DNA from: Eledone cirrhosa
Lineage: Eukaryota
Reading direction: 5' to 3'
Length of the DNA stretch: 64,000 nucleotides
Assembly: GCA_964016885.1 (NCBI GenBank)
Contig: CAXHJY010001064.1
Span: 10,789 to 74,788, forward strand
In this document: one piece after another, positions 1 to 64,000 of the stretch
How the letters are laid out: each line of letters begins with the position of its first letter
Position numbering within the stretch: the stretch's first letter is position 1
The notes under the pieces: model-generated
Told to the model about the DNA's origin: nothing
The model's input: only the letters and a program-made list of their open reading frames with translations
Databases searched by the model: none
Position numbers and translations under genes: made by a program

Positions 1-114
1 AGAAATTATCAAAAGGCGTGCCTTTTTCTTCGTCTTAGCCGCCAACCACGGTGATTCTGAATTCGTCAGTTACAGAACATAGATTGTCAACAACAAAAAA
101 GCACACTCACAAGT

Positions 115-465
115 TTAACACTTTCGTGGCCATGACCATATTTCTAATGAAATACATTCTGCTTAAATTAAGTAATGAAGACATTTGAGCGAATTTCTAA
201 AATTATTCATTATTTCGTAACTAAGATAGTCACTTAACATATGGTTCTTATATAAAATCGGTGGTTTAGTTTCGTAGAACCAGGGATAGTTTTAGGTAGA
301 TTGGTATAAAAGGGTTAAATAGGCACCCTTTAAAATTGGTACTTTTCTTTCTTATAAGCAGAGCTAATTTTGTGTGGGTAGGTATTAAAGGGATTAAATA
401 GGACCTCTTTAAAAAGGGTGGTTTTGTTTCATAGAACTAGGGCCGGTTTGTGTGGACTTAAACAG
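115..465. mobile_element. piggyBac-like MITE (TTAA-flanked), with tandemly reiterated right end
   Basis: TTAA at 115-118 and GGG-TTAA at 312-318. The body (gaccatatttctaatgaaatac...catagaaccaggg...ggtat.aaagggttaa) recurs at ~30964-31243. Confidence 0.5.
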
Positions 466-505
466 GAACAGTGAATGAAACAAAATGAAAAATCAACGCA
501 AGTTA

Positions 506-897
506 CGTCTTCCAGCGTAGTTACGTCCCTTTACGATCTGAGTTCAAATCCCGCCGAGGTTAACTTTGCCTTTCATCCTTACGGGGTCGATAAAATAAAG
601 TACCAGTAATGTACTGGGTAATTGCTGGCCTTGTGCCAAAAAGTAGAAACAATTGTTTCTACTTTTGGCACAAGGCCAGCATTTAAACCAGTGTATTACT
701 GGTACTTTATTTTATCGACCCCGTAAGGATGAGGTCGATGAAACTTAACTTGCGTTGATTTTTCATATCCCGTCGAGGTTAACTTTGCCTTTCATCCTTA
801 CGGGGTAAAGCACCAGTAAGTACTGGAGTCGATTTAATCGACTTTCCCCTCCTCTTCAGATTGCTGGCGTTGTGCTAAAGAAAGTAGAAACAATTAT
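506..897. mobile_element. Cluster of tRNA-derived SINE copies (+, inverted -, +)
   Basis: B-box-like gagttcaaatcc, central gcctttcatccttacggggtcgataaaataaagtaccagt and tail gctggccttgtgccaaaaagtagaaacaatt. The same family occurs more than 10 times in the window. Confidence 0.85.
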
Positions 898-1954
898 TTA
901 TTGAGATCCTAAAAAATAAATCATAGCATCTCATTCTTTTTCATCTAAAATAAAGAGCCTAAAGGCATGTTGAAAGATAAATACCAACTAAACCTTATGA
1001 TAGTTTAAAGTTAAATGTTTCGCTCGAACGAAGATTGCCCATACTCTCTGCTTCCGTCTATCGTTGTCAGTATCAGGAACTGACAAACCCAGCTCTATCC
1101 ACTGAATTAAAACTTCCTCCATCTCCCTGGTGGAACTAGTCCATGTTGGAAAGGAGAGGATGTTACTCACTAAAAGGGAGCAAACGTGGATGGAGGAAAG
1201 AAAGCAGGTAGAGACAGAGATGTTATTTACTCAAACCGAGACCTCCAAACTGTTTGGGCAAGGCATGTGCAAATGGTCTGTTAAAATTATGTGAACTGCG
1301 TGTTTATTCAAGTTCACTTGGCGATCAAAAATATATCTTACAGATACATGAGTTACTCTCCGTGGATAACAAAAACACAAAAATTACGGTTACATTATTC
1401 TTACCTCCCTTGCATATCTCGTGTATAATAACATCAACCATCGTATTACTTGCCTGAAAGATGAAACATCATCGTTGTCGTCGTCAACATAATCATCACC
1501 GTTTAACGACCATTTTTCCACGCTTTCATGTGTAAGATTAGTTGTTCCGTTGTGAAATATGAATGTGTATATGTACGTGTGTGTGTGTGTGTGTGTTTAG
1601 AAAACCTGCTAGAGTGTTAATTTGCTGGATTACTTTCGTCATAATTCTATAAAATAACCGTTGTTAAGGTGCATTCCAAACACTAGTTAAATAATAAGAA
1701 ATCTAATTATATTACTAAATCTCTCTACTTTCTTTATTTGAAATTAATAGGCAGTGTCATCTATTAGAAATATGGTAACGAAAATGTTAATGCAGGCAAA
1801 TTGACTGTTTAACTGATGAAAAATGTCCCAACACTCTCGATGTGAGTGATTGACAGCAGGAAGTGTAAGGGTCATCCACTTGAAACTGAAAATAAAAGCA
1901 AAATAAAAACAAAATAAATAAATCTGATTCAATAATACACAAATGTACAAAATT

Positions 1955-2575
1955 GAGAACTGCCTGTAAGGTGTTAGTGCTGGAGTCATGATAAAAAACA
2001 TCCATTCCACTATGTGAGGAGGTAGTGCTGGTGCAATTTCAAAAAGCACCTAGTCTCCCCAGTAGGGTGGTAGTGACAGAATTACAACAACAAAAACATC
2101 CAGTCAACCCTGTAAGGTGGTATGGCTGGTGCCACAATAAAAAGCACCTAGTTCACCCTGTAAGGTGGAACTGACAAAGTCACATTAAAAAGTATCCAGC
2201 CTACACTGTAAGATGGGAGTGCTGGTGCCATGATAAAAAGCAACCAGTCTACCCTATGAAGTCATAGTGATGGTGCTAGGATAAAAAGTACCTAGTCCAT
2301 CCTGTAAGGTGAGAGTGCTGATGCTTTGATAAAATGATCCCAGTACATGCTGTAAAGTGGTTAGTGTTAAGAAGGGAATTTAGCCATAGAAACCAAGCCA
2401 AAAATGAAGCGTGTATGAGCAAGATATAGTCGTCTGGTCAGTTTGCATGTTGTAAAAAGCAACTAAAAGGGTTAGTAACAGGAAGGGCATCTGGCTATAA
2501 AATATTACCTCACAAAGTCCTGCCCAACCCATGCCATCATGGAAAATTCGATGTAGAACCAATGATGATGGTGAT
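1955..2575 (+). repeat. RTE LINE 3'-UTR-derived element with ~40-bp degenerate tandem units
   Basis: Repeated aaaaagcacc(c/t)agtc(c)accctgtaaggtgg units ending in ggaagggcatc...cccatgc...(gat)n, matching the RTE 3' end at 39300-39640. Confidence 0.7.
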
Positions 2576-2619
2576 ATCATGTTTTGGTATATACAATTAC
2601 ACATCTATTATAGCATGCA

Positions 2620-2830
2620 TATCTAGCTTCATTCCAATATTTATACATCCTCTTGCACATAAAGCCCAAGTCTCATTTCCATGCAGCATCATAGTTTGTA
2701 CTCAAGCTCCATAATATATATATTTCACATTGAAGTAGAAATACTTTGTAGCCAGCAATGGTAGTAGATCCGACATTTGTCTCACTCTGGCTACTGTACT
2801 TTCAGAACACCTACCAACATTACTAATGTT
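2620..2830 (-). pseudogene. Highly decayed RTE LINE fragment
   Basis: actctggctactgtactttcagaacacc matches RTE coding sequence at ~19700-19730. Confidence 0.6.
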
Positions 2831-2879
2831 TATATTTTGATTTTAGCATCTGATGAGTAGATCAATACCAGAGTCATAT

Positions 2880-3700
2880 CAATTTTCAATGTAGGATAAT
2901 AATTTTGTCTGCATATGCAGACATGACCCTCCTATGTTTGAACAGGTTGGCCCTCAACATTGCCAATATTTACAACAATAGCTCAAGCCCCAAAGTATCC
3001 AGAAGAGATAAAATGGGAATCCTTAACAGATCAAGCACATATTTGAAATGGCTTCAATAGGTGGCATGTTAGTTTGACCACTGAATATAAGCTTCTGTAT
3101 AATCTAATGGTTCGGGGTCTGAAGATGGTATTGAAACTGACAGTTTAGAACATCCTCCAAGTAATGGTGTTCAACTCTGTCAAATACATTAGACTGATCT
3201 AAATGGTTTAAACCCCTACCAAAGCCACATCAAGTCCTGAATCATTCTACAATATATTGCATGATGTGGTGTATATCCATTGAGGATTGCCTATATTTGT
3301 ACATCTTTGGCTACACTACTGAATAACGTACTAACCTCATAGCAATCACCTTTGCCAAAAGATTTTAACTTTGTGTCTAGCAGAGTCATGGGTCTAGAAT
3401 TATCTATTATGTCCATATTGTTCAGATACTTCAGCAGCAGTGTAACCACTCTTCAGCTCACACAAGTTAGAATGCTCCCAATCAACTATCATTTGTTGTA
3501 GACAGCTGCCAAGACTGTATTTTAACATAACAAACAAGTTTGGTACATTACAATACAGTTTGTAGCACAGGTCATTCAGTCTTGGCAATTTGCCCCTTAC
3601 ATTACTTATTAAGGTTGTCATTATTTTTCCTACTGAAATTAGCTTTTCACATTAATTTGTGGTTTTCAGCAAGCATCAAGGTAAACATCAAAGTTTACCA
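2880..3700 (-). pseudogene. Decayed Tx1/L1-type LINE reverse transcriptase remnant
   Basis: Minus-strand motifs in RT order, with frameshifts: GKLPRLNDL, DNSRPMTLL, HLDQSNVFDRVEHHYL (cf. LDQSKAFDRVDH), LLDTLGLELL and SAYADKI (YADD). Confidence 0.6.
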
Positions 3701-4270
3701 TCTTATCCCATTGCTCTTTGTGAACATTTATGTGAAGTAGTGTACACATTTGCTTCAAATCAGATATGTACTCATTACACTCTGTCAAAGATCAAAGTGT
3801 AGTTTTGTTGCTTTGCTGTGCCTCTACCACCTGGGACCATTCAACGGTTTATGCTTCCTTTTGTTTCTTAGCATGTGTTCTAACCTAAATAAGTTCTTCG
3901 TGTTTTATGCTGAAATAATGTTCAATGGTAATTTTCACTGCTAGCACTTATTTTTATTTGCCTCCTCTAGTTCCTCCTCTAGTTTGTTCTCTGTTGTAAC
4001 ACCAAGTGATGGAAATGAAGGGAGCTCATTCTTCTACTTTTGTGTTTCCAGGGAGGAGCAGTCTTAGTTATATAGCACCTACCACTCACCTTCCCAACCT
4101 CAGCCTCAAGTCTTTAGCATACTCCTAATTCCTAAAACCTATTTCCATCACTCATTACACCTTCACTAAAGCTAAGATATGTGGCTCTATTTTTTCTCTA
4201 AATGAAACCAAACAAATATTGTTAATAATTCTGCCCATTAATTGTCACTTACTTACATGTTAATCCAGCC

Positions 4271-4442
4271 CAGTGCCGGATTTAGGACAAATGTGGCCAT
4301 ATGCTAGTTAAGTTATGAGGCCCCTTACTTGTAAAAAATTCATCATAAAAAAAAATTTGGCAGGAAGATACCCCTCCCCCCTCCCCAGAAAATGGGGCCC
4401 TGTGCTTAAGCACACCTAAACACAATGGTAAATCCAGCAATG
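4271..4442. mobile_element. hAT-type MITE (172 bp)
   Basis: TIRs cagtgccggattta / taaatccagcaatg. Exact 8-bp TSD atccagcc at 4263-4270 and 4443-4450. Confidence 0.85.
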
Positions 4443-5003
4443 ATCCAGCCCTTGAACATTTTCCATACTAGGAAGTGCATGTTCAGCTTCAATAGCTGAA
4501 TCCCTGTCTATTAGTATTGACCAAGTTGACTGTACAAATCACAAAATTTGTCTGTTTAGTCAACTACACAAAATTTATTGACTAACTGAATAAAAACTTT
4601 ATTAAAGTATGACCTGGATAATCTGCAGAGGTTTTTCCAAATACAAATTGGCACATATTGGAAATCCGATAACCTGTCCAACAATCTGAACAACAGAGAA
4701 AATCTCCAATTTTTGCTGCTATATATGACATATTTTTGGCATGGTTTTTATGACTGGGTGACTTTACTATGGACAACCAATTTACAATATTTTATCATAT
4801 CACTAGCAAATATACACCATGGAAAATGGACATTAAATGATGATGATATACAAATAATGTTTGGTCAATATTGATAATTTTTGGCCAGTATTGGCCCAAC
4901 CCATGTTTAATTTAAAAACACCACACATATATATATATATATGAGGATGGATTCAGTTTGAAACTAAATAGACCATTACTCAACAGAGTACTTGATAGTT
5001 GGA

Positions 5004-5135
5004 GTAGTAAAGTATGGTTATATTATATAGAGTCAGGTAGTAAAGTATGGTTATATTATATAGAGTCAGGTAGTAAAATATGGTTATATTATATAGAGTC
5101 AGGTAGTAAAGTATGGTTATATTATATAGAGTCAG
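5004..5135. repeat. 33-bp minisatellite x4
   Basis: Unit gtagtaaagtatggttatattatatagagtcag. Confidence 0.95.
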
Positions 5136-5216
5136 GACCCAACGGCTGAGCTGTTGTCATTTCAGCAGCTGTCTGGAACTAGCTGTTGAAATGGCAAGAG
5201 CTCAGCCATCAACTTT

Positions 5217-5261
<45 letters not shown>

Positions 5262-5900
5262 AAGGCACATGTTAAATAAGGATTATATAAATATATATAA
5301 TGAAAATGATTGTGTACAGTGCTCAGGTGTGAACAGTGTATGAGTCATGATATACACACATGAATATTAACATCACCATAACCATCCCTTTAATGTCTGC
5401 TTTCCCTGCTAGCAATGGTTGGACATGTCTATATAGATCAAGTCAGTGCTGAAGCAGAGCTACTGACCTCCCAGGCAGGCTAGGTATCTGCATCTCGCTT
5501 ATGTATGGTCTCACGTTCTACTGAATGCACAAAAGAAGGTGTCATGATATGACACAACTGAAGGGTCCTTCCAACCTTTTGTTTAGCAAGTTTTCTACAG
5601 CTAGATGCCCTTCCTATCACACAAACCTCAGAACTGAAATGACAAAGGATTACAATGGTTGGTAGATCATATTTCTTCTCATAATCTTCTGCCCTGCTAC
5701 ACATATCCTCCCACCTTCTATCCACTATATCTCACACTCTTCTCATCAGAATCACTCCCACTCACTTTCTTTTTTCAGATCCTCTATATCACACAGCCCA
5801 CAAATTAAGGGTAGATTGGGATCTGTCAGATTCCTATGACCGTCTCTCTCCTTCCCATATTCTTCTTTGCTAGATGCTGCCTACATTAAGAGGGATGATT

Positions 5901-6194
5901 TTAACCCTTTAGTGTTCAAACCGGCCAGAATTATCTACCTCTTCCTGTTGAAACTGGCTGTAACTGGACGCTCAAACTGATGTTAAGGTATTGTTTTCAA
6001 AATAAATACTTTCAAAATCTCATAGATTAAAATATAATAGTATATATAAAATAATTGTTTCTACTTTAAGCACAAGGCCAGCAATTACCCAGTACATTAC
6101 TGGTACTTTATTTTATCGACCCCGTAAGGACGAAAGGCAAAGTTAACCTCGGCGGGATTGTATATATAAAATAATGTGAATGCTAACGGGTTAA
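5901..6194. mobile_element. piggyBac-like MITE containing a SINE insertion
   Basis: TTAA-ccctttagtgttca ... tgaatgctaacggg-TTAA. Same family at 17050, 26660, 29633 and 32293. Confidence 0.8.
6056..6159 (-). mobile_element. 5'-truncated SINE
   Basis: SINE core and tail, with 16-bp TSD gtatatataaaataat at 6040-6055 and 6160-6175. Confidence 0.85.
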
Positions 6195-6467
6195 TCCTAC
6201 ATATATTCAAATCCCACTTTTGCCTCAAATTTTGTGAAGTATTCCCCCCACTACCACCAATGCATTTGTATGTATATATGTATATATGAGTGTGTATGTA
6301 TATATATGTATGTATGTGAATGTATATATATATATATATATATCAACATTATTATCATTGTTTAAGGTTCATTTTCCACATTAGCATGAGTTAGACATAT
6401 ATATAGAGAGAAGGGAGATAGTGAGAAAGACAGACAGTGTATGTGTTTGTTTGTCTGCCTGTATGTA

Positions 6468-6570
<103 letters not shown>

Positions 6571-7308
6571 AAGAGAGAAAGAGAGAGAGAGGGAGAGCAA
6601 CAGTGTGAAGTTGTTATAGTCAGCTTTTATCAGTGGAATTTACCCCTCACACTGCAAAAATAAAATAAAAAGTTTAAAGAAATAAAACATACAGAAGACT
6701 TTGTTATCAAACCATTGGTAACTAACAGGCACTACCTACCAATACAGGCCATTTTAGTAAACAAGTTAAATGATGCCATAGCTACTAAGTAGGAATTGTT
6801 CTATGATTACTACATTGGCTAATATCTGCCAAGATTATTATATCCAAATGATAGATGATCCTGTAGACATGCTTATGGGAATAGAATATTACCAAATAAC
6901 TTGTTGTTTTTAAATATAAGTATACTAATATCATTGAAGAATAGCTGGGATGGATTTTCACCTGTTTCGATGATGAGTGTTTCCAGTTGTTTGATCAATG
7001 GAACATTCTGCTCATGAAATTAATGTGTAAGTGTCTGAGCTTTCCACAGTTACCATGTGTACCCTTAATGAAATTTCTCTGGTAAAGAATATCTAAGACA
7101 GGTGCTTTGAATTATATGCAGTCTATCCAATGGGCTTCCAAACAGTTTCCGTATACCAAAATTCACTCACAAGGCATGGGTCAATCTGGGGCTAAGGTAA
7201 TGACACTTGCTCAAGATGTCAAGTAATTGGATCGAACTTGGAACCTAATGATTATGAAGCAGACATGTTAACCATTCAGCCATGCTGTGTCCACAAATAA
7301 ATAATAAT

Positions 7309-7491
7309 TGTTTCTACTTTTGGCACAAGGCCAACAATTATCTCAGTGTGTTACTGGTACTTTATTTTATTGACCCCGTAAGGATGAAAGGCAAAGTTAA
7401 CCTCGGCGGGATTTGAACTCAGAATGGCAAGGGCCATAACTCTAATATCATGGTGTTCGACCCTCTACTGATACTGCCAATCCACCGCCAA
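7309..7491 (-). mobile_element. SINE, near full length
   Basis: tRNA-like head tggcggtggattggcagtatcagtagagg and B box. TSD tccacaaataaataataat at 7290-7308 and 7492-7510. Confidence 0.85.
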
Positions 7492-7909
7492 TCCACAAAT
7501 AAATAATAATAACAATACTTGTGTCTCCAACACAACCCCTTCACAGGTTGGGCTGGTTGCTTTTGTTGTGTCGATGTCATGCCCACTTTACAGGGTGGGC
7601 TGGGCATTTATTGTCATGTCATACTACCAGCCTGACCACTCCACTGAGTGAACCAAACACCTTCTGTTGTACCACCAATATGACTACCTTTCAGTGGAAG
7701 CTGGGTGCTGTTTGCCATGGCACCAAAACGACCACTTCACAGTTTGGACTGGGGGCTTGGGTGGTGAGGTGTATGGGGATTGGGGACAAATATCTAAGGA
7801 CGTCGGTGTGGGGTGGAGTGTTAGGATGTGGGAGGTGTATGGAAGGGGGAAGTTGAGGAAAGTGGTGCATACTAGATGTATGCTTCAACCCACGCACATG
7901 GGAAAACAG

Positions 7910-8655
7910 ATAATAATAATAATAATAATATTAATAATAATAATAATAATGAAATTATTGTGTAAAGTGCTCAGGTGCACTACAACTCGTCAATATAGTA
8001 CATAGAATAATACACAAATGTCAGGGAAGTACATGTGTGTATGTGTTAGCTGTTCTGTTGGCGGATCTCGGGAAGCATGGAGGCCTTAAAGGATGCAGTG
8101 TCTCGACAGCTAACAACTGATGCAGGTAGTTTGTTCCATGCTTCAGCAACTCTGAACGTGAAAAAATGTTTCCGAAAGTCATGGGAACTGTGCTGTTTTC
8201 TTACTTTGTGGGCATGTCCACGTGTGTTAGACACATGGAAATCGAAAAGGTACTCAGGGTTGTTGTTGGCAACATGGTTAACAATTTTGTGGGTGTTTAC
8301 CAAGTCAGTTGCCAGGCGTCGGAGCTTCAATGAATCCATGCCCAGGGAAGCAAGGCGCTCAGAGTATGGTAGATGCCTGATGGAGGGTATTCGCTTGGTT
8401 GCACGTCTCTGAACAGTTTCCAGGCGGTCAATGTCCTGAGCAAGATAGGGGTTCCAGACTGGTGATGCAAATTCTAAGTGTGGTCGCACCATAGCTGTAT
8501 ACAGCCTTAAATAGATATCTGGAGAGCGGCTGACAAAGGTCTTGCTGAGTGATGCTAAGACACCCTCGGCCCTCTTGACAATTTTAGAGACGTGCCTCGT
8601 CCAACGCAAATCGCTGCTGACCGTAATGCCCAGGTCACGTTCACAGGAAGCTTCT
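7910..8655 (-). mobile_element. 5'-truncated CR1-clade LINE (ORF2 C-terminus, 3' UTR, (TTA)n tail)
   Basis: ORF 8046-8705 has ERDLGI...LYTAMVRPHLEFASPVWNP...LETVQRRATK...TRGH...WNKLP, typical of the CR1 ORF2 end. (taa)n at 7910-7950. Confidence 0.9.
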
Positions 8656-9389
8656 GTATAACTGCATAATGCCAATATATGTATACAATACTGAGAGACA
8701 GGCACTCACACACAACTGCTGTGTCCTACAATTAAACATGTATTATGCATGTATGCATCACTGGCCTGTAAAATGTTTTTGTTGAGTAGCCAAAATAACA
8801 TCCCAGTGTCATTTTAAGCTACCTATCCTCCATGTTTCCATGTATAAATTGCTCTATTTCCATTATTATACTATCTGTTAAAACTATTTCAACCCATCAG
8901 CCAACAATGGAGCTTCTATATTAATACACGACTTGCTAGAAATAGCAGCTAAATTACCTGAAAATTACGTCTTACTATTTTGAAAACTGAAAGGACATAT
9001 TGGATAATGCTTTGTAGTCTTAGATACACTGTCTGAATTTATAGTATAACGCACAATGTAATATATAATTGAATTAACTATCACCTTATGCACTAAAATT
9101 AGGCAAATTGGCATGCGCCGTTTTCCGTTGCTGTCATATTTGATGGATGTATAAAAAGTCTTTAGTTATATATTTCTCTGTACATTGAGAAGGATGTAGA
9201 TAGCTTTTGATGCTGATTTTAACAAAGATTGAAACCCTGATCAAGCTGTTCATATTTTTCAATATATGGAGAAGTATGTAAATAAGAAAAGTTTGCATGT
9301 TTAAATATATAAAGATGTGTATTTACATCCACACCTCTTGCAGTTTTGTTTAAAATCTGTAGAGATATGAGTTTATTGTATATTTCAGC

Positions 9390-9905
9390 TGTGGTTGTGT
9401 TGGTAGCATGGTAAAAGGCACCCAGACCATTCTATAAAGTGGTCATGTTGGTGACATGACAAAAAGCACCCACTCCACCCTGTAAAGTGGTTGTATGTGA
9501 CACATCAGAAAGCACCCAGCCCACCATGTAAAGTGGCCGTGTTGGTGACACAAGGGAAAGCATCCAGTCCACCCTGTAAAGAGGTTGTGTTGGTGACACA
9601 ACAAAAAGCACCCAGCCCACCATGTAATGTGCTTGTACTGGTGACTCAATGAAAAAGTGCCCAGTCCATCCTGTAACGTGTTCATTTTGATGCCAGGACA
9701 AAAAGCACCCAGTCCATTCTGTAAATGCGGTTGGAATTAGGAAGGGCATCCAGTTATAGAAACCAAGTCAGAAAACAGTTCTATATGAACAAGAGACATG
9801 GTCACCTGCTCTAATTTGTCTCACAATGGGACAACTCGCCTAACTCATGCTAGTGTGGAAAATGGGCATTAAACGATGGTGATGATGATAATGATAATGA
9901 TAAAT
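9390..9905 (+). repeat. RTE 3'-UTR-derived element with ~40-bp tandem units
   Basis: About 8 aaaagcacccagtccaccctgtaaagtgg units, then taggaagggcatccag...gggcattaaacgatggtgatgat. Confidence 0.75.
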
Positions 9906-9929
9906 GTATGAGTGTGAGGAAAACCATAA

Positions 9930-10400
9930 TCAAGTTCATGGGAGAGGGAGAAAAGATATCAATCACAGTTAGAACAGCAAAGAACCAGTTGTGTAAATAT
10001 AAAAGTTGATCTTTTGAAAAAATGTAGTAGTTTCCCCAAACCATCCAGACAACCTTGAAACCAGATATAGTCCTGTAGGCTGAAAAGGTAAAGAAAATCC
10101 TTCTAATCGAACTCACATTCTCATGGGAAGAAGAATGCAGCTCAGTCTTTGAATAGAAAAGTGTCATATACTAAAACTCTTTGCATGAGTGCAAGGAGAA
10201 AGGATGGTAGACATGGATCTTGCATTTGACGCTAGCATTAGAGGATTCCCTGTTTAGTTAATATGAAGAATGGTTACAGAAATTAGAATGACAAGGAGGG
10301 AGAAGATAGTAGCATGCAGGATAGGGGAAGCAGCAAAAAGAGACACTTGTTGGTTATAGATTAGGAGAGAGGAGCTAAGCTGGAAGCCAAGAAAAGAAGA
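9930..10400 (+). pseudogene. Decayed HERO/NeSL-like non-LTR element, restriction-like endonuclease domain
   Basis: Plus-strand TIQTTLKPDIVL*AEKVKKILLIELTFSWEEEC...ECKEKGW with stops, a PD-(D/E)xK RLE pattern. Confidence 0.65.
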
Positions 10401-10991
10401 GGGGCAGTGATTTGACCACCAATATTGGTTCAGGTACAAAAAATCTAATGAACATTGGACATATGTATAATAAACATACATTAGTTTTGCTATGAGTATT
10501 TCAAGCTGTCATCATATCACAGCTACCTGAACATTTGTGTGTGTGTGTGTAAGAGAGAGAGAGAGAGAGAGAGAGTGTGTGTGTGTCTGTGCATGTTTTT
10601 GCAATGACACTATTTAAGCAAACTATGACATTTGTTTATGTCCCACATAAACAATGTGTCAAACAGTTTAGCAGTAAATACTATATTTAAGTTATGGGTT
10701 GGTGTCAGAAAGGGCATCAAGCCCTAGAATACTACAAGCATGGAAAAGTGAATCAGGCCCACAAGGAGATATAGTTTTCTGTTCTAAGTGGTAAGGCTAT
10801 GGTATTAATTCATACATGTTTCATTTCATTAGCTTTTGTTTTACATTATAGTCAGGAGGGCGGTAAAGTCATTGGAACATTTGATAGAAAGCTGAGCCAT
10901 ATTTATTCTGGTTCATGGCATACTGAGTTCAAATCCTATCAAGGTCAACTTTGCCTGGCAAAATAATAAAGTACTAGTTTTGTACAGGGGT

Positions 10992-11812
10992 CATCATCAT
11001 CATCATCACCATCACCGTTTTACGTCCGTTCTTCCACGCTAGCATGGGTTAGACGGGTTGTCCTGTTGTGGGCAGTGTCTGGTCGGCTGACCATGCCTTG
11101 CTCATACAGGAACTGATCTGGCTTGATTTCTACAGCTGGATGCCCTTCCTAACACCAACCTCATTTACAGTGAGTGCTGGGTGCTTTTTCGTGGCGCCTA
11201 CACGTCCACTTTACAGTGTGGGCTGGGTGCTTTTTTGCCGTGGCACCTCCACGACCACCTTGTGGTGGTGGGGGGGGGGGGGGGGGGGCATATTGTCTAT
11301 ATGCTTCAGCTTGTACCCATGGGAGGTCGGGTACTCTGTATTACTGCGTGACACCAGAGGGCATGGTCGTGTGTCATCGCTTTTGAGAGGTGTAATTGGG
11401 TAAGGTCGGCTTTTATCACCTCATCCCAGGTCATCTTGGGTCTCCCCACTCCGCGGTTTCCATCAACTTCTAGTGCTCTGCACCTTTTTATGCAGCTGTC
11501 ATCCTTCATACACATCATATGTCCATACCAGCGCAACCGCCTCTCCTGGACACAGCATTTGATTCCTCTTATGCTCAGTCTCTCTCTCAATTCATTTATG
11601 CTTTGTCGTTCACGTATATTACTGTTACACATCCATCGGAGCATGCAGGCTTCGTTTCTCTCTAATCTACGTAAGTCTTCCACCTTCAACGCCCAGGTCT
11701 CACTACCATGCAACATTGTTGTTCGGATACACGCATCATACAGTCTGCCTTTCATTCTGAGGGAGAAGCCTTTTGCAGCTAGCAGTGGTAGTAGTTCCCT
11801 AAACTTCTTCCA
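10992..11812 (-). mobile_element. 5'-truncated RTE LINE (family A) with (GAT)n tail
   Basis: ORF 11306-11755 (MKGRLYDACIRTTMLHGSETW...RRLRWYGH) is homologous to 40706-42835. (cat)n at 10992-11014. Confidence 0.9.
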
Positions 11813-13394
11813 TCAATATAATCAATTTATCCCTATCCCTAAAATGTGTGGCCTCATGCTAAAATTAGAAACCATTATAGTTAGAAGAGGAAGAGCAATG
11901 ACCACGACCTTCACAAGCCCTCCAAGACTGGTGTGATTGGTGTAGTTGATGTTTAACATGAACATCTATAAGTCAATATCCACAGGGAAACATGGATGAG
12001 GAGGGAATTCCTTAGTGTTTTAGTTCTAAGAAGGAAGGAGTGAACAAGATCTTTCATTTGGAGTCTAAAAGGTAAGACACACTGGAGTTGATAGGATTAA
12101 GCAAAGAGAAGGTTTAGTATTGTTAGTAAAGACAAAAAGAGAAAGGCTCATATTTTTTATCTTTCCTCTCCTTTTTCGTGTATTAGTTAGTGAACAGCTG
12201 CCTATCTGTCCCTGCAACAAAGAATGAAAGGGTACTACAGACTAGAGTACCCATAACATTTCAGATCGAAATGATTTTTAATTTAATATCTTAACTATGT
12301 AACAAAACAAGACTGGAAAACGGGATGGTCACATTTGGAGCAATGTTGATAAGTGATTTACTGGATCAAGGTTAACCTAGGGTTAACCAACAATAAATAG
12401 ACGGAGAATAAAATACCAAACAACAACAACACAAACAAAGACAAACATAAATATAGAAATAAATTTAGCAACAGCTGAAATAGCAGTAGTAGTAGCAGTA
12501 GAAACAATAAGAGCTACAACAGCTTTAGTAGCAGTTGTAGCTGTTAGTACAACTGTAGTAGACACAATGACTGTAGTAGCAACTATAGCAGAGACGATGA
12601 CTGTTATAGTAACATTAGTAGGAATAGTAGCATCAATAGTTTTTTTTTAGTTCAGCAGCAATGAATGTTAGCAAGGATGATAATAACAAGCCAGCAAGAG
12701 AGCTTCTAAGTGGTCACTTGACCTGTTAGAAATAACAGCCAAGCTTCCCTCAAATCAAACCATACTGTATTATATAAAGAGAGATAAATTGGATATACAA
12801 AACAACTGGATACTCATAAATGGAACACTTTTGATCATAGGTCTGCTCAATCAAAGCTGACCAGTGGCTAAACAACAACAATAAAAACTGTGGCTACTAA
12901 TGTTGTTGTTGTTTAGGCCAAGGTCTGTCTGTTACTGATGTCTGTCTATATTCTTACCTCCAGAGTGCACCATATTGAAGGAGGGGAACATGAAAAAAGG
13001 AACAAAGAAATATTATATTTAACTGTGTTGAGGTTAAAACTGATATCTTTCAGAAGTTAGGAAATAGTAGAAAGAGAGGGAGCTTACTAACCACAACCTA
13101 CAGAGTAAATAAATTTTCCTCCAGTGAGTGTGTACATATGAATTTACATTTACATGTATGGCCAATTGACAGAATCGGTAGAGTATAAGATAGAATGGCT
13201 TGCAATATTCAAACGAGTTCTTTGTATTTTGATATCAAATCACATTGAGTCAACTTTGCTATTTATTCGCTAGTGGTCGAAAAGTAAAGTACAAGTCCAT
13301 GGTGGATTGAGGAAATTGCTAAAGCATCAAATGGGCAAAATTCTTTGCAGTATCTGTTCCAGCTCTCTGCATTCTAAGTTCAAACTCTGCTTGT

Positions 13395-13790
13395 GTTAAA
13401 GGTGAGGACTAATCCTCATGACTATGGGAGCATCCTCTTCAAATCCACAGTTGGCCCACATAGGCTGGTATGCTCAGTATAAATAAACTTCAAATCTAAA
13501 GTCTGTCTTGAGCCCAGAGTCTTATCAAACCGAGGCTCATCAAACTGATGCTTATCCTGGTTTTCGTGGCATTAAGCGACTGAGAGTACAAGACTCTCCT
13601 AGGACAGGACACCAGTCCATCACAGGGGTAAACCCTCAGTTATTGCTGGTACTCATTTTAAGCTGAGTATACTGGAACAATGTGAAATGAAGTGTTTTGC
13701 TCAAGGACACAACACAGCAGAACCCAGTCCAGGAATCAAGCCCACAACATTATGATTCTAAGTCCAACACACTTACCATGCAGAGCCAGA
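13395..13790 (-). mobile_element. Second SINE family (tRNA head, conserved core)
   Basis: Minus-strand gtgttgtgtccttgagcaaaacacttcatttcacattgttccagtatactcagct..aaaatgagtacc. The core is shared with the SINE at 19310-19643. Confidence 0.6.
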
Positions 13791-15177
13791 ATAAGTCTTT
13801 TTGAGATCCTAATCACTTAAAAGATTATGGTGCCCACTATATATAAAGGCTACAGAATTAAATTTTTGGTAAAGACAAATACATTTAATTTGAATAAAAC
13901 GGTTTCCCTTTTCCCTTGATGCACTAAATTTTTGCTTATTTTGCTGCGGAGAAAATCCCACCCTGGACTTCAGCTAAATAGAAAAGATTTGAAATGCATG
14001 TCTCTGTATGTATGGGAATTTGTGTGCATATGCATTTGTGTAGATATATTTGTGCACACGTAGTATGCAGATTTGTGTCCAATGTAAATGTTTGTATGTG
14101 AATTTATGTCCACAAATATATAAATCTACATTAATTTATGTGCATGTGGGCATGTACCTCATTTTGTGGGTATGTATGTCTTTATGTAAAGTTAAGGGCC
14201 ACACTTTTGCATTATACTATTCTGCATTGCAGTACTCTTCTACATTGTATTAAACTAACACTGCAACATCTGGAAGATATTGCACACCTGATCATTTGAC
14301 TCCTATCTATTCTATGTAACAGTATTGATCAAAATATTTGTTTAGTCTTAGATCGCTCTAATCAAGTTGACCTATGTGCTGGTGAGAGGATACATCTAAG
14401 CTGCCTTATCCACATTGTTATCAATGAGAGAGCTTCTATATGATCATTTGACTAATTAGATATAGCAACCAAATTTATAGCAACCTTGAAATCACTTCTT
14501 TTTTTTTTTTTAATTGTAAGGTGTTAGGACAGATTAAATAATGTAATCTTAGATATGCTATGTCTGAATACAAGATGGGACAGTTACTGAAGGAGCACCT
14601 TGTTCATGGTTAACCTGAGGAATAAACAGCAATATTGGTCTTATGTAATGTTATTGAAAGAAGAGTCAAGGTAGTACATAAAATGTTTGTGGAATCTACA
14701 TACATAAATTCCACACTTCCAAATTAACCATAATTTAATACTGACATATTTAGAATGCATCATTATCATCATAATCATCATCGTTTAACATCCATTTTCT
14801 CTGCTAACAAGGTCAGCAGACCAAGTCGGTACTAAAGTGGAACTACTGACCTCACAGATAGGTCAGGGCCTGCTTCTTGCTTACATATGTTTCTGCACTC
14901 TGTGGAGTGCTCAGATAGGCCAGCAGTCTGAAACTCACTTACATACAATCCTGTACACTCGCAAATTCAGTTTATCATAACAACAGCATTAAAAAGGTTG
15001 TCATGTCTTTAACGCAGCCAAAGAATCCTCCCAACATTTTCTCAGGTTTTCAATGGCTGGATGCCCTTCATGTTACAAACCACTTTACAGATCGTACTGG
15101 GTGCATTTATCATGCAAGTGTATATATTCTGGATGTTCTAGGTGAATGTTGCACATCCATAAAAGATGAAAAATTTT

Positions 15178-15830
15178 CATCATCATCATCATCCTCATCA
15201 TTATTTTACATCTGTTGTTCAATGCTTGCATGGGTTGAATGGGTTTTTTTTTCAGCACAACATCTCTCCACTTATCACGTTCATTCGACAGCTACTCTGT
15301 AAGCTTCAGCAAATTGAGATCAGCTCTCATCCCCTCCGCCCAGGTCTTTCTTGATTTTCCTCTACTGCATCTTCCTTCCACTGGAATTTCTTGGCATTTT
15401 TCACCCAGTGAACACTATCCATACACATAACATATCCATGCCAGTGCAATCTTCTCTCTTGTACATCCATCGAAGCTTGGTTGCTTCATTTCTCTCCAGC
15501 TGTCGGATATCATCTGTGTTCACTGCCCATATCTCACTACCATGCAGTATCACACTTTGCACATAGATGTCATACAGCTGTCCTTTCATTCATAAGGAGA
15601 AACCTTTTGTCATCATCAGAGGAAGAAGCTCCTTAAACTTTTTCCATCCCGTCCTTATTCTTGTTACTATACTCTCAGAGCACCCTCTTCCACTGCTAAT
15701 TATATCACTGTAACATGATAACTACACATCAATCATCTAGGTAGCAAGGCTATCAACCATTTCTATGGGTCCTTCCTAGAGTTGTAAAAGGTTTATATCA
15801 GTGACACTTTTACTATCAATTGTCCCTGAA
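15178..15830 (-). pseudogene. Decayed RTE family A fragment
   Basis: ORF 15401-15589 MKGQLYDIYVQSVILHGSEIWA...LERNEA, with (cat)n tail near 15178. Confidence 0.8.
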
Positions 15831-16064
15831 AATGTCCTTTATATCTATTCTGTTCTTGCCATATTATAATATATCATGGTCATGATTTGTTTTCAAATCT
15901 AATAATACACACTGAGAAACAAAGATTAAGTCTGATTGGCATCCTATTGTGTATAAAAATAGCCTGTGTATGTTTATATGTATGCCAGGGTATTACATTC
16001 AGCACAATGACACACCATGTGACAACAGCCCAGTTATCACTGCTGGGAGGGTGCAGCTGTCACT

Positions 16065-16745
16065 GGCATACACACATGCACACACACACACACATAGCAC
16101 AATCACAGTTACACATACACATATGCACACACACACACAGCACAACCAGTTACACATATACACATAGCAAAATCACAGTTACATATACACAATAACACAT
16201 ACACAACGCAACACAACAACAGCTATACATGCACACACACAAAACAACCACATAATTACACACACACCAACACAACCACCCATGCAGCAACACACACACA
16301 CACACACACACTCACACACAATTACACATACACCAACATAACCACACATACAACCATATACACACATACAGTAACACTCATACACATATGCACACACACA
16401 ACATAATCAGTTATACATACACACATACAAAACAAACGCTCAGTTACACATACACACACTCATACCCACACAACACAACTATACACTTACACATACACAC
16501 ACTCATACCCACACAACACAACTATACACTTACACATACACACACTCATACCCACACAACACAACTATACACTTACACATACACACACTCATACCCACAC
16601 AACACAACTATGCACTTACACATACACACACTCATACCCACACAACACAACTATACACTTACACACACTCACACCCACACAACACAACTATACACTTACA
16701 CACACTCACACCCACACAATACAACCATACAGCTACACATATATG
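16065..16745. repeat. (CA)-rich microsatellite and 43-bp minisatellite
   Basis: ctcatacccacacaacacaactatacacttacacatacacaca unit at 43-bp spacing (16459, 16502, 16545...). Confidence 0.9.
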
Positions 16746-16997
16746 CTTGAATAAATCTGTCGCTCTGTTTAACACCTCTTACCTAGACCCTCGCGGCTTT
16801 TAGGGAGCTCCACCTTGTTGTAAGCATTCAGATTAAGTCTACCTTTTGAATTTACACCTTCATCCTTCCTTCTCTCCCACAAGTCACCTTTAAAAGGGTC
16901 ATAGGCAGTGCCATTCCTACTCCATCAATGAAATAAAAAATAAGAAAAATACAGCTCATCCTTGTGGAACTGGTTAACTGCAGGACATATTAATAAT

Positions 16998-17453
16998 GAT
17001 TTCTACTATAGGCACAAGGTCAGCAACTGTGGTGGAGGGGGAAATTCGATTAAACCTTTAGCATTCACATTACTCTATATATACTATTATATTGTCATGG
17101 TAAATGCTTTATCTCATATAATTATCTCACCTAATATCGAATCTATGAGATTTTGAAAGTATTTATTTTGAGAACAATACCTTAACATTAGTTTGAATGA
17201 CCAGTTACAGCCAGTTTCAACAGAAAAAGGTAGAGAATTCTGGCCGGTTTTGGCCAGTTTGAACATTAAAGGGTTAAATCAACCCCAGTGTGTTACTGGT
17301 GCTTTATTTTATTGACCCCAATAAAGTAAAGCTCCAGTCACACACTCATGAAAGACAAAGCTAACCATAGCGGGATTTGAACTCAGAACGTAAAGGGCCG
17401 TAACTCTGTGCCACAAAGCATATTGTTCGACGCTCTACTGATGCTGCCAATCC
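16998..17453 (-). mobile_element. SINE interrupted by a piggyBac-like MITE (17050-17277)
   Basis: 21-bp TSD actgcaggacatattaataat at 16977-16997 and 17454-17474. The MITE is bounded by TTAA at 17050-53 and 17274-77. Another SINE follows at 17475-17630. Confidence 0.8.
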
Positions 17454-18139
17454 ACTGCAGGACATATTAATAATTGTTTCTATTTTTGGCACAAGGCCAG
17501 CAATTATTCCAGTACATTACTGGTACTTTATTTTATCAACACCGTAAGGATGAAAGGCAAGGTTAACCTTGGTGGGATTTGGATCAAAACGTAAAGAGCC
17601 GTAACTCTGTGTTGTAAAGCATGTCCTATGTGTAGTCCTATGACAGGGTTTCTCAGTTTCTTTCAACCAAATTGTCTCACACACACACATGTGCACACAC
17701 ACACACATGTGCAGACACTCACACAGATGCACATATACACAAATCGTAACTCCTTCCTTCATCAACCAATTCTCTATTATCACTCACTAGATCCTCTAAT
17801 TAAGCATGTCCTCCTTTTTGTCTTGTTTTTGTTGCTACAAGTGAAACTTCCACTGTTTTAGTTTGTTTTTTTAATTTTGTTTTTTGTTTTTATCTCTCAT
17901 GATTCAATGAAATACACCTGCCTCTCTACTTGTCACTACTACTACAACAACAACATGCATTGTGTTTACCGAGCCTTCCGAGTCCCTGAGCCCCAACAAT
18001 AAAATTCTTTTCACAACTCTTTCTTTCCTACAACTGGAACTACCTTCTCCTGTTTATATTTCTACTAACAGTTAAGAAGAACCTCAAAGAGCACATGTGT
18101 ATATGTATATATATATGTGTGTATATGTATACATATATC

Positions 18140-18492
18140 ATCTAAGGTGGGTAACATTCCCAAGATCCATGTACAAGTTCTCTCCAGTGGTCTCTGTCCT
18201 TCATCATCACCGCCATCTCCTGCATCTCCCACAGACCAGTGTCTGTCCTTAGGGCATCAATATGTCAACCTTGGTCTCCCTCTTCTAGTGTGTTCATGTA
18301 GGGACTCCCACAGGACCACTGAGTGCAGTATCAACACTGAATGTTGGTGAGCATGTCCAGCTAACCTCAGTCTCCTCTGTGTTACTTTCAAGCTGACTTT
18401 TGGGAGGTTCCCGTACAGCTCTGAGTTCTTCATCCTCAGTATATACTGATTAATGTTCAGAGCCATCCTCAGCATTGTGGTGTAGCACCTAT
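18140..18492 (-). mobile_element. RTE family B 3' fragment
   Basis: ORF 18257-18511 (CYTTMLRMALNINQY...QRRLRLAGHA...GRPRLTY) is homologous to 59695-60177. Confidence 0.85.
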
Positions 18493-18497
18493 GATAT

Positions 18498-20878
18498 ATC
18501 ATCATCATCATCGTTTAACGTCCATTTTCCACGCTAGTATGGGTTAGCATGGGTTGTCCCACTTGAGGCAAGGTTGGTCGGGTGACCGTGTCTCGCTCAT
18601 ATAGGACTATCTGGCAGGTTTTCTACGGCTGGATGCCCTTCCTAACACCAACCACATTTACAGTGTGGAACTGGGAACTTTTTACCATGGTACCTACACG
18701 GCCACATTACAGCGTGGACTGTGTGTGTTTTTTTCTCGTGACACCTACACGATCTCGATCTCATTATCTCGTGCTGTTGGCGGGAGTGGGAGGATAGGGT
18801 AGGGGTAGTGGGATTGGGGTGTATATTTGGTTAGGAGGTGCCTACTGACTGTAGGTTTCGCTTTGTACATAGGCAAGGAGAGTCTTCTGTATTACTGTGT
18901 AGCGCCAAAGATCTCGGTCCAGTGACATTGTCTTAGAGAGGTGCAAGTGTGTAAGGTCAGAATTTATCAAATTGTCCCAGGTTTTTCTGGGTCTACCTAC
19001 TCCGTAACTACCATCAATTTTGATCACCCTGCACTTTTTTATACAGCTGTCATCTTTCATGCGCATCACGTGGCCATACCAACGTAGTCTTCTCTCGAGT
19101 AAACAGCATCTGATCCCTCTTATTCCTAATTTCTCACTTAGTTCATTTATGCTTTGCCGTTCACATATATTACTATTACACATCCAACGGAGCATGCATG
19201 CTTCGTTCCTTTCCAGTCTACGCAGGTCCTCTGCACGCAATGCCCAAGTCTCACTGCAATGTAGCATTGCTGTTCGTATACAAGCATCATGCAATCTGCC
19301 TTTCATTTTTATGGAGGCACATGGCTTAGTGGTTAGAGCATTGGCCTTGCAATCGACCTTGCATCAGACCGGGTGATGTGTTGTTTCCTTGAGCAAATAT
19401 TTTATTTCACATTGCTCCAGTTTACTCAGCTGTAGAAATGAGATGATAGGGACTGGGGTCCATATCATTCCACTGCAAAGTGGTCATGGAGGTGCCACGT
19501 CAAAAAAGCACCCAGCATTCACTGTAAATGAGGTTGGTGTTAGGAAGGGCATCCAGCTGTAGAAATCAAGCCAGAATCAGTTCCTGTCCCACCCTTGCAA
19601 GCAGGGAAAAGCGGACGTGAAAATGATGATGAAAATGATAATGAAACCTTTTGTGGCCAACAGCGGTATAAGCTCTCTGAACTTTTTCCATCCCGTTCTG
19701 ACTCTGGCTACTGTACTTTCAGAACACCCTCCACTACTGCTGATTTCGTCACCCAGGTAACGGAAAGTGCCTACTATTTCTATAGAGCCATCTGGGCAAT
19801 AGAAGGGGCTAGTATCCTGTGGACACTTGCTACCTATTGCACCTGAGCATCGGCCACATATAAAGTCTACGTTCTTAGATAGTTTACTTGTGATCCCACT
19901 ACATCTTTTATGTACCCATACTTTGCATTTGGGACATAAAATTGAATTTCTGCCTACTCCTTTCCTACACACTGAGCAAGGCCATTTCCCTGAGGGTACC
20001 TGTGCCTTGTTTTCCTTTCTACAAACTAGGACTTTAGTCTTAGACAAGTTAACTTTAAGGCCTTTTGATTCTAGGCCATGCTTCCATGTTTGGAATTTCT
20101 TTTCTAGTTCAGCCATTGATTCAGCTATGAGCGTTAGATCATCTGCGTATAGGAGTTCCCATGGGCAGCCGGTCTTGAACTCCTCTGTTATAGCCTGAAG
20201 GGCAATAATAAATAGGAAGGGGCTAAGGACAGAGCCTTGGTGAACACCAACTTTTACACTAAATTCTTCACAATATTCATTGTTAATTCTAACCTTGCTG
20301 ACTGTTTCTTTATACATGGCTTGTATAGCTCTCACAAGCCATTCATCAACACCTAGGTTTCTAAGAGCCCACCAGATAATGGAGCGGGGGACTCTGTCAA
20401 AGGCTTTTTCCAGGTCTACAAAAGCTAAGTAGAGGGGTTTACTTTTAGCTAGGTACTTCTCTTGTAGTTGTCGTACAAGGAAAAGCGCGTCTGTGGTACT
20501 TTTACCTGACACAAACCCAAACTGCATTTCATTTAGATCAATTTGCTCTCTGATTAGTTGCGCTATAACTCTTTCTGTGACCTTCATGACCTGGTCAACT
20601 AACTTAATGCCTCTATAGTTTCCTCTATCTAGAGCATCTCCTTTACCCTTGTAGCAGTTAATGATGATGCTGCTACGCCAGTCTTTTGGTATGACCCCAT
20701 TCTGTATTACTTGGTTAACTATACAGGTGACCATAGTATGTCCCACCATTCCAGATGCCTTCAACATCTCAGCAACTATCTCCGAAGCTCCAGCTGCCTT
20801 GCCTGTCTTCATATCTTTGACTGCCTTACTTATTATACTACCTTTAACTTGCACCGCTGATCCTTCTATTGGATCGAC
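18498..20878 (-). mobile_element. 5'-truncated RTE LINE family A (RT + PHD finger + thumb), split by a SINE
   Basis: ORFs 19577-20854 (NYRGIKL, FVDLEKAFDRV, GVHQGSVLSP, YADD) and 18842-19306, then 3' UTR and (cat)n tail at ~18498. Confidence 0.92.
19310..19643 (+). mobile_element. SINE with tRNA-like head and RTE-derived 3' end
   Basis: Head ggaggcacatggcttagtggttagagc. The 3' part (aaaagcacccagc...taggaagggcatccagctgtagaaa...ggacgtgaaaatgatgatg) matches the RTE-A 3' UTR and tail. Confidence 0.8.
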
Positions 20879-21172
20879 ATATATATATATTAGATTTGGT
20901 GCTCTGAAATAGCGATGTTACATAAATGTATGCATAGTATATTTGCCAATATACCGTATGTGTAATTAAAAACATTTTGAAGACTTTACGCTATCATTTT
21001 TAAATGTCACTTACTTCTTTTTGGCGAAAATATACACACATATATATATATATGCACATATATATATACACACACAAAAATATATATATATATATATTTT
21101 AACATTTCAGACAAAGCCTTATATAAAACATAGAATTATGAATGACATTCAGCCTGCTAAATACTACAGCTA

Positions 21173-21371
21173 CTAAGTTCGGCTGAAAAGTTCATAGGCT
21201 GACTATGAAGGAATGATGCTACAGCTGTGAAATCTTGCATACGTTAGTTTCAACTCTTCTTATTAATAACTGCATTGTTTCTTTCTAGGGGACTATGTTG
21301 AAAAACAAACCTCATTTGGTCATTCAATGAGAGTATCTTGGGTAGCCTATGAACTTCTCAGCTGATCCTCG
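21173..21371. mobile_element. Tc1/mariner-type MITE
   Basis: TIR (cgaggg)tcggctgaaaagttcataggct, TA-flanked. Same family at 25011 and 31282. Confidence 0.75.
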
Positions 21372-21584
21372 TAGATTTCCCTTATATTATACCTGCCATC
21401 TTCATAAAAGGTAAAGGCACACTTAAGAGAATGTAGTCCCAGTCAACCCACTACTTCTGGTGAAAACAAGATGAGGCAGTTATATGTAGCTAGAACACCT
21501 TTGATCATGGTTCTGTTTGTTCAATCAGGATTGACCTGAGGCTAATCAATAACAACAATACCAACAATATGTGTGTGTATACAG

Positions 21585-21741
21585 ACATACATACCTAAAT
21601 ACATACATACATGCATATATACATACATACATACCTAAATACATACATACATACCTAAATACATACATACATACCTAAATATACATACTTACATACATAC
21701 CTAAATACATACATTCATACCTAAATACATACATACATATA
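21585..21741. repeat. (TACA)n / catacctaaata compound microsatellite
   Basis: Direct read. It resumes at 22348-22398 and 23190-23360. Confidence 0.9.
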
Positions 21742-22347
21742 TGGTGGCTGCCAACTCGTTTTCGAGTACGGCCACTACTTTATATCCATGTAGGAGAACT
21801 CCTACCGATGCCCTGAACGAGTGTTACTTTTTAGTCCAGCCAGCGACTTGAAAACTCTGGTACAAACACTACACTTGTGACAATTATTGACACATAGTGC
21901 TGGGCCCATGGTACCATGTGACGACACGTGCAGAGAGATCTCCAGATATAAAGCAATGCCTGTACCATGAAGCTTTTATAGTGAGCAAAGGCACTGTACA
22001 AAGCCAGTCCCACTCTCTTAACCAAGATGATATTTACCAAAAAGAAGAACAAGTCAACATCATTGGATACCATCAGGGTTGCAGGTGTTATATCAGAGTT
22101 TTCCTTCTCCTAGAATTCTGCCTTGACAAAAGCTAAGTGGTCATCTCTCCTGGTGATTTTGGATGGCCATTGACTCTTAAGAGCTCCTTTGGCCTTTGAC
22201 AGGTTTTTTTTTTGTCCTGCAGGATGTCCAAAGTCACCCTCCTCACCAAGAAACCTTGGTGGGGTTGCCAGTTTAGTCGCCAACGACCCGACCATGAGAC
22301 AGGTTGTACTGGGATACATGTTACCAGTAGCACCAACTGGTGACCTG
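21742..22347 (-). mobile_element. ~600-bp non-coding insertion in the (TACA)n array, with structured ends
   Basis: Unique sequence bounded on both sides by the TACA array, with hairpins at both termini and no recognisable ORF. Strand is inferred. Confidence 0.4.
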
Positions 22348-22398
22348 ACATACATATATACATACATACATACATACATACCTAAATACATACATACA

Positions 22399-23190
22399 GA
22401 CCATAGAGGGGATAAACCACTCAAAAAGCCTGGCATGGAGTTCCGACAAGTTTATGACATCACACCTTGAGGGATATCTCTATGCAATACAGGAACAAGA
22501 ACTCCCTACCAAATATCTACTGCACAAAAGGGCCATCAGCTGACAATAAATGTAGGCTATGTAAAACAAAGGTCGAGGATGTAAGCCACATTGTTGCCAG
22601 CTGCGAAAGAATGTCATCTCGCTACTACCTCCCCATGAGACACGATGGGATAGCTAGAACCATCTGGAACGCACTTCGAAAAACAAAATTAACAACAAAC
22701 GAGGAAGAATATATTGAGACAGATGGCACTAAGGAATACTGGTAGAACCTGAAAATAAAAACTGCCACCAAATTAAAGCACAACCGGCCTGATATTGTTG
22801 TTTGGGACCACACATTGAAAACGTGTTCTGCTGTGGAGATCAGCTGTAAACGTTGTCAGAAAAATACAGGAGAAGGAGGACATCTACGGACCATTGATGA
22901 GGAGTTTACAAATCCAGTATCCAAGATACACCTTTAGCTTCATACCCATCATTATTGGAGCTACGGGTTATATACCAACCCGCTTGGACCAAAGTATGAC
23001 TGAACTTCGATTTGCGGACAAAGAGCGCAGCTCCCTAATTCATAGTCTACAAATGGCTGCAATAGCTGGCACCTTCAAAATTTGCAAAACATTCTTGCAA
23101 TTCAAGGGATGACAATTTCTTTTCTTTTACAACCTTGCCAGGAAGGTGGCCGGTCAAAAGAATATACTCGAAATTAAGAGAAAGAGATAA
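22399..23190 (+). mobile_element. 5'-truncated R4/Dong-clade non-LTR retrotransposon (CCHC knuckle + RLE) in (TACA)n
   Basis: CRLC...HIVASC...YLPMRHD, W*NLKIKT...HNRPDIVVWD...VEISC and IPIIIGATG, with a stop and a frameshift. Flanked by TACA repeats. Confidence 0.85.
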
Positions 23191-23272
23191 CATACATACC
23201 TAAATACATACATACTTAAATACATACATACATACATACATACATACATACATACATACATACATACATACA

Positions 23273-23303
<31 letters not shown>

Positions 23304-23744
23304 GTGTGTGTGTGACTGTCTGTGTGTGTATATACATACATACATACCTAAGTACATACATGCATACATATATTTATACATACAAACATTGCTGTGTGTG
23401 TCTGTCTGTGTGTGTGTCTGTCTTTGTGTGTGAGCTTATGTATGTGTGCATTGATATATATACACACACAGAATTAAAAGCCTGCTGTAGGGAAGAAAAA
23501 AATACGATTGCCAAAGTAGCGGGTAGCAATTGTATGGAAGAGCAAAAGAGTAATAAAGAAAAGAGGAATGAAAGAGGAAAGCGAAAATAAAAAGATGAAT
23601 GAAACACAGAATTATGAAAAAGAAAGAGGAGAAAGAAAGAAAGAAAGCATCAATCCAATAGATTGAGTTCTTCTTAGATTAATACAATAATATTAGCAAT
23701 AGTATGAGAATTGGACATTTCATAGAGCCTACTGACTCCTAACA

Positions 23745-24280
23745 TACAGACACACACATATATAGGCAGGCACACTCACACACACATACACATATATAGG
23801 CAGGCACACTCACACACACACACATATATAGGCAGGCACACTTACATACACACAGACATATAGGCAAGCACATTCACATACTCACACGCAGCTCACACAC
23901 ATATCCATGCACACTCACATGCACACACACACATGCACATACACATACTACATACATACATATGCATGCACACTCACATACATGCACTATGATATGCACA
24001 CATAGACATATACAACATACACACTCGTGTACATATACACACTCATACACACATATACACACTTTCATACACACATGTGCACACGCATACAGGCAAAAAC
24101 ATCAATTAGTATACAAATATAACAAAAACAACATGCACATATAGGCATACACATTCATACACACATATACACATTCACATGCATATATATATGCACACAC
24201 ATGCAGGCACACACATATAGACTCATAATCATATACACATACAGGCACACCTACATACACACATACACACATTCACACAG
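23745..24280. repeat. (CA)/(CATA)-rich low-complexity tract
   Basis: Direct read. Confidence 0.85.
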
Positions 24281-25010
24281 TCAAATTCTGGTTGCTATGA
24301 GCAACACAGATCAATCATTATAACAATGTGAATGTTGAAGGTGATTGCTATTGAAAATGACTGTTATTAATATTGGTGAAAATATGTATACTTTTTTGAT
24401 AACTAAAACGTAGTTTATTCTTGAGATTGTGAAAAGATGAATGTGAGTGTTCAGCTGTGTCAAGTACATTGCTCCACTTTACTGAAATGGTTATGAAAGT
24501 GTCTGCAGGTCACGATGCCATGGTGTGCTTCGATCTGGTGCCCTCCTTGTTGCAGTATTATTATATGACACCTTGTATAACATAGAGTTGTAGGGGTGCT
24601 GTGGTGACATATACAATGTATCTTGGGAATGTTTAAACCCTAGCTGAAGCCCATCCCTTCTCCAGGTCTCTGAACACAGTTGATTTCTTCAAGAGAGAGA
24701 GTGTGACTGAGAGAAAGTGAGAAAGAAATATGGAAAAATAATTGTTTCTACTTTAGGCACAAGGCCAGCAATTACCCAGTGCATTACTGGTACTTGGAAA
24801 AATAATCACTCCCAATTACGTGACTGGTAATTTTTGTATAGATCTCGGAAGGATTACAGTCAAAATAGACTTTGGTGGGTTATAAATTCAGAGTTAAGAG
24901 CATTAGAAGGAATATTGCAAAGCATTCTATCTGACATTCTAACAACTTCGTTCATTCACCACCTTTTATTATATCTTAACAGAAACCCAAACTTCTATAA
25001 GGACAATATA

Positions 25011-25206
25011 CGAGTGTCGGCTGAAAAGTTCATAGGTTGACTATGAAGGAGTGATGCTAGAGCTGTGATATCTTGTGTGCATTAATTCGAACTCTTCTTA
25101 TTAAAATACATTGTTTCTTTCTAAGGACTATGTTGAAAAATAAACCTCATTTGGTCATTCCATGAGAGTATCTTGGTTAGCCTATGAAATTTTCAGCTGA
25201 CCCTCA
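25011..25206. mobile_element. Tc1/mariner-type MITE
   Basis: TA-cgagtgtcggctgaaaagttcatagg ... cctatgaaattttcagctgaccctca-TA. Confidence 0.85.
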
Positions 25207-26130
25207 TATTTAATATTTAACACAGCAACAATAGAGTAATCTCCCCTTAACACATAATGCATTGTTAAGGAAAGAAATTCATTAAAAAATTTCAGCGTGC
25301 TGAAGGTTAATTGCTCTGAATCTTAACAAAAGGATGATCTTTTAACTTTGTTTAAAACAGTTTTTATATATTCAATTTTTGATGATGACTATGAAATAAA
25401 ATTTTATGAGATTTACAATGGAGAGGTAAACTTCCCATCTGGCTAGCTTGAATGAGTGTTGAAGTCACTGATAAATCAGTATATGTATGTGTGTATGTAG
25501 TGGTTAACTTTCACTTTGTCACAATATAATAGTATATAAACCGGCTGTATTTGGCTAACATTCTCTCATATCTGGTTTAAATGCTAAAAGGTTAAGGGAC
25601 ATGTGTTGTGAAAGACATTTCACTAATTCTCCAGGCTCACTACTCTCCTGAATTGAGAGTTGACATCATCTGAACTGTGATAACAGAACTGAAAGCCATC
25701 CTGAATATGCTTTGTAAATTTTGGTGGAAGCTATAATCGATTAAATTGACCATAGTAATTAACTGGTACATATTTTATCAACCCCCATTAGCATTTAATC
25801 TCAGAATGTAAACAGAATCCATTAAATACATTGCAGTACTACATTAACTGTGTTACCAATTCTGCCAATCTATTTAATTACATTAAAGTCAACTTAATCC
25901 AATTAGACCTTCCCTAAAGATTTAGCCTTGTACCTAGTCAAAAGAAAGCAGATATAAAGTTTGATCTTACACTAAACTAAATGATAGGATTACCAGAAAT
26001 ATCCATATTTAGTTTTTATGCAAAGAAAATAAATATATAAATATAGACAAAAAAAAAAATCTACCAAAAGTATAAAGGAGAAAATCAATCTATCATTTGG
26101 TTAGAAAAGATTATTATTTCTCTGGAAGTG

Positions 26131-26161
<31 letters not shown>

Positions 26162-26349
26162 GTAATAACAGCAGCAACAAAAAAACAAAAACAACAACAA
26201 CAGTAATAACAGCAACAACAACAACATTAATAACAGCAACAACAACAGCAACAACAGTAATAACAGCAACAACAACAAAAACAACAGCAACAACAAAAAC
26301 AACTAAAACAACAACAACAACAGTAATAACAACAACAACAACAACAACA
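26131..26349. repeat. (AAC)n microsatellite
   Basis: Direct read. Confidence 0.95.
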
Positions 26350-26659
26350 TAGTCATCAAGTATAGTCTGTCAAGGAATTAATGATCAAATTTTTCATAAA
26401 CGGGCATAAGAGGAGAGACTAAAAGAAAAATAAGTTTGGCAGTTAACCAATTATAGTAAATTAAATTTAGCCAACCCACCATAAAGTGGTATGAAAAAAT
26501 GTATTGACTACTATGTTATAATAGATTTATTTTTTCAAAATATGGTTTAATACATACAGAGTGCAGGAACTTATGTAAGAAAAAGGTCAGTAGTTCTGAT
26601 TAAGTACTGATTTTGTCTGTGATAACCTGCCCAGGCATTGCAACCAGGGCAAGCAAATA

Positions 26660-26888
26660 TTAACCCTTTAGCATTTAAACCAGCCATATCCAGTCAGAAT
26701 TCTCTCACCTCTTTCTCCTTAAACCAGCTGTAACTGGCCACTCATACCAAGGTTAGGGTATTGTTCTCAAAATAATAATAATATCAAAATCTCATAGATT
26801 CAATATTACGAGATAATTATGTGAGGTAAAAGCCTTTACTGCAAAAGTCAATAGTATATATAGAGTAATGTAAATGCTAAAGGGTTAA
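26660..26888. mobile_element. piggyBac-like MITE
   Basis: TTAA-ccctttagcattta ... taaatgctaaaggg-TTAA, perfect 14-bp TIR. Confidence 0.9.
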
Positions 26889-28129
26889 GTCATGATCATC
26901 ATTATGGTGGTATATAAATAGAAAACTTATTTGCTGTAGTTATCACAAATATAATTTTATTTTGTTTATAAACAGGCTGATTGATTTTCCAATTGCAGGT
27001 GTTATATGATAAATTATACATACATATATATACAATATACACAACGGGTATTCAGAAGATACATTACATACCTGAATGATTATAACAAATATAAATATAT
27101 ATATATATTGCCAAACAAAGGGTCGAAAGGAGTCTTCAAGTAGGTCAAATGCATCCAGTACACTGTGTAAAGTGGTTAGTGACCATGGTTTGCTCATATA
27201 ATTCGTTTTTAGCTTGGTTTTCTATGGCTTGATGCTCTTCCTAATGTCAACTACATTTCAACATGGACTAGAAACTATTTTAGTGACACCAGCACTACTA
27301 CGTTCAGAGTTGTCAGGGTGCTTTTTGTCATGACAGCAATACAACCACCTTGCAGAGAGGATTAGTTACTATTGTTGTGGCATCAGCATGACAACCTTAC
27401 AGAGTGGACTGGGTGAACTGGGTGATGTGCATATGTGTATTTGTCTCTCTCTTCTCTTTGCATATTGACATTGCAAGAGGTGATATTTGTTTACATTCTG
27501 TATAAAGAGAAATTTCGCTATTCAGTAGTAAGATGTGCAAAGATCTGTATTTAACTTCTAAATTTTGCTCTCAAAGTACTGGTCAGTCCAAGGCTATAGT
27601 AGACAACACTTTCTCAAGGTGCTACGCAGTAGAATCAAAACTGAAACCACATAGATGTCAAGCAAACTTCTTTACCAAACAGCCATGCTAGTACTATTTA
27701 GTGACAAATAACCTTCTGAATGATATTAGTTACTCTTTGATAGTTGGGTTATATGTGAGCTATTTCTAGCATCATTTCATACCTGTCACATTGTCCATGA
27801 TATACAAATATTTGCTTGGTTGGTTGATCCATGCATGCATGTAATTTTTACACCACGCTGGATTGGTAAGGATTTATTCCATTTACCAACAGGTAAATAT
27901 TATTTTTATACTTAAAAAAAAGCCCTCTGAAGAAATTATATTCTTCAGCATTGTCTGTTTTATGTATTCAAATGGTCAATGCTTTTTCTTGACAAATGAA
28001 ACCACAATAAGGCTAAGATTATTGGTAAAGGTGTCTTATTTAGGAGGTTTACTAGGAATCTGCCTGTAGATAACTTTGTAAAATTTATACTATATGTATA
28101 TCATAATCATCATCATCATCATCACTATT

Positions 28130-28160
<31 letters not shown>

Positions 28161-29632
28161 ACACGCACACGTGTGTGTATGTGTGTACACATGCATTTAT
28201 TTCTTGACTGATTTCAGTCATTGAGCCTTAACTATGCTGAACCATTTCAGTCTGATACATGATTTATTCATGAACTGGTTAAGTTACTATTGACATCTAG
28301 GGACTGATGGTATATACTATGCACACACACAGACACATACATATGTATTATAACCATACGTTTATATATGTTCGCTTGCTTTTAAGTACACATGTGTGAG
28401 GTATTGTTGTTTAGCTCCAAGTCAGTTCTTATTGAATTGTCCTATAGCACATACATGATCAGTTAAATGACTAGGTGCCATCTTTCAATGGGTACAAGGT
28501 GAAAAATGGCCACAGGATGCCATTGGAAAGAAGCTGTTGTAGAAGAAGACTGGAAAACTCTGGATAAAGGTAATGAGAACTGATCTCAAAACACTGAACC
28601 ACGTAGTGAAGATGATGAAGTAATGTTAATAGTGTAAGGAGGCTGTGCTGAAAAGGACCCATCCAACCCATGCAAACATGAAAAGGTAGATGATGATGAG
28701 GATGATATATGCTTTAAAAAAAATATATATATATATATATCATCATCATCATCACTGTTTAACGTCCATTTTTCCATACTTGCATGGGTCAGATGGGTCA
28801 TCCGCATAGAGAGACATGCTGTACATTGCTTCGGCGGGACTGTAAATTTGGCCGGAGATTTTACAGCAGTATGCCCTTCCTAACACCAACCACATTTACA
28901 GTGTGGGACTGGATGGCACCACAATGAGGAAGGGTATGCTAGTTGGCTGTGTCACAGCAGAACCATGGTTTGGGTGCCACAACCACATTTGCAGAGTGGA
29001 ACTGGAGGGCACCTCTATGAGGAGGAACAGGTCAGTTGGCTGCACTGAACCCATCTGATAGGACCTGGTGGAAGAAGTGTTTGAGGACTCTGCCCCCACA
29101 ACCCTCTCAGGAATAAGTGGGCAAAGAAAAAGATATGTTGATTGTGTAACAGCTAATAAATACATCAGCTAATTATATCCAGTATATACACATTGAAGGA
29201 CCTTCAGCTATAGAAACCAAGCCCAAAACAAAATATATGAGCAAGACATGGTCACTTGATAGTCAAACCATACGGATTTAAAAACTGTCTAACCCATGCA
29301 AGCATGGAAAATAGATGATGATGATGACATATATATGGAAATGTATGGAAAACTTACATGCATGTTTTAGTAAACAAACATTTCTAATCTCATGCTGAAA
29401 TGTTGACACCATGGTTAAATTCTAAGTTTTTTCCTAAGAGCCAGAAAAAACAGATCAGGCTGACTAGTTTCAGCATTCACCAGTTACTCCTTTCTCTTCA
29501 CAGAGAAAAAGAGTAGTTTACACTGAAATGAAATATTCATTTTTCTCTGTGTATATTTTGTTTCTCAATTTCTTTTCTTTCCTTTTTTCAAGTCACAACT
29601 TTATTTAATATGTGAATGATGTGATGAATCAT

Positions 29633-29803
29633 TTAAACCTTTAGCATTTATACCGGCCATATCCAGCCAGTATTCTCTCACCTCATTCTGTTCAAACGGG
29701 CCATAACCAGCTGCTCATACTTATGTTAAAGTATTGTTCTCGAAAGCCTTTACTGTGAAAATACAATAGTAAATGTATAGTAATGTAAGTGCTAAAGGAT
29801 TAA
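29633..29803. mobile_element. piggyBac-like MITE (internally deleted)
   Basis: TTAA ends with cctttagcattta / taagtgctaaagg TIRs. Confidence 0.75.
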
Positions 29804-30633
29804 GCCCAATGCAACCATAGTGAATTATAACAATATTTATTTTTCATTTTATTTAATTATATTTTTTATTAGTTAATAATTTTTTCTTTTTCTTTTTTCG
29901 AAATTAGTATTCATTTAAGTATTTTGTATAAACACTATGAAATTTGAAAAAATATAGTATTTTGTTGTCTTTGGAATGTTGCTGAATGTTACTGTCAGAG
30001 GCAAAAGTGTACTCCCAAAATTGTCCAATATACAACAGGTAACCAGGTCATCTCTTTACTGAAAACATTAGATTCTGAACTTATGCAAACATGTTCAAAT
30101 AAAATATATACATATTTCAACACAGAAGCAAAACAGCTAGAGTGAAACATCAAATATCTTTATTTCTATTTCTTGGCTGTCTTTTCTACACAGTTACTAA
30201 TATATAAATATTCAACCTGGATATTAAATAAAACATAAGTAGGGAAGGATATCAAAGATATAATTGAGTTTGCAAATACTTTTTATTATAGATATTTTCC
30301 TTATGGAAGACTTCTGCCTTATCAGATGTGTTTTGAGGTAAAGGCTGAAAGTATTTACAATCCTGATTATATTTTAATAATGGTTTTTACTTTAGGCACA
30401 AGACCAGTAATTATATTCTAACAATGAAAGCACCAACTGAAGGTTGGTTAGCTTTGTTTGTTAGAGTGTAAAGTGGATAACATTATCATTATCATCATCA
30501 TCATTTAACATCTATTTTCCATGCTAGCATGGGTTAGGCAGGTTTGTCCCATTAGAGTCAAGGGGGACCAACCCGTCTAACCCCTGCTAGTGTGAATGTT
30601 AATGGTTCAATTCTCATATTAGCCATCTTTTAG

Positions 30634-30852
30634 TGTGGTGGATTGGCAGAGTTGGTAGCACATTATAAAATACCACTGGAGTATTTGTACTGGCTCTTTA
30701 CACTCTGTGTTCAAATCCTGCTGAGGTCAACTTTACCTTTCATCCTTCTGGAGGTCAATAAAAAAAAGTACCAGTAAAGTACTGGGGTTGATTAAAATCA
30801 ACTTTATCCTTCACTAAAATTTGCTGGCTTTCTGCCTATGCTGGAAATCAAT
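30634..30852 (+). mobile_element. Older SINE copy
   Basis: tggtggattggcagagttggtag head, gttcaaatcc B box, core and tail. Confidence 0.7.
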
Positions 30853-31281
30853 AATGAAAGCACCAGCCAAGTAATGAAGAGGAGACACATTTCATTGACT
30901 TTCCACTCTTCCTACCTCACTCCCAAAAAAGGATCTGTCACCATGTTCTTAAGCTAGGTCCTATTAACCCTATTGTGACCATATTTCTAATGAAATACAC
31001 TCTATTTCAATTAATTAATGAAGAAGTTTAACAGATATACTAAAATAAGTAATTATTTCAATATTAAGATAATAAATAACTTAATATATAGCTCTTATAT
31101 GTCAGAAGATTTTAATTTAAAATGAGATGACCCCCTCCCCACCACCACCACGAATAAGTGATAAAAAAAAAAAGAAGAGAAGTTTTGCTTCATAAAACCA
31201 GAGCCAGTTTGTGCTGGGCTGGGCTGGTATCAAATGAGTTAATACATAATTTTTTTTTTTTAAATCATAAATGTGCTAATC

Positions 31282-31478
31282 TGAGGGTCGGCTGAAAAGT
31301 TCATAGGCTGACTATGAAGGAATTATGCTAGAGCTGTGAAATCTTGCATGCATTAATTTTAACTCTTCTTATTAATAAATGTATTGTTCCTTTCCAGGGG
31401 CTATGTTGAAAAATCAACCTCATTTGGTCATTCCATGAGAGTATCTTGGTCAGCCTATGAACATTTCAGCCGACTCTC
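31282..31478. mobile_element. Tc1/mariner-type MITE
   Basis: gagggtcggctgaaaagttcataggctgac ... gtcagcctatgaacatttcagccgactctc. Confidence 0.8.
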
Positions 31479-32292
31479 CTCATATGTAAATGTTAAAGTT
31501 TTCTTTAAGGGTAAAATGTAAGATAGCTGTCTATATAAACAAATAATAGACTATTTACTTGGACAAAAGGGGAGATTTAATACTCACTTGTTCAGTCAAT
31601 ATCAATATGAAAGGCAAAAAATAAAATAAAAGGCAAAAAATAAAATAAAAGGCAAAAAGCTTTTGTAGTATTTTATGTTGAATTGTTTTCTCTTTAAATT
31701 GATTTTATGGCTGTGGAGATATTCCAGAGAAGAGGTTGTATCAAATATCTATTTTTCCATGTTGGCATAGGTTTAATTGGCAGAATCGTTTGAGCATCCA
31801 ATAAAGGCCTTGTAGCAAATTGTTCTAACTCACAGTGGGATTTGAACTTTCTGGGAGGTCAACTTTGTTTTTAATACTTCTGGGATATGTACTACCAGTC
31901 AATAACTAGGATTGATCTGTTTCCTCTTCTTCTTCCTTCTCCTCTTCCTCTTCCTCCTTCTTCTTCTCTCCCCCTCTCTCTCTCAAAATTGGCTGTTAAG
32001 CTGGAAGACAACCATGAGGGAGCACTCACAGTTTTCCTTGCCTCCAGGAGACTAGGAGGTTTGAGTAAAATGCTAACAACTGCTTCTTAATAAAAAATGT
32101 TGCCAAATCATCGAAAGGAACAAGATAATACAGTATGTATGAGCAGACAATTGTGCTTTATGGCATGGAACAATATTAAAGGAAATACATTTAACCCTTT
32201 TGTTGCTACATTTCTAATAAAAGACACTGTCTATGATATTCAAATAACTTGGAAAATAGAGGTATTTAGTAATATGACTGAATTTCTCTTTA

Positions 32293-32515
32293 TTAACCCA
32301 TTAGCATTTACATTACATTATATTTATTATTGTATTTTTTCGTGGTAAAGGCTTTATCTCACATAATATCGAATCTATGAGATTTTGATATTATATTATT
32401 TATTTTGAGAACAATACCTTAACATCAGTATGAGTGGCCAGTTACGGCCAATTTGAACAGAAAGAAGTGAGATAATTCTGGCTGGATACAGCCAGTTTAA
32501 ATACTAAAGGGTTAA
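32293..32515. mobile_element. piggyBac-like MITE
   Basis: TTAA-cccattagcattta ... taaatactaaaggg-TTAA. Confidence 0.85.
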
Positions 32516-33342
32516 GATGGTGTTTGGAACATAAATCAACAAAGGTTCGTACATAAAATAATGATTGAAGGTTTAAAACAAACAGTTTTGTATTGTAGAA
32601 CCAGGGGTGGTTTCAGCCAGTTTAATATCAAATAAGAACCCCACCCCCTTATTTTTGAGTGGCCTACACTTCTTAATATGTTTTTCTCTATTACAAGTAT
32701 CTTCCACTGTGATCACATTTCCATCCTTCACATATTGTCCATTATATATCATGTCTTCACACCAGAACAGTTATCTATCTTGCTAAACAGCTGATGCCTT
32801 TAATGGGCAGCTATTTTCTCACCTGTGTTTTGTTTCTGTAAAGTGGTTGTGTTAGTGCCATGCCAAAAAGCACCCAGTCCACACTATAAAGTGGTCATTT
32901 TGGTGCCAAGATAAAAGGCACCCAGTACACAATGTAAATGTGGTTGGCATTAGGAAGGGCATCCAGCTGTAGAAAACAAGCCAGAAATGGTTCTGTATGA
33001 GCAAGACACAGTCATCTGGTCTGACTTGTTTCACAACAGGACAACCCATCTAACCCATGCTAGCATAGAAAATGCACATTAAACAGTGATAACGATGATG
33101 ATGATGATGATGTAGATTAGCATTACACATCCAACAGCTCACTCTTACCTTATTTTATCCAACTTCCATAGATTTTCTATATTAAATTACCATGTCTCAA
33201 CAATATGCCATGTCTCAACATATCAAACATGTATTTTTATATACTAGAGTTTGTTTCAACATGCTGACACATATGCGTATGTGTGTGTATGTAGATTGTA
33301 CACACAAGTGTAGTGGATGTTAGATACTGTTTTCTGTAGTTT

Positions 33343-33701
33343 GTCATCACCCCTTCCTTCCTCAATCATCTCTAGTGTGTGACATCGTCACCCCTTCCTT
33401 CCTCAGTCATCTCTGGTGTGTGACATTATTACCCCTTCCTTCCTCAATCATCTCTGATGTGTGACATTATTACCCCTTCCTTCCTCAATCATCTCTGGTG
33501 TGTGACATCGTCACCCCTTCCTTCCTTGGTCATCTCAAGTATTTGATATCATCACCCCTTCCTTCCCCAATCATCTCTAGTGTGTGACATTGTTACCCTT
33601 TCCTCTCTCAATCATCTCTAGTGTGTGACATTGTCACCCCTTCCTTCCTCAATCATCTCTAGTGTGTGACATCGTCACCCCTTCCTCCCTCTAGTGTGTG
33701 A
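33343..33701. repeat. 41-bp minisatellite, ~9 copies
   Basis: Unit catcgtcaccccttccttcctcaatcatctctagtgtgtga (cccc at 33350, 33391...). Confidence 0.9.
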
Positions 33702-35559
33702 TGGAAGGATGGACAGAAGTTGCTCAAATTTATATAAGCATGCTTCATGTTGACAGCCTTTCTTTTTAATATACGGAGAGACATATCATTTCTTAATAAG
33801 ACGTGACTGTTGGACTTGCTAGAAATAACAACTAAATTTACTTTAAACCAAACCCCACAGTCTTAAAAAAGGAATTGATACATTATATAATCTAGCCCTA
33901 CATATATCATGTCTGCCAAAATGTAGGATGGCCAAGAGGCTGGAACACCTTTCATCATAGGTCCACTCTATTAGAGCTGACTAGGGAATAACAACAACAA
34001 AGGAAACAGTTTTCTGAATGTGTTTCTCTCTCGCTCCCTTTCTCTCTAGAATGGACCTATGATGAACACCTTTCATCATAGGTCCACTCTATTAGAGCTG
34101 ACTAGGGAACAACAACAACAGCAGCAACAACAAAGGAAACAGTTTTCTGAATGAGTTTCTCTGTAGCTGCTATACTATCATTACAATCCTTCAACTATCT
34201 CCAGGAAGACTAACTAGATCACCTAGACAACAGAAAATATCTACTAGATTCTGGTGTGTCAACTGACCATTTTTCATTGACTTCATTTCATTGTTGTTCC
34301 TACTTTGACTATTTCCATACATCACATGTCCTCATTTTAATTTTGAAACAAATAGAAAAAAAGCAAAGAGCAAAAAAACAAACAAAACAAAAAAAAAAGT
34401 GTCTAGTCAGTCTGTAAGTAAACTGTTCAAGTTATACAAATATAAGGATGGCATCAGATCCTGTCTGTATTTGATACCATCAATCTTATTTTACTACTCT
34501 TTCACCACTCCACCCCCCTCTCTACCATGTTACTCTTTATTGACATCCACCACACTATATCTCTCACTTACAATCAACCATATTTATTGTTATTCATCAT
34601 CTACTATCTCTTACCACTTCCCATCTTTATTGTTAATCTTTAATTTTTTCACACACACACACATACTCTCTCGCTATCTCTAATGCGCATTACTCTTTAC
34701 TCCATTACTTTTTGTTCATATATATATCTCTCTTCCTCTTTTCTATCACTCTGTCACTCCCACATCATCCATCATGTCACTCATGTGTTTTTAATCAATA
34801 TCCTTACCAGAAATCAACATGTAGCTGTCTGCCATTGCCATTGCCACTGTCCTACGAGTCTCTTGCACCGTATCATTCTGTTTCACCCAGATTTAATATC
34901 TTATTTTTCCATTCCTGCATGGCTAAGACAGTTTGTCAGGTCAGGTGACCAGCATCTTGCTGATATGGATCTGTATTTTGACTTGGATGCTCTTCCTAAC
35001 ACCAACCAGGTTATAGTGTAGACTGGGTGCTTTTTATCATGGCACCAAAACAGCTATCTCACGGGGTGGACTGGGTGTTTTCTTGTCATGTCACCAATAT
35101 GACCAGATGAGGTCTGTGGAAGAATGAGACCTACAAAGACATGGGATGAAGAGGTGAAGTCTGAACTTAGGCAGTTGAACCTCACCTCAGAGATGCCAAA
35201 AGACTATGATAACTGGTGACATGTGGTATGAAAAATGCACTCAGGACACCCTGTAAGGTGGTTGCTTATAAGAAGGGCATCCAGCTGTAGAAACCATATC
35301 AAAAAGGATTGAAAAGACTTCAGTTGTGTCAAGAGTACAGTAACTTCTCTAGTGTTGGTGATATGATAAAATGCACCCTGTACGCTCTCCTGAATGATGG
35401 AATGTAGTTCAGTTAGATGTGGCTCAGACACATCTGAGAGATCAGTGGTTTCGATTAAGAACTGACCTAATCTGTAACGACTCATCTAATTCCCAAGCAG
35501 GGAAAATGACTGTTAAAATTATGATGATAATATATATACATCTATATATACACACATTT

Positions 35560-35599
<40 letters not shown>

Positions 35600-36500
35600 G
35601 TAGAAGTATTTATCTAAGAGTAAACCTGTGTATCAAGCATTCACTGACCTGGAAAAGGCCTTTGACAGAGTATCTTGTTCCATAATCTAGAGGCTCACAG
35701 GAAAATAGGCGTAGATGAGTGGCTGTTGAGGTCTGTACAAGACATGCACAGAGATGCTGTCAGTAAGGTTAGAATTAACAATTACCTAGTTCTCAGAGTT
35801 GAATCCACAGAAAAGAAATAGCAGACATGGAAGCCTTAAAGTCAACTTAGCAAAAACTTAAATCCAAGTAAGAAAGATGAAAGAACCCTAATTCTGGCAG
35901 GGAAATAGCCATGATAAATATGCAAAAACAGAATTGGTAGAATCTATGGGTACATGAGAGATGTAGTGAGATCTCCGGGAAGCTTTCAAAGAATGTCCAC
36001 ATGTGACTGATGTAGGAAAGGTTTTGGGAGCTATTACCTATGTTAGCTACAAAGGGTTTCTCCCTCAGGATGAAAAGAAAATTGTATGGTGCCTGTTTGA
36101 AAACTGCAATGATGTATGGATGTGAGGTATGGGCCTTGAATGTAGAGGATTTATACCAGTGACCATGCTCCTACAGGTGTGTAATAGCAGTGGGCATGAA
36201 TAATGAAGCAATATTGAACTAAAAGAAAAGTTGAGTATAAGGATTCAAGATGCAATGTACAAAAGAGAAGCCTGCACTAGTATGGTTATATGATATATAT
36301 GGAAGATCACAGCTGCATAAAGTGCAAGGCACACAAAATTAATGGACACTGAAGAAAAGGTACACCAAGGAAAATTTGTGGTATGTGTTGACCTCAAAAA
36401 GGTTGACCTCAAAAAGCTGAACCTTATGAAAGAGATGAGACAAAATCGAAGTGACTGGCACTGTCATATTACAGAAGACTCACTTCCCCACAACAAAGTA
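35600..36500 (+). pseudogene. Decayed RTE family A RT fragment
   Basis: gacctggaaaaggcctttgacagag (DLEKAFDR), gtcagtaaggttagaattaac and gctacaaagggtttctccctc, with many stops. Confidence 0.75.
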
Positions 36501-37540
36501 AGATGAAATGAGATTGGAATTGTAGATAGTAAAAAGCATACAGGTGAAACGATATTTAGGACCCACTTCTCAGCCAATATACTCTCTTCTATCTTTTCTA
36601 TCTTGCACATTTGATTTCCCCTCTCTCACCTTACTCACTCCCCCATTCACATCCCTGAATCTTCCTTCCTTGTCAGCATGGAAAGATGGACGCATCGCCA
36701 TAGTGTACAGCCATACGTTGCTTGTTGACTCTCTCACATTCAAAAGTCACCCCATTACCCAACAATTATTTTTCCTCTATTTACATCCCCAAATTCTCAC
36801 TCCCTTGCCCAAATATGCCAGCTGGTAAAACGCGTGTACCAAACATTACTCTTTAAGGCCACCCCTCTGTCGGCAAGCAATATCTAGATTAACCCCTGCT
36901 ATAATTGACCGAAGATGCAACAAGCACTTAGTGTCAAAACATGGTAACGCTTGTGCCATGATAAAATGCATCCAGTCCTCTCTATCAAGTAGAAAACGCA
37001 CCTTGTTTATTATGTAATTATATATATATATATATATACATACAATGAATATGTATGAATATTATAATATATATATATATCATATACAAATGAATATATG
37101 ATACAAATGAATATATGATAAACACTAATACAAGTATATAAGTGTTTGTATTGCAAATGACCAAGTTAGCTGGATTGAAAAATACTAATTAAATTAATAC
37201 AGTTTGCCTGTCTAGATTTAAAATAATAAATCAATAAAAACAAACCCATATTAGCAAAAGCCAATATATAGTATATATAGAGTATATATCATATATGTAT
37301 ATTATATATATAGGTGCCCCAGCATGGCCTCAGCCGGATGGCTGGAACAGGTAAAAGAGTATTATATATATCATATATATATCTATCATATATATATATC
37401 TATATATATATATATATATCTATATATATATATATATATCATATATATATATGTATTACATATATATATATATATATCATATATATATATATATATTACA
37501 TATATATATATATATATCATATATATATATATATATATAT

Positions 37541-39640
37541 GCTACTAAATGAGGAGAATAAATGGGAGAAAGACAGTCTCCCCCATATCGACCCAATAGA
37601 GGGACCAGCAGTGTTAGTCGAGGGGAGTATAATAAGTAAGGCAATCAAGGATATGAAGACAGGTAAGGCGGCTGGGCCTTCGGAAATAGTTGCTGAGATG
37701 CTGAAGGCATCTGGCACGGTGGGACACACCATGGTCACTCGCATAGTTAACCATGTCGTACAGAATGGGGTTGTTCCGAAGGAATGGCATAGCAGCATCA
37801 TCGTTAACTGTTATAAGGGTAAAGGAGACGCCCTAGATAGGAGTAACTATAGAGGCATTAAATTAATCGACCAGGTCATGAAGGTCACGGAAAAAGTAAT
37901 AGCGCAACTAATCAGAGAGAGAATTGACCTAGATGAAATGCAGTTCGGGTTTGTGTCAGGCAAAAGTACCACAGACGCTCTTTTCATAGTACGACAACTA
38001 CAGGAGAAGTTCCTAGCTAAAGGTAAACCCCTCTACTTAGCTTTTGTCGACTTGGAGAAAGCCTTCGACAGAGTCCCCCGCTCCATTATCTGGTGGGCTC
38101 TTAGAAAACTAGGCGTTGACGAATGGCTTGTGAAGGCTATACAAGCCATGTATAAAGAAACAGTCAGCAAGGTTAGAATTAACAACGAATATAGTGAAGA
38201 GTTTAGCGTAAAAGTTGGCGTCCATCAGGGCTCTGTTCTCAGCCCCCTACTATTTATTATTGCCCTTCAGGCTATAACAGAGGAGTTCAAGACAGGCTGC
38301 CCATGGGAACTCCTATACGCAGACGACCTGACACTCATAGCGGAATCAATGGCCGAGCTAGAGAAGAAATTCCAAACATGGAAGCACGGCCTAGAGTCAA
38401 AAGGACTTAAAATTAACCTGGCTAAGACCAAAGTTCTAGTTTGTAGGAAAGAAAACAAGGCGGCGGTCCCTTCTGGGAAATGGTCGTGCTCGGTGTGTAG
38501 GAAAGGCGTAGGTAGAAACTCCATTTTATGTCCTAAATGCAAAGTATGGGTGCATAAAAGATGTAGTGGGATCACAGGTAAGCTAACTAAGAACATAGAT
38601 TTTACATGTGGCCGGTGTTCTGGTGCAATAAGTAGCAGCAAGTGCCCACAAAATACTAGCTCTTTCAATTGCGCAGAGGGTTCTATAGAAATAGTGGACA
38701 GCTTCCGTTACCTGGGCGATAAAATCAGCAGTGGGGGAGGGTGCTCTGAAAGTACTGTAGCTAGAGTCAGAACTGGTTGGAAAAAGTTCAGAGAGCTTAT
38801 ACCACTATTAGCTGCTAAAGGGTTCTCCCTAAAAATGAAAGGCAGGTTGTACGATGCCTGCATACGAACAGCAATGTTGCATGGCAGTGAGACCTGGGCA
38901 TTGTGTGCAGAGGATATACGCAGACTAGAGAGGAACGAAGCTTGCATGCTCCGCTGGATGTGTAACAGTAATATACGTGAACGGCAAAGCATAAACGAAC
39001 TAAGGAAAAAATTAGAGATAAGAGGGATCAGATGTTGTTTACTCGAGAGAAGGCTACGTTGGTATGGACACGTGATGCGCATGAAAGTCGATAGCTGTAT
39101 AACAAAGTGCAGGGCAATAAAGATAGACGGTAGCCACGGAATAGGCAGACCTAGAAAAACCTGGGACGAGCTGATAAACTCCGACCTCACACACTTACAC
39201 CTCTCCAAGACAATGTCACTGGACCGAGACCTTTGGCGGTACTCAGTAACAGAGAAGACCCGCCTTGCCAGTAGGCATCTCTAACAAAATACACCCCGTC
39301 CCGCCACCACCCCCACCCCATCCACACCACCCCGTTCTATGTAAAGTTATGTTGGTGCCGCGCCATCCAGGCCGAAACAAATGAGATCGTGTAGGTGTCA
39401 CGACAAAAAAACACACAGTCCACGCTGTAATGTGGCCGTGTAGGCAACACGGTAAAAACCTCCCAGACCCACACTGTAAATGTGGTTGGTGTTAGGAAGG
39501 GCATCCAACTGTAGAAAACCTGCCAGACAGTCCTATGCGAGCAAGACAATCACTCTTGCCTCAAGTGGGACTACCCCCGTCCAAACCCATGCAAGCGTGG
39601 AACACGGACGTTAAACGTTGATGATGATGATGATGATGAT
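37541..39640 (+). mobile_element. RTE LINE family A, 5'-truncated copy (RT-PHD-thumb, 3' UTR, (GAT)n tail)
   Basis: ORF to 39284 with RT motifs. The N-terminal IYIY part of the listed ORF is microsatellite read-through. Confidence 0.95.
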
Positions 39641-39769
39641 TACATATATATATATATATATCATATATATATATATTACATATATATATATATATATATT
39701 ACATATATATATATATTACATATATATATATATATTACATATATATATATATATTACATATTATATATG

Positions 39770-39803
<34 letters not shown>

Positions 39804-39856
39804 CATATATATATATATATTACATATATATATATCATATATATATATATATATAT

Positions 39857-39891
<35 letters not shown>

Positions 39892-39894
<3 letters not shown>

Positions 39895-42800
39895 TGGGGT
39901 GGGTCTGCTAGATTCATTGAGGGTAAAAAACGATGTTATAAGCTTTTCTGGGTGGGAAACGACGATGGGCTGGGTGGAGTAGGAATCATGGTAGCAGAAA
40001 AGTGGGCAGATAAGATAATAGACGTAAATAGAGTGAATGACAGAATAATTAAAATACGACTTGTCCTCAATAGAACTACGGTGACAGTAATATCTGCGTA
40101 CGCACCCCAATCCGGACTGCCCGGCACTATAAAAGACAGATTCTATGAGACACTGATGCTAACTACCTCCCAAATATCCGACAGTGACTATATAATTATT
40201 GCAGGCGACCTAAATGGTCACGTTGGACAACATTGTGACGGCTACGTACGACGAAATCCATGGAGGCTATGGGTTTGGTACTAGAAATGAGGAAGGCTCC
40301 AGAATCCTGGAATTCTGTGATGCAAATAACCTAACTATCTGTAACACTAACTTCAAAAAACGTGACAATCACCTGATCACCTATAGATCCGGGAAACACA
40401 CAAGCCAGGTAGATTATATCCTTACCAGAAGACGTGACAGAGTGTCTGTTGTAAACACTAAATCCCTCCCCCATGAAGAATGCACCTCGCAACATAGACT
40501 GATAATTAGCGACCTCATAGTCAGGACAAGACGTACTCGACAGCAGAAGAGGACTATCCTCAGGAGAAAAATATGAAAGCTAAAGGACCCCACAGCCAGG
40601 AATAAATTTCAAAGCATATTACTTGATGCTTTCGACAGTAAGGAAGAACATTTAGAGTCGGACAATATAGAGGGAGAGTGGGAATTTCTGAAAGCAAACC
40701 TGCTGTTGGCGACAGACGAAGTCTGTGGCTGGAGCAGGCCTGTAGGCAGGAGGAGAGTAACATGGTGGTGGAACAGTAAGGTGGAGGGGTCAATTAAGGC
40801 CAAAAAGCAAGCTTGGAAAGTATGGCGGGATGGGGGAAGTAGAGAAGACTATCAAGTGGCCAGGAGGGAAGCTAGGAGACAAGTGTACTTAGCAAGAAGG
40901 GAAGCTGAGGAAAGAAAGTTCAAGCATGTTCTACAACGCGATGACCAAAAACGTGAGGTGTTCAGGATTGCTAGGCAATGCGTCAAGGAAAACCGTGATA
41001 TTGTCGGGGAGAAGTGTGTACTTAACGATGATGGCATACTTGCCATCACCGACGCTGATAAGAAGGTAGCTTGGAAGTGTCACTATGAAAGGCTACTAAA
41101 TGAGGAGAATAAATGGGAGAAAGACAGTCTCCCCCATATCGACCCAATAGAGGGACCAGCAGTGTTAGTCGAGGGGAGTATAATAAGTAAGGCAATCAAG
41201 GATATGAAGACAGGTAAGGCGGCTGGGCCTTCGGAAATAGTTGCTGAGATGCTGAAGGCATCTGGCACGGTGGGACACACCATGGTCACTCGCATAGTTA
41301 ACCATGTCGTACAGAATGGGGTTGTTCCGAAGGAATGGCATAGCAGCATCATCGTTAACTGTTATAAGGGTAAAGGAGACGCCCTAGATAGGAGTAACTA
41401 TAGAGGCATTAAATTAATCGACCAGGTCATGAAGGTCACGGAAAAAGTAATAGCGCAACTAATCAGAGAGAGAATTGACCTAGATGAAATGCAGTTCGGG
41501 TTTGTGTCAGGCAAAAGTACCACAGACGCTCTTTTCATAGTACGACAACTACAGGAGAAGTTCCTAGCTAAAGGTAAACCCCTCTACTTAGCTTTTGTCG
41601 ACTTGGAGAAAGCCTTCGACAGAGTCCCCCGCTCCATTATCTGGTGGGCTCTTAGAAAACTAGGCGTTGACGAATGGCTTGTGAGGGCTATACAAGCCAT
41701 GTATAAAGAAACAGTCAGCAAGGTTAGAATTAACAACGAATATAGTGAAGAGTTTAGCGTAAAAGTTGGCGTCCATCAGGGCTCTGTTCTCAGCCCCCTA
41801 CTATTTATTATTGCCCTTCAGGCTATAACAGAGGAGTTCAAGACATGCTGCCCATGGGAACTCCTATACGCAGACGACCTGACACTCATAGCGGAATCAA
41901 TGGCCGAGCTAGAGAAGAAATTCCAAACATGGAAGCACGGCCTAGAGTCAAAAGGACTTAAAATTAACCTGGCTAAGACCAAAGTTCTAGTTTGTAGGAA
42001 AGAAAACAAGGCGGCGGTCACTTCTGGGAAATGGTCGTGCTCGGTGTGTAGGAAAGGCGTAGGTAGAAACTCCATTTTATGTCCTAAATGCAAAGTATGG
42101 GTGCATAAAAGATGTAGTGGGATCACAGGTAAGCTAACTAAGAACATAGATTTTACATGTGGCCGGTGTTCTGGTGCAATAAGTAGCAGCAAGTGCCCAC
42201 AAAATACTAGCTCTTTCAATTGCGCAGAGGGTTCTATAGAAATAGTGGACAGCTTCCGTTACCTGGGCGATAAAATCAGCAGTGGGGGAGGGTGCTCTGA
42301 AAGTACTGTAGCTAGAGTCAGAACTGGTTGGAAAAAGTTCAGAGAGCTTATACCACTATTAGCTGCTAAAGGGTTCTCCCTAAAAATGAAAGGCAGGTTG
42401 TACGATGCCTGCATACGAACAGCAATGTTGCATGGCAGTGAGACCTGGGCATTGTGTGCAGAGGATATACGCAGACTAGAGAGGAACGAAGCTTGCATGC
42501 TCCGCTGGATGTGTAACAGTAATATACGTGAACGGCAAAGCATAAACGAACTAAGGAAAAAATTAGAGATAAGAGGGATCAGATGTTGTTTACTCGAGAG
42601 AAGGCTACGTTGGTATGGACACGTGATGCGCATGAAAGTCGATAGCTGTATAACAAAGTGCAGGGCAATAAAGATAGACGGTAGCCACGGAATAGGCAGA
42701 CCTAGAAAAACCTGGGACGAGCTGATAAACTCCGACCTCACACACTTACACCTCTCCAAGACAATGTCACTGGACCGAGACCTTTGGCGGTACTCAGTAA

Positions 42801-43191
42801 CAGAGAAGACCCGCCTTGCCAGTAGGCATCTCTAACAAAATACACCCCGTCCCGCCACCACCCCCACCCCATCCACACCACCCCGTTCTATGTAAAGTTA
42901 TGTTGGTGCCGCGCCATCCAGGCCGAAACAAATGAGATCGTGTAGGTGTCACGACAAAAAAACACACAGTCCACGCTGTAATGTGGCCGTGTAGGCAACA
43001 CGGTAAAAACCTCCCAGACCCACACTGTAAATGTGGTTGGTGTTAGGAAGGGCATCCAACTGTAGAAAACCTGCCAGACAGTCCTATGCGAGCAAGACAA
43101 TCACTCTTGCCTCAAGTGGGACTACCCCCGTCCAAACCCATGCAAGCGTGGAACACGGACGTTAAACGTTGATGATGATGATGATGATGAT
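39892..43191 (+). mobile_element. RTE LINE family A, near-complete (partial APE endonuclease, RT, PHD, thumb), inactivated
   Basis: EN motifs GVGIMV, ISAYAPQ, GDLNGHVG, QVDYIL and SQHRLI. 4-bp duplication frameshift (tacgtacg 40243-50), TGA at 40574-76, then a 709-aa ORF 40706-42835. Confidence 0.95.
40706..42835 (+). CDS. RTE ORF2 C-terminal part: reverse transcriptase with inserted PHD finger
   Basis: NYRGIKL, QFGF, FVDLEKAFDRV, GVHQGSVLSP, YADD, C4HC3 motif at 42038-42169, RYLG, RRLRWYGHV. Confidence 0.9.
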   Translation: MATDEVCGWSRPVGRRRVTWWWNSKVEGSIKAKKQAWKVWRDGGSREDYQVARREARRQVYLARREAEERKFKHVLQRDDQKREVFRIARQCVKENRDIVGEKCVLNDDGILAITDADKKVAWKCHYERLLNEENKWEKDSLPHIDPIEGPAVLVEGSIISKAIKDMKTGKAAGPSEIVAEMLKASGTVGHTMVTRIVNHVVQNGVVPKEWHSSIIVNCYKGKGDALDRSNYRGIKLIDQVMKVTEKVIAQLIRERIDLDEMQFGFVSGKSTTDALFIVRQLQEKFLAKGKPLYLAFVDLEKAFDRVPRSIIWWALRKLGVDEWLVRAIQAMYKETVSKVRINNEYSEEFSVKVGVHQGSVLSPLLFIIALQAITEEFKTCCPWELLYADDLTLIAESMAELEKKFQTWKHGLESKGLKINLAKTKVLVCRKENKAAVTSGKWSCSVCRKGVGRNSILCPKCKVWVHKRCSGITGKLTKNIDFTCGRCSGAISSSKCPQNTSSFNCAEGSIEIVDSFRYLGDKISSGGGCSESTVARVRTGWKKFRELIPLLAAKGFSLKMKGRLYDACIRTAMLHGSETWALCAEDIRRLERNEACMLRWMCNSNIRERQSINELRKKLEIRGIRCCLLERRLRWYGHVMRMKVDSCITKCRAIKIDGSHGIGRPRKTWDELINSDLTHLHLSKTMSLDRDLWRYSVTEKTRLASRHL

Positions 43192-43320
43192 TACATATAT
43201 ATATATATATATCATATATATATATATTACATATATATATATATATATATTACATATATATATATATTACATATATATATATATATTACATATATATATA
43301 TATATTACATATTATATATG

Positions 43321-43354
<34 letters not shown>

Positions 43355-43407
43355 CATATATATATATATATTACATATATATATATCATATATATATATA
43401 TATATAT

Positions 43408-43442
<35 letters not shown>

Positions 43443-43445
<3 letters not shown>

Positions 43446-44126
43446 TGGGGTGGGTCTGCTAGATTCATTGAGGGTAAAAAACGATGTTATAAGCTTTTCT
43501 GGGTGGGAAACGACGATGGGCTGGGTGGAGTAGGAATCATGGTAGCAGAAAAGTGGGCAGATAAGATAATAGACGTAAATAGAGTGAATGACAGAATAAT
43601 TAAAATACGACTTGTCCTCAATAGAACTACGGTGACAGTAATATCTGCGTACGCACCCCAATCCGGACTGCCCGGCACTATAAAAGACAGATTCTATGAG
43701 ACACTGATGCTAACTACCTCCCAAATATCCGACAGTGACTATATAATTATTGCAGGCGACCTAAATGGTCACGTTGGACAACATTGTGACGGCTACGTAC
43801 GACGAAATCCATGGAGGCTATGGGTTTGGTACTAGAAATGAGGAAGGCTCCAGAATCCTGGAATTCTGTGATGCAAATAACCTAACTATCTGTAACACTA
43901 ACTTCAAAAAACGTGACAATCACCTGATCACCTATAGATCCGGGAAACACACAAGCCAGGTAGATTATATCCTTACCAGAAGACGTGACAGAGTGTCTGT
44001 TGTAAACACTAAATCCCTCCCCCATGAAGAATGCACCTCGCAACATAGACTGATAATTAGCGACCTCATAGTCAGGACAAGACGTACTCGACAGCAGAAG
44101 AGGACTATCCTCAGGAGAAAAATATG
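43443..44126 (+). mobile_element. Duplicated RTE-A endonuclease segment (truncated)
   Basis: Matches 39892-40575 at +3551 offset, including the frameshift. Confidence 0.95.
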
Positions 44127-46167
44127 AGCTTCTTCTCCATCTCAGGCTGGATCCTGTTAAGAATCATCCTGTTGAGGGTCTTTGCCACAAGTGACGTCAG
44201 TGAGATCCCCGGTAGTTGTTGGTGTTAGAGAGATCTCCCTTCTTTGACACTGGGACGATGTTACTGATCCTCCACTGATTCGGGGCAACTCCTTTCTCCA
44301 GTGCCCCGTTACAGAACCCCAGGATGATATCATCAAAATCACACCTCTTCATCACCTCTGATGCCACTCCATCTTCTCCATGAGCCTTGCCCTCCTTGAT
44401 CCTCTTCTTGGCTCTCTGAAGCTCCTCTCTGGTGAAGGACTCTGTCTCAACATCCAGTTCCTCAAACAGCTGCCTGATCTCCCCAGTGCTCTGGGCTGTG
44501 GAGGGTGGCTCTCCTAGTAGGGTCCTAAAATGGTCTAGCCATTTCCTCTTCCTATCCTCGGGCCCTGTTCCCTGGATCTGACTCGACACCTTCTCTTCCT
44601 CCCTGTGATCTCGTTGATGATCATCCAGCTCTCCTTACATCCAGATCTGTCAACCGCTCTCTCCACACTTCTGATCTTCTCTATCAGTGCCTCCTCTCTG
44701 ACCTCAGTGTAAGCGGTACAGAGCTCTTCCCTCATCACCTCCACAGTCTCCATCCTCTCCTCTGTAGGATCAGCATAGAATTGATCCCTGGCAGCTTTCA
44801 GGTGTTCTCTGGCTGCACACACTTTTGGGTTTGCAGAGCTGACGTGCTTCCCTTTGTTCTTTTTCCTCGGCACCAGGGTTTCACTTGCTTCCGCCACTGC
44901 ATTGGTGAAGTGCCCGTACCTCCTCGTCACACTCTCCTTGGTCCATCCAATCTCTCTCTCCTCTGACTCTCCACACAGAGCACTAAACCTGTTTCTCACT
45001 TCCACTGTGAACCTCTCCTGTAGCCTATCATCTTCCTTGAAAGCTCCCCAGTCATAGATTGTTCTCCGGGGCTGAGCCTTGCTCTTTCTTAAGCTCACGC
45101 GGACCTCACTCATAACAAGCCGGTGGTCACTACCCAGTGTACTGAAATAGCAGTATGGTTCCGTGTTCAGAACACTATTCCGCCACTTTTTCCTCACCAG
45201 AATGAAATCAATCTGGGACTTGGACAGGTGCATATCTGAGATGTAGGTCCACATCTTCCCCAGATTCTTCCTAAACCCTAGGTTGGTCGCCATCAAGTTC
45301 GCCTCCAGCAGGGTGTCTCTCAGTAGTCTTCCATTTCGGTTGGTGTTGTTATGGAAGTACCAGCAAGGATCTTCACTGCCCTCCTTACTCAGATGTTCAT
45401 TGAAGTCCCCCAAAACAAGCAGGATATTGTGTGCCTGAGTAGTGTTGACAGCTCTACACACCTCCTCATGGAACTCTTCTGCACTCACATCACTGTCCCC
45501 CTCGGTTGGACTATAGGCTGAGATGACTGTCAGTCTTGGGTTTCCATTGAAGGTCACCCTCAACACTCGCGGGGAGATAGGCATTATTTCCCTCACCAAC
45601 AGATTGGTTTTTGTACTGAACACAAACCCACTCCTCCTACTGCAGCATTTGTTGTGTTCTTCACTGCCGATGTAGTGATGAGCTGGCTCTTCCTCCCGAT
45701 CATCACACTCCTCACGGGCTCATCGTGTAGAATCCTGTGTTCTTGGATCGCAAGTATCTGTATACCACTCTCCTCGAACAGATGTCCCAAATCCTCTCTC
45801 TTCTCCAGCGTCCGAATAGTCCTCACATTCAAAGTGCCCATTTTGATGGTTCTTCTGCAGGACAAAACTGCATTCTTTATATTTGTCTCAGAGACAGCTG
45901 ATCCATCATCCACTGGCCCTCTCTGTGGCTCTAAGCCAGCAGAGTCATAACGACCAGGCTGCTCCTTGACAGTGTAATTAGGCGCTCTAACCCTAGTGCT
46001 GTTAGATCGACTCTCCATATTTCTTTTCAATGGCTGACAATACCTTACCGGCGCCACTCGAATAAGGTAGTTATGACAACTAAGGGGTAACTCCACATTC
46101 CCCACATCTCCTGAACTCCCGAACTGGAGCCTTGCCACTGGATGTAGTTTAATGTCATACCCAGGAC

Positions 46168-46168
<1 letters not shown>
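44127..46168 (-). mobile_element. RTE family B 5' half (5' UTR, APE endonuclease, start of RT), frameshifted
   Basis: ORFs 45593-46138 (GTLNVRT, IQEHR, GGVG), 44535-45623 (SAYSPT, GDFN, QIDFIL, SDH) and 44197-44589 (KAHGEDG, VPVSKKGD, NYRG). Cut off at 44127. Confidence 0.9.
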
Positions 46169-46201
<33 letters not shown>

Positions 46202-46307
46202 ATTGTTTCTACTTTAGGCACAAGGCCAGCAATAACCCAGTACATTACTGGTACTTTATTTTATCGACCCCGTAAGGATGAAAGGCAAAGTCAACCTCGG
46301 CGGGATT

Positions 46308-46310
<3 letters not shown>
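46202..46310 (-). mobile_element. 5'-truncated SINE
   Basis: Core and tail of the main SINE family. Confidence 0.85.
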
Positions 46311-46355
<45 letters not shown>

Positions 46356-46438
46356 TATATATATTTATATATATATATATATATATAAATTAATAAAATA
46401 ATGGATAAACAAAGAAACAGTTCCTTATATTAAAAAAT

Positions 46439-46576
46439 TCATCATTTTACGATCGTTTCTAGGATATATATGTTTGTGTTGGTATGCATATCCTATAGAT
46501 CTATGTAAAATTTTTACAAACTATCAGAGGGAATATACATACCTACACATATATATGCTGTCTTCAGAAATAATGA
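46439..46576 (-). ncRNA. Type I hammerhead ribozyme (long stem II)
   Basis: tcattattt-CTGAAGA-[~100 nt stem II]-GAAAC-gatc-GTA-aaatgatga. Stem I is 9 bp with one G.U. Confidence 0.8.
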
Positions 46577-47583
46577 TATTTGTCTGTTTGGGAACAGGTT
46601 TTGAATTGACCAATAGAAAGATAGTGAAGGTCAAGATAGTAATATAGTAGTAAAAGAACCTTAATTTATGGGTAGAGGAAGGTAGATTTTAGTTTTGGAT
46701 GGAAAGAATATTATGAATGAAAGATTATTTTCGGGATGAGAATAGGTCATATGCTGACCTCAGAAATAATTATATTTGTTCATTGAATAAAACCAACAAA
46801 GATTTAGTATAGTAGGTTTGTTTGGGAACAGGTTTTGAATTAACCAATAGAAAGGTAATAATTGGCCAAATGGTAAAATAGTAGTAATTGAAATTTATTT
46901 TGGGGTAGAAGAAGGCAGATTTCAGTTTTGAATGGAAGGAGTATGAAGAATGAAAAGTTTATTTTAGGGTGAAAATAGGTCAGGTCAGTAAAACGTAACA
47001 CTAAAAGTTGCTGTTATAAAAGAATAATGCCAATGTAAATATCTAAGGAGACTAAAATTTTACGATAAAAGTGTTAGTGAAAAAAATATATATGGAATTT
47101 ACATCTATGAAAAGAATATAAATTAATTTAATTGATGGGTATATTTATATTGATAAAATTATATTAATGCATATAGATATGATAAATAAGAGTTAGATGT
47201 AATTGAAGAGTGCTGTTAAAGACGAGGGGAAATTAAATAAATATAAAAAGAATATATATATATATATATATAATTATTGTGGAGGGGGGGGTGTTAAATT
47301 TATTAGTGAGAAATAATAAATATATAGAGATTTCAAGGAACATAGAATCATAACCCGAAATTAAAATATTATATATATTTACTTAATGGTATCAATTTTA
47401 GGAAAAGATAGTTGTAAGAAGGAAAGTAAAATTATGTAGTTCATCAGTAGTAGAATATTAATTATAGGTTAAGTAAATTAAAAATAGTTTTTATATTAAT
47501 TTCTAAAATGTATATTAATTACGTTTATAATATTTAAAGGTTTTTATCAGTTTATGATTACACGATATTATTAATTCCTGTCG

Positions 47584-47765
47584 TGGTGGATTGGCAGTAT
47601 CGGTAGAGGGTTTGACGCCATGCTTTCCAGCATAGTTACGTCCCTTTATGATCTGAGTTCAAATCCCGCCGAGGTTGACTTTGCCTTTCATCCTTACGGG
47701 GTCGATAAAATAAAGTACCAGTAATGCACTGAGTAATTGCTGGCCTTGTGCCTAAAGTAGAAACA
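47584..47765 (+). mobile_element. SINE inserted in the Penelope GIY-YIG end
   Basis: 17-bp TSD attattaattcctgtcg at 47567-83 and 47766-82. Confidence 0.9.
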
Positions 47766-49206
47766 ATTATTAATTCCTGTCGCTTATTTAATAGGATATC
47801 CTTAGATTTCATTATTTCAAAAAGTTCTTGGGAACATAATCTACATTCATATCTATTATTTTGATAAGGGGTGGCCCTTTTGAGCACACTCCAGGTCAGG
47901 TCATAATCTATATTCCTCTTTCTATAATTATTAATTATTTCAGCTAGAGATGTTGTATTAGCTAATGCGGCATTTTTAAAACTATGTTTGTGGGTATAAA
48001 ATCTTACCTTAAATTGGTTAGAGGTAGCTCCTATATATGAATAAATTGAGTCCTTAGTGTTAACTTTACATTTATATACTATGTTATTAACAAGGCAATT
48101 TCCTTTTAATGGGCAGTTTGCTTTGTTTCTACAGTTACAACTTTTCGTGAATCCTGTATCAGAGGAGATATTATGGTTAGTTTGATGTACTGGTGGTATA
48201 CTCATGTTTTTTTACATTTATATGCATTGTAGGCACTTATATTTTGTTTTATGTTTTTGGTTGTTGAGTAGGAGAATTTAACCGTTGATCTATTTAAAAT
48301 TTGATGGTATTTGTTGTTTGGCGGGAAGTTCTTCTCTAGGATATTAAACATTTTTTTAGGTATATTATCCTTAATTTGTAAATTAAATGGAGCATTATAC
48401 CAAGTAACTCGTCTATTACGGTTTCGATGTTGTTTATTATTTTTATAGGATGTATCCTGATGTTTATTAAGAGAATTATTGTTAATGACTTCACCACACA
48501 CATTTTTAGTTAGATTTATTGATTTAGGTGTTTTAGCTTGTTTATTAGGAGTTTTATTATTAACATTTATTAGAGTAGTAGGATGAGTAGTTTTTTGAGA
48601 GTTACTATATTGTATATTAGAAGAGTTAGAGAAATTTGGTTTTATGTTGGTATTTTGGGGTATAGTGTGAGTGGCATTTAGGTGTGTATGTTTCATTTGG
48701 TGTTTGTTGGTAATATTAGGTTGTATGTTTGTAGTGTTATTGGTACAAGGTATATATACTAATTTATTTTTGTGGCCACTTCTAGCTAAAGCTTCGTTAT
48801 AGAAGGTCGCATTTTTATCAAATATATCCTGGTTAGACGAAAGGTTAGAAATTCTAAGTGAGATATTATATGCAAGGTTTTTAAGGATAGATTTAGGGTG
48901 ATTAGATTGTGAGTGTATGTAATGTAAATTTTGGTTAGGTTTATGGTAAGGTTGGTCGTAGATAAGTCTAATGTTATATCAAGGAAATTAACTACTTTAG
49001 TTGTGTTTTCAAATGTAATATCTAGACTATAATAGTCTTTGAGGAAAGTTCTAATAAGCTTTTTATTTTTTTCTATCTCTGAAAGGCTAAGGTTATTGGA
49101 AAGAAGAAGACAGTCGTCACTATATAAACCACCTTTAAGGTGGGCAAAGGAAGCATTTATGTTAAAAAGAAGAAAGAGGCCTATTGGTTTTTTCAATAAA
49201 CAAATA

Positions 49207-49344
49207 TCATTATTTCTGAAGACAGCATATATATGTGTAGGTATGTATATTCCCTCTGATAGTTTGTAAAAAATTTACATAGATCTATAGGATATGCATA
49301 CCAACACTAACATATATATCCTAGAGACGATCGTAAAATGATGA
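49207..49344 (+). ncRNA. Hammerhead ribozyme copy with core mutation (GAAA to GAGA)
   Basis: CTGAAGA at 49216-22, GAGAC-gatc-GTA at 49324-35, stem I tcattattt/aaatgatga. Confidence 0.7.
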
Positions 49345-49545
49345 ATTTTTTAATATAAGGAACTGTTTCTTTGTTTATTCATTATTTTATTAATTTATCT
49401 TGACTCTGTTTTCCGTTAATTTTCACCTAAAAATTTTTTTGAATACATCTTCTCTTTTCATGATATTCGGATTACATTGAGTTCTTCATACGGATTGGAC
49501 ACTACCGTACATTTTGGTAGATTTATCTACATATATATATATATG

Positions 49546-49676
<131 letters not shown>

Positions 49677-49683
49677 ATAATAT

Positions 49684-49817
<134 letters not shown>

Positions 49818-49869
49818 AATTAATAAAGTAATGAATAAACAAAGAAACAGTTCCTTATATTAAAAAAAT

Positions 49870-50009
49870 TCATCATTTTACGATCATTTCTAGGATATAT
49901 ATGTGTTAGTGTTGGTATGCATATTCTATAGATCTATGTAAAATATTTATACAAACTATCAGAGGGAATATACATACCTACACATATATATGCTGTCTTC
50001 AGAAATAAT
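49870..50009 (-). ncRNA. Hammerhead ribozyme in the 3' pLTR, abutting a SINE
   Basis: attattt-CTGAAGA...GAAAT-gatc-GTA-aaatgat. Confidence 0.7.
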
Positions 50010-50176
50010 TGTTTCTACTTTAGGCACAAGGCCAGCTATTACCCAGTGCATTACTGGTACTTTATTTTATCGACCCCGTAAGGATGAAAGGCAAAGTCAA
50101 CCTCGGCGGGATTTGAACTCAGATCGTAAAGGGACGTAACTATGTTGGAAAGCATGGCGTCCGACCCTCTACCGAT
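50010..50176 (-). mobile_element. SINE in the Penelope 3' pLTR
   Basis: gaaataat duplicated at 50002-09 and 50177-84. Same site as 54182-54353. Confidence 0.9.
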
Positions 50177-50879
50177 GAAATAATGATATTTGTTTATTGA
50201 AAAAAACAAAGATTTAATACAATAGGACTGTTTGGGAACAGGTTTTGAATTGACCAATAGAAAGATAGTGAAGGTCAAGATAGTAATCTAGTAGTAAAAG
50301 AACCTTAATTTATGGGTAGAGGAAGGTAGATTTCAGTTTTGGATGGAAAAGAATATTATGAATGAAAGATTATTTTAGGGATGAAAATAGGTTGTATGCT
50401 GACCTCAGAAATAATTATATTTGTTCATTGAATAAAACCAACAAAGATTTGATATAGTCTGTCTGTTTGGTAACAGGTTTAGAATTAACCAATAGAAAGT
50501 TAATAATTGGCCAAATGGTAAAATAGTAGTAATTGAAGTTTATTTTAGGGGTAGATGAAGGTAGATTTCAGTTTTGAATGGAGTGTGAAGAATGAGAAGG
50601 TTATTTTAGGGGTTAAAATAGGTCAGGTCAGTAAAAGGTATATGAGCAGTTGCTGTTATAAACCAGTAATGCCAATGCAAATATCTAAGGAGACTAAAAT
50701 TTTACGATAAGAGTGTTAGTGAAAAAATACATCCATGAAAAGAATATAAATTAATTTAATTGCTGGGTATATTTATATTGATAAAATTATACTAATGCAT
50801 ATAGATATGATAAATAAGAGTTAGATGTAGTTGAAGAGTGCTGTTAAAGATGAGGGGAAATTAAGAGAATATAAAAATA

Positions 50880-50910
<31 letters not shown>

Positions 50911-51232
50911 TATACATACACATACACACACGCATATATATATATATATACACACACATACATACATATATATATACACATATACATACATACACATACA
51001 TATAATTATTGAAGGGGGGGGGAGTTAAATTTATAATAAATATATAGAGATTTCAAGGAACATAGAATCATAACCTGAAATTAAAGGATTATATATGTTT
51101 ACTTAATGGTATCAGTTTTAGGAAATGATAGTTGTAAGAAGGAAAGTAAAATTATGTAGTTCACATAGTAGAATATTAATTATAGGTTAACTAAATTAAA
51201 AACAGTTTATATATTAATCTCTAAGATGTATA

Positions 51233-53678
51233 TTAATTAGGTTTATAATATTTAAAGGTTTTTCTCAGTTTGTGATTACACGCTATTATTAATTCCTGTC
51301 GCTTATTTAATAGGATATCCTTAGATTTCATTATTTCAAAAAGTTCTTGGGAACATAATCTACATTCATATCTATTATTTTGATAAGGGGTGGCCCTTTT
51401 GAGCACACTCCAGGTCAGGTCATAATCTATATTCCTCTATCTATAATTATTAATTATTTCAGCTAGAGATGTTGTATTAGCTAGTGCGGCATTTTTAAAA
51501 CTATGTTTGTGGGTATTAAAGTTTACCTTAAATTTGTTAGAGGTAGCTCCTATATATGAATAAATTGAGTCTTTAGTGTTAACTTTACATTTATATACTA
51601 TGTTATTAACAAGGCAATTACCTTTTAATGGGCAGTTTGACTTGTTTCTACAGTTACAACTTTTCGTGAATCCTGTATCAGAGGAGATATTATGGTTAGT
51701 TTGATGTACTGGTGGTATACTCATGGTTTTTTTACATTTATATGCATTGTAGGCACTTATATTTTGTTTTATGTTTTTGGTTGTTGAGTAGGAGAATTTA
51801 ACCGTTGATCTATTTAAAATGTGATGGTATTTGTGGTTTGGCGGGAAGTTCTTCTCTAGGATATTAAATAATTTTTTAGGTATATTATCCTTAATTTGTA
51901 AATTAAATGGAGCATTATACCAAGTAACTCGTCTATTACGGTTTCGATGTTGTTTATTGTTTTTATAGGATGTATCCTGATGTTTATTAAGAGAATTATT
52001 GTTAATGACTTCACCACACACATTTTTAGTTAGATTTATTGATTTATGTGTTTTAGCTTGTTTATTAGGAGTTTTATTATTACCATTTATTAGAGTTGTA
52101 GGATGAGTGGTTTTTTGAGAGTTACTATATTGTATATTAGAAGAGTTAGAGAAATTTGGTTTTATGTTGGTATTTTGGGGTATAGTGTGAGTGGCATTTA
52201 GGTGTGTATGTTTCATTTGGTGTTTGTTGGTAATATTAGGTTGTGTTTGTAGTGTTATTGGTACAAGGTATATATACTAATTTATTTTTGTGGCCACTTC
52301 TAGCTAGAGCTTCGTTATAAAAGGTCGCATTTTTATCAAATACGTTAGACGAAAGGTTAGAAATTCTAAGTGATATATTATATGCAAGGTTTTTAAGGAT
52401 AGATTTAGGGTGATTAGATTGTGAGTGTATGTAGTGTAAATTTTGGTTAGGTTTATGGTAAGGTTGGTAGATACCCGTAGATAAGTCTAATGTTATATCA
52501 AGGAAATTAACTACTTTACTTGTGTTTTCAAATGTAATATCTAGACTATAATAGTCTTTAAGGAAAGTTCTAATAAGCTTTTTATTTTTTTCTATCTCTG
52601 AAAGGCTAAGGTTATTGGAAAGAAGAAGACAGTCGTCACGATATAAACCACCTTTAAGGTGGGGAAAGGAAGCATTTATGTTGAAAAGAAGAAAGAGGCC
52701 CACAAGATCAGTAATTTGGGCAGAATCACTTGAGCCCATAGTAATATCGAATAGATTACTATATGTGTTTCTGGTCCAGTATTCATTTTGAAATTCCAAT
52801 AGTATTAGTCTGGCATGTGTAATAATATTAATGTCATCCAAAGTTAAGTTAGATCTATTTTTAGCAAATATCAAGGCTTTGTTCAGGAGTATAGGTGATA
52901 TAGAAGAATAATAATTATCTATATCAAATTGTAGAAATGAAGCAGAGGATCTATTTCTAATATTATTAAACCAGTTAATTACCTGGGATGTGTTTTCCCA
53001 GAGTGGTAAATTAACATGTTTTCTTAGTTGTGGGATGACTCTATCTAAATTTTTTTTACTAATGATTCCAATATCAGATTTGGAAGGGCATATAAGCCTT
53101 ATAGAAGGATTAGAGTTAAAGTTAGATTTATGATCTTTCAGGTTGAAATGTGGTCTTTTCAGTGCCAAAGGTTCAGTTCTATCTTCAATATTAAGTCTAT
53201 TCACTATGTTGTGTGTTTTGTTGTTGATGTTGGTAAGTGACGCATTGTTTGTTTTTCTATAATTCTTCCTGAGTTCTTTATATATGAACTCATTGTAATT
53301 TTCAATATCCATGTGATACAGATTTCCAGTTTTGTCCGAGTGGACATGGATTTTTTTAGATTTTTTTAGATCCAATAGGGTAGAATCAAGATCCTTTTGA
53401 AAATTAGATTTATACCTCTTAAATTTGAGGTGTTTGATTAAATTAAAAAGGTCTTTCTCAAAGTTTTCAAGTAAGGAGTTGTGTGGTGGATTTTTATATG
53501 TAGTGAAATCATATAAATACTTCTTATCAGTACATTTTGTTTTTTTATCGAAGTGGTAGGCCCTCCATCTGACCCTTCTGATAAATTGGTTGTTTTTTTG
53601 TATCATAAGAAGTAAGAAATCATCCTTAGAAGGTAATGGTATATTCTTTAAAGAGGTTCCCAAGTATTGTTTTTCCAT
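51233..53678 (-). pseudogene. Penelope RT + GIY-YIG ORF (~815 codons once repaired), one frameshift and one nonsense mutation
   Basis: ATG at 53678 (MEKQYLGTSLKNIP), SDKTGN, FDIDNYYSSI, TMGS, LYRDD, NFLDI, SNHP, then GIY-YIG. 2-bp deletion near 52245 and TAG at 51437-39 relative to copy B. Confidence 0.9.
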
Positions 53679-54041
53679 TGTGATATGGATAATGGACAAG
53701 AAAAAGAGCTCAACTATGAAGTTATACACATATATATATAGCTCAACTATAAAGTTATACACATATATATATATATATAAATATATATACACATACACAT
53801 ATATATACATTCACAAAAATAAGAATATTCCCATAAAAATAGGAGCAAAGTATGTAGATAAATCTACCAAAAATTTACGGTAGCGTCCAATCCGTATGAA
53901 GAACTCAATGTAATCCGGATATCATGAAAAGAGAAGATGCATTCAAAAACTATTTTCGGTGAAAATTAACGGAAAACAGAGTCAAGATAAATTAATAAAG
54001 TAATGAATAAACAAAGAAACAGTTCCTTATATTAAAAAAAT

Positions 54042-54181
54042 TCATCATTTTACGATCGTTTCTAGGATATATATGTGTTAGTGTTGGTATGCATATTCTA
54101 TAGATCTATGTAAAATATTTATACAAACTATCAGAGGGAATATACATACCTACACATATATATGCTGTCTTCAGAAATAAT
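54042..54181 (-). ncRNA. Hammerhead ribozyme in the 5' pLTR, abutting a SINE
   Basis: attattt-CTGAAGA (54174-54168)...GAAAC-gatc-GTA-aaatgat. Confidence 0.78.
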
Positions 54182-54353
54182 TGTTTCTACTTTAGGCACA
54201 AGGCCTACAATTACCCAGTGCATTACTGGTACTTTATTTTATCGACCCCGTAAGGATGAAAGGCAAAGTCAACCTCGGCGGGATTTGAACTCAGATCGTA
54301 AAGGGATGTAACTATGCTGGAAAGCATGGCGTCCGACCCTCTACCGATACTGC
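54182..54353 (-). mobile_element. SINE in the Penelope 5' pLTR
   Basis: 13-bp TSD cttcagaaataat at 54169-81 and 54354-66. Confidence 0.9.
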
Positions 54354-54920
54354 CTTCAGAAATAATGATATTTGTTTATTGAAAAAAACAAAGATTTAAT
54401 ACAATAGGTCTGTTTGGGAACAGGTTTTGAATTGACCAATAGAAAGATAGTGAAGGTCAAGATAGTAATCTAGTAGTAAAGGAACCTTAATTTATGGGTA
54501 GGGGAAAGTAGATTTCAGTTTTGGATGGAAAAGAATATTATGAATGAAAGATTATTTTAGGGATGAAAATGGGTCGTATGCTGACCTCAGAAATAATTAT
54601 ATTTGTTCATTGAATAAAACCAACAAAGAGTTGATATAGTCTGTCTGTTTGGTAACAGGTTTAGAATTAACCAATAGAAAGTTAATAATTGGCCAAATGG
54701 TAAAATAGTAGTAATTGAAGTTTATTTTAGGGGTAGATGAAGGTAGATTTCAGTTTTGAATGGAGTGTGAAGAATGAGAAGGTTATTTTAGGGGTTAAAA
54801 TAGGTCAGGTCAGTAAAAGGTATACGAACAGTTGCTGTTATAAAATAGTAATGCCAATGCAAATATCTAAGGAGACTAAAATTTTACGATAAGAGGGTTA
54901 GTGATATATAATATATATAT

Positions 54921-54977
<57 letters not shown>

Positions 54978-56176
54978 GCTCCGATTAGTTGAGCGCTCTA
55001 TGATGTAACCGATACGGTGGAGAAGAGAGGAACCAACCAAGAACTACCCCGGAAATCCCCTCTACCATGGGGATGAAAAAACCCCTGACACTGGACAGGC
55101 GTATAGTAACTTTCGGCAGAATAAATACGCGGAAACAAAAAATAAGATAAACCCCTATTTTCCTGCACCAAATCGCATTTGAACAGAGGCCCCCTCAATT
55201 CAATCTATACATGGACAGATGGACAATCATATGGATCATTTTACATATATGTACTCTGTGTTTTTGCATTTATTCACTATTGTCTCTGTTCTTTTCTTAT
55301 CTTTTGTGTACTTTATGTCTGTTTTTCTTTGATTCTGTTCCATGTGATGGAAAGTATGACCGTGTAACAGATTGACTAATGCCTTGAACCATGTGGTTTG
55401 CCCTCCGTTATAATGTACGGCACTGCCGTTCAATATCTGGATAGAGTAACTGTAACACTAGAATCCCTCCCAGAACGTATTACTTAAACATCTTCTCCAT
55501 ATTATTTACTCACTTCAATCTATATTTTTACTCAATCCGAATTATCACTTGAAAAAAATTTTTGAATTTAGAATTTTTGAATTCTTTATTGTTTAATTTA
55601 TAATCTCTGATATTTGATTTAGGATTTTAACTTTAATTTTAATTTTTATTCCCAACTCTCACTCTTAACTTACAATGTAAAACCATAGTACCAAGAATTC
55701 AGTTTATTTTCCCTTTTGAGTTGATGGTCAGTCTTACTGTCAACGCTTAGTGAAAGGTAGTATTATGACCTATAAAAACTAACACCCTCCCATCCCCTCT
55801 GGCTTTCAGCTGACTGTCACAGTAGCGATGGGTAGCAGTAAACTTTGGCAAGGCATAGGTGGGCCACTGACAGCGAATTTCGTTGAAATCTGCGGTGCTA
55901 GTGGTCAACTTCCTTCGGACATGCGCTTGCGCAGACCGGTGGGGGTGAATTGGTATTCACAAGGGAACGGATAAAAAGCCCAAAAGCACGAACTTCATCC
56001 GTTCCCATGTCGATTCAATTTGGATTGCCTCGGAAACAACCTTATTATGTAACAAGCTGTCTGATGATGTCACGACACTCGCACACAGTACAGTGTGGCC
56101 AGTGTCGTCATTGAAATATATATCACAGCATTATTATTAAAGGATTTGAACATCTGAAACTACTTTGCTTTTACTT

Positions 56177-56180
<4 letters not shown>
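54978..56180 (+). mobile_element. (TA)n-flanked 1.2-kb unit ending in a hammerhead; probable PLE 3'/pLTR fragment or non-autonomous element
   Basis: Bounded by TA arrays, several hairpins (gggaacggat/atccgttccc), hammerhead ~50 nt from the 3' end, no recognisable ORF. Confidence 0.55.
56056..56129 (+). ncRNA. Type I hammerhead ribozyme (family 2)
   Basis: gctgt-CTGATGA-tgtc acgacact...agtgtcgt catt-GAAAT-atat-ATC-acagc. Confidence 0.8.
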
Positions 56181-56235
<55 letters not shown>

Positions 56236-56236
<1 letters not shown>

Positions 56237-56707
56237 AAAGATGTAAATAAGAAAGTTATGAAAATTGACTTACTTATTAAATTTCACTCCAACTAATTAG
56301 TTTCTGTAAGGGGATAAATACAGTTATGTAATACTGTACAGAAGCCTTACGTCATCAGGGAGTCTATTCTCAGCTAAGCCACCAGGCAATGCGGGGACAC
56401 TGGAAGCTTATATAACAATAATTCAGTGGATGGAAAAAAGCGTAAAAATCGAGCGGGGCTAGATTCTAAGCACTGAAAAATTCGCTGCCTCCTTGGTCAA
56501 GTGGCAAATTCAAAAGAATTAATCACGTGACACTGATGTTAACCAGCTTGGAGTGGGGGTGCTATTAAGACAGAGCCTAGCTACTACTATCAGTCACAGT
56601 AGTAAGTTGGCAAATTTTGCTCAACAAATAATTTGGAGAAGACTATAAAGAATTAATATATCTACCGATATGTATACATATGTCGGTAGATATATTAATT
56701 CTTTATA
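56236..56707 (-). mobile_element. (TA)n-flanked ~470-bp unit with a hammerhead and a terminal fold-back
   Basis: Hammerhead near the 3' end and a 64-bp palindrome at the 5' end (56644-56707). Confidence 0.55.
56286..56363 (-). ncRNA. Type I hammerhead ribozyme (family 3)
   Basis: actcc-CTGATGA-c gtaagg..tacagt..actgta..ccttac a-GAAAC-taatta-GTT-ggagt. Confidence 0.82.
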
Positions 56708-56711
56708 TATA

Positions 56712-56804
<93 letters not shown>

Positions 56805-57004
56805 ATATATATATATATAATATAAAATAAAATATTAAAAAAATAATGAATAAAACAATGAAACAGTTCCTTATATTAAACAAAAAAAGTTCATTATTTA
56901 ACGATCGTTTCTAGGATATATGTGTTAGAATTGGCATGCATATTCAACAGATCTATGTACAAAATTATACAAAATTATACAAACTATCAAAATTAAATAT
57001 ACAT

Positions 57005-57050
57005 TGTGTATGTATGTGTTTGTATGTGTGTTTATGTGTGTACGTGTGTG

Positions 57051-57099
<49 letters not shown>

Positions 57100-57393
57100 G
57101 TATATGTATCTCTATTTATATGTGTATATATGTGTATGTATATACCTTTTTCTTTGTATGTCTGAGTTGTGTGAGCGTGTAGTGGTGTTTGTATGTATAT
57201 ACGCATATATGGATGTGTATGTATTTGTATATATGCGTATATGTAAGTGCGTATGTGTGTGTGAGTATATATCTATGTCTATGTATGAGTATGTATGTGT
57301 GTGTATGTATGTGTGTGTGTATGTATGTATGTGTGTATGTGTGTATGTATATATGTGTGTATATATATATATGTATATATATGTATGTATATA

Positions 57394-57424
<31 letters not shown>

Positions 57425-57536
57425 TTATTATATGTGTGTGTGTGTGTGTATATATATCTTTATATATGTGTATGTGTATGTATGTGTAGGTGTGTGTGTG
57501 TGTATATATGTATGTGTGTATATGTGTATGTGTGTG

Positions 57537-57577
<41 letters not shown>

Positions 57578-57693
57578 ATGTGTGTATGTGTGTATATATA
57601 TATTTATATATATATATATATTTATATGTGGGTATGTATGTGTATGTGTGTATATATATGAGTGTGTTTATATATATATGTATGTAGATGTGA

Positions 57694-57753
<60 letters not shown>

Positions 57754-57802
57754 GTATATATGTGTATATGTATGAGTGTGTATATATATACGTGTGTTGT
57801 GA

Positions 57803-57845
<43 letters not shown>

Positions 57846-58225
57846 CGTGTATGTGTATATATGTGTGTAAAAATATATATATATATATATATATATGTGT
57901 GTTTATGTGTGTATGTGTCTATGTATTTATATGTGTATATGTATGTGTCTCTATATGTATGCGTGTGTGTATGTGTATGTGTATTTATATGGTATGTGTA
58001 TGTATATGTATGTGTATGTATGTGTTTGTATATATGTGTATGTATATGTATGTATATGTATGTGTGTGTATGCGTGTGTATTTATTTATATGTCTATATG
58101 TATGTATATCGATGTATATTTTATATTTTACTTGTTTGTATATATATATGTATGTGTATGTATATGTGTATATATATATGTGTGTGTATGTGTGTGTGTA
58201 TATATGTGTATATATATGTGTATAT

Positions 58226-58257
<32 letters not shown>

Positions 58258-58305
58258 GTGTGTGTGTGTGTGTGTGTATGTGTGTGTGTATATATATATA
58301 TATAT
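57005..58305. repeat. Compound (TG)/(TA)/(TATG) microsatellite
   Basis: Direct read. It is the source of the long VCIY-type ORFs. Confidence 0.95.
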
Positions 58306-58904
58306 TTTCTTGATATATTTCTTTTTTCTTTTTCTTTTCTTTTTATTTCTAAGTTTATAGATACATTTATAAATAGGCAGTCTGCCGACACCGTTGAATA
58401 CTGACCTCTCCCCCCCTCCCACCTAATTTCTGTATCCTGATCTAAATATGTGTGGCAGTGTTTATGTGCGTGCATTAATGTCCATATGCTTATGATAATA
58501 CTATATACACATATATATGTGTGTGGGGGTGTGTGTGTGTATGTATGTTCGTAGTTATGTGTATGTTTATGCATATACGCGCGTGTGTGTGTGAGTGTAC
58601 GAATATGTGTGAGTATATGAATGTGTGTATACATTTATTTCATATTTATGTGTCTATACGCATTTTATCTGTAGATTATAAACTTACAGAGACATTAGCC
58701 TTGAATTTTTGTATTTACATACATCTTTTTGGCATGCGTATGCATGTGAACATATATCTTTATGCAAATATGTGTACGAAGTTAATCACATGTATATACA
58801 CACACCTAACTGCATAAAATTTTTTGTATTTTCATTGGTCAATTTGAACTCTGTTCCCAAACGGACCTGAAATTTTGAATTGTTGTTATTATCAATAAAT
58901 ATAT

Positions 58905-59059
58905 TTCATTATTTCTGAAGACGGCATATATATGTGTTTGGTATGTATATTTAATTTTGATAGTTTGTATAATTTTGTATAATTTTGTACATAGATCTGT
59001 TGAATATGCATGCCAATTCTAACACATATATATCCTAGAAACGATCGTTAAATAATGAA
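58905..59059 (+). ncRNA. Type I hammerhead ribozyme (long stem II, subfamily 2)
   Basis: ttcattattt-CTGAAGA-[116 nt]-GAAAC-gatc-GTT-aaataatgaa, with a perfect 10-bp stem I. Confidence 0.82.
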
Positions 59060-59328
59060 CTTTTTTTGTTTAATATAAGGAACTGTTTCATTGTTTTATT
59101 CATTATTTTTTTTATATTTTATCTTGACTCTGTATTCCGTTTATCTTTCACCGAAAGTGATTTTTCATTGCATCTCTTCTTTCCATGATATCCGGATTAC
59201 ATTGAGTTCTTCATACGGATTGGACACTACCGTAAACTCTTGGTAGATTTATCTACATATATATAATATATATATATATAATATATATATATATAATATA
59301 TATATATATATATAATATATATATATAT

Positions 59329-59372
<44 letters not shown>

Positions 59373-59544
59373 TATAATATATATATATAATATATATATA
59401 ATATATATATATAATATATATATATAATATATATATAATATATATATATAATATATATATATAATATATATATATAATATATATATAATATATATATAGA
59501 GAGAATGTATAATATATATAATATATATATAATATATATATATA

Positions 59545-60190
59545 GAGAATATTGAGAAGCCAGAGGGGATCACTAATGTAGGCGGGAAGCCGCTGGAATT
59601 GGTTGAGGACTTCCTGTATTTGGGAGCAAAGATTGGGAATACGGAAGATGATGTGGTTGAGAGGAAGAGCAAGGCCTGAGCGGCGTGTCACAGCTTGAGA
59701 TCGGTGTGGAAGTCGGACCTTCGTAGAGACCTGAAAATCCGCCTTTTCATTGCTGTAGTGGAGTCTGTGCTGCTGTATGGGTCTGAGACTTGGACACTAA
59801 CCAAGAGACTCACTCAGATGGTGGATGGGTGCTACACGAGAATGCTGAGGATGGCTCTGAACATTAATCAGTATACACTGAGGATGAAAAACTCAGAGCT
59901 GTATGGGAGCATCCCAAAAGTCAGCTCAAAAGTGACACAGAGGAGACTGAGGTTGGCTGGACATGCTCACCGACATCCAGAGTTGACATTGCACTCAGTG
60001 CTCCTTTGGGAGCCCCTACATGGACACACTAGAAGAGGAAGACCAAGGTTAACATATGTTGATGCCCTAAGGACAGACACTGGTCTGTTGGAGATGCAGG
60101 ATATGGCAGCGATAATGAGGGACAGAGACCGCTGGAGAGAACTCGTCCATGGATCTCGAGAATTTTACCCGCCTTAGATAGATAGATATA
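59545..60190 (+). mobile_element. RTE family B 3' end with (TAGA)n tail
   Basis: LELVEDFLYLG and ORF 59695-60177 (ESVLLYGSETWTL, RRLRLAGH, GRPRLTY), then tagatagatagata. Confidence 0.9.
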
Positions 60191-60273
60191 TAGATATATA
60201 TATATATATATATATAAATATATATATATATTATATATATATATAAATATATATATATATTATATATATATAT

Positions 60274-60329
<56 letters not shown>

Positions 60330-60428
60330 TATATATATATAATATATATATATATAATATATATATATATATAATATATATATTATATATATATATATAT
60401 ATAATATATATATAATATATATATATAT

Positions 60429-60459
<31 letters not shown>

Positions 60460-60516
60460 ATATATATATTATATATATATATATATATAATATATATATT
60501 ATATATATATATATAT

Positions 60517-60547
<31 letters not shown>

Positions 60548-60681
60548 ATATATATATAATATATATATATATAATATATATATAATATATATATATATAT
60601 AATATATATATATATAATATATATATAATATATATATATATATAATATATATAATATATATATATATATATTTATATATAT

Positions 60682-60754
<73 letters not shown>

Positions 60755-60758
<4 letters not shown>

Positions 60759-63370
60759 TAAACAAATAATGAACAAACAATTCCTTATATTAAACAAAAA
60801 AAGTTCACTATTTAACGATCGTTTCTAGGGTATATATGTGTTATAATTGGTATACATATTTAACAGATCTATGTACAAAATTATACAAAATTATACAAAT
60901 TATCAAGATTAAATATACATACCTAACTCATATATACGCCGTCTTCAGAAATAATGAAGTATATTTATTGATAATAACAACAATTCAAAATATCAGTTCA
61001 AAATTGACCAATGAAAACACAAAGGGTTAAAAGCAGTTTGGTGTGTGTATATACATGTAAAAACCTTACACATATTTTACAATAATGTGTGTATAATTTG
61101 TATGTGCATACTAAAAAGATGGATGCAAACACAAAATTTCAAGGTTAATATCTCTGTAAGCTTAATGCGCTGATAAGATACGCAATGATACTTATGGAGT
61201 CAAGCATATAAAAATGTTTTTTTCACACATATCAGTATAATCACACATACATGTGCGTATATGCATAAATATACACATAACCACGAACATACAAACACAC
61301 ACACATATATAGGAGCTACCTCTAACAATTTTAAGACAAGGTATAATACCCACAAACATAGCTTTAAAAATGCCGCACTGGCTAATACAACATCTCTAGC
61401 AGAAAAAATCAATAGGTATAAAAATAAAAATATAAAATATGATTTGACCTGGAGTGTGCTCAAAAGAGCCACCCCTTATCAAAATAATAGAAAGGAATGT
61501 AGATTATGTTCCCAAGAACTATTTGAAATAATGAAGTCTAGGGATATCTTATTAAATAAAAGACAGGAATTAATTATATCGTGTAATCATAAACTAAAAA
61601 AAACATTTAAATATTATAAACCTAATTAATAACATTATTCTAGAATTTAATTTAATTTAAATGTTAGTTAACCTATAAATTTAATTTAATTAATATTTTA
61701 TTACAGATGAGAAAATATTATGTAATCATAAATTTTGAAAAACCTTTAAATATTACTAATATATACTCAGTAATTTAATTTATAGATTAATTTTAATTTA
61801 TTTTAACCTTTTATTATAATTTTTTTTTTTTATTATAATTCTTTTACAGATAAAATATAACAAAATAATATCATGTATCCTATGACGGAGAAAGAATTTT
61901 TTAGTATTATAGACCTAATTAATATACATTTTGGAAATATATTTATTATTTGGTTTTAGTTTTAATCAACCTAAAACTTTAATTTTAATTTGCTTAAAAT
62001 TAGTATCCTTGTACAGACGAATTGCAGAATGTCATGTAATCATAGAATGGGATGTGTTTTGGATATATACCTAGTTAATATATTCTGTGCAATTTTTTGA
62101 AAAAGATATGTATATCTATATGTATATGTATATGTGTGTGTTGTATGTGTATCTGTATGTATATTTATGTGACTATATATGTATATATGTGTATATATAT
62201 GTATATATATATATATATGTGTGTATATGTATATATATGTGTATGTGTATGTATATGTATATGTATGCGTATTAATTTTGATTTTTATTTGCATATAATT
62301 ATATTATGCTATTGATGAAATACAATATCTGCTTTATGTATTGTATACCTAATTAACATATACTAATTAACGTATACTATTGAAATAAATATATAATTTT
62401 TAATTTAGTTAACATATAATTTATATGCTACTACCGATGTAATACTTTATTTTATTTTTATTTGGGTTTCTTTTCCCTATTACTAAGTTCATCTCCTAAT
62501 ATTGATACCATAACGTTATTAACTTTAATTTAGTTATAATGTAATTAATAATCTACTACTGTTTGACTTCATAATTCTGCTTCAAATATTATAAACCTAA
62601 CTAATTTACACCTTGGAAATTAATATGTTGACTATCTTTGGTTTAGTTAACATATGATTAATGGTATACTTTTTTATTTTGAGATGCATAGATTTCGTAT
62701 TTCCTAGCACTGAAAATATGTAAGAACATACATTGAATTAAGATACGGAAAATATTATATGTTTCTTGAAACATATATTTACTTTGATCCCCTTCTCCAA
62801 ACCCCCCCTTTCCCCCATACTATTATCATCTGTTTTTGTAAGCGTATATGTATGAATATATGTGTAGGTGGGTGTCTATATAGGTTTTGGTATTTATTTC
62901 TAAATATAAAAATACATATATGAGCATGTAAATATGAATGTAAGATTGAGTGTGTATATATGATTGTACATACATATGTGTGTATATATATGTATATATA
63001 TGTATTATATATGTATGTGTATGTGAATGTGTGGTATGTATATGTGTATGTATATGTATATATGTGTATGTATGTGTATGCTTGTATATAGGAATATATA
63101 TGTATGTGTATATATGTATGTATATGTATATGCGTGTTTGTATGTATGTGTATATGGGTTCTGTATATATTTGTATGTCTCTCTATTTATATGTTTATCT
63201 TCGTATCTATGTGATATATGTGTGTGTGTGTGCACGTATGCATATGTATGTGTTTGTGTGTGTTTGTATGTGTGTGTGTATATATATGTGTATTTGCGCA
63301 CACTCACATACACATATATATATATATATATGTGAGTGTGTATGTGTGTCTGTGTGTGTGTGTGTCTGTG

Positions 63371-63420
<50 letters not shown>

Positions 63421-63900
63421 GATATATATATATATATATATATATGTGTATATAGGTGTCTATGTGTGAATATATGTCTTTATTCGTATGTGTGTATTTA
63501 TGTATGTATATATTTATGTGTATGTATGTATGTGTATGTATGTATGTATATATATATATATATGTATATATGTATATGTGTATGTATATATATATATATA
63601 TATTATTCTTTATTATTATTGTAATATAACTTATGTGTATATGTGTATAAGTGAGGTTGTGTATGTATATATACTATGTGTATATATAAGAGTAATGAAA
63701 TATATATATATATATATATATATGTGCATGTCTGTTTTTTATGTGTGTGTGTATATATATATATGTATGTGTATATATGTATATGTATATATATGTGTAC
63801 GTGTGTGTATGTGGATATGTATGTATATATATATATATACATGTGGGTGTTTGTATGTGTATTTATGGTGGTATGAGTGTGTGGATATATATGTTTGTAT

Positions 63901-63934
<34 letters not shown>

Positions 63935-63941
63935 GAGTCTA

Positions 63942-63992
<51 letters not shown>

Positions 63993-64000
63993 ATGTGTGT
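60755..64000 (+). mobile_element. Penelope copy D: inverted pLTR (60755-~61230), GIY-YIG 3' end (61300-61629), AT/TG-rich 3' UTR running off the window
   Basis: ORF 61261-61629 (YIGATSNNFKTRYNTHKHSFKN...CRLCSQE...LLNKRQELIISCNH). UTR similarity to copy A around 62760-62820. Confidence 0.8.
60804..60958 (-). ncRNA. Type I hammerhead ribozyme (long stem II)
   Basis: ttcattattt-CTGAAGA-cggcgtatatatg...catatataccct a-GAAAC-gatc-GTT-aaatagtgaa. Confidence 0.78.

Follow-up and report, generated by a model that had tools for sequence, protein, structure and literature searches.

A SINE in the predicted hammerhead arm of both terminal repeats of a Penelope-like element: most likely carried there by a single integration

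The locus analysed here raises the question of how a SINE came to lie in the same arm of a predicted hammerhead ribozyme in both terminal repeats (pLTRs) of one Penelope-like element (PLE), and of whether the ribozyme could survive it. The window, that is the whole stretch of 64,000 nucleotides from Eledone cirrhosa that was analysed, consists of AT-rich animal DNA in which long (TA)n tracts occur. An initial annotation of it had proposed that the SINE entered a Penelope master copy and spread from there, tolerated by virtue of a TSD that rebuilt the ribozyme. The explanation that we favour, and hold to be just on the probable side, is narrower: the SINE was a one-off passenger, copied into both pLTRs of a single copy, where it is predicted to jam the ribozyme.

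Two Penelope-like copies, A and B, lie on the minus strand at 46385-54895. Copy A is ordered 5' pLTR (54895-53870), ORF (53675-51280) and 3' pLTR (50713-49815). The first of these (53870..54895, minus strand) includes its run-on towards the ORF and joins a (TA)n tract at its 5'-truncated end, and the last (49815..50713, minus strand, the part shared with the 5' pLTR) ends in (TA)n 61 nt past the predicted cut. Copy B is 5'-truncated and has an inverted pLTR at 49184-49515; (TA)n adjoins the ends of other copies as well as both ends of copy A. The ORFs of the two copies differ at 29 of 1389 sites (2.1%; 47785-49181 versus 51302-52700) and their pLTRs by 5-8%. The single, short ORF of copy A (51280..53675, minus strand, <3 kb) is disrupted twice, near 52245 by a frameshift and at 51439 by a stop, and encodes an RT followed by a C-terminal GIY-YIG-type EN (YRDD, then YIG), with RWR at residue 36, DKT in place of DKG at residue 114, and the cysteine motifs CNCRNKSNC (51658, CxCx5C), CRLC (51364, CxxC) and CNH (51280, CxH). 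Pfam returned no family for the three PLE pieces; 57 homologues were found, mostly unnamed.

The definition of the Hydra clade includes an RWK-type motif and DKT (PMC8557442, section 11), and on its motifs the element appears to be a Hydra-clade PLE. As described in PMC8557442, members of this clade, including Hydra-1_Obim of Octopus bimaculoides, share with it a single short ORF with RW[R/K], DKT, YRDD, CxCx5C, CxxC and CxH, insertion into (TA)n with partial tandem and inverted pLTRs, and a hammerhead near the 3' end whose core is CUGAAGA and whose cut site has A or U. The hammerhead sequence here differs from that of Hydra-1_Obim and therefore represents another family, and the SINE in both pLTRs of copy A sets it apart from the clade as described there. 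Elsewhere in the window, a decayed PLE EN end (61304-62670) is followed by several partial repeats of the segment comprising the ORF end and 3' UTR.

The insertion in the 5' pLTR of copy A is a tRNA-type SINE of 172 bp (54182..54353, minus strand) that lacks about 10 bp at its 5' end, with an intact B box GTTCAAATCC and an A-box-like motif whose first base is replaced. The boxes were labelled from what we take to be their consensus; the A and B box-like motifs were picked by eye, and ARAGORN found no tRNA gene in the window. The element has the features of a SINE in being short, dispersed, of high copy number and flanked by a TSD, with variable 5' truncation and a fixed 3' end. About 10 copies are present in the window, and its depth is one to three orders above that of the flanks in all four sequencing runs compared. 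We presume a likeness to MetaSINE or to the octopus OK/OR1/OR2 families. Its motif had no match in one supplement file of PMC4824008. As the initial annotation had stated, the SINE is co-oriented with the ribozyme, both being on the minus strand, and is flanked by a 13-bp TSD, identical in both copies, that duplicates stem I plus CUGAAG. The downstream copy (54169..54181, minus strand) consists of the 5' arm of stem I, with seven pairs possible, followed by CUGAAG. The upstream copy (54354..54366, minus strand), taken with the preceding bases, keeps the original 9-bp arm and is a predicted decoy for the 3' arm. The empty site was confirmed by raw reads of run X14, 131 of which, from 21 start places, skip from 54168 to 54354, with 13 ambiguous letters that fit either side. 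An independent SINE of the same subfamily, used as a control, lies in the ORF end of copy B (47584..47765, plus strand) with a 17-bp TSD that starts with ATTATT; this subfamily is young, and the control SINE is on the strand opposite to copy B.

The site of insertion itself is unexceptional. Nine other SINE 3' ends in AAACA are followed by ATTATT in six cases, ATTGTT in two and ATTATA in one, and because ATTATT is the usual sequence after SINE 3' ends, the stem I arm is an ordinary SINE target. ATTATT occurs 136 times in the 60,212 unmasked bases of the window, and about six of the some 130 other sites carry a SINE end. We accordingly rejected the notion of a special event in which the TSD rebuilt the ribozyme, since any TSD restores the letters downstream of it and ATTATT is the usual target. 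The first bases of the SINE, GCAGTAT, resemble the continuation of the target, ACAGCAT, and this likeness may have guided the 5' join. In a survey that measured five TSDs (no TSD was obtained at two ends, and cases in a TA tract or a palindrome were left out), the clean TSDs of four independent SINEs were 12, 16, 17 and 19 bp long, compared with 13 bp in the 5' pLTR. At 510-732 of the window, two SINE 3' halves lie tail to tail around a palindrome (648-657); another SINE end is found at 892.

The motif into which the SINE was inserted is a predicted type I hammerhead (54042..54181, minus strand). Its parts are the core CUGAAGA (54174-54168), a stem II region of 104 nt, GAAA (54062-54059), the palindrome ACGAUCGU (54059-54052), H17=A (54051) and the stem I 3' arm from 54050. 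The counterpart in the 3' pLTR of copy A (49870..50009, minus strand) has C15.2 changed to U at 49886, which is 54058 in the coordinates of the 5' pLTR. Four empty motifs served as controls: those of the 3' pLTR of copy B (46439..46576, minus strand) and of its inverted pLTR (49207..49344, plus strand, GAAA reading GAGA), and two from a more distant subfamily (58905..59059, plus strand, and 60804..60958, minus strand). Their stem I sites (46562-46574, 49209, 58908 and 60943) are all SINE-free, the first of them bearing out the earlier claim that copy B lacks the insertion. Rfam gave no match in the window at its gathering score; the hammerhead was identified from its anatomy and its likeness to PLE motifs in the literature. 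The core CUGANGA...GAAA...NUH lies between three helices, with GAAA in five of six aligned copies. The helix III palindrome occurs at six places and is broken in the 3' pLTR of copy A. In the drawn structure of the six full copies, 99.5% of cells are paired and two pairs have two-sided change. However, 29 of 500 shuffles score as high, so that covariation lends the structure modest support; the drawing itself was based on these very sequences.

With PLE dimer hammerheads (Cervera and De la Pena 2014, PMC4209133), the predicted motif shares its type I form, an extra base after A9, a short palindromic helix III and its location in the pLTR. It is unlike them in having no G10.1-C11.1 pair: in each of the six copies, the base of stem II has a C opposite an A. 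The same C-facing-A layout is found in PLE-X1_cBra, and many Hydra motifs have an unpaired base on each side at the G10.1-C11.1 position (PMC8557442, File S2). The stem II region is far longer than in the Hydra rows of File S2, where the stem II loops have 3-10 nt, and a hammerhead with so long a stem II is a variant of interest by itself. The region (54063-54166) and its five sister copies keep two stacked helices across subfamilies that are about 80-85% alike. The long stem II region is possibly a protein-binding or RT-start element. An alternative hammerhead on the upstream arm was rejected, as it reads CUGAAGG (A9 lost) and has the SINE inside its core. The pLTRs also have a degenerate internal tandem duplication of ~230 bp (~77%; 54580-54600, 50398-50418 and 46753-46773), empty copy B included, which repeats the stem I arm and then CUGAGGU, lacks the ribozyme 3' half, and is a potential decoy arm.

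The initial annotation had described an intact ribozyme with a 7-bp stem I downstream of the SINE. As far as the letters go this holds, since CUGAAGA...GAAA...GUA is present there and seven stem I pairs are possible, versus 9-10 in the empty copies. The predicted fold is another matter. In nearest-neighbour predictions, which take no account of tertiary contacts or protein, stem I had a probability of 0.70-0.95 in all four empty copies and of <=0.001 in all four SINE constructs (15, 20 and 37 C). In the short SINE constructs the left-over upstream 9-bp arm pairs with the 3' arm (P 0.86-0.98), in the long construct neither arm does so, and the SINE tail is predicted to fold back onto the new stem I arm as a hairpin. 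The cost of a forced hammerhead at 37 C was 2.8 kcal/mol for the empty form, 4.9 for the 7-bp stem by itself, 6.9 when the SINE was present, 9.5 in the presence of the orphan arm and 11.7 for the 3' copy; in longer contexts it was 6.8 kcal/mol with the SINE versus 3.3 empty. Double hammerheads behaved in the same direction, with empty/empty pairs at -11.4 and -12.4 kcal/mol and SINE/SINE pairs at +5.0 and +5.8. Of the mixed forms, the full dimer reached -4.7 kcal/mol and an empty enzyme on a SINE-bearing substrate -12.5, which predicts that SINE-bearing sites are cleaved in trans by an empty ribozyme. The SINE is therefore predicted to jam the ribozyme fold instead of preserving it, and the proposal that it was tolerated because self-cleavage was preserved finds no backing, both because folding predicts the opposite and because ribozyme mutants of an anole PLE had no effect on insertion in vitro (PMC11167929). 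The anole PLE ribozyme cleaves only with its protein (PMC11167929), which means that a protein could potentially refold the SINE form.

The 3' pLTR of copy A has a SINE of 167 bp (50010..50176, minus strand) at the same 3' junction, with an 8-bp remnant of the upstream TSD beside it (50177-50184, minus strand). Its 5' junction lacks 10 bp, five of TSD and five of SINE, and most of the A box is gone. The earlier claim that both pLTRs carry the same insertion is consequently upheld at the 3' junction and qualified at the 5' junction, which is 10 bp shorter. The two SINEs differ at five sites and have no private derived base in common. In pairwise comparison they differ at 3 of 109 positions, and each differs from the unrelated SINE at 47584 by 2-3 of 109. 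Their common origin rests on position, not on sequence: besides sharing the 3' junction, their 5' ends are within five bases of each other, whereas other inserts are 52, 104, ~120, 182 and 183 bp long. Because measured TSDs are 12-19 bp, the 8-bp remnant would fit a later deletion better than an original TSD length; between copies A and B, two 6-7-bp indels are found in 1389 bp.

Comparison of the pLTRs along their length bears on how both came to be filled. Those of copy A are each other's closest relatives throughout, sharing about 35 states against copy B, and their private substitutions are split 8:8 with one left unpolarised. Their differences number 1 in 192 positions on the ribozyme side, 5 in ~165 within the SINE and 11 in 533 upstream, and are evenly spread (chi2 p=0.20), and the SINE is not younger than the rest (5/~165 versus 12/725 differing, Fisher p=0.21). 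Both outer ends join (TA)n and each pLTR runs on into sequence absent from the other, on which ground a simple tandem DNA duplication was rejected. The permuted order of pLTR, ORF and pLTR is likewise one that duplicating either pLTR by itself at the DNA level could not produce. A partial tandem of one integration is a standard form in PLEs (PMC8557442, Fig. 2 legend). Copying of the SINE into both pLTRs by one Penelope integration is, from these patterns, most likely.

We envisage that a SINE inserted once, into one pLTR of a donor, and that one integration into (TA)n, by a reverse transcription exceeding unit length, then wrote the donor 3' region twice. The template may have been a circular or tandem RNA, or there may have been a template jump, possibilities that the data do not separate. 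On the circular RNA route for PLEs (PMC4209133), a SINE in the 3' pLTR would enter both pLTRs, and we infer that a template jump would likewise place it in both. Both pLTRs share a rare allele at 54000, on the downstream side of the cut site, which fits a circle or a lineage allele slightly better. A 10-bp deletion would later have occurred at the junction of the 3' copy. The doubly filled daughter would have lost cis self-cleavage and, with its broken ORF, was probably a dead end, making the SINE a passenger of one or few rounds and not the mark of an adapted subfamily.

The ends of the elements bear on whether copying depends on the cut. Four 3' ends lie 60-80 nt past the predicted cut site (46385, 49815, 56834 and 60750) and two at ~200 nt (49515 and 59236), the latter class consisting of two plus-strand copies, one of which is the inverted pLTR of copy B. 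Ends past the cut site imply templates that were uncut or re-joined there, so cleavage would be no precondition for copying, or the RNA would have been re-joined. The anole Poseidon PAc (Frangieh et al. 2024, PMC11167929) similarly has ends at fixed points past the cut site and AT-rich targets, and fixed ends are what would be expected from internal RT initiation on uncut RNA as in PAc. It belongs to a different clade, and its ribozyme overlaps the ORF start, unlike the one here, which is ~375 nt upstream of the ATG.

Among the other explanations, a local DNA event fares best, although we consider it fairly unlikely. In this scenario the SINE would have entered one pLTR after integration and then reached the other through gene conversion or unequal exchange, as could happen between pLTRs that are 4.2 kb apart and ~98% identical in a window with other local duplications. 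It would also accord with there being no second locus known and with a lineage allele at 54470 being near single-copy depth in run X1. However, the SINE is the most diverged part of the pLTRs, and the lack of a younger tract on it argues against late conversion; any conversion would have to have been early or to have spanned the whole 900 bp.

That one young SINE subfamily was inserted independently in each pLTR, at the same preferred ATTATT site, is in our estimation decidedly unlikely. The differing 5' junctions (13-bp versus 8-bp TSD), the want of a shared private base and a SINE pair whose members resemble the copy at 47584 as closely as they do each other are all compatible with separate hits, and an ATTATT occupancy of a few percent gives the same chance for a second hit. 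Against this, the second hit would have to fall on one particular site among ~136, would have left a TSD shorter than all five measured, and would have yielded a 5' end within five bases of the first when other inserts vary from 52 to 183 bp.

A wider spread of the SINE with its host was assessed in four of 16 listed public runs, compared on 53820-54900, namely X1, X4, X5 and X14, the last being RAD-seq (reduced-representation); no RNA run was among those listed, which carries no information about expression. Contigs drop rare forms, as three private alleles of the 5' copy have zero depth in X1. At 54470, among the variants listed (40 of 510), a base other than the allele shared by both pLTRs of copy A is found in 90 of 91 X14 reads, in 5305.9 of 5321.7 of the X1 depth and in the whole depth of X4 and X5. 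At 54000, again among the variants listed, the other base is found in 62 of 63 X14 reads, with an X1 remainder of 1453 of 101,526 depth, and X14 remainders, with the same scope, were 9 of 183 at 54633 and 6 of 134 at 54796. Alleles of the A lineage therefore make up 1-5% of family reads at most at four sites, and since they are so rare a large SINE-carrying subfamily is unlikely, though as a test this is weak, whereas a donor or a few siblings would fit the depth remainders. No record among those listed (24 of ~142,600 pieces and 15 of 301 joints) bridges the SINE junction; two contigs from 54350 (records 7 and 20) enter the SINE by four bases only and stop short of bridging it. The junction pattern had no match in metagenome, prokaryote-genome or viral contigs, and related loci for the RT protein were found in none of 373 candidates from metagenome contigs, but this animal is not expected in such collections and the negatives are therefore uninformative. 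In run X5 (organism B), pLTR pieces over 54350-54629 are 98-99% like those of copy A (records 20 and 22), a level of likeness indicating that the pLTR lineage is shared with a related organism.

It had also been suggested that Pol III read-through could yield a SINE-hammerhead RNA. The B box is intact, as this would require, but the A boxes are damaged or lost, a T4 run lies inside stem II (54115), and in an arm-free SINE-hammerhead chimera stem I had P=0.001. A T7 run lies just past the motif (54040). Only the 5' copy could give rise to such a chimera, for which the prediction is that no hammerhead fold would form.

These results together make the master-copy version very unlikely, in which the TSD preserved self-cleavage and a SINE-carrying Penelope subfamily spread, possibly with SINE-hammerhead RNAs. 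It can draw on the surviving core letters and seven possible stem I pairs, on a stem I of 3-7 bp in most published Hydra rows (PMC8557442, File S2), on the remainders at 54000, 54633 and 54796, which leave room for a small subfamily, and on the T7 run, which at 10 nt past the cut site could end Pol III read-through. Against it stand the stem I probabilities of <=0.001 and the unfavourable dimer, the low frequency of lineage alleles, the damaged or lost A box, the T4 run in stem II and the broken palindrome of the 3' copy. Of the passenger role claimed for the SINE, what survives is its copying into both pLTRs by one integration; a propagating subfamily is not supported, given alleles at 1-5%. 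Lastly, an assembly or consensus artefact that cross-contaminated the two pLTRs is scarcely credible, as 17 evenly split substitutions and one deletion separate them and the TSD agrees with the empty site in raw reads, even if several alleles of the locus have zero depth in the X1 contig set.

SINEs nested with a TSD inside older retroelements are a general phenomenon, and the SINE at 47584 in copy B is another example. The present case is unlike the usual ones in that the SINE lies in a ribozyme arm and in both terminal repeats. The literature covered, outside which most subscription papers fall, yielded no description of a PLE with a SINE in its ribozyme or in both of its pLTRs. Taken as one decayed locus, the finding is modest: a SINE nested in a dead copy. 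Its broader interest is that the SINE, lying in the ribozyme arm at both ends, tags the template heritably, and is thereby a natural marker for pLTR formation. Given the preference of the SINE for this arm and the abundance of both elements, many such tags are expected in the genome, and counts of singly versus doubly filled copies would test models of pLTR formation directly. Such tags bear on how PLEs form their pLTRs and on what their hammerheads do in vivo (PMC4209133, PMC8557442, PMC11167929).

A further reading, which we put forward tentatively and regard as somewhat unlikely, is that insertion into the arm acts as built-in mutagenesis. A donor with one jammed ribozyme would still retrotranspose, either through cutting by the intact partner of the dimer or with no cut being necessary; the doubly filled daughter, having lost both cis ribozymes, would stop. 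If this is true, copies that are doubly filled and non-amplified, in excess across the genome, would show both that the two pLTRs derive from one template and that the next generation requires the hammerhead in vivo.

Other repeats were observed in the window. LINE-like fragments are present at 43765-45719, with an AP endonuclease match (PF14529) at 44538-45716, and at 59545-60180, and the LINE-like 3' piece has a sub-threshold match to DUF6451. These fragments are presumably RTE-like, and are a candidate partner of the SINE. The segments 37585-38637 and 41136-42188 form a tandem duplication spaced 3551 bp, with an inverted relative at 19828-20880 (88%).

What the first reader, a model, noticed from the sequence alone, without database searches (positions are those of the whole stretch)
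56056..56363. Two unrelated hammerheads facing each other across a (TA)n tract
Seen: a + strand hammerhead (56056-56129; CUGAUGA, GAAAU-auau-AUC, stem I gcugu/acagc) and a - strand hammerhead (56286-56363; CUGAUGA, palindromic AACUAAUUAGUU stem III, stem I acucc/ggagu). Each lies ~50 nt from the TA array at 56181-56235. Neither resembles the neighbouring Penelope pLTR in sequence. Inference: two further ribozyme-bearing element families inserted tail-to-tail in the same microsatellite, giving three hammerhead families within 3 kb.
Basis: partly seen in the sequence, partly recalled or inferred. Interest (0 to 1): 0.7.

Follow-up and report, generated by a model that had tools for sequence, protein, structure and literature searches.

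The report
Hammerheads ending two Penelope-type retroelement tails
Two hammerhead self-cutting RNA motifs face each other across a TA microsatellite, likely because they are the tail ends of two different Penelope-type jumping genes that landed independently in the same TA target; this is an ordinary arrangement, and the only unusual trait is an extra-long second stem in these predicted ribozymes.

Summary
Both type I hammerhead motifs are present at the stated coordinates and are not chance (2 found; 0 of 3000 shuffles gave any). They share no sequence with each other or with the neighbouring Hydra-clade Penelope element, but they share its design: a mismatch on top of stem II, a palindromic stem III, and a cut site 54-61 nt before a (TA)n tract. 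Published Hydra-clade hammerheads show the same traits.

Public reads show the left unit (54978-56180) is a high-copy repeat whose hammerhead end is about 26-fold deeper than its body, as expected for 5'-truncated retroposed copies. The right unit's copy number is untested, and no parent ORF was found for either.

The facing geometry needs no function. (TA)n is its own reverse complement, the two stem III palindromes cannot pair, and two ends of the Hydra element face each other in the same way 6.5 kb away. The unusual trait is stem II length: 45, 47 and 101-116 nt here, against 10-29 nt in 42 Hydra-like hammerheads. Rfam misses all seven in the window. Cleavage is untested. The scan's notes held no earlier report of this. 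Verdict: new members of a known kind, low to moderate interest.

The parts
56056..56129 (+). HH-A, type I hammerhead motif; U.U on top of a 45-nt stem II region, C.C at its 4th position, AU-only palindromic stem III; predicted cut after 56124
56125..56180 (+). 3' arm of stem I plus 3' tail of unit A (56 nt from cut site to TA); deepest part of the repeat family
54978..56180 (+). Unit A: repeat-family copy between two TA tracts; no PLE ORF detected; depth rises steeply over the last ~260 nt
56181..56236 (.). (TA)n tract, inferred shared insertion target
   Evidence: target role inferred from PMC8557442
56286..56363 (-). HH-B, type I hammerhead motif; C.A on top of a 47-nt stem II region, 10-nt palindromic stem III; predicted cut after 56291
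56237..56703 (-). Unit B: non-coding, structured (folding z -3.8 for 56237-56640), single copy in the window; genome copy number not tested
56643..56708 (.). Near-perfect ~30-bp fold-back at the 5' end of unit B; possibly an insertion-junction inversion (inferred)
54904..54977 (.). (TA)n tract at the 5' end of unit A
56704..56824 (.). (TA)n tract at the 5' end of unit B; a Hydra pLTR tail (56824-57004, -) ends on its other side
54044..54181 (-). Hammerhead of the neighbouring Hydra-clade PLE (upstream pLTR), 105-nt stem II region
51233..53678 (-). Hydra-clade PLE ORF (RT, C-terminal GIY-YIG), frameshifted near 52250; RWR, DKT and CxCX5C motifs
49872..50009 (-). 3' hammerhead of that PLE, 61 nt before the TA tract 49531-49817 and about 1.2 kb of non-coding DNA after the stop codon

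Best explanation
The two hammerhead motifs are likely the 3' ends of two different Penelope-like retroelement (PLE) families, most likely Hydra-clade elements cut short within a long 3' UTR, which would have inserted independently and in opposite orientation into the same (TA)n tract.

Shown: both motifs, their distance to the tract, the same design in the neighbouring Hydra element, and the high copy number and 3' bias of unit A.

Inferred from PLE biology: a PLE RT/GIY-YIG protein nicks AT-rich DNA and starts reverse transcription at an internal site 55-60 nt downstream of the hammerhead. Synthesis usually stops early, leaving short hammerhead-bearing 3' ends flanked by TA. Because (TA)n reads the same on both strands, orientation is arbitrary and tail-to-tail pairs arise by chance in TA nests. 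Each ribozyme would cleave only as a same-family dimer through its palindromic stem III, in tandem transcripts. The two facing motifs are on opposite strands and would not act together.
For: (1) Geometry: cut site to TA is 56 nt (A) and 54 nt (B; 63 by the script's stricter (TA)5 rule), against 60-61 nt in 3 of the 5 Hydra pLTR hammerheads in the window and 32-106 nt in the 13 metagenome hits with a (TA)4 run within 300 nt.
(2) Design: a mismatch on top of stem II in 19 of 42 distinct hammerheads from 50 of 79 Hydra-like loci (18 U.U, 1 C.A), and U.U in 14 of 26 Hydra rows of Craig et al. File S2 (counted by eye). Self-complementary stem III is the rule in both sets. HH-A and the window pLTR both have C.C at stem II position 4; HH-B and the pLTR share C.A on top.
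(3) Unit A is a dispersed repeat: 2099 contigs in X1 and 2647 reads in X6, mostly 90-99% alike; median body depth about 5,400 against 121,000-161,000 over the hammerhead (26-fold); an X4 contig ends at 56179 and continues as (AT)n; 5 strand-switch joints, as in PLE inversions; a 318-nt contig of a second organism spans the hammerhead.
(4) The neighbouring Hydra element has 0.9-1.2 kb between stop codon and hammerhead, so a 1.1-kb ORF-less upstream region fits a truncated autonomous element.
(5) Two Hydra ends face each other across 49531-49817.
(6) A/B stem III cross-duplex is +2.2 kcal/mol; self-duplexes are -3.2 (A) and -9.0 (B).
(7) Almost all Hydra families insert in (TA)n (PMC8557442 section 11). 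Internal RT initiation and AT-rich cleavage were shown for an Anolis PLE (PMC11167929).
Against: No PLE ORF remnant was found in either unit (Hydra HMM and tblastn; Pfam on 17 ORFs), so no parent is shown and the clade rests on RNA design and target only; Neptune and Naiad elements also favour microsatellites. Stem II is longer than in any Hydra hammerhead examined (maximum 29 nt, 26 nt). HH-A's stem III starts with U and is AU-only (41 of 42 comparators start with C), so it may be weak. Unit A's body has a flat depth right up to 54978, and some X4 and X5 contigs join the last 200-300 nt to other upstream sequence, which fits a non-autonomous family as well. No cleavage or expression data.
Confidence: 0.6

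Rival explanations
1. One or both units are complete non-autonomous elements (dispersed retrozyme-like monomers, or SINE-like passengers sharing a hammerhead-plus-tail 3' module) moved in trans by a (TA)n-targeting PLE such as the neighbouring Hydra element.
For: No ORF in 1.1 kb. Flat body depth to the first base, a steep step at 55920-56003 rather than a smooth 5' decline, and loose ends in X4 and X5 where the 3' module joins other upstream sequence. Dispersed monomers of PLE-derived retrozymes are described (bioRxiv 10.64898/2026.07.22.740005).
Against: No head-to-tail (go-back) joint is listed in the 4 runs (table 5), so tandem retrozyme arrays of unit A are not seen. No tRNA gene was found. 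The neighbouring autonomous element also has a long non-coding 3' region. 74 X6 reads run on past the tail into sequence absent from the window, which could be a 5' leader of a longer parent or just one locus's flank.
Confidence: 0.3
2. HH-B is a lone, decayed or locus-specific motif rather than part of a repeat family.
For: Single copy in the window; no match among GTDB genome contigs (a prokaryote set, so weak); unit A alone can explain the word share in X1.
Against: Intact core, perfect 10-nt palindrome, the same C.A pair as the pLTR hammerhead, the same spacing to TA, and TA tracts at both ends; 0 of 3000 shuffles.
Confidence: 0.07
3. The facing pair is one functional unit, for example a bidirectional terminator, or a viroid-like replicon with a ribozyme on each strand.
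For: Symmetry: both motifs lie about 50 nt from the tract and have similar stem II lengths.
Against: The symmetry follows from a fixed tail length. In X4 another copy of A ends in (AT)n; the same geometry occurs between two Hydra ends; the palindromes are incompatible; the stretch between the motifs is only two tails and a microsatellite.
Confidence: 0.03

Closest known systems
Hydra-clade Penelope-like elements and their 3' hammerheads (Craig et al. 2021, PMC8557442, section 11 and File S2)
   Same: Type I hammerhead near the 3' end, frequent U.U mismatch on top of stem II, self-complementary stem III, (TA)n target, 5' truncation and inversions. The neighbouring ORF carries the Hydra motifs.
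   Different: Stem II region is 45-47 nt (101-116 nt in the pLTR family) against 12-26 nt in the published Hydra rows. No parent ORF is linked to A or B. Neither core motif occurs in that paper's supplement text (line breaks could hide a match).
Minimal and palindromic-helix-III PLE hammerheads (Cervera & de la Pena 2014, PMC4209133)
   Same: Dimer-type design, extra nucleotide after A9, mostly single motifs from truncated PLEs, and pairs 100-700 bp apart on opposite strands.
   Different: Here there is an extra nucleotide on both sides of stem II, stem III is 8-10 nt, and the two opposite-strand motifs belong to different sequence families.
Non-LTR retrozymes of animals (PMC7229834; bioRxiv 10.64898/2026.07.22.740005)
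   Same: Non-coding, hammerhead-bearing, high copy. Axolotl HHR_Amex2 has a U.U mismatch at the base of helix II and cleaves (22% in 1 h as a monomer, more as a dimer).
   Different: Retrozymes are defined by head-to-tail repeats of roughly 200-350 bp that yield circular RNA. No tandem joint of unit A was seen, and unit A is 1.2 kb.

Membership tests
Type I hammerhead ribozyme | CUGANGA and GAAA boxes, UH cut site, closing stem I | tested here: met
   Both motifs
Type I hammerhead ribozyme | Stem II closed directly by a 10.1-11.1 pair | tested here: not met
   U.U (A) and C.A (B) sit on top of the stem; the same variant is in 19 of 42 Hydra-like hammerheads and in a cleaving axolotl motif
Type I hammerhead ribozyme | Match to an Rfam hammerhead model | tested here: not met
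   0 hits at gathering score in the window; no hammerhead family among 12 hits to E 10 in 54900-56850
Type I hammerhead ribozyme | Self-cleavage | not testable with these tools
   Needs an in vitro assay
Hydra-clade PLE (units A and B) | Hammerhead close to the 3' end, which abuts (TA)n | tested here: met
   X4 contig ending in (AT)n
Hydra-clade PLE (units A and B) | RT with RWK and DKT motifs, CxCX5C linker, C-terminal GIY-YIG | tested here: inconclusive
   Absent from these copies, which may be truncated; no genome is held to find a parent
Hydra-clade PLE (units A and B) | Dispersed copies, 5'-truncated, with inversions | tested here: inconclusive
Hydra-clade PLE (neighbouring element 49815-54900) | RWK-like, DKT and CxCX5C motifs, C-terminal GIY-YIG, partial tandem with pLTR | tested here: met
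   RWR, DKT and CNCRNKSNC; 914-bp direct duplication 53987-54900 / 49815-50718; no tree was built
Non-LTR retrozyme | Head-to-tail repeats, each with a hammerhead | tested here: not met
   Single units here; no go-back joint for unit A in 4 runs.
Non-LTR retrozyme | Monomeric circular RNA in vivo | not testable with these tools
   No RNA holder listed
Naiad PLE | 3' end matching a cephalopod Naiad consensus | tested here: inconclusive
   The ~100-nt 3' ends of 4 of 5 cephalopod Naiads seen do not resemble A or B by eye; whole consensuses were not aligned

The most novel reading that the evidence does not exclude
This genome carries a lineage-wide class of long-helix-II hammerheads (45-116 nt), in at least three families and probably many thousands of copies, invisible to Rfam and to published PLE descriptors. 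In it an internal C.C mismatch four pairs from the core replaces loop 2 as the tertiary contact, and the hammerhead-plus-tail of unit A is a 200-300-nt module amplified as a non-autonomous passenger under several different bodies. The Naiad 'half cores' 35-50 nt apart that Craig et al. could not fit to a fold would then be worth re-folding with the same descriptor.
Probability: 0.25. Interest if true: 0.5.

Novelty: new member of a known kind. Interest (0 to 1): 0.3.

Why it matters
The facing pair itself is an ordinary by-product of several retroelement families sharing a self-complementary (TA)n target. The practical value is the long stem II. Seven motifs of three families in 64 kb are missed by Rfam, so hammerhead and PLE counts in such genomes are probably underestimated. 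The three families also give a natural length series (45, 47, about 105 nt) for testing whether helix II length and the conserved mismatches affect dimer cleavage.

Tried and rejected
No whole genome is held, so no genome-wide BLAST was possible.

Rfam: no hit at gathering score. At E 10 there were only miRNA-, snoRNA- and viral-UTR-type matches far below their thresholds, treated as hairpin or low-complexity noise.

Homology of A to B: 8 of 200 shuffles scored as high, not accepted. Coding remnants in A or B: two tblastn hits at E 0.06-0.07 and one Pfam hit at E 0.098 among 17 ORFs, rejected. Pfam also missed the 3 genuine Hydra ORF pieces, so this negative is weak. No tRNA head.

Collections: no Hydra relatives in viral contigs; no HH-B pattern in GTDB contigs; no blastn match of A or B to the 79 loci. 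No RNA holder was listed. Read ends in X6 fall at AATT sites and were taken as RAD digestion artefacts. An indirect test of B's copy number from word shares was uninformative. Selective conservation of HH-A across copies is not shown: 1 of the 25 near-fixed differences among the 40 rows displayed (of 186) falls in it, in the terminal loop, which is too few to call.

My first guess that the neighbour was a Naiad was dropped. Lunse et al. 2017 was not available. Five paper searches found no description of cephalopod PLE hammerheads with a long stem II; one search found nothing on such nests. The library lacks most subscription papers and Repbase.

Full report
Observation. Both motifs are at the stated coordinates. 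A descriptor (CUGANGA, stem II, GAAA, palindromic stem III, UH, stem I of at least 5 pairs) finds 2 in 54978-56703 and none in any of 3000 shuffles, and 7 in the window against 0 in 100 block shuffles. The other five are copies of the pLTR hammerhead of the neighbouring Penelope-like element; a sixth copy at about 49209 has GAGA in place of GAAA. Rfam finds none of them. Isolated folds score z -2.1 to -3.4, but the minimum-energy folds mispair the core; the cleavable fold costs 2.5-3.2 kcal/mol more.

Context. The region 46-62 kb is a nest of retroelement pieces separated by (TA)n tracts. [quoted passage not shown] 2021 (PMC8557442, section 11 read). No tree was built. Its only species-named relatives among the 120 listed are Argonauta proteins at 39-40% identity; that the host is an octopod is my inference from this and from recalled octopus repeats, not a tool result. 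Units A (54978-56180, +) and B (56237-56703, -) each run from one TA tract to the next, are single in the window, carry no Hydra ORF remnant, and are not alignable to each other or to the pLTR beyond shuffles.

Design comparison. All 7 window motifs have a mismatch on top of stem II, a long stem II and a palindromic stem III. HH-A and the pLTR both have C.C at position 4; HH-B and the pLTR share C.A on top. In the pLTR family the long stem keeps pairing across subfamilies: G.U or A-U at position 2, and A-U to G-C at position 5 in 1 of 6 copies. In File S2 of Craig et al. (read), 14 of 26 Hydra rows show U.U on top of stem II by my count, stem II regions are 12-26 nt, and the motif lies near the 3' end. 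One spike-moss PLE has a 54-nt region flagged as deviant, so a long stem II has precedent. Among 79 Hydra-like metagenome loci, 50 gave a plus-strand hammerhead and 29 none (3' end missing or variant). The 42 distinct motifs have stem II regions of 10-29 nt, 19 have the top mismatch, and 13 hits have a (TA)4 run 32-106 nt downstream. Cut site to TA is 56 nt for A, 54 nt for B and 60-61 nt for three pLTR copies; a fourth ends at 210 nt and the fifth reads on toward the ORF. Two alternative ends match the PLE 'tail' that PMC11167929 (parts 1-2 of 4 read) traces to internal RT initiation.

Copy evidence. Only unit A was laid on public runs. All 30 bins are covered in X1; 2099 contigs (X1) and 2647 reads (X6) align, mostly at 90-99%. 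Summed depth has a median of about 5,400 over the first 23 bins and is 121,000-161,000 over the hammerhead, 26-fold higher, while most of the long X1 contigs listed have depth 9-11. The tool warns that summed depth is not a copy number, so I read this only as a very abundant, 3'-biased repeat. One X4 contig ends at 56179 and continues as (AT)n. Five strand-switch joints and no go-back joint are listed. A 318-nt contig from a second organism (X5) spans the hammerhead with 15 differences and 4 gaps. The only displayed near-fixed difference inside HH-A is in the terminal loop (56089), so the U.U, G.U and AU palindrome appear to be family traits; 146 of 186 rows were not displayed. For B there is no copy evidence: A alone can explain the 0.36 word share.

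Mechanism. Shown: motifs, geometry, shared design, and A's repeat behaviour. Inferred: each unit is the 3' end of a PLE-type RNA, reverse-transcribed from an internal start just past the hammerhead into a nicked (TA)n target and usually truncated. The neighbouring element has 0.9-1.2 kb between stop codon and hammerhead, so the lack of an ORF does not by itself make A non-autonomous, although its flat body depth and variable upstream joins leave that open (0.3). Orientation in (TA)n is arbitrary. Two Hydra ends face each other across 49531-49817, and an RTE-type LINE end faces a Hydra end across 60178-60752. The A and B palindromes cannot cross-pair (+2.2 kcal/mol; self-pairing -3.2 and -9.0) and the motifs lie on opposite strands, so cooperation is unlikely. 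Cleavage would need same-family dimers, as reported for PLE hammerheads (PMC4209133, parts 1-2 of 4 read; review passages of PMC6765202). A U.U at the base of helix II is compatible with cleavage in the axolotl (passages of PMC7229834). The biological role of PLE hammerheads is itself unsettled: in the Anolis element cleavage was not needed for insertion in vitro.

Comparison and novelty. PMC4209133 already notes PLE hammerheads 100-700 bp apart on opposite strands and mostly single motifs from truncated PLEs. Retrozymes (bioRxiv 10.64898/2026.07.22.740005, parts 1-3 of 5 read, its supplements not seen) are defined by tandem units, which were not seen here. The three core motifs are absent from the Craig supplement text, and five searches found no paper on long-stem-II cephalopod PLE hammerheads; passages of the giant squid genome paper only count 235 Rfam hammerheads. 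Repbase and Lunse et al. 2017 could not be checked. Earlier notes of this scan hold no look-alike. Verdict: real motifs, new families of a known kind, a coincidental facing arrangement, and one mildly unusual structural trait. Interest 0.3.

Noticed in passing
window 54044-54181, 49872-50009, 46439-46576, 58905-59059, 60804-60958: The Hydra pLTR hammerhead has a 101-116-nt stem II region, about four times the longest seen in 42 Hydra-like comparators, with pairing kept across two subfamilies about 80-85% alike.
   Followed up: partly
window 54347-54806 (also 50177-50624, 46581-46981): The Hydra 3' UTR holds two ~230-bp tandem units, each beginning with a degenerate copy of the hammerhead's stem I and first core box; possibly relics of earlier pLTR duplications.
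   Followed up: no
window 49209-49533 / 49815-50009: Two Hydra ends face each other across one TA tract, one with the long (~210 nt) and one with the short (~60 nt) tail; the left one has a mutated GAAA box.
   Followed up: yes
window 56643-56708: Near-perfect 30-bp fold-back hairpin at the 5' end of unit B, next to TA; gives sub-threshold miRNA matches in Rfam.
   Followed up: partly
window 54176-54354, 47593-47771, 46199-46310, 50010-50180 and at least 6 other places: An abundant ~180-bp SINE-like repeat with a B-box-like motif; inserted just upstream of the Hydra hammerhead and inside a Hydra ORF.
   Followed up: no
window ~39640-43200 and ~43190 onward: The start of an RTE-type LINE and its preceding TA tract appear twice, 3551 bp apart, with identical flanks; recent tandem duplication or assembly artefact.
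   Followed up: no
window 56824-59260 and 60750-61685: Inverted Hydra structures: a pLTR fragment and an ORF end joined in opposite orientation (breakpoint near 61305), typical PLE 5' inversions.
   Followed up: partly
window 1963-2359, 9413-9725, 32839-32944: Dispersed 48-bp tandem repeat family.
   Followed up: no
PMC8557442 File S1: Eight Naiads, two from cephalopods, are annotated with hammerhead half-cores 35-50 nt apart, the same spacing as HH-A and HH-B; they were not re-folded here.
   Followed up: no
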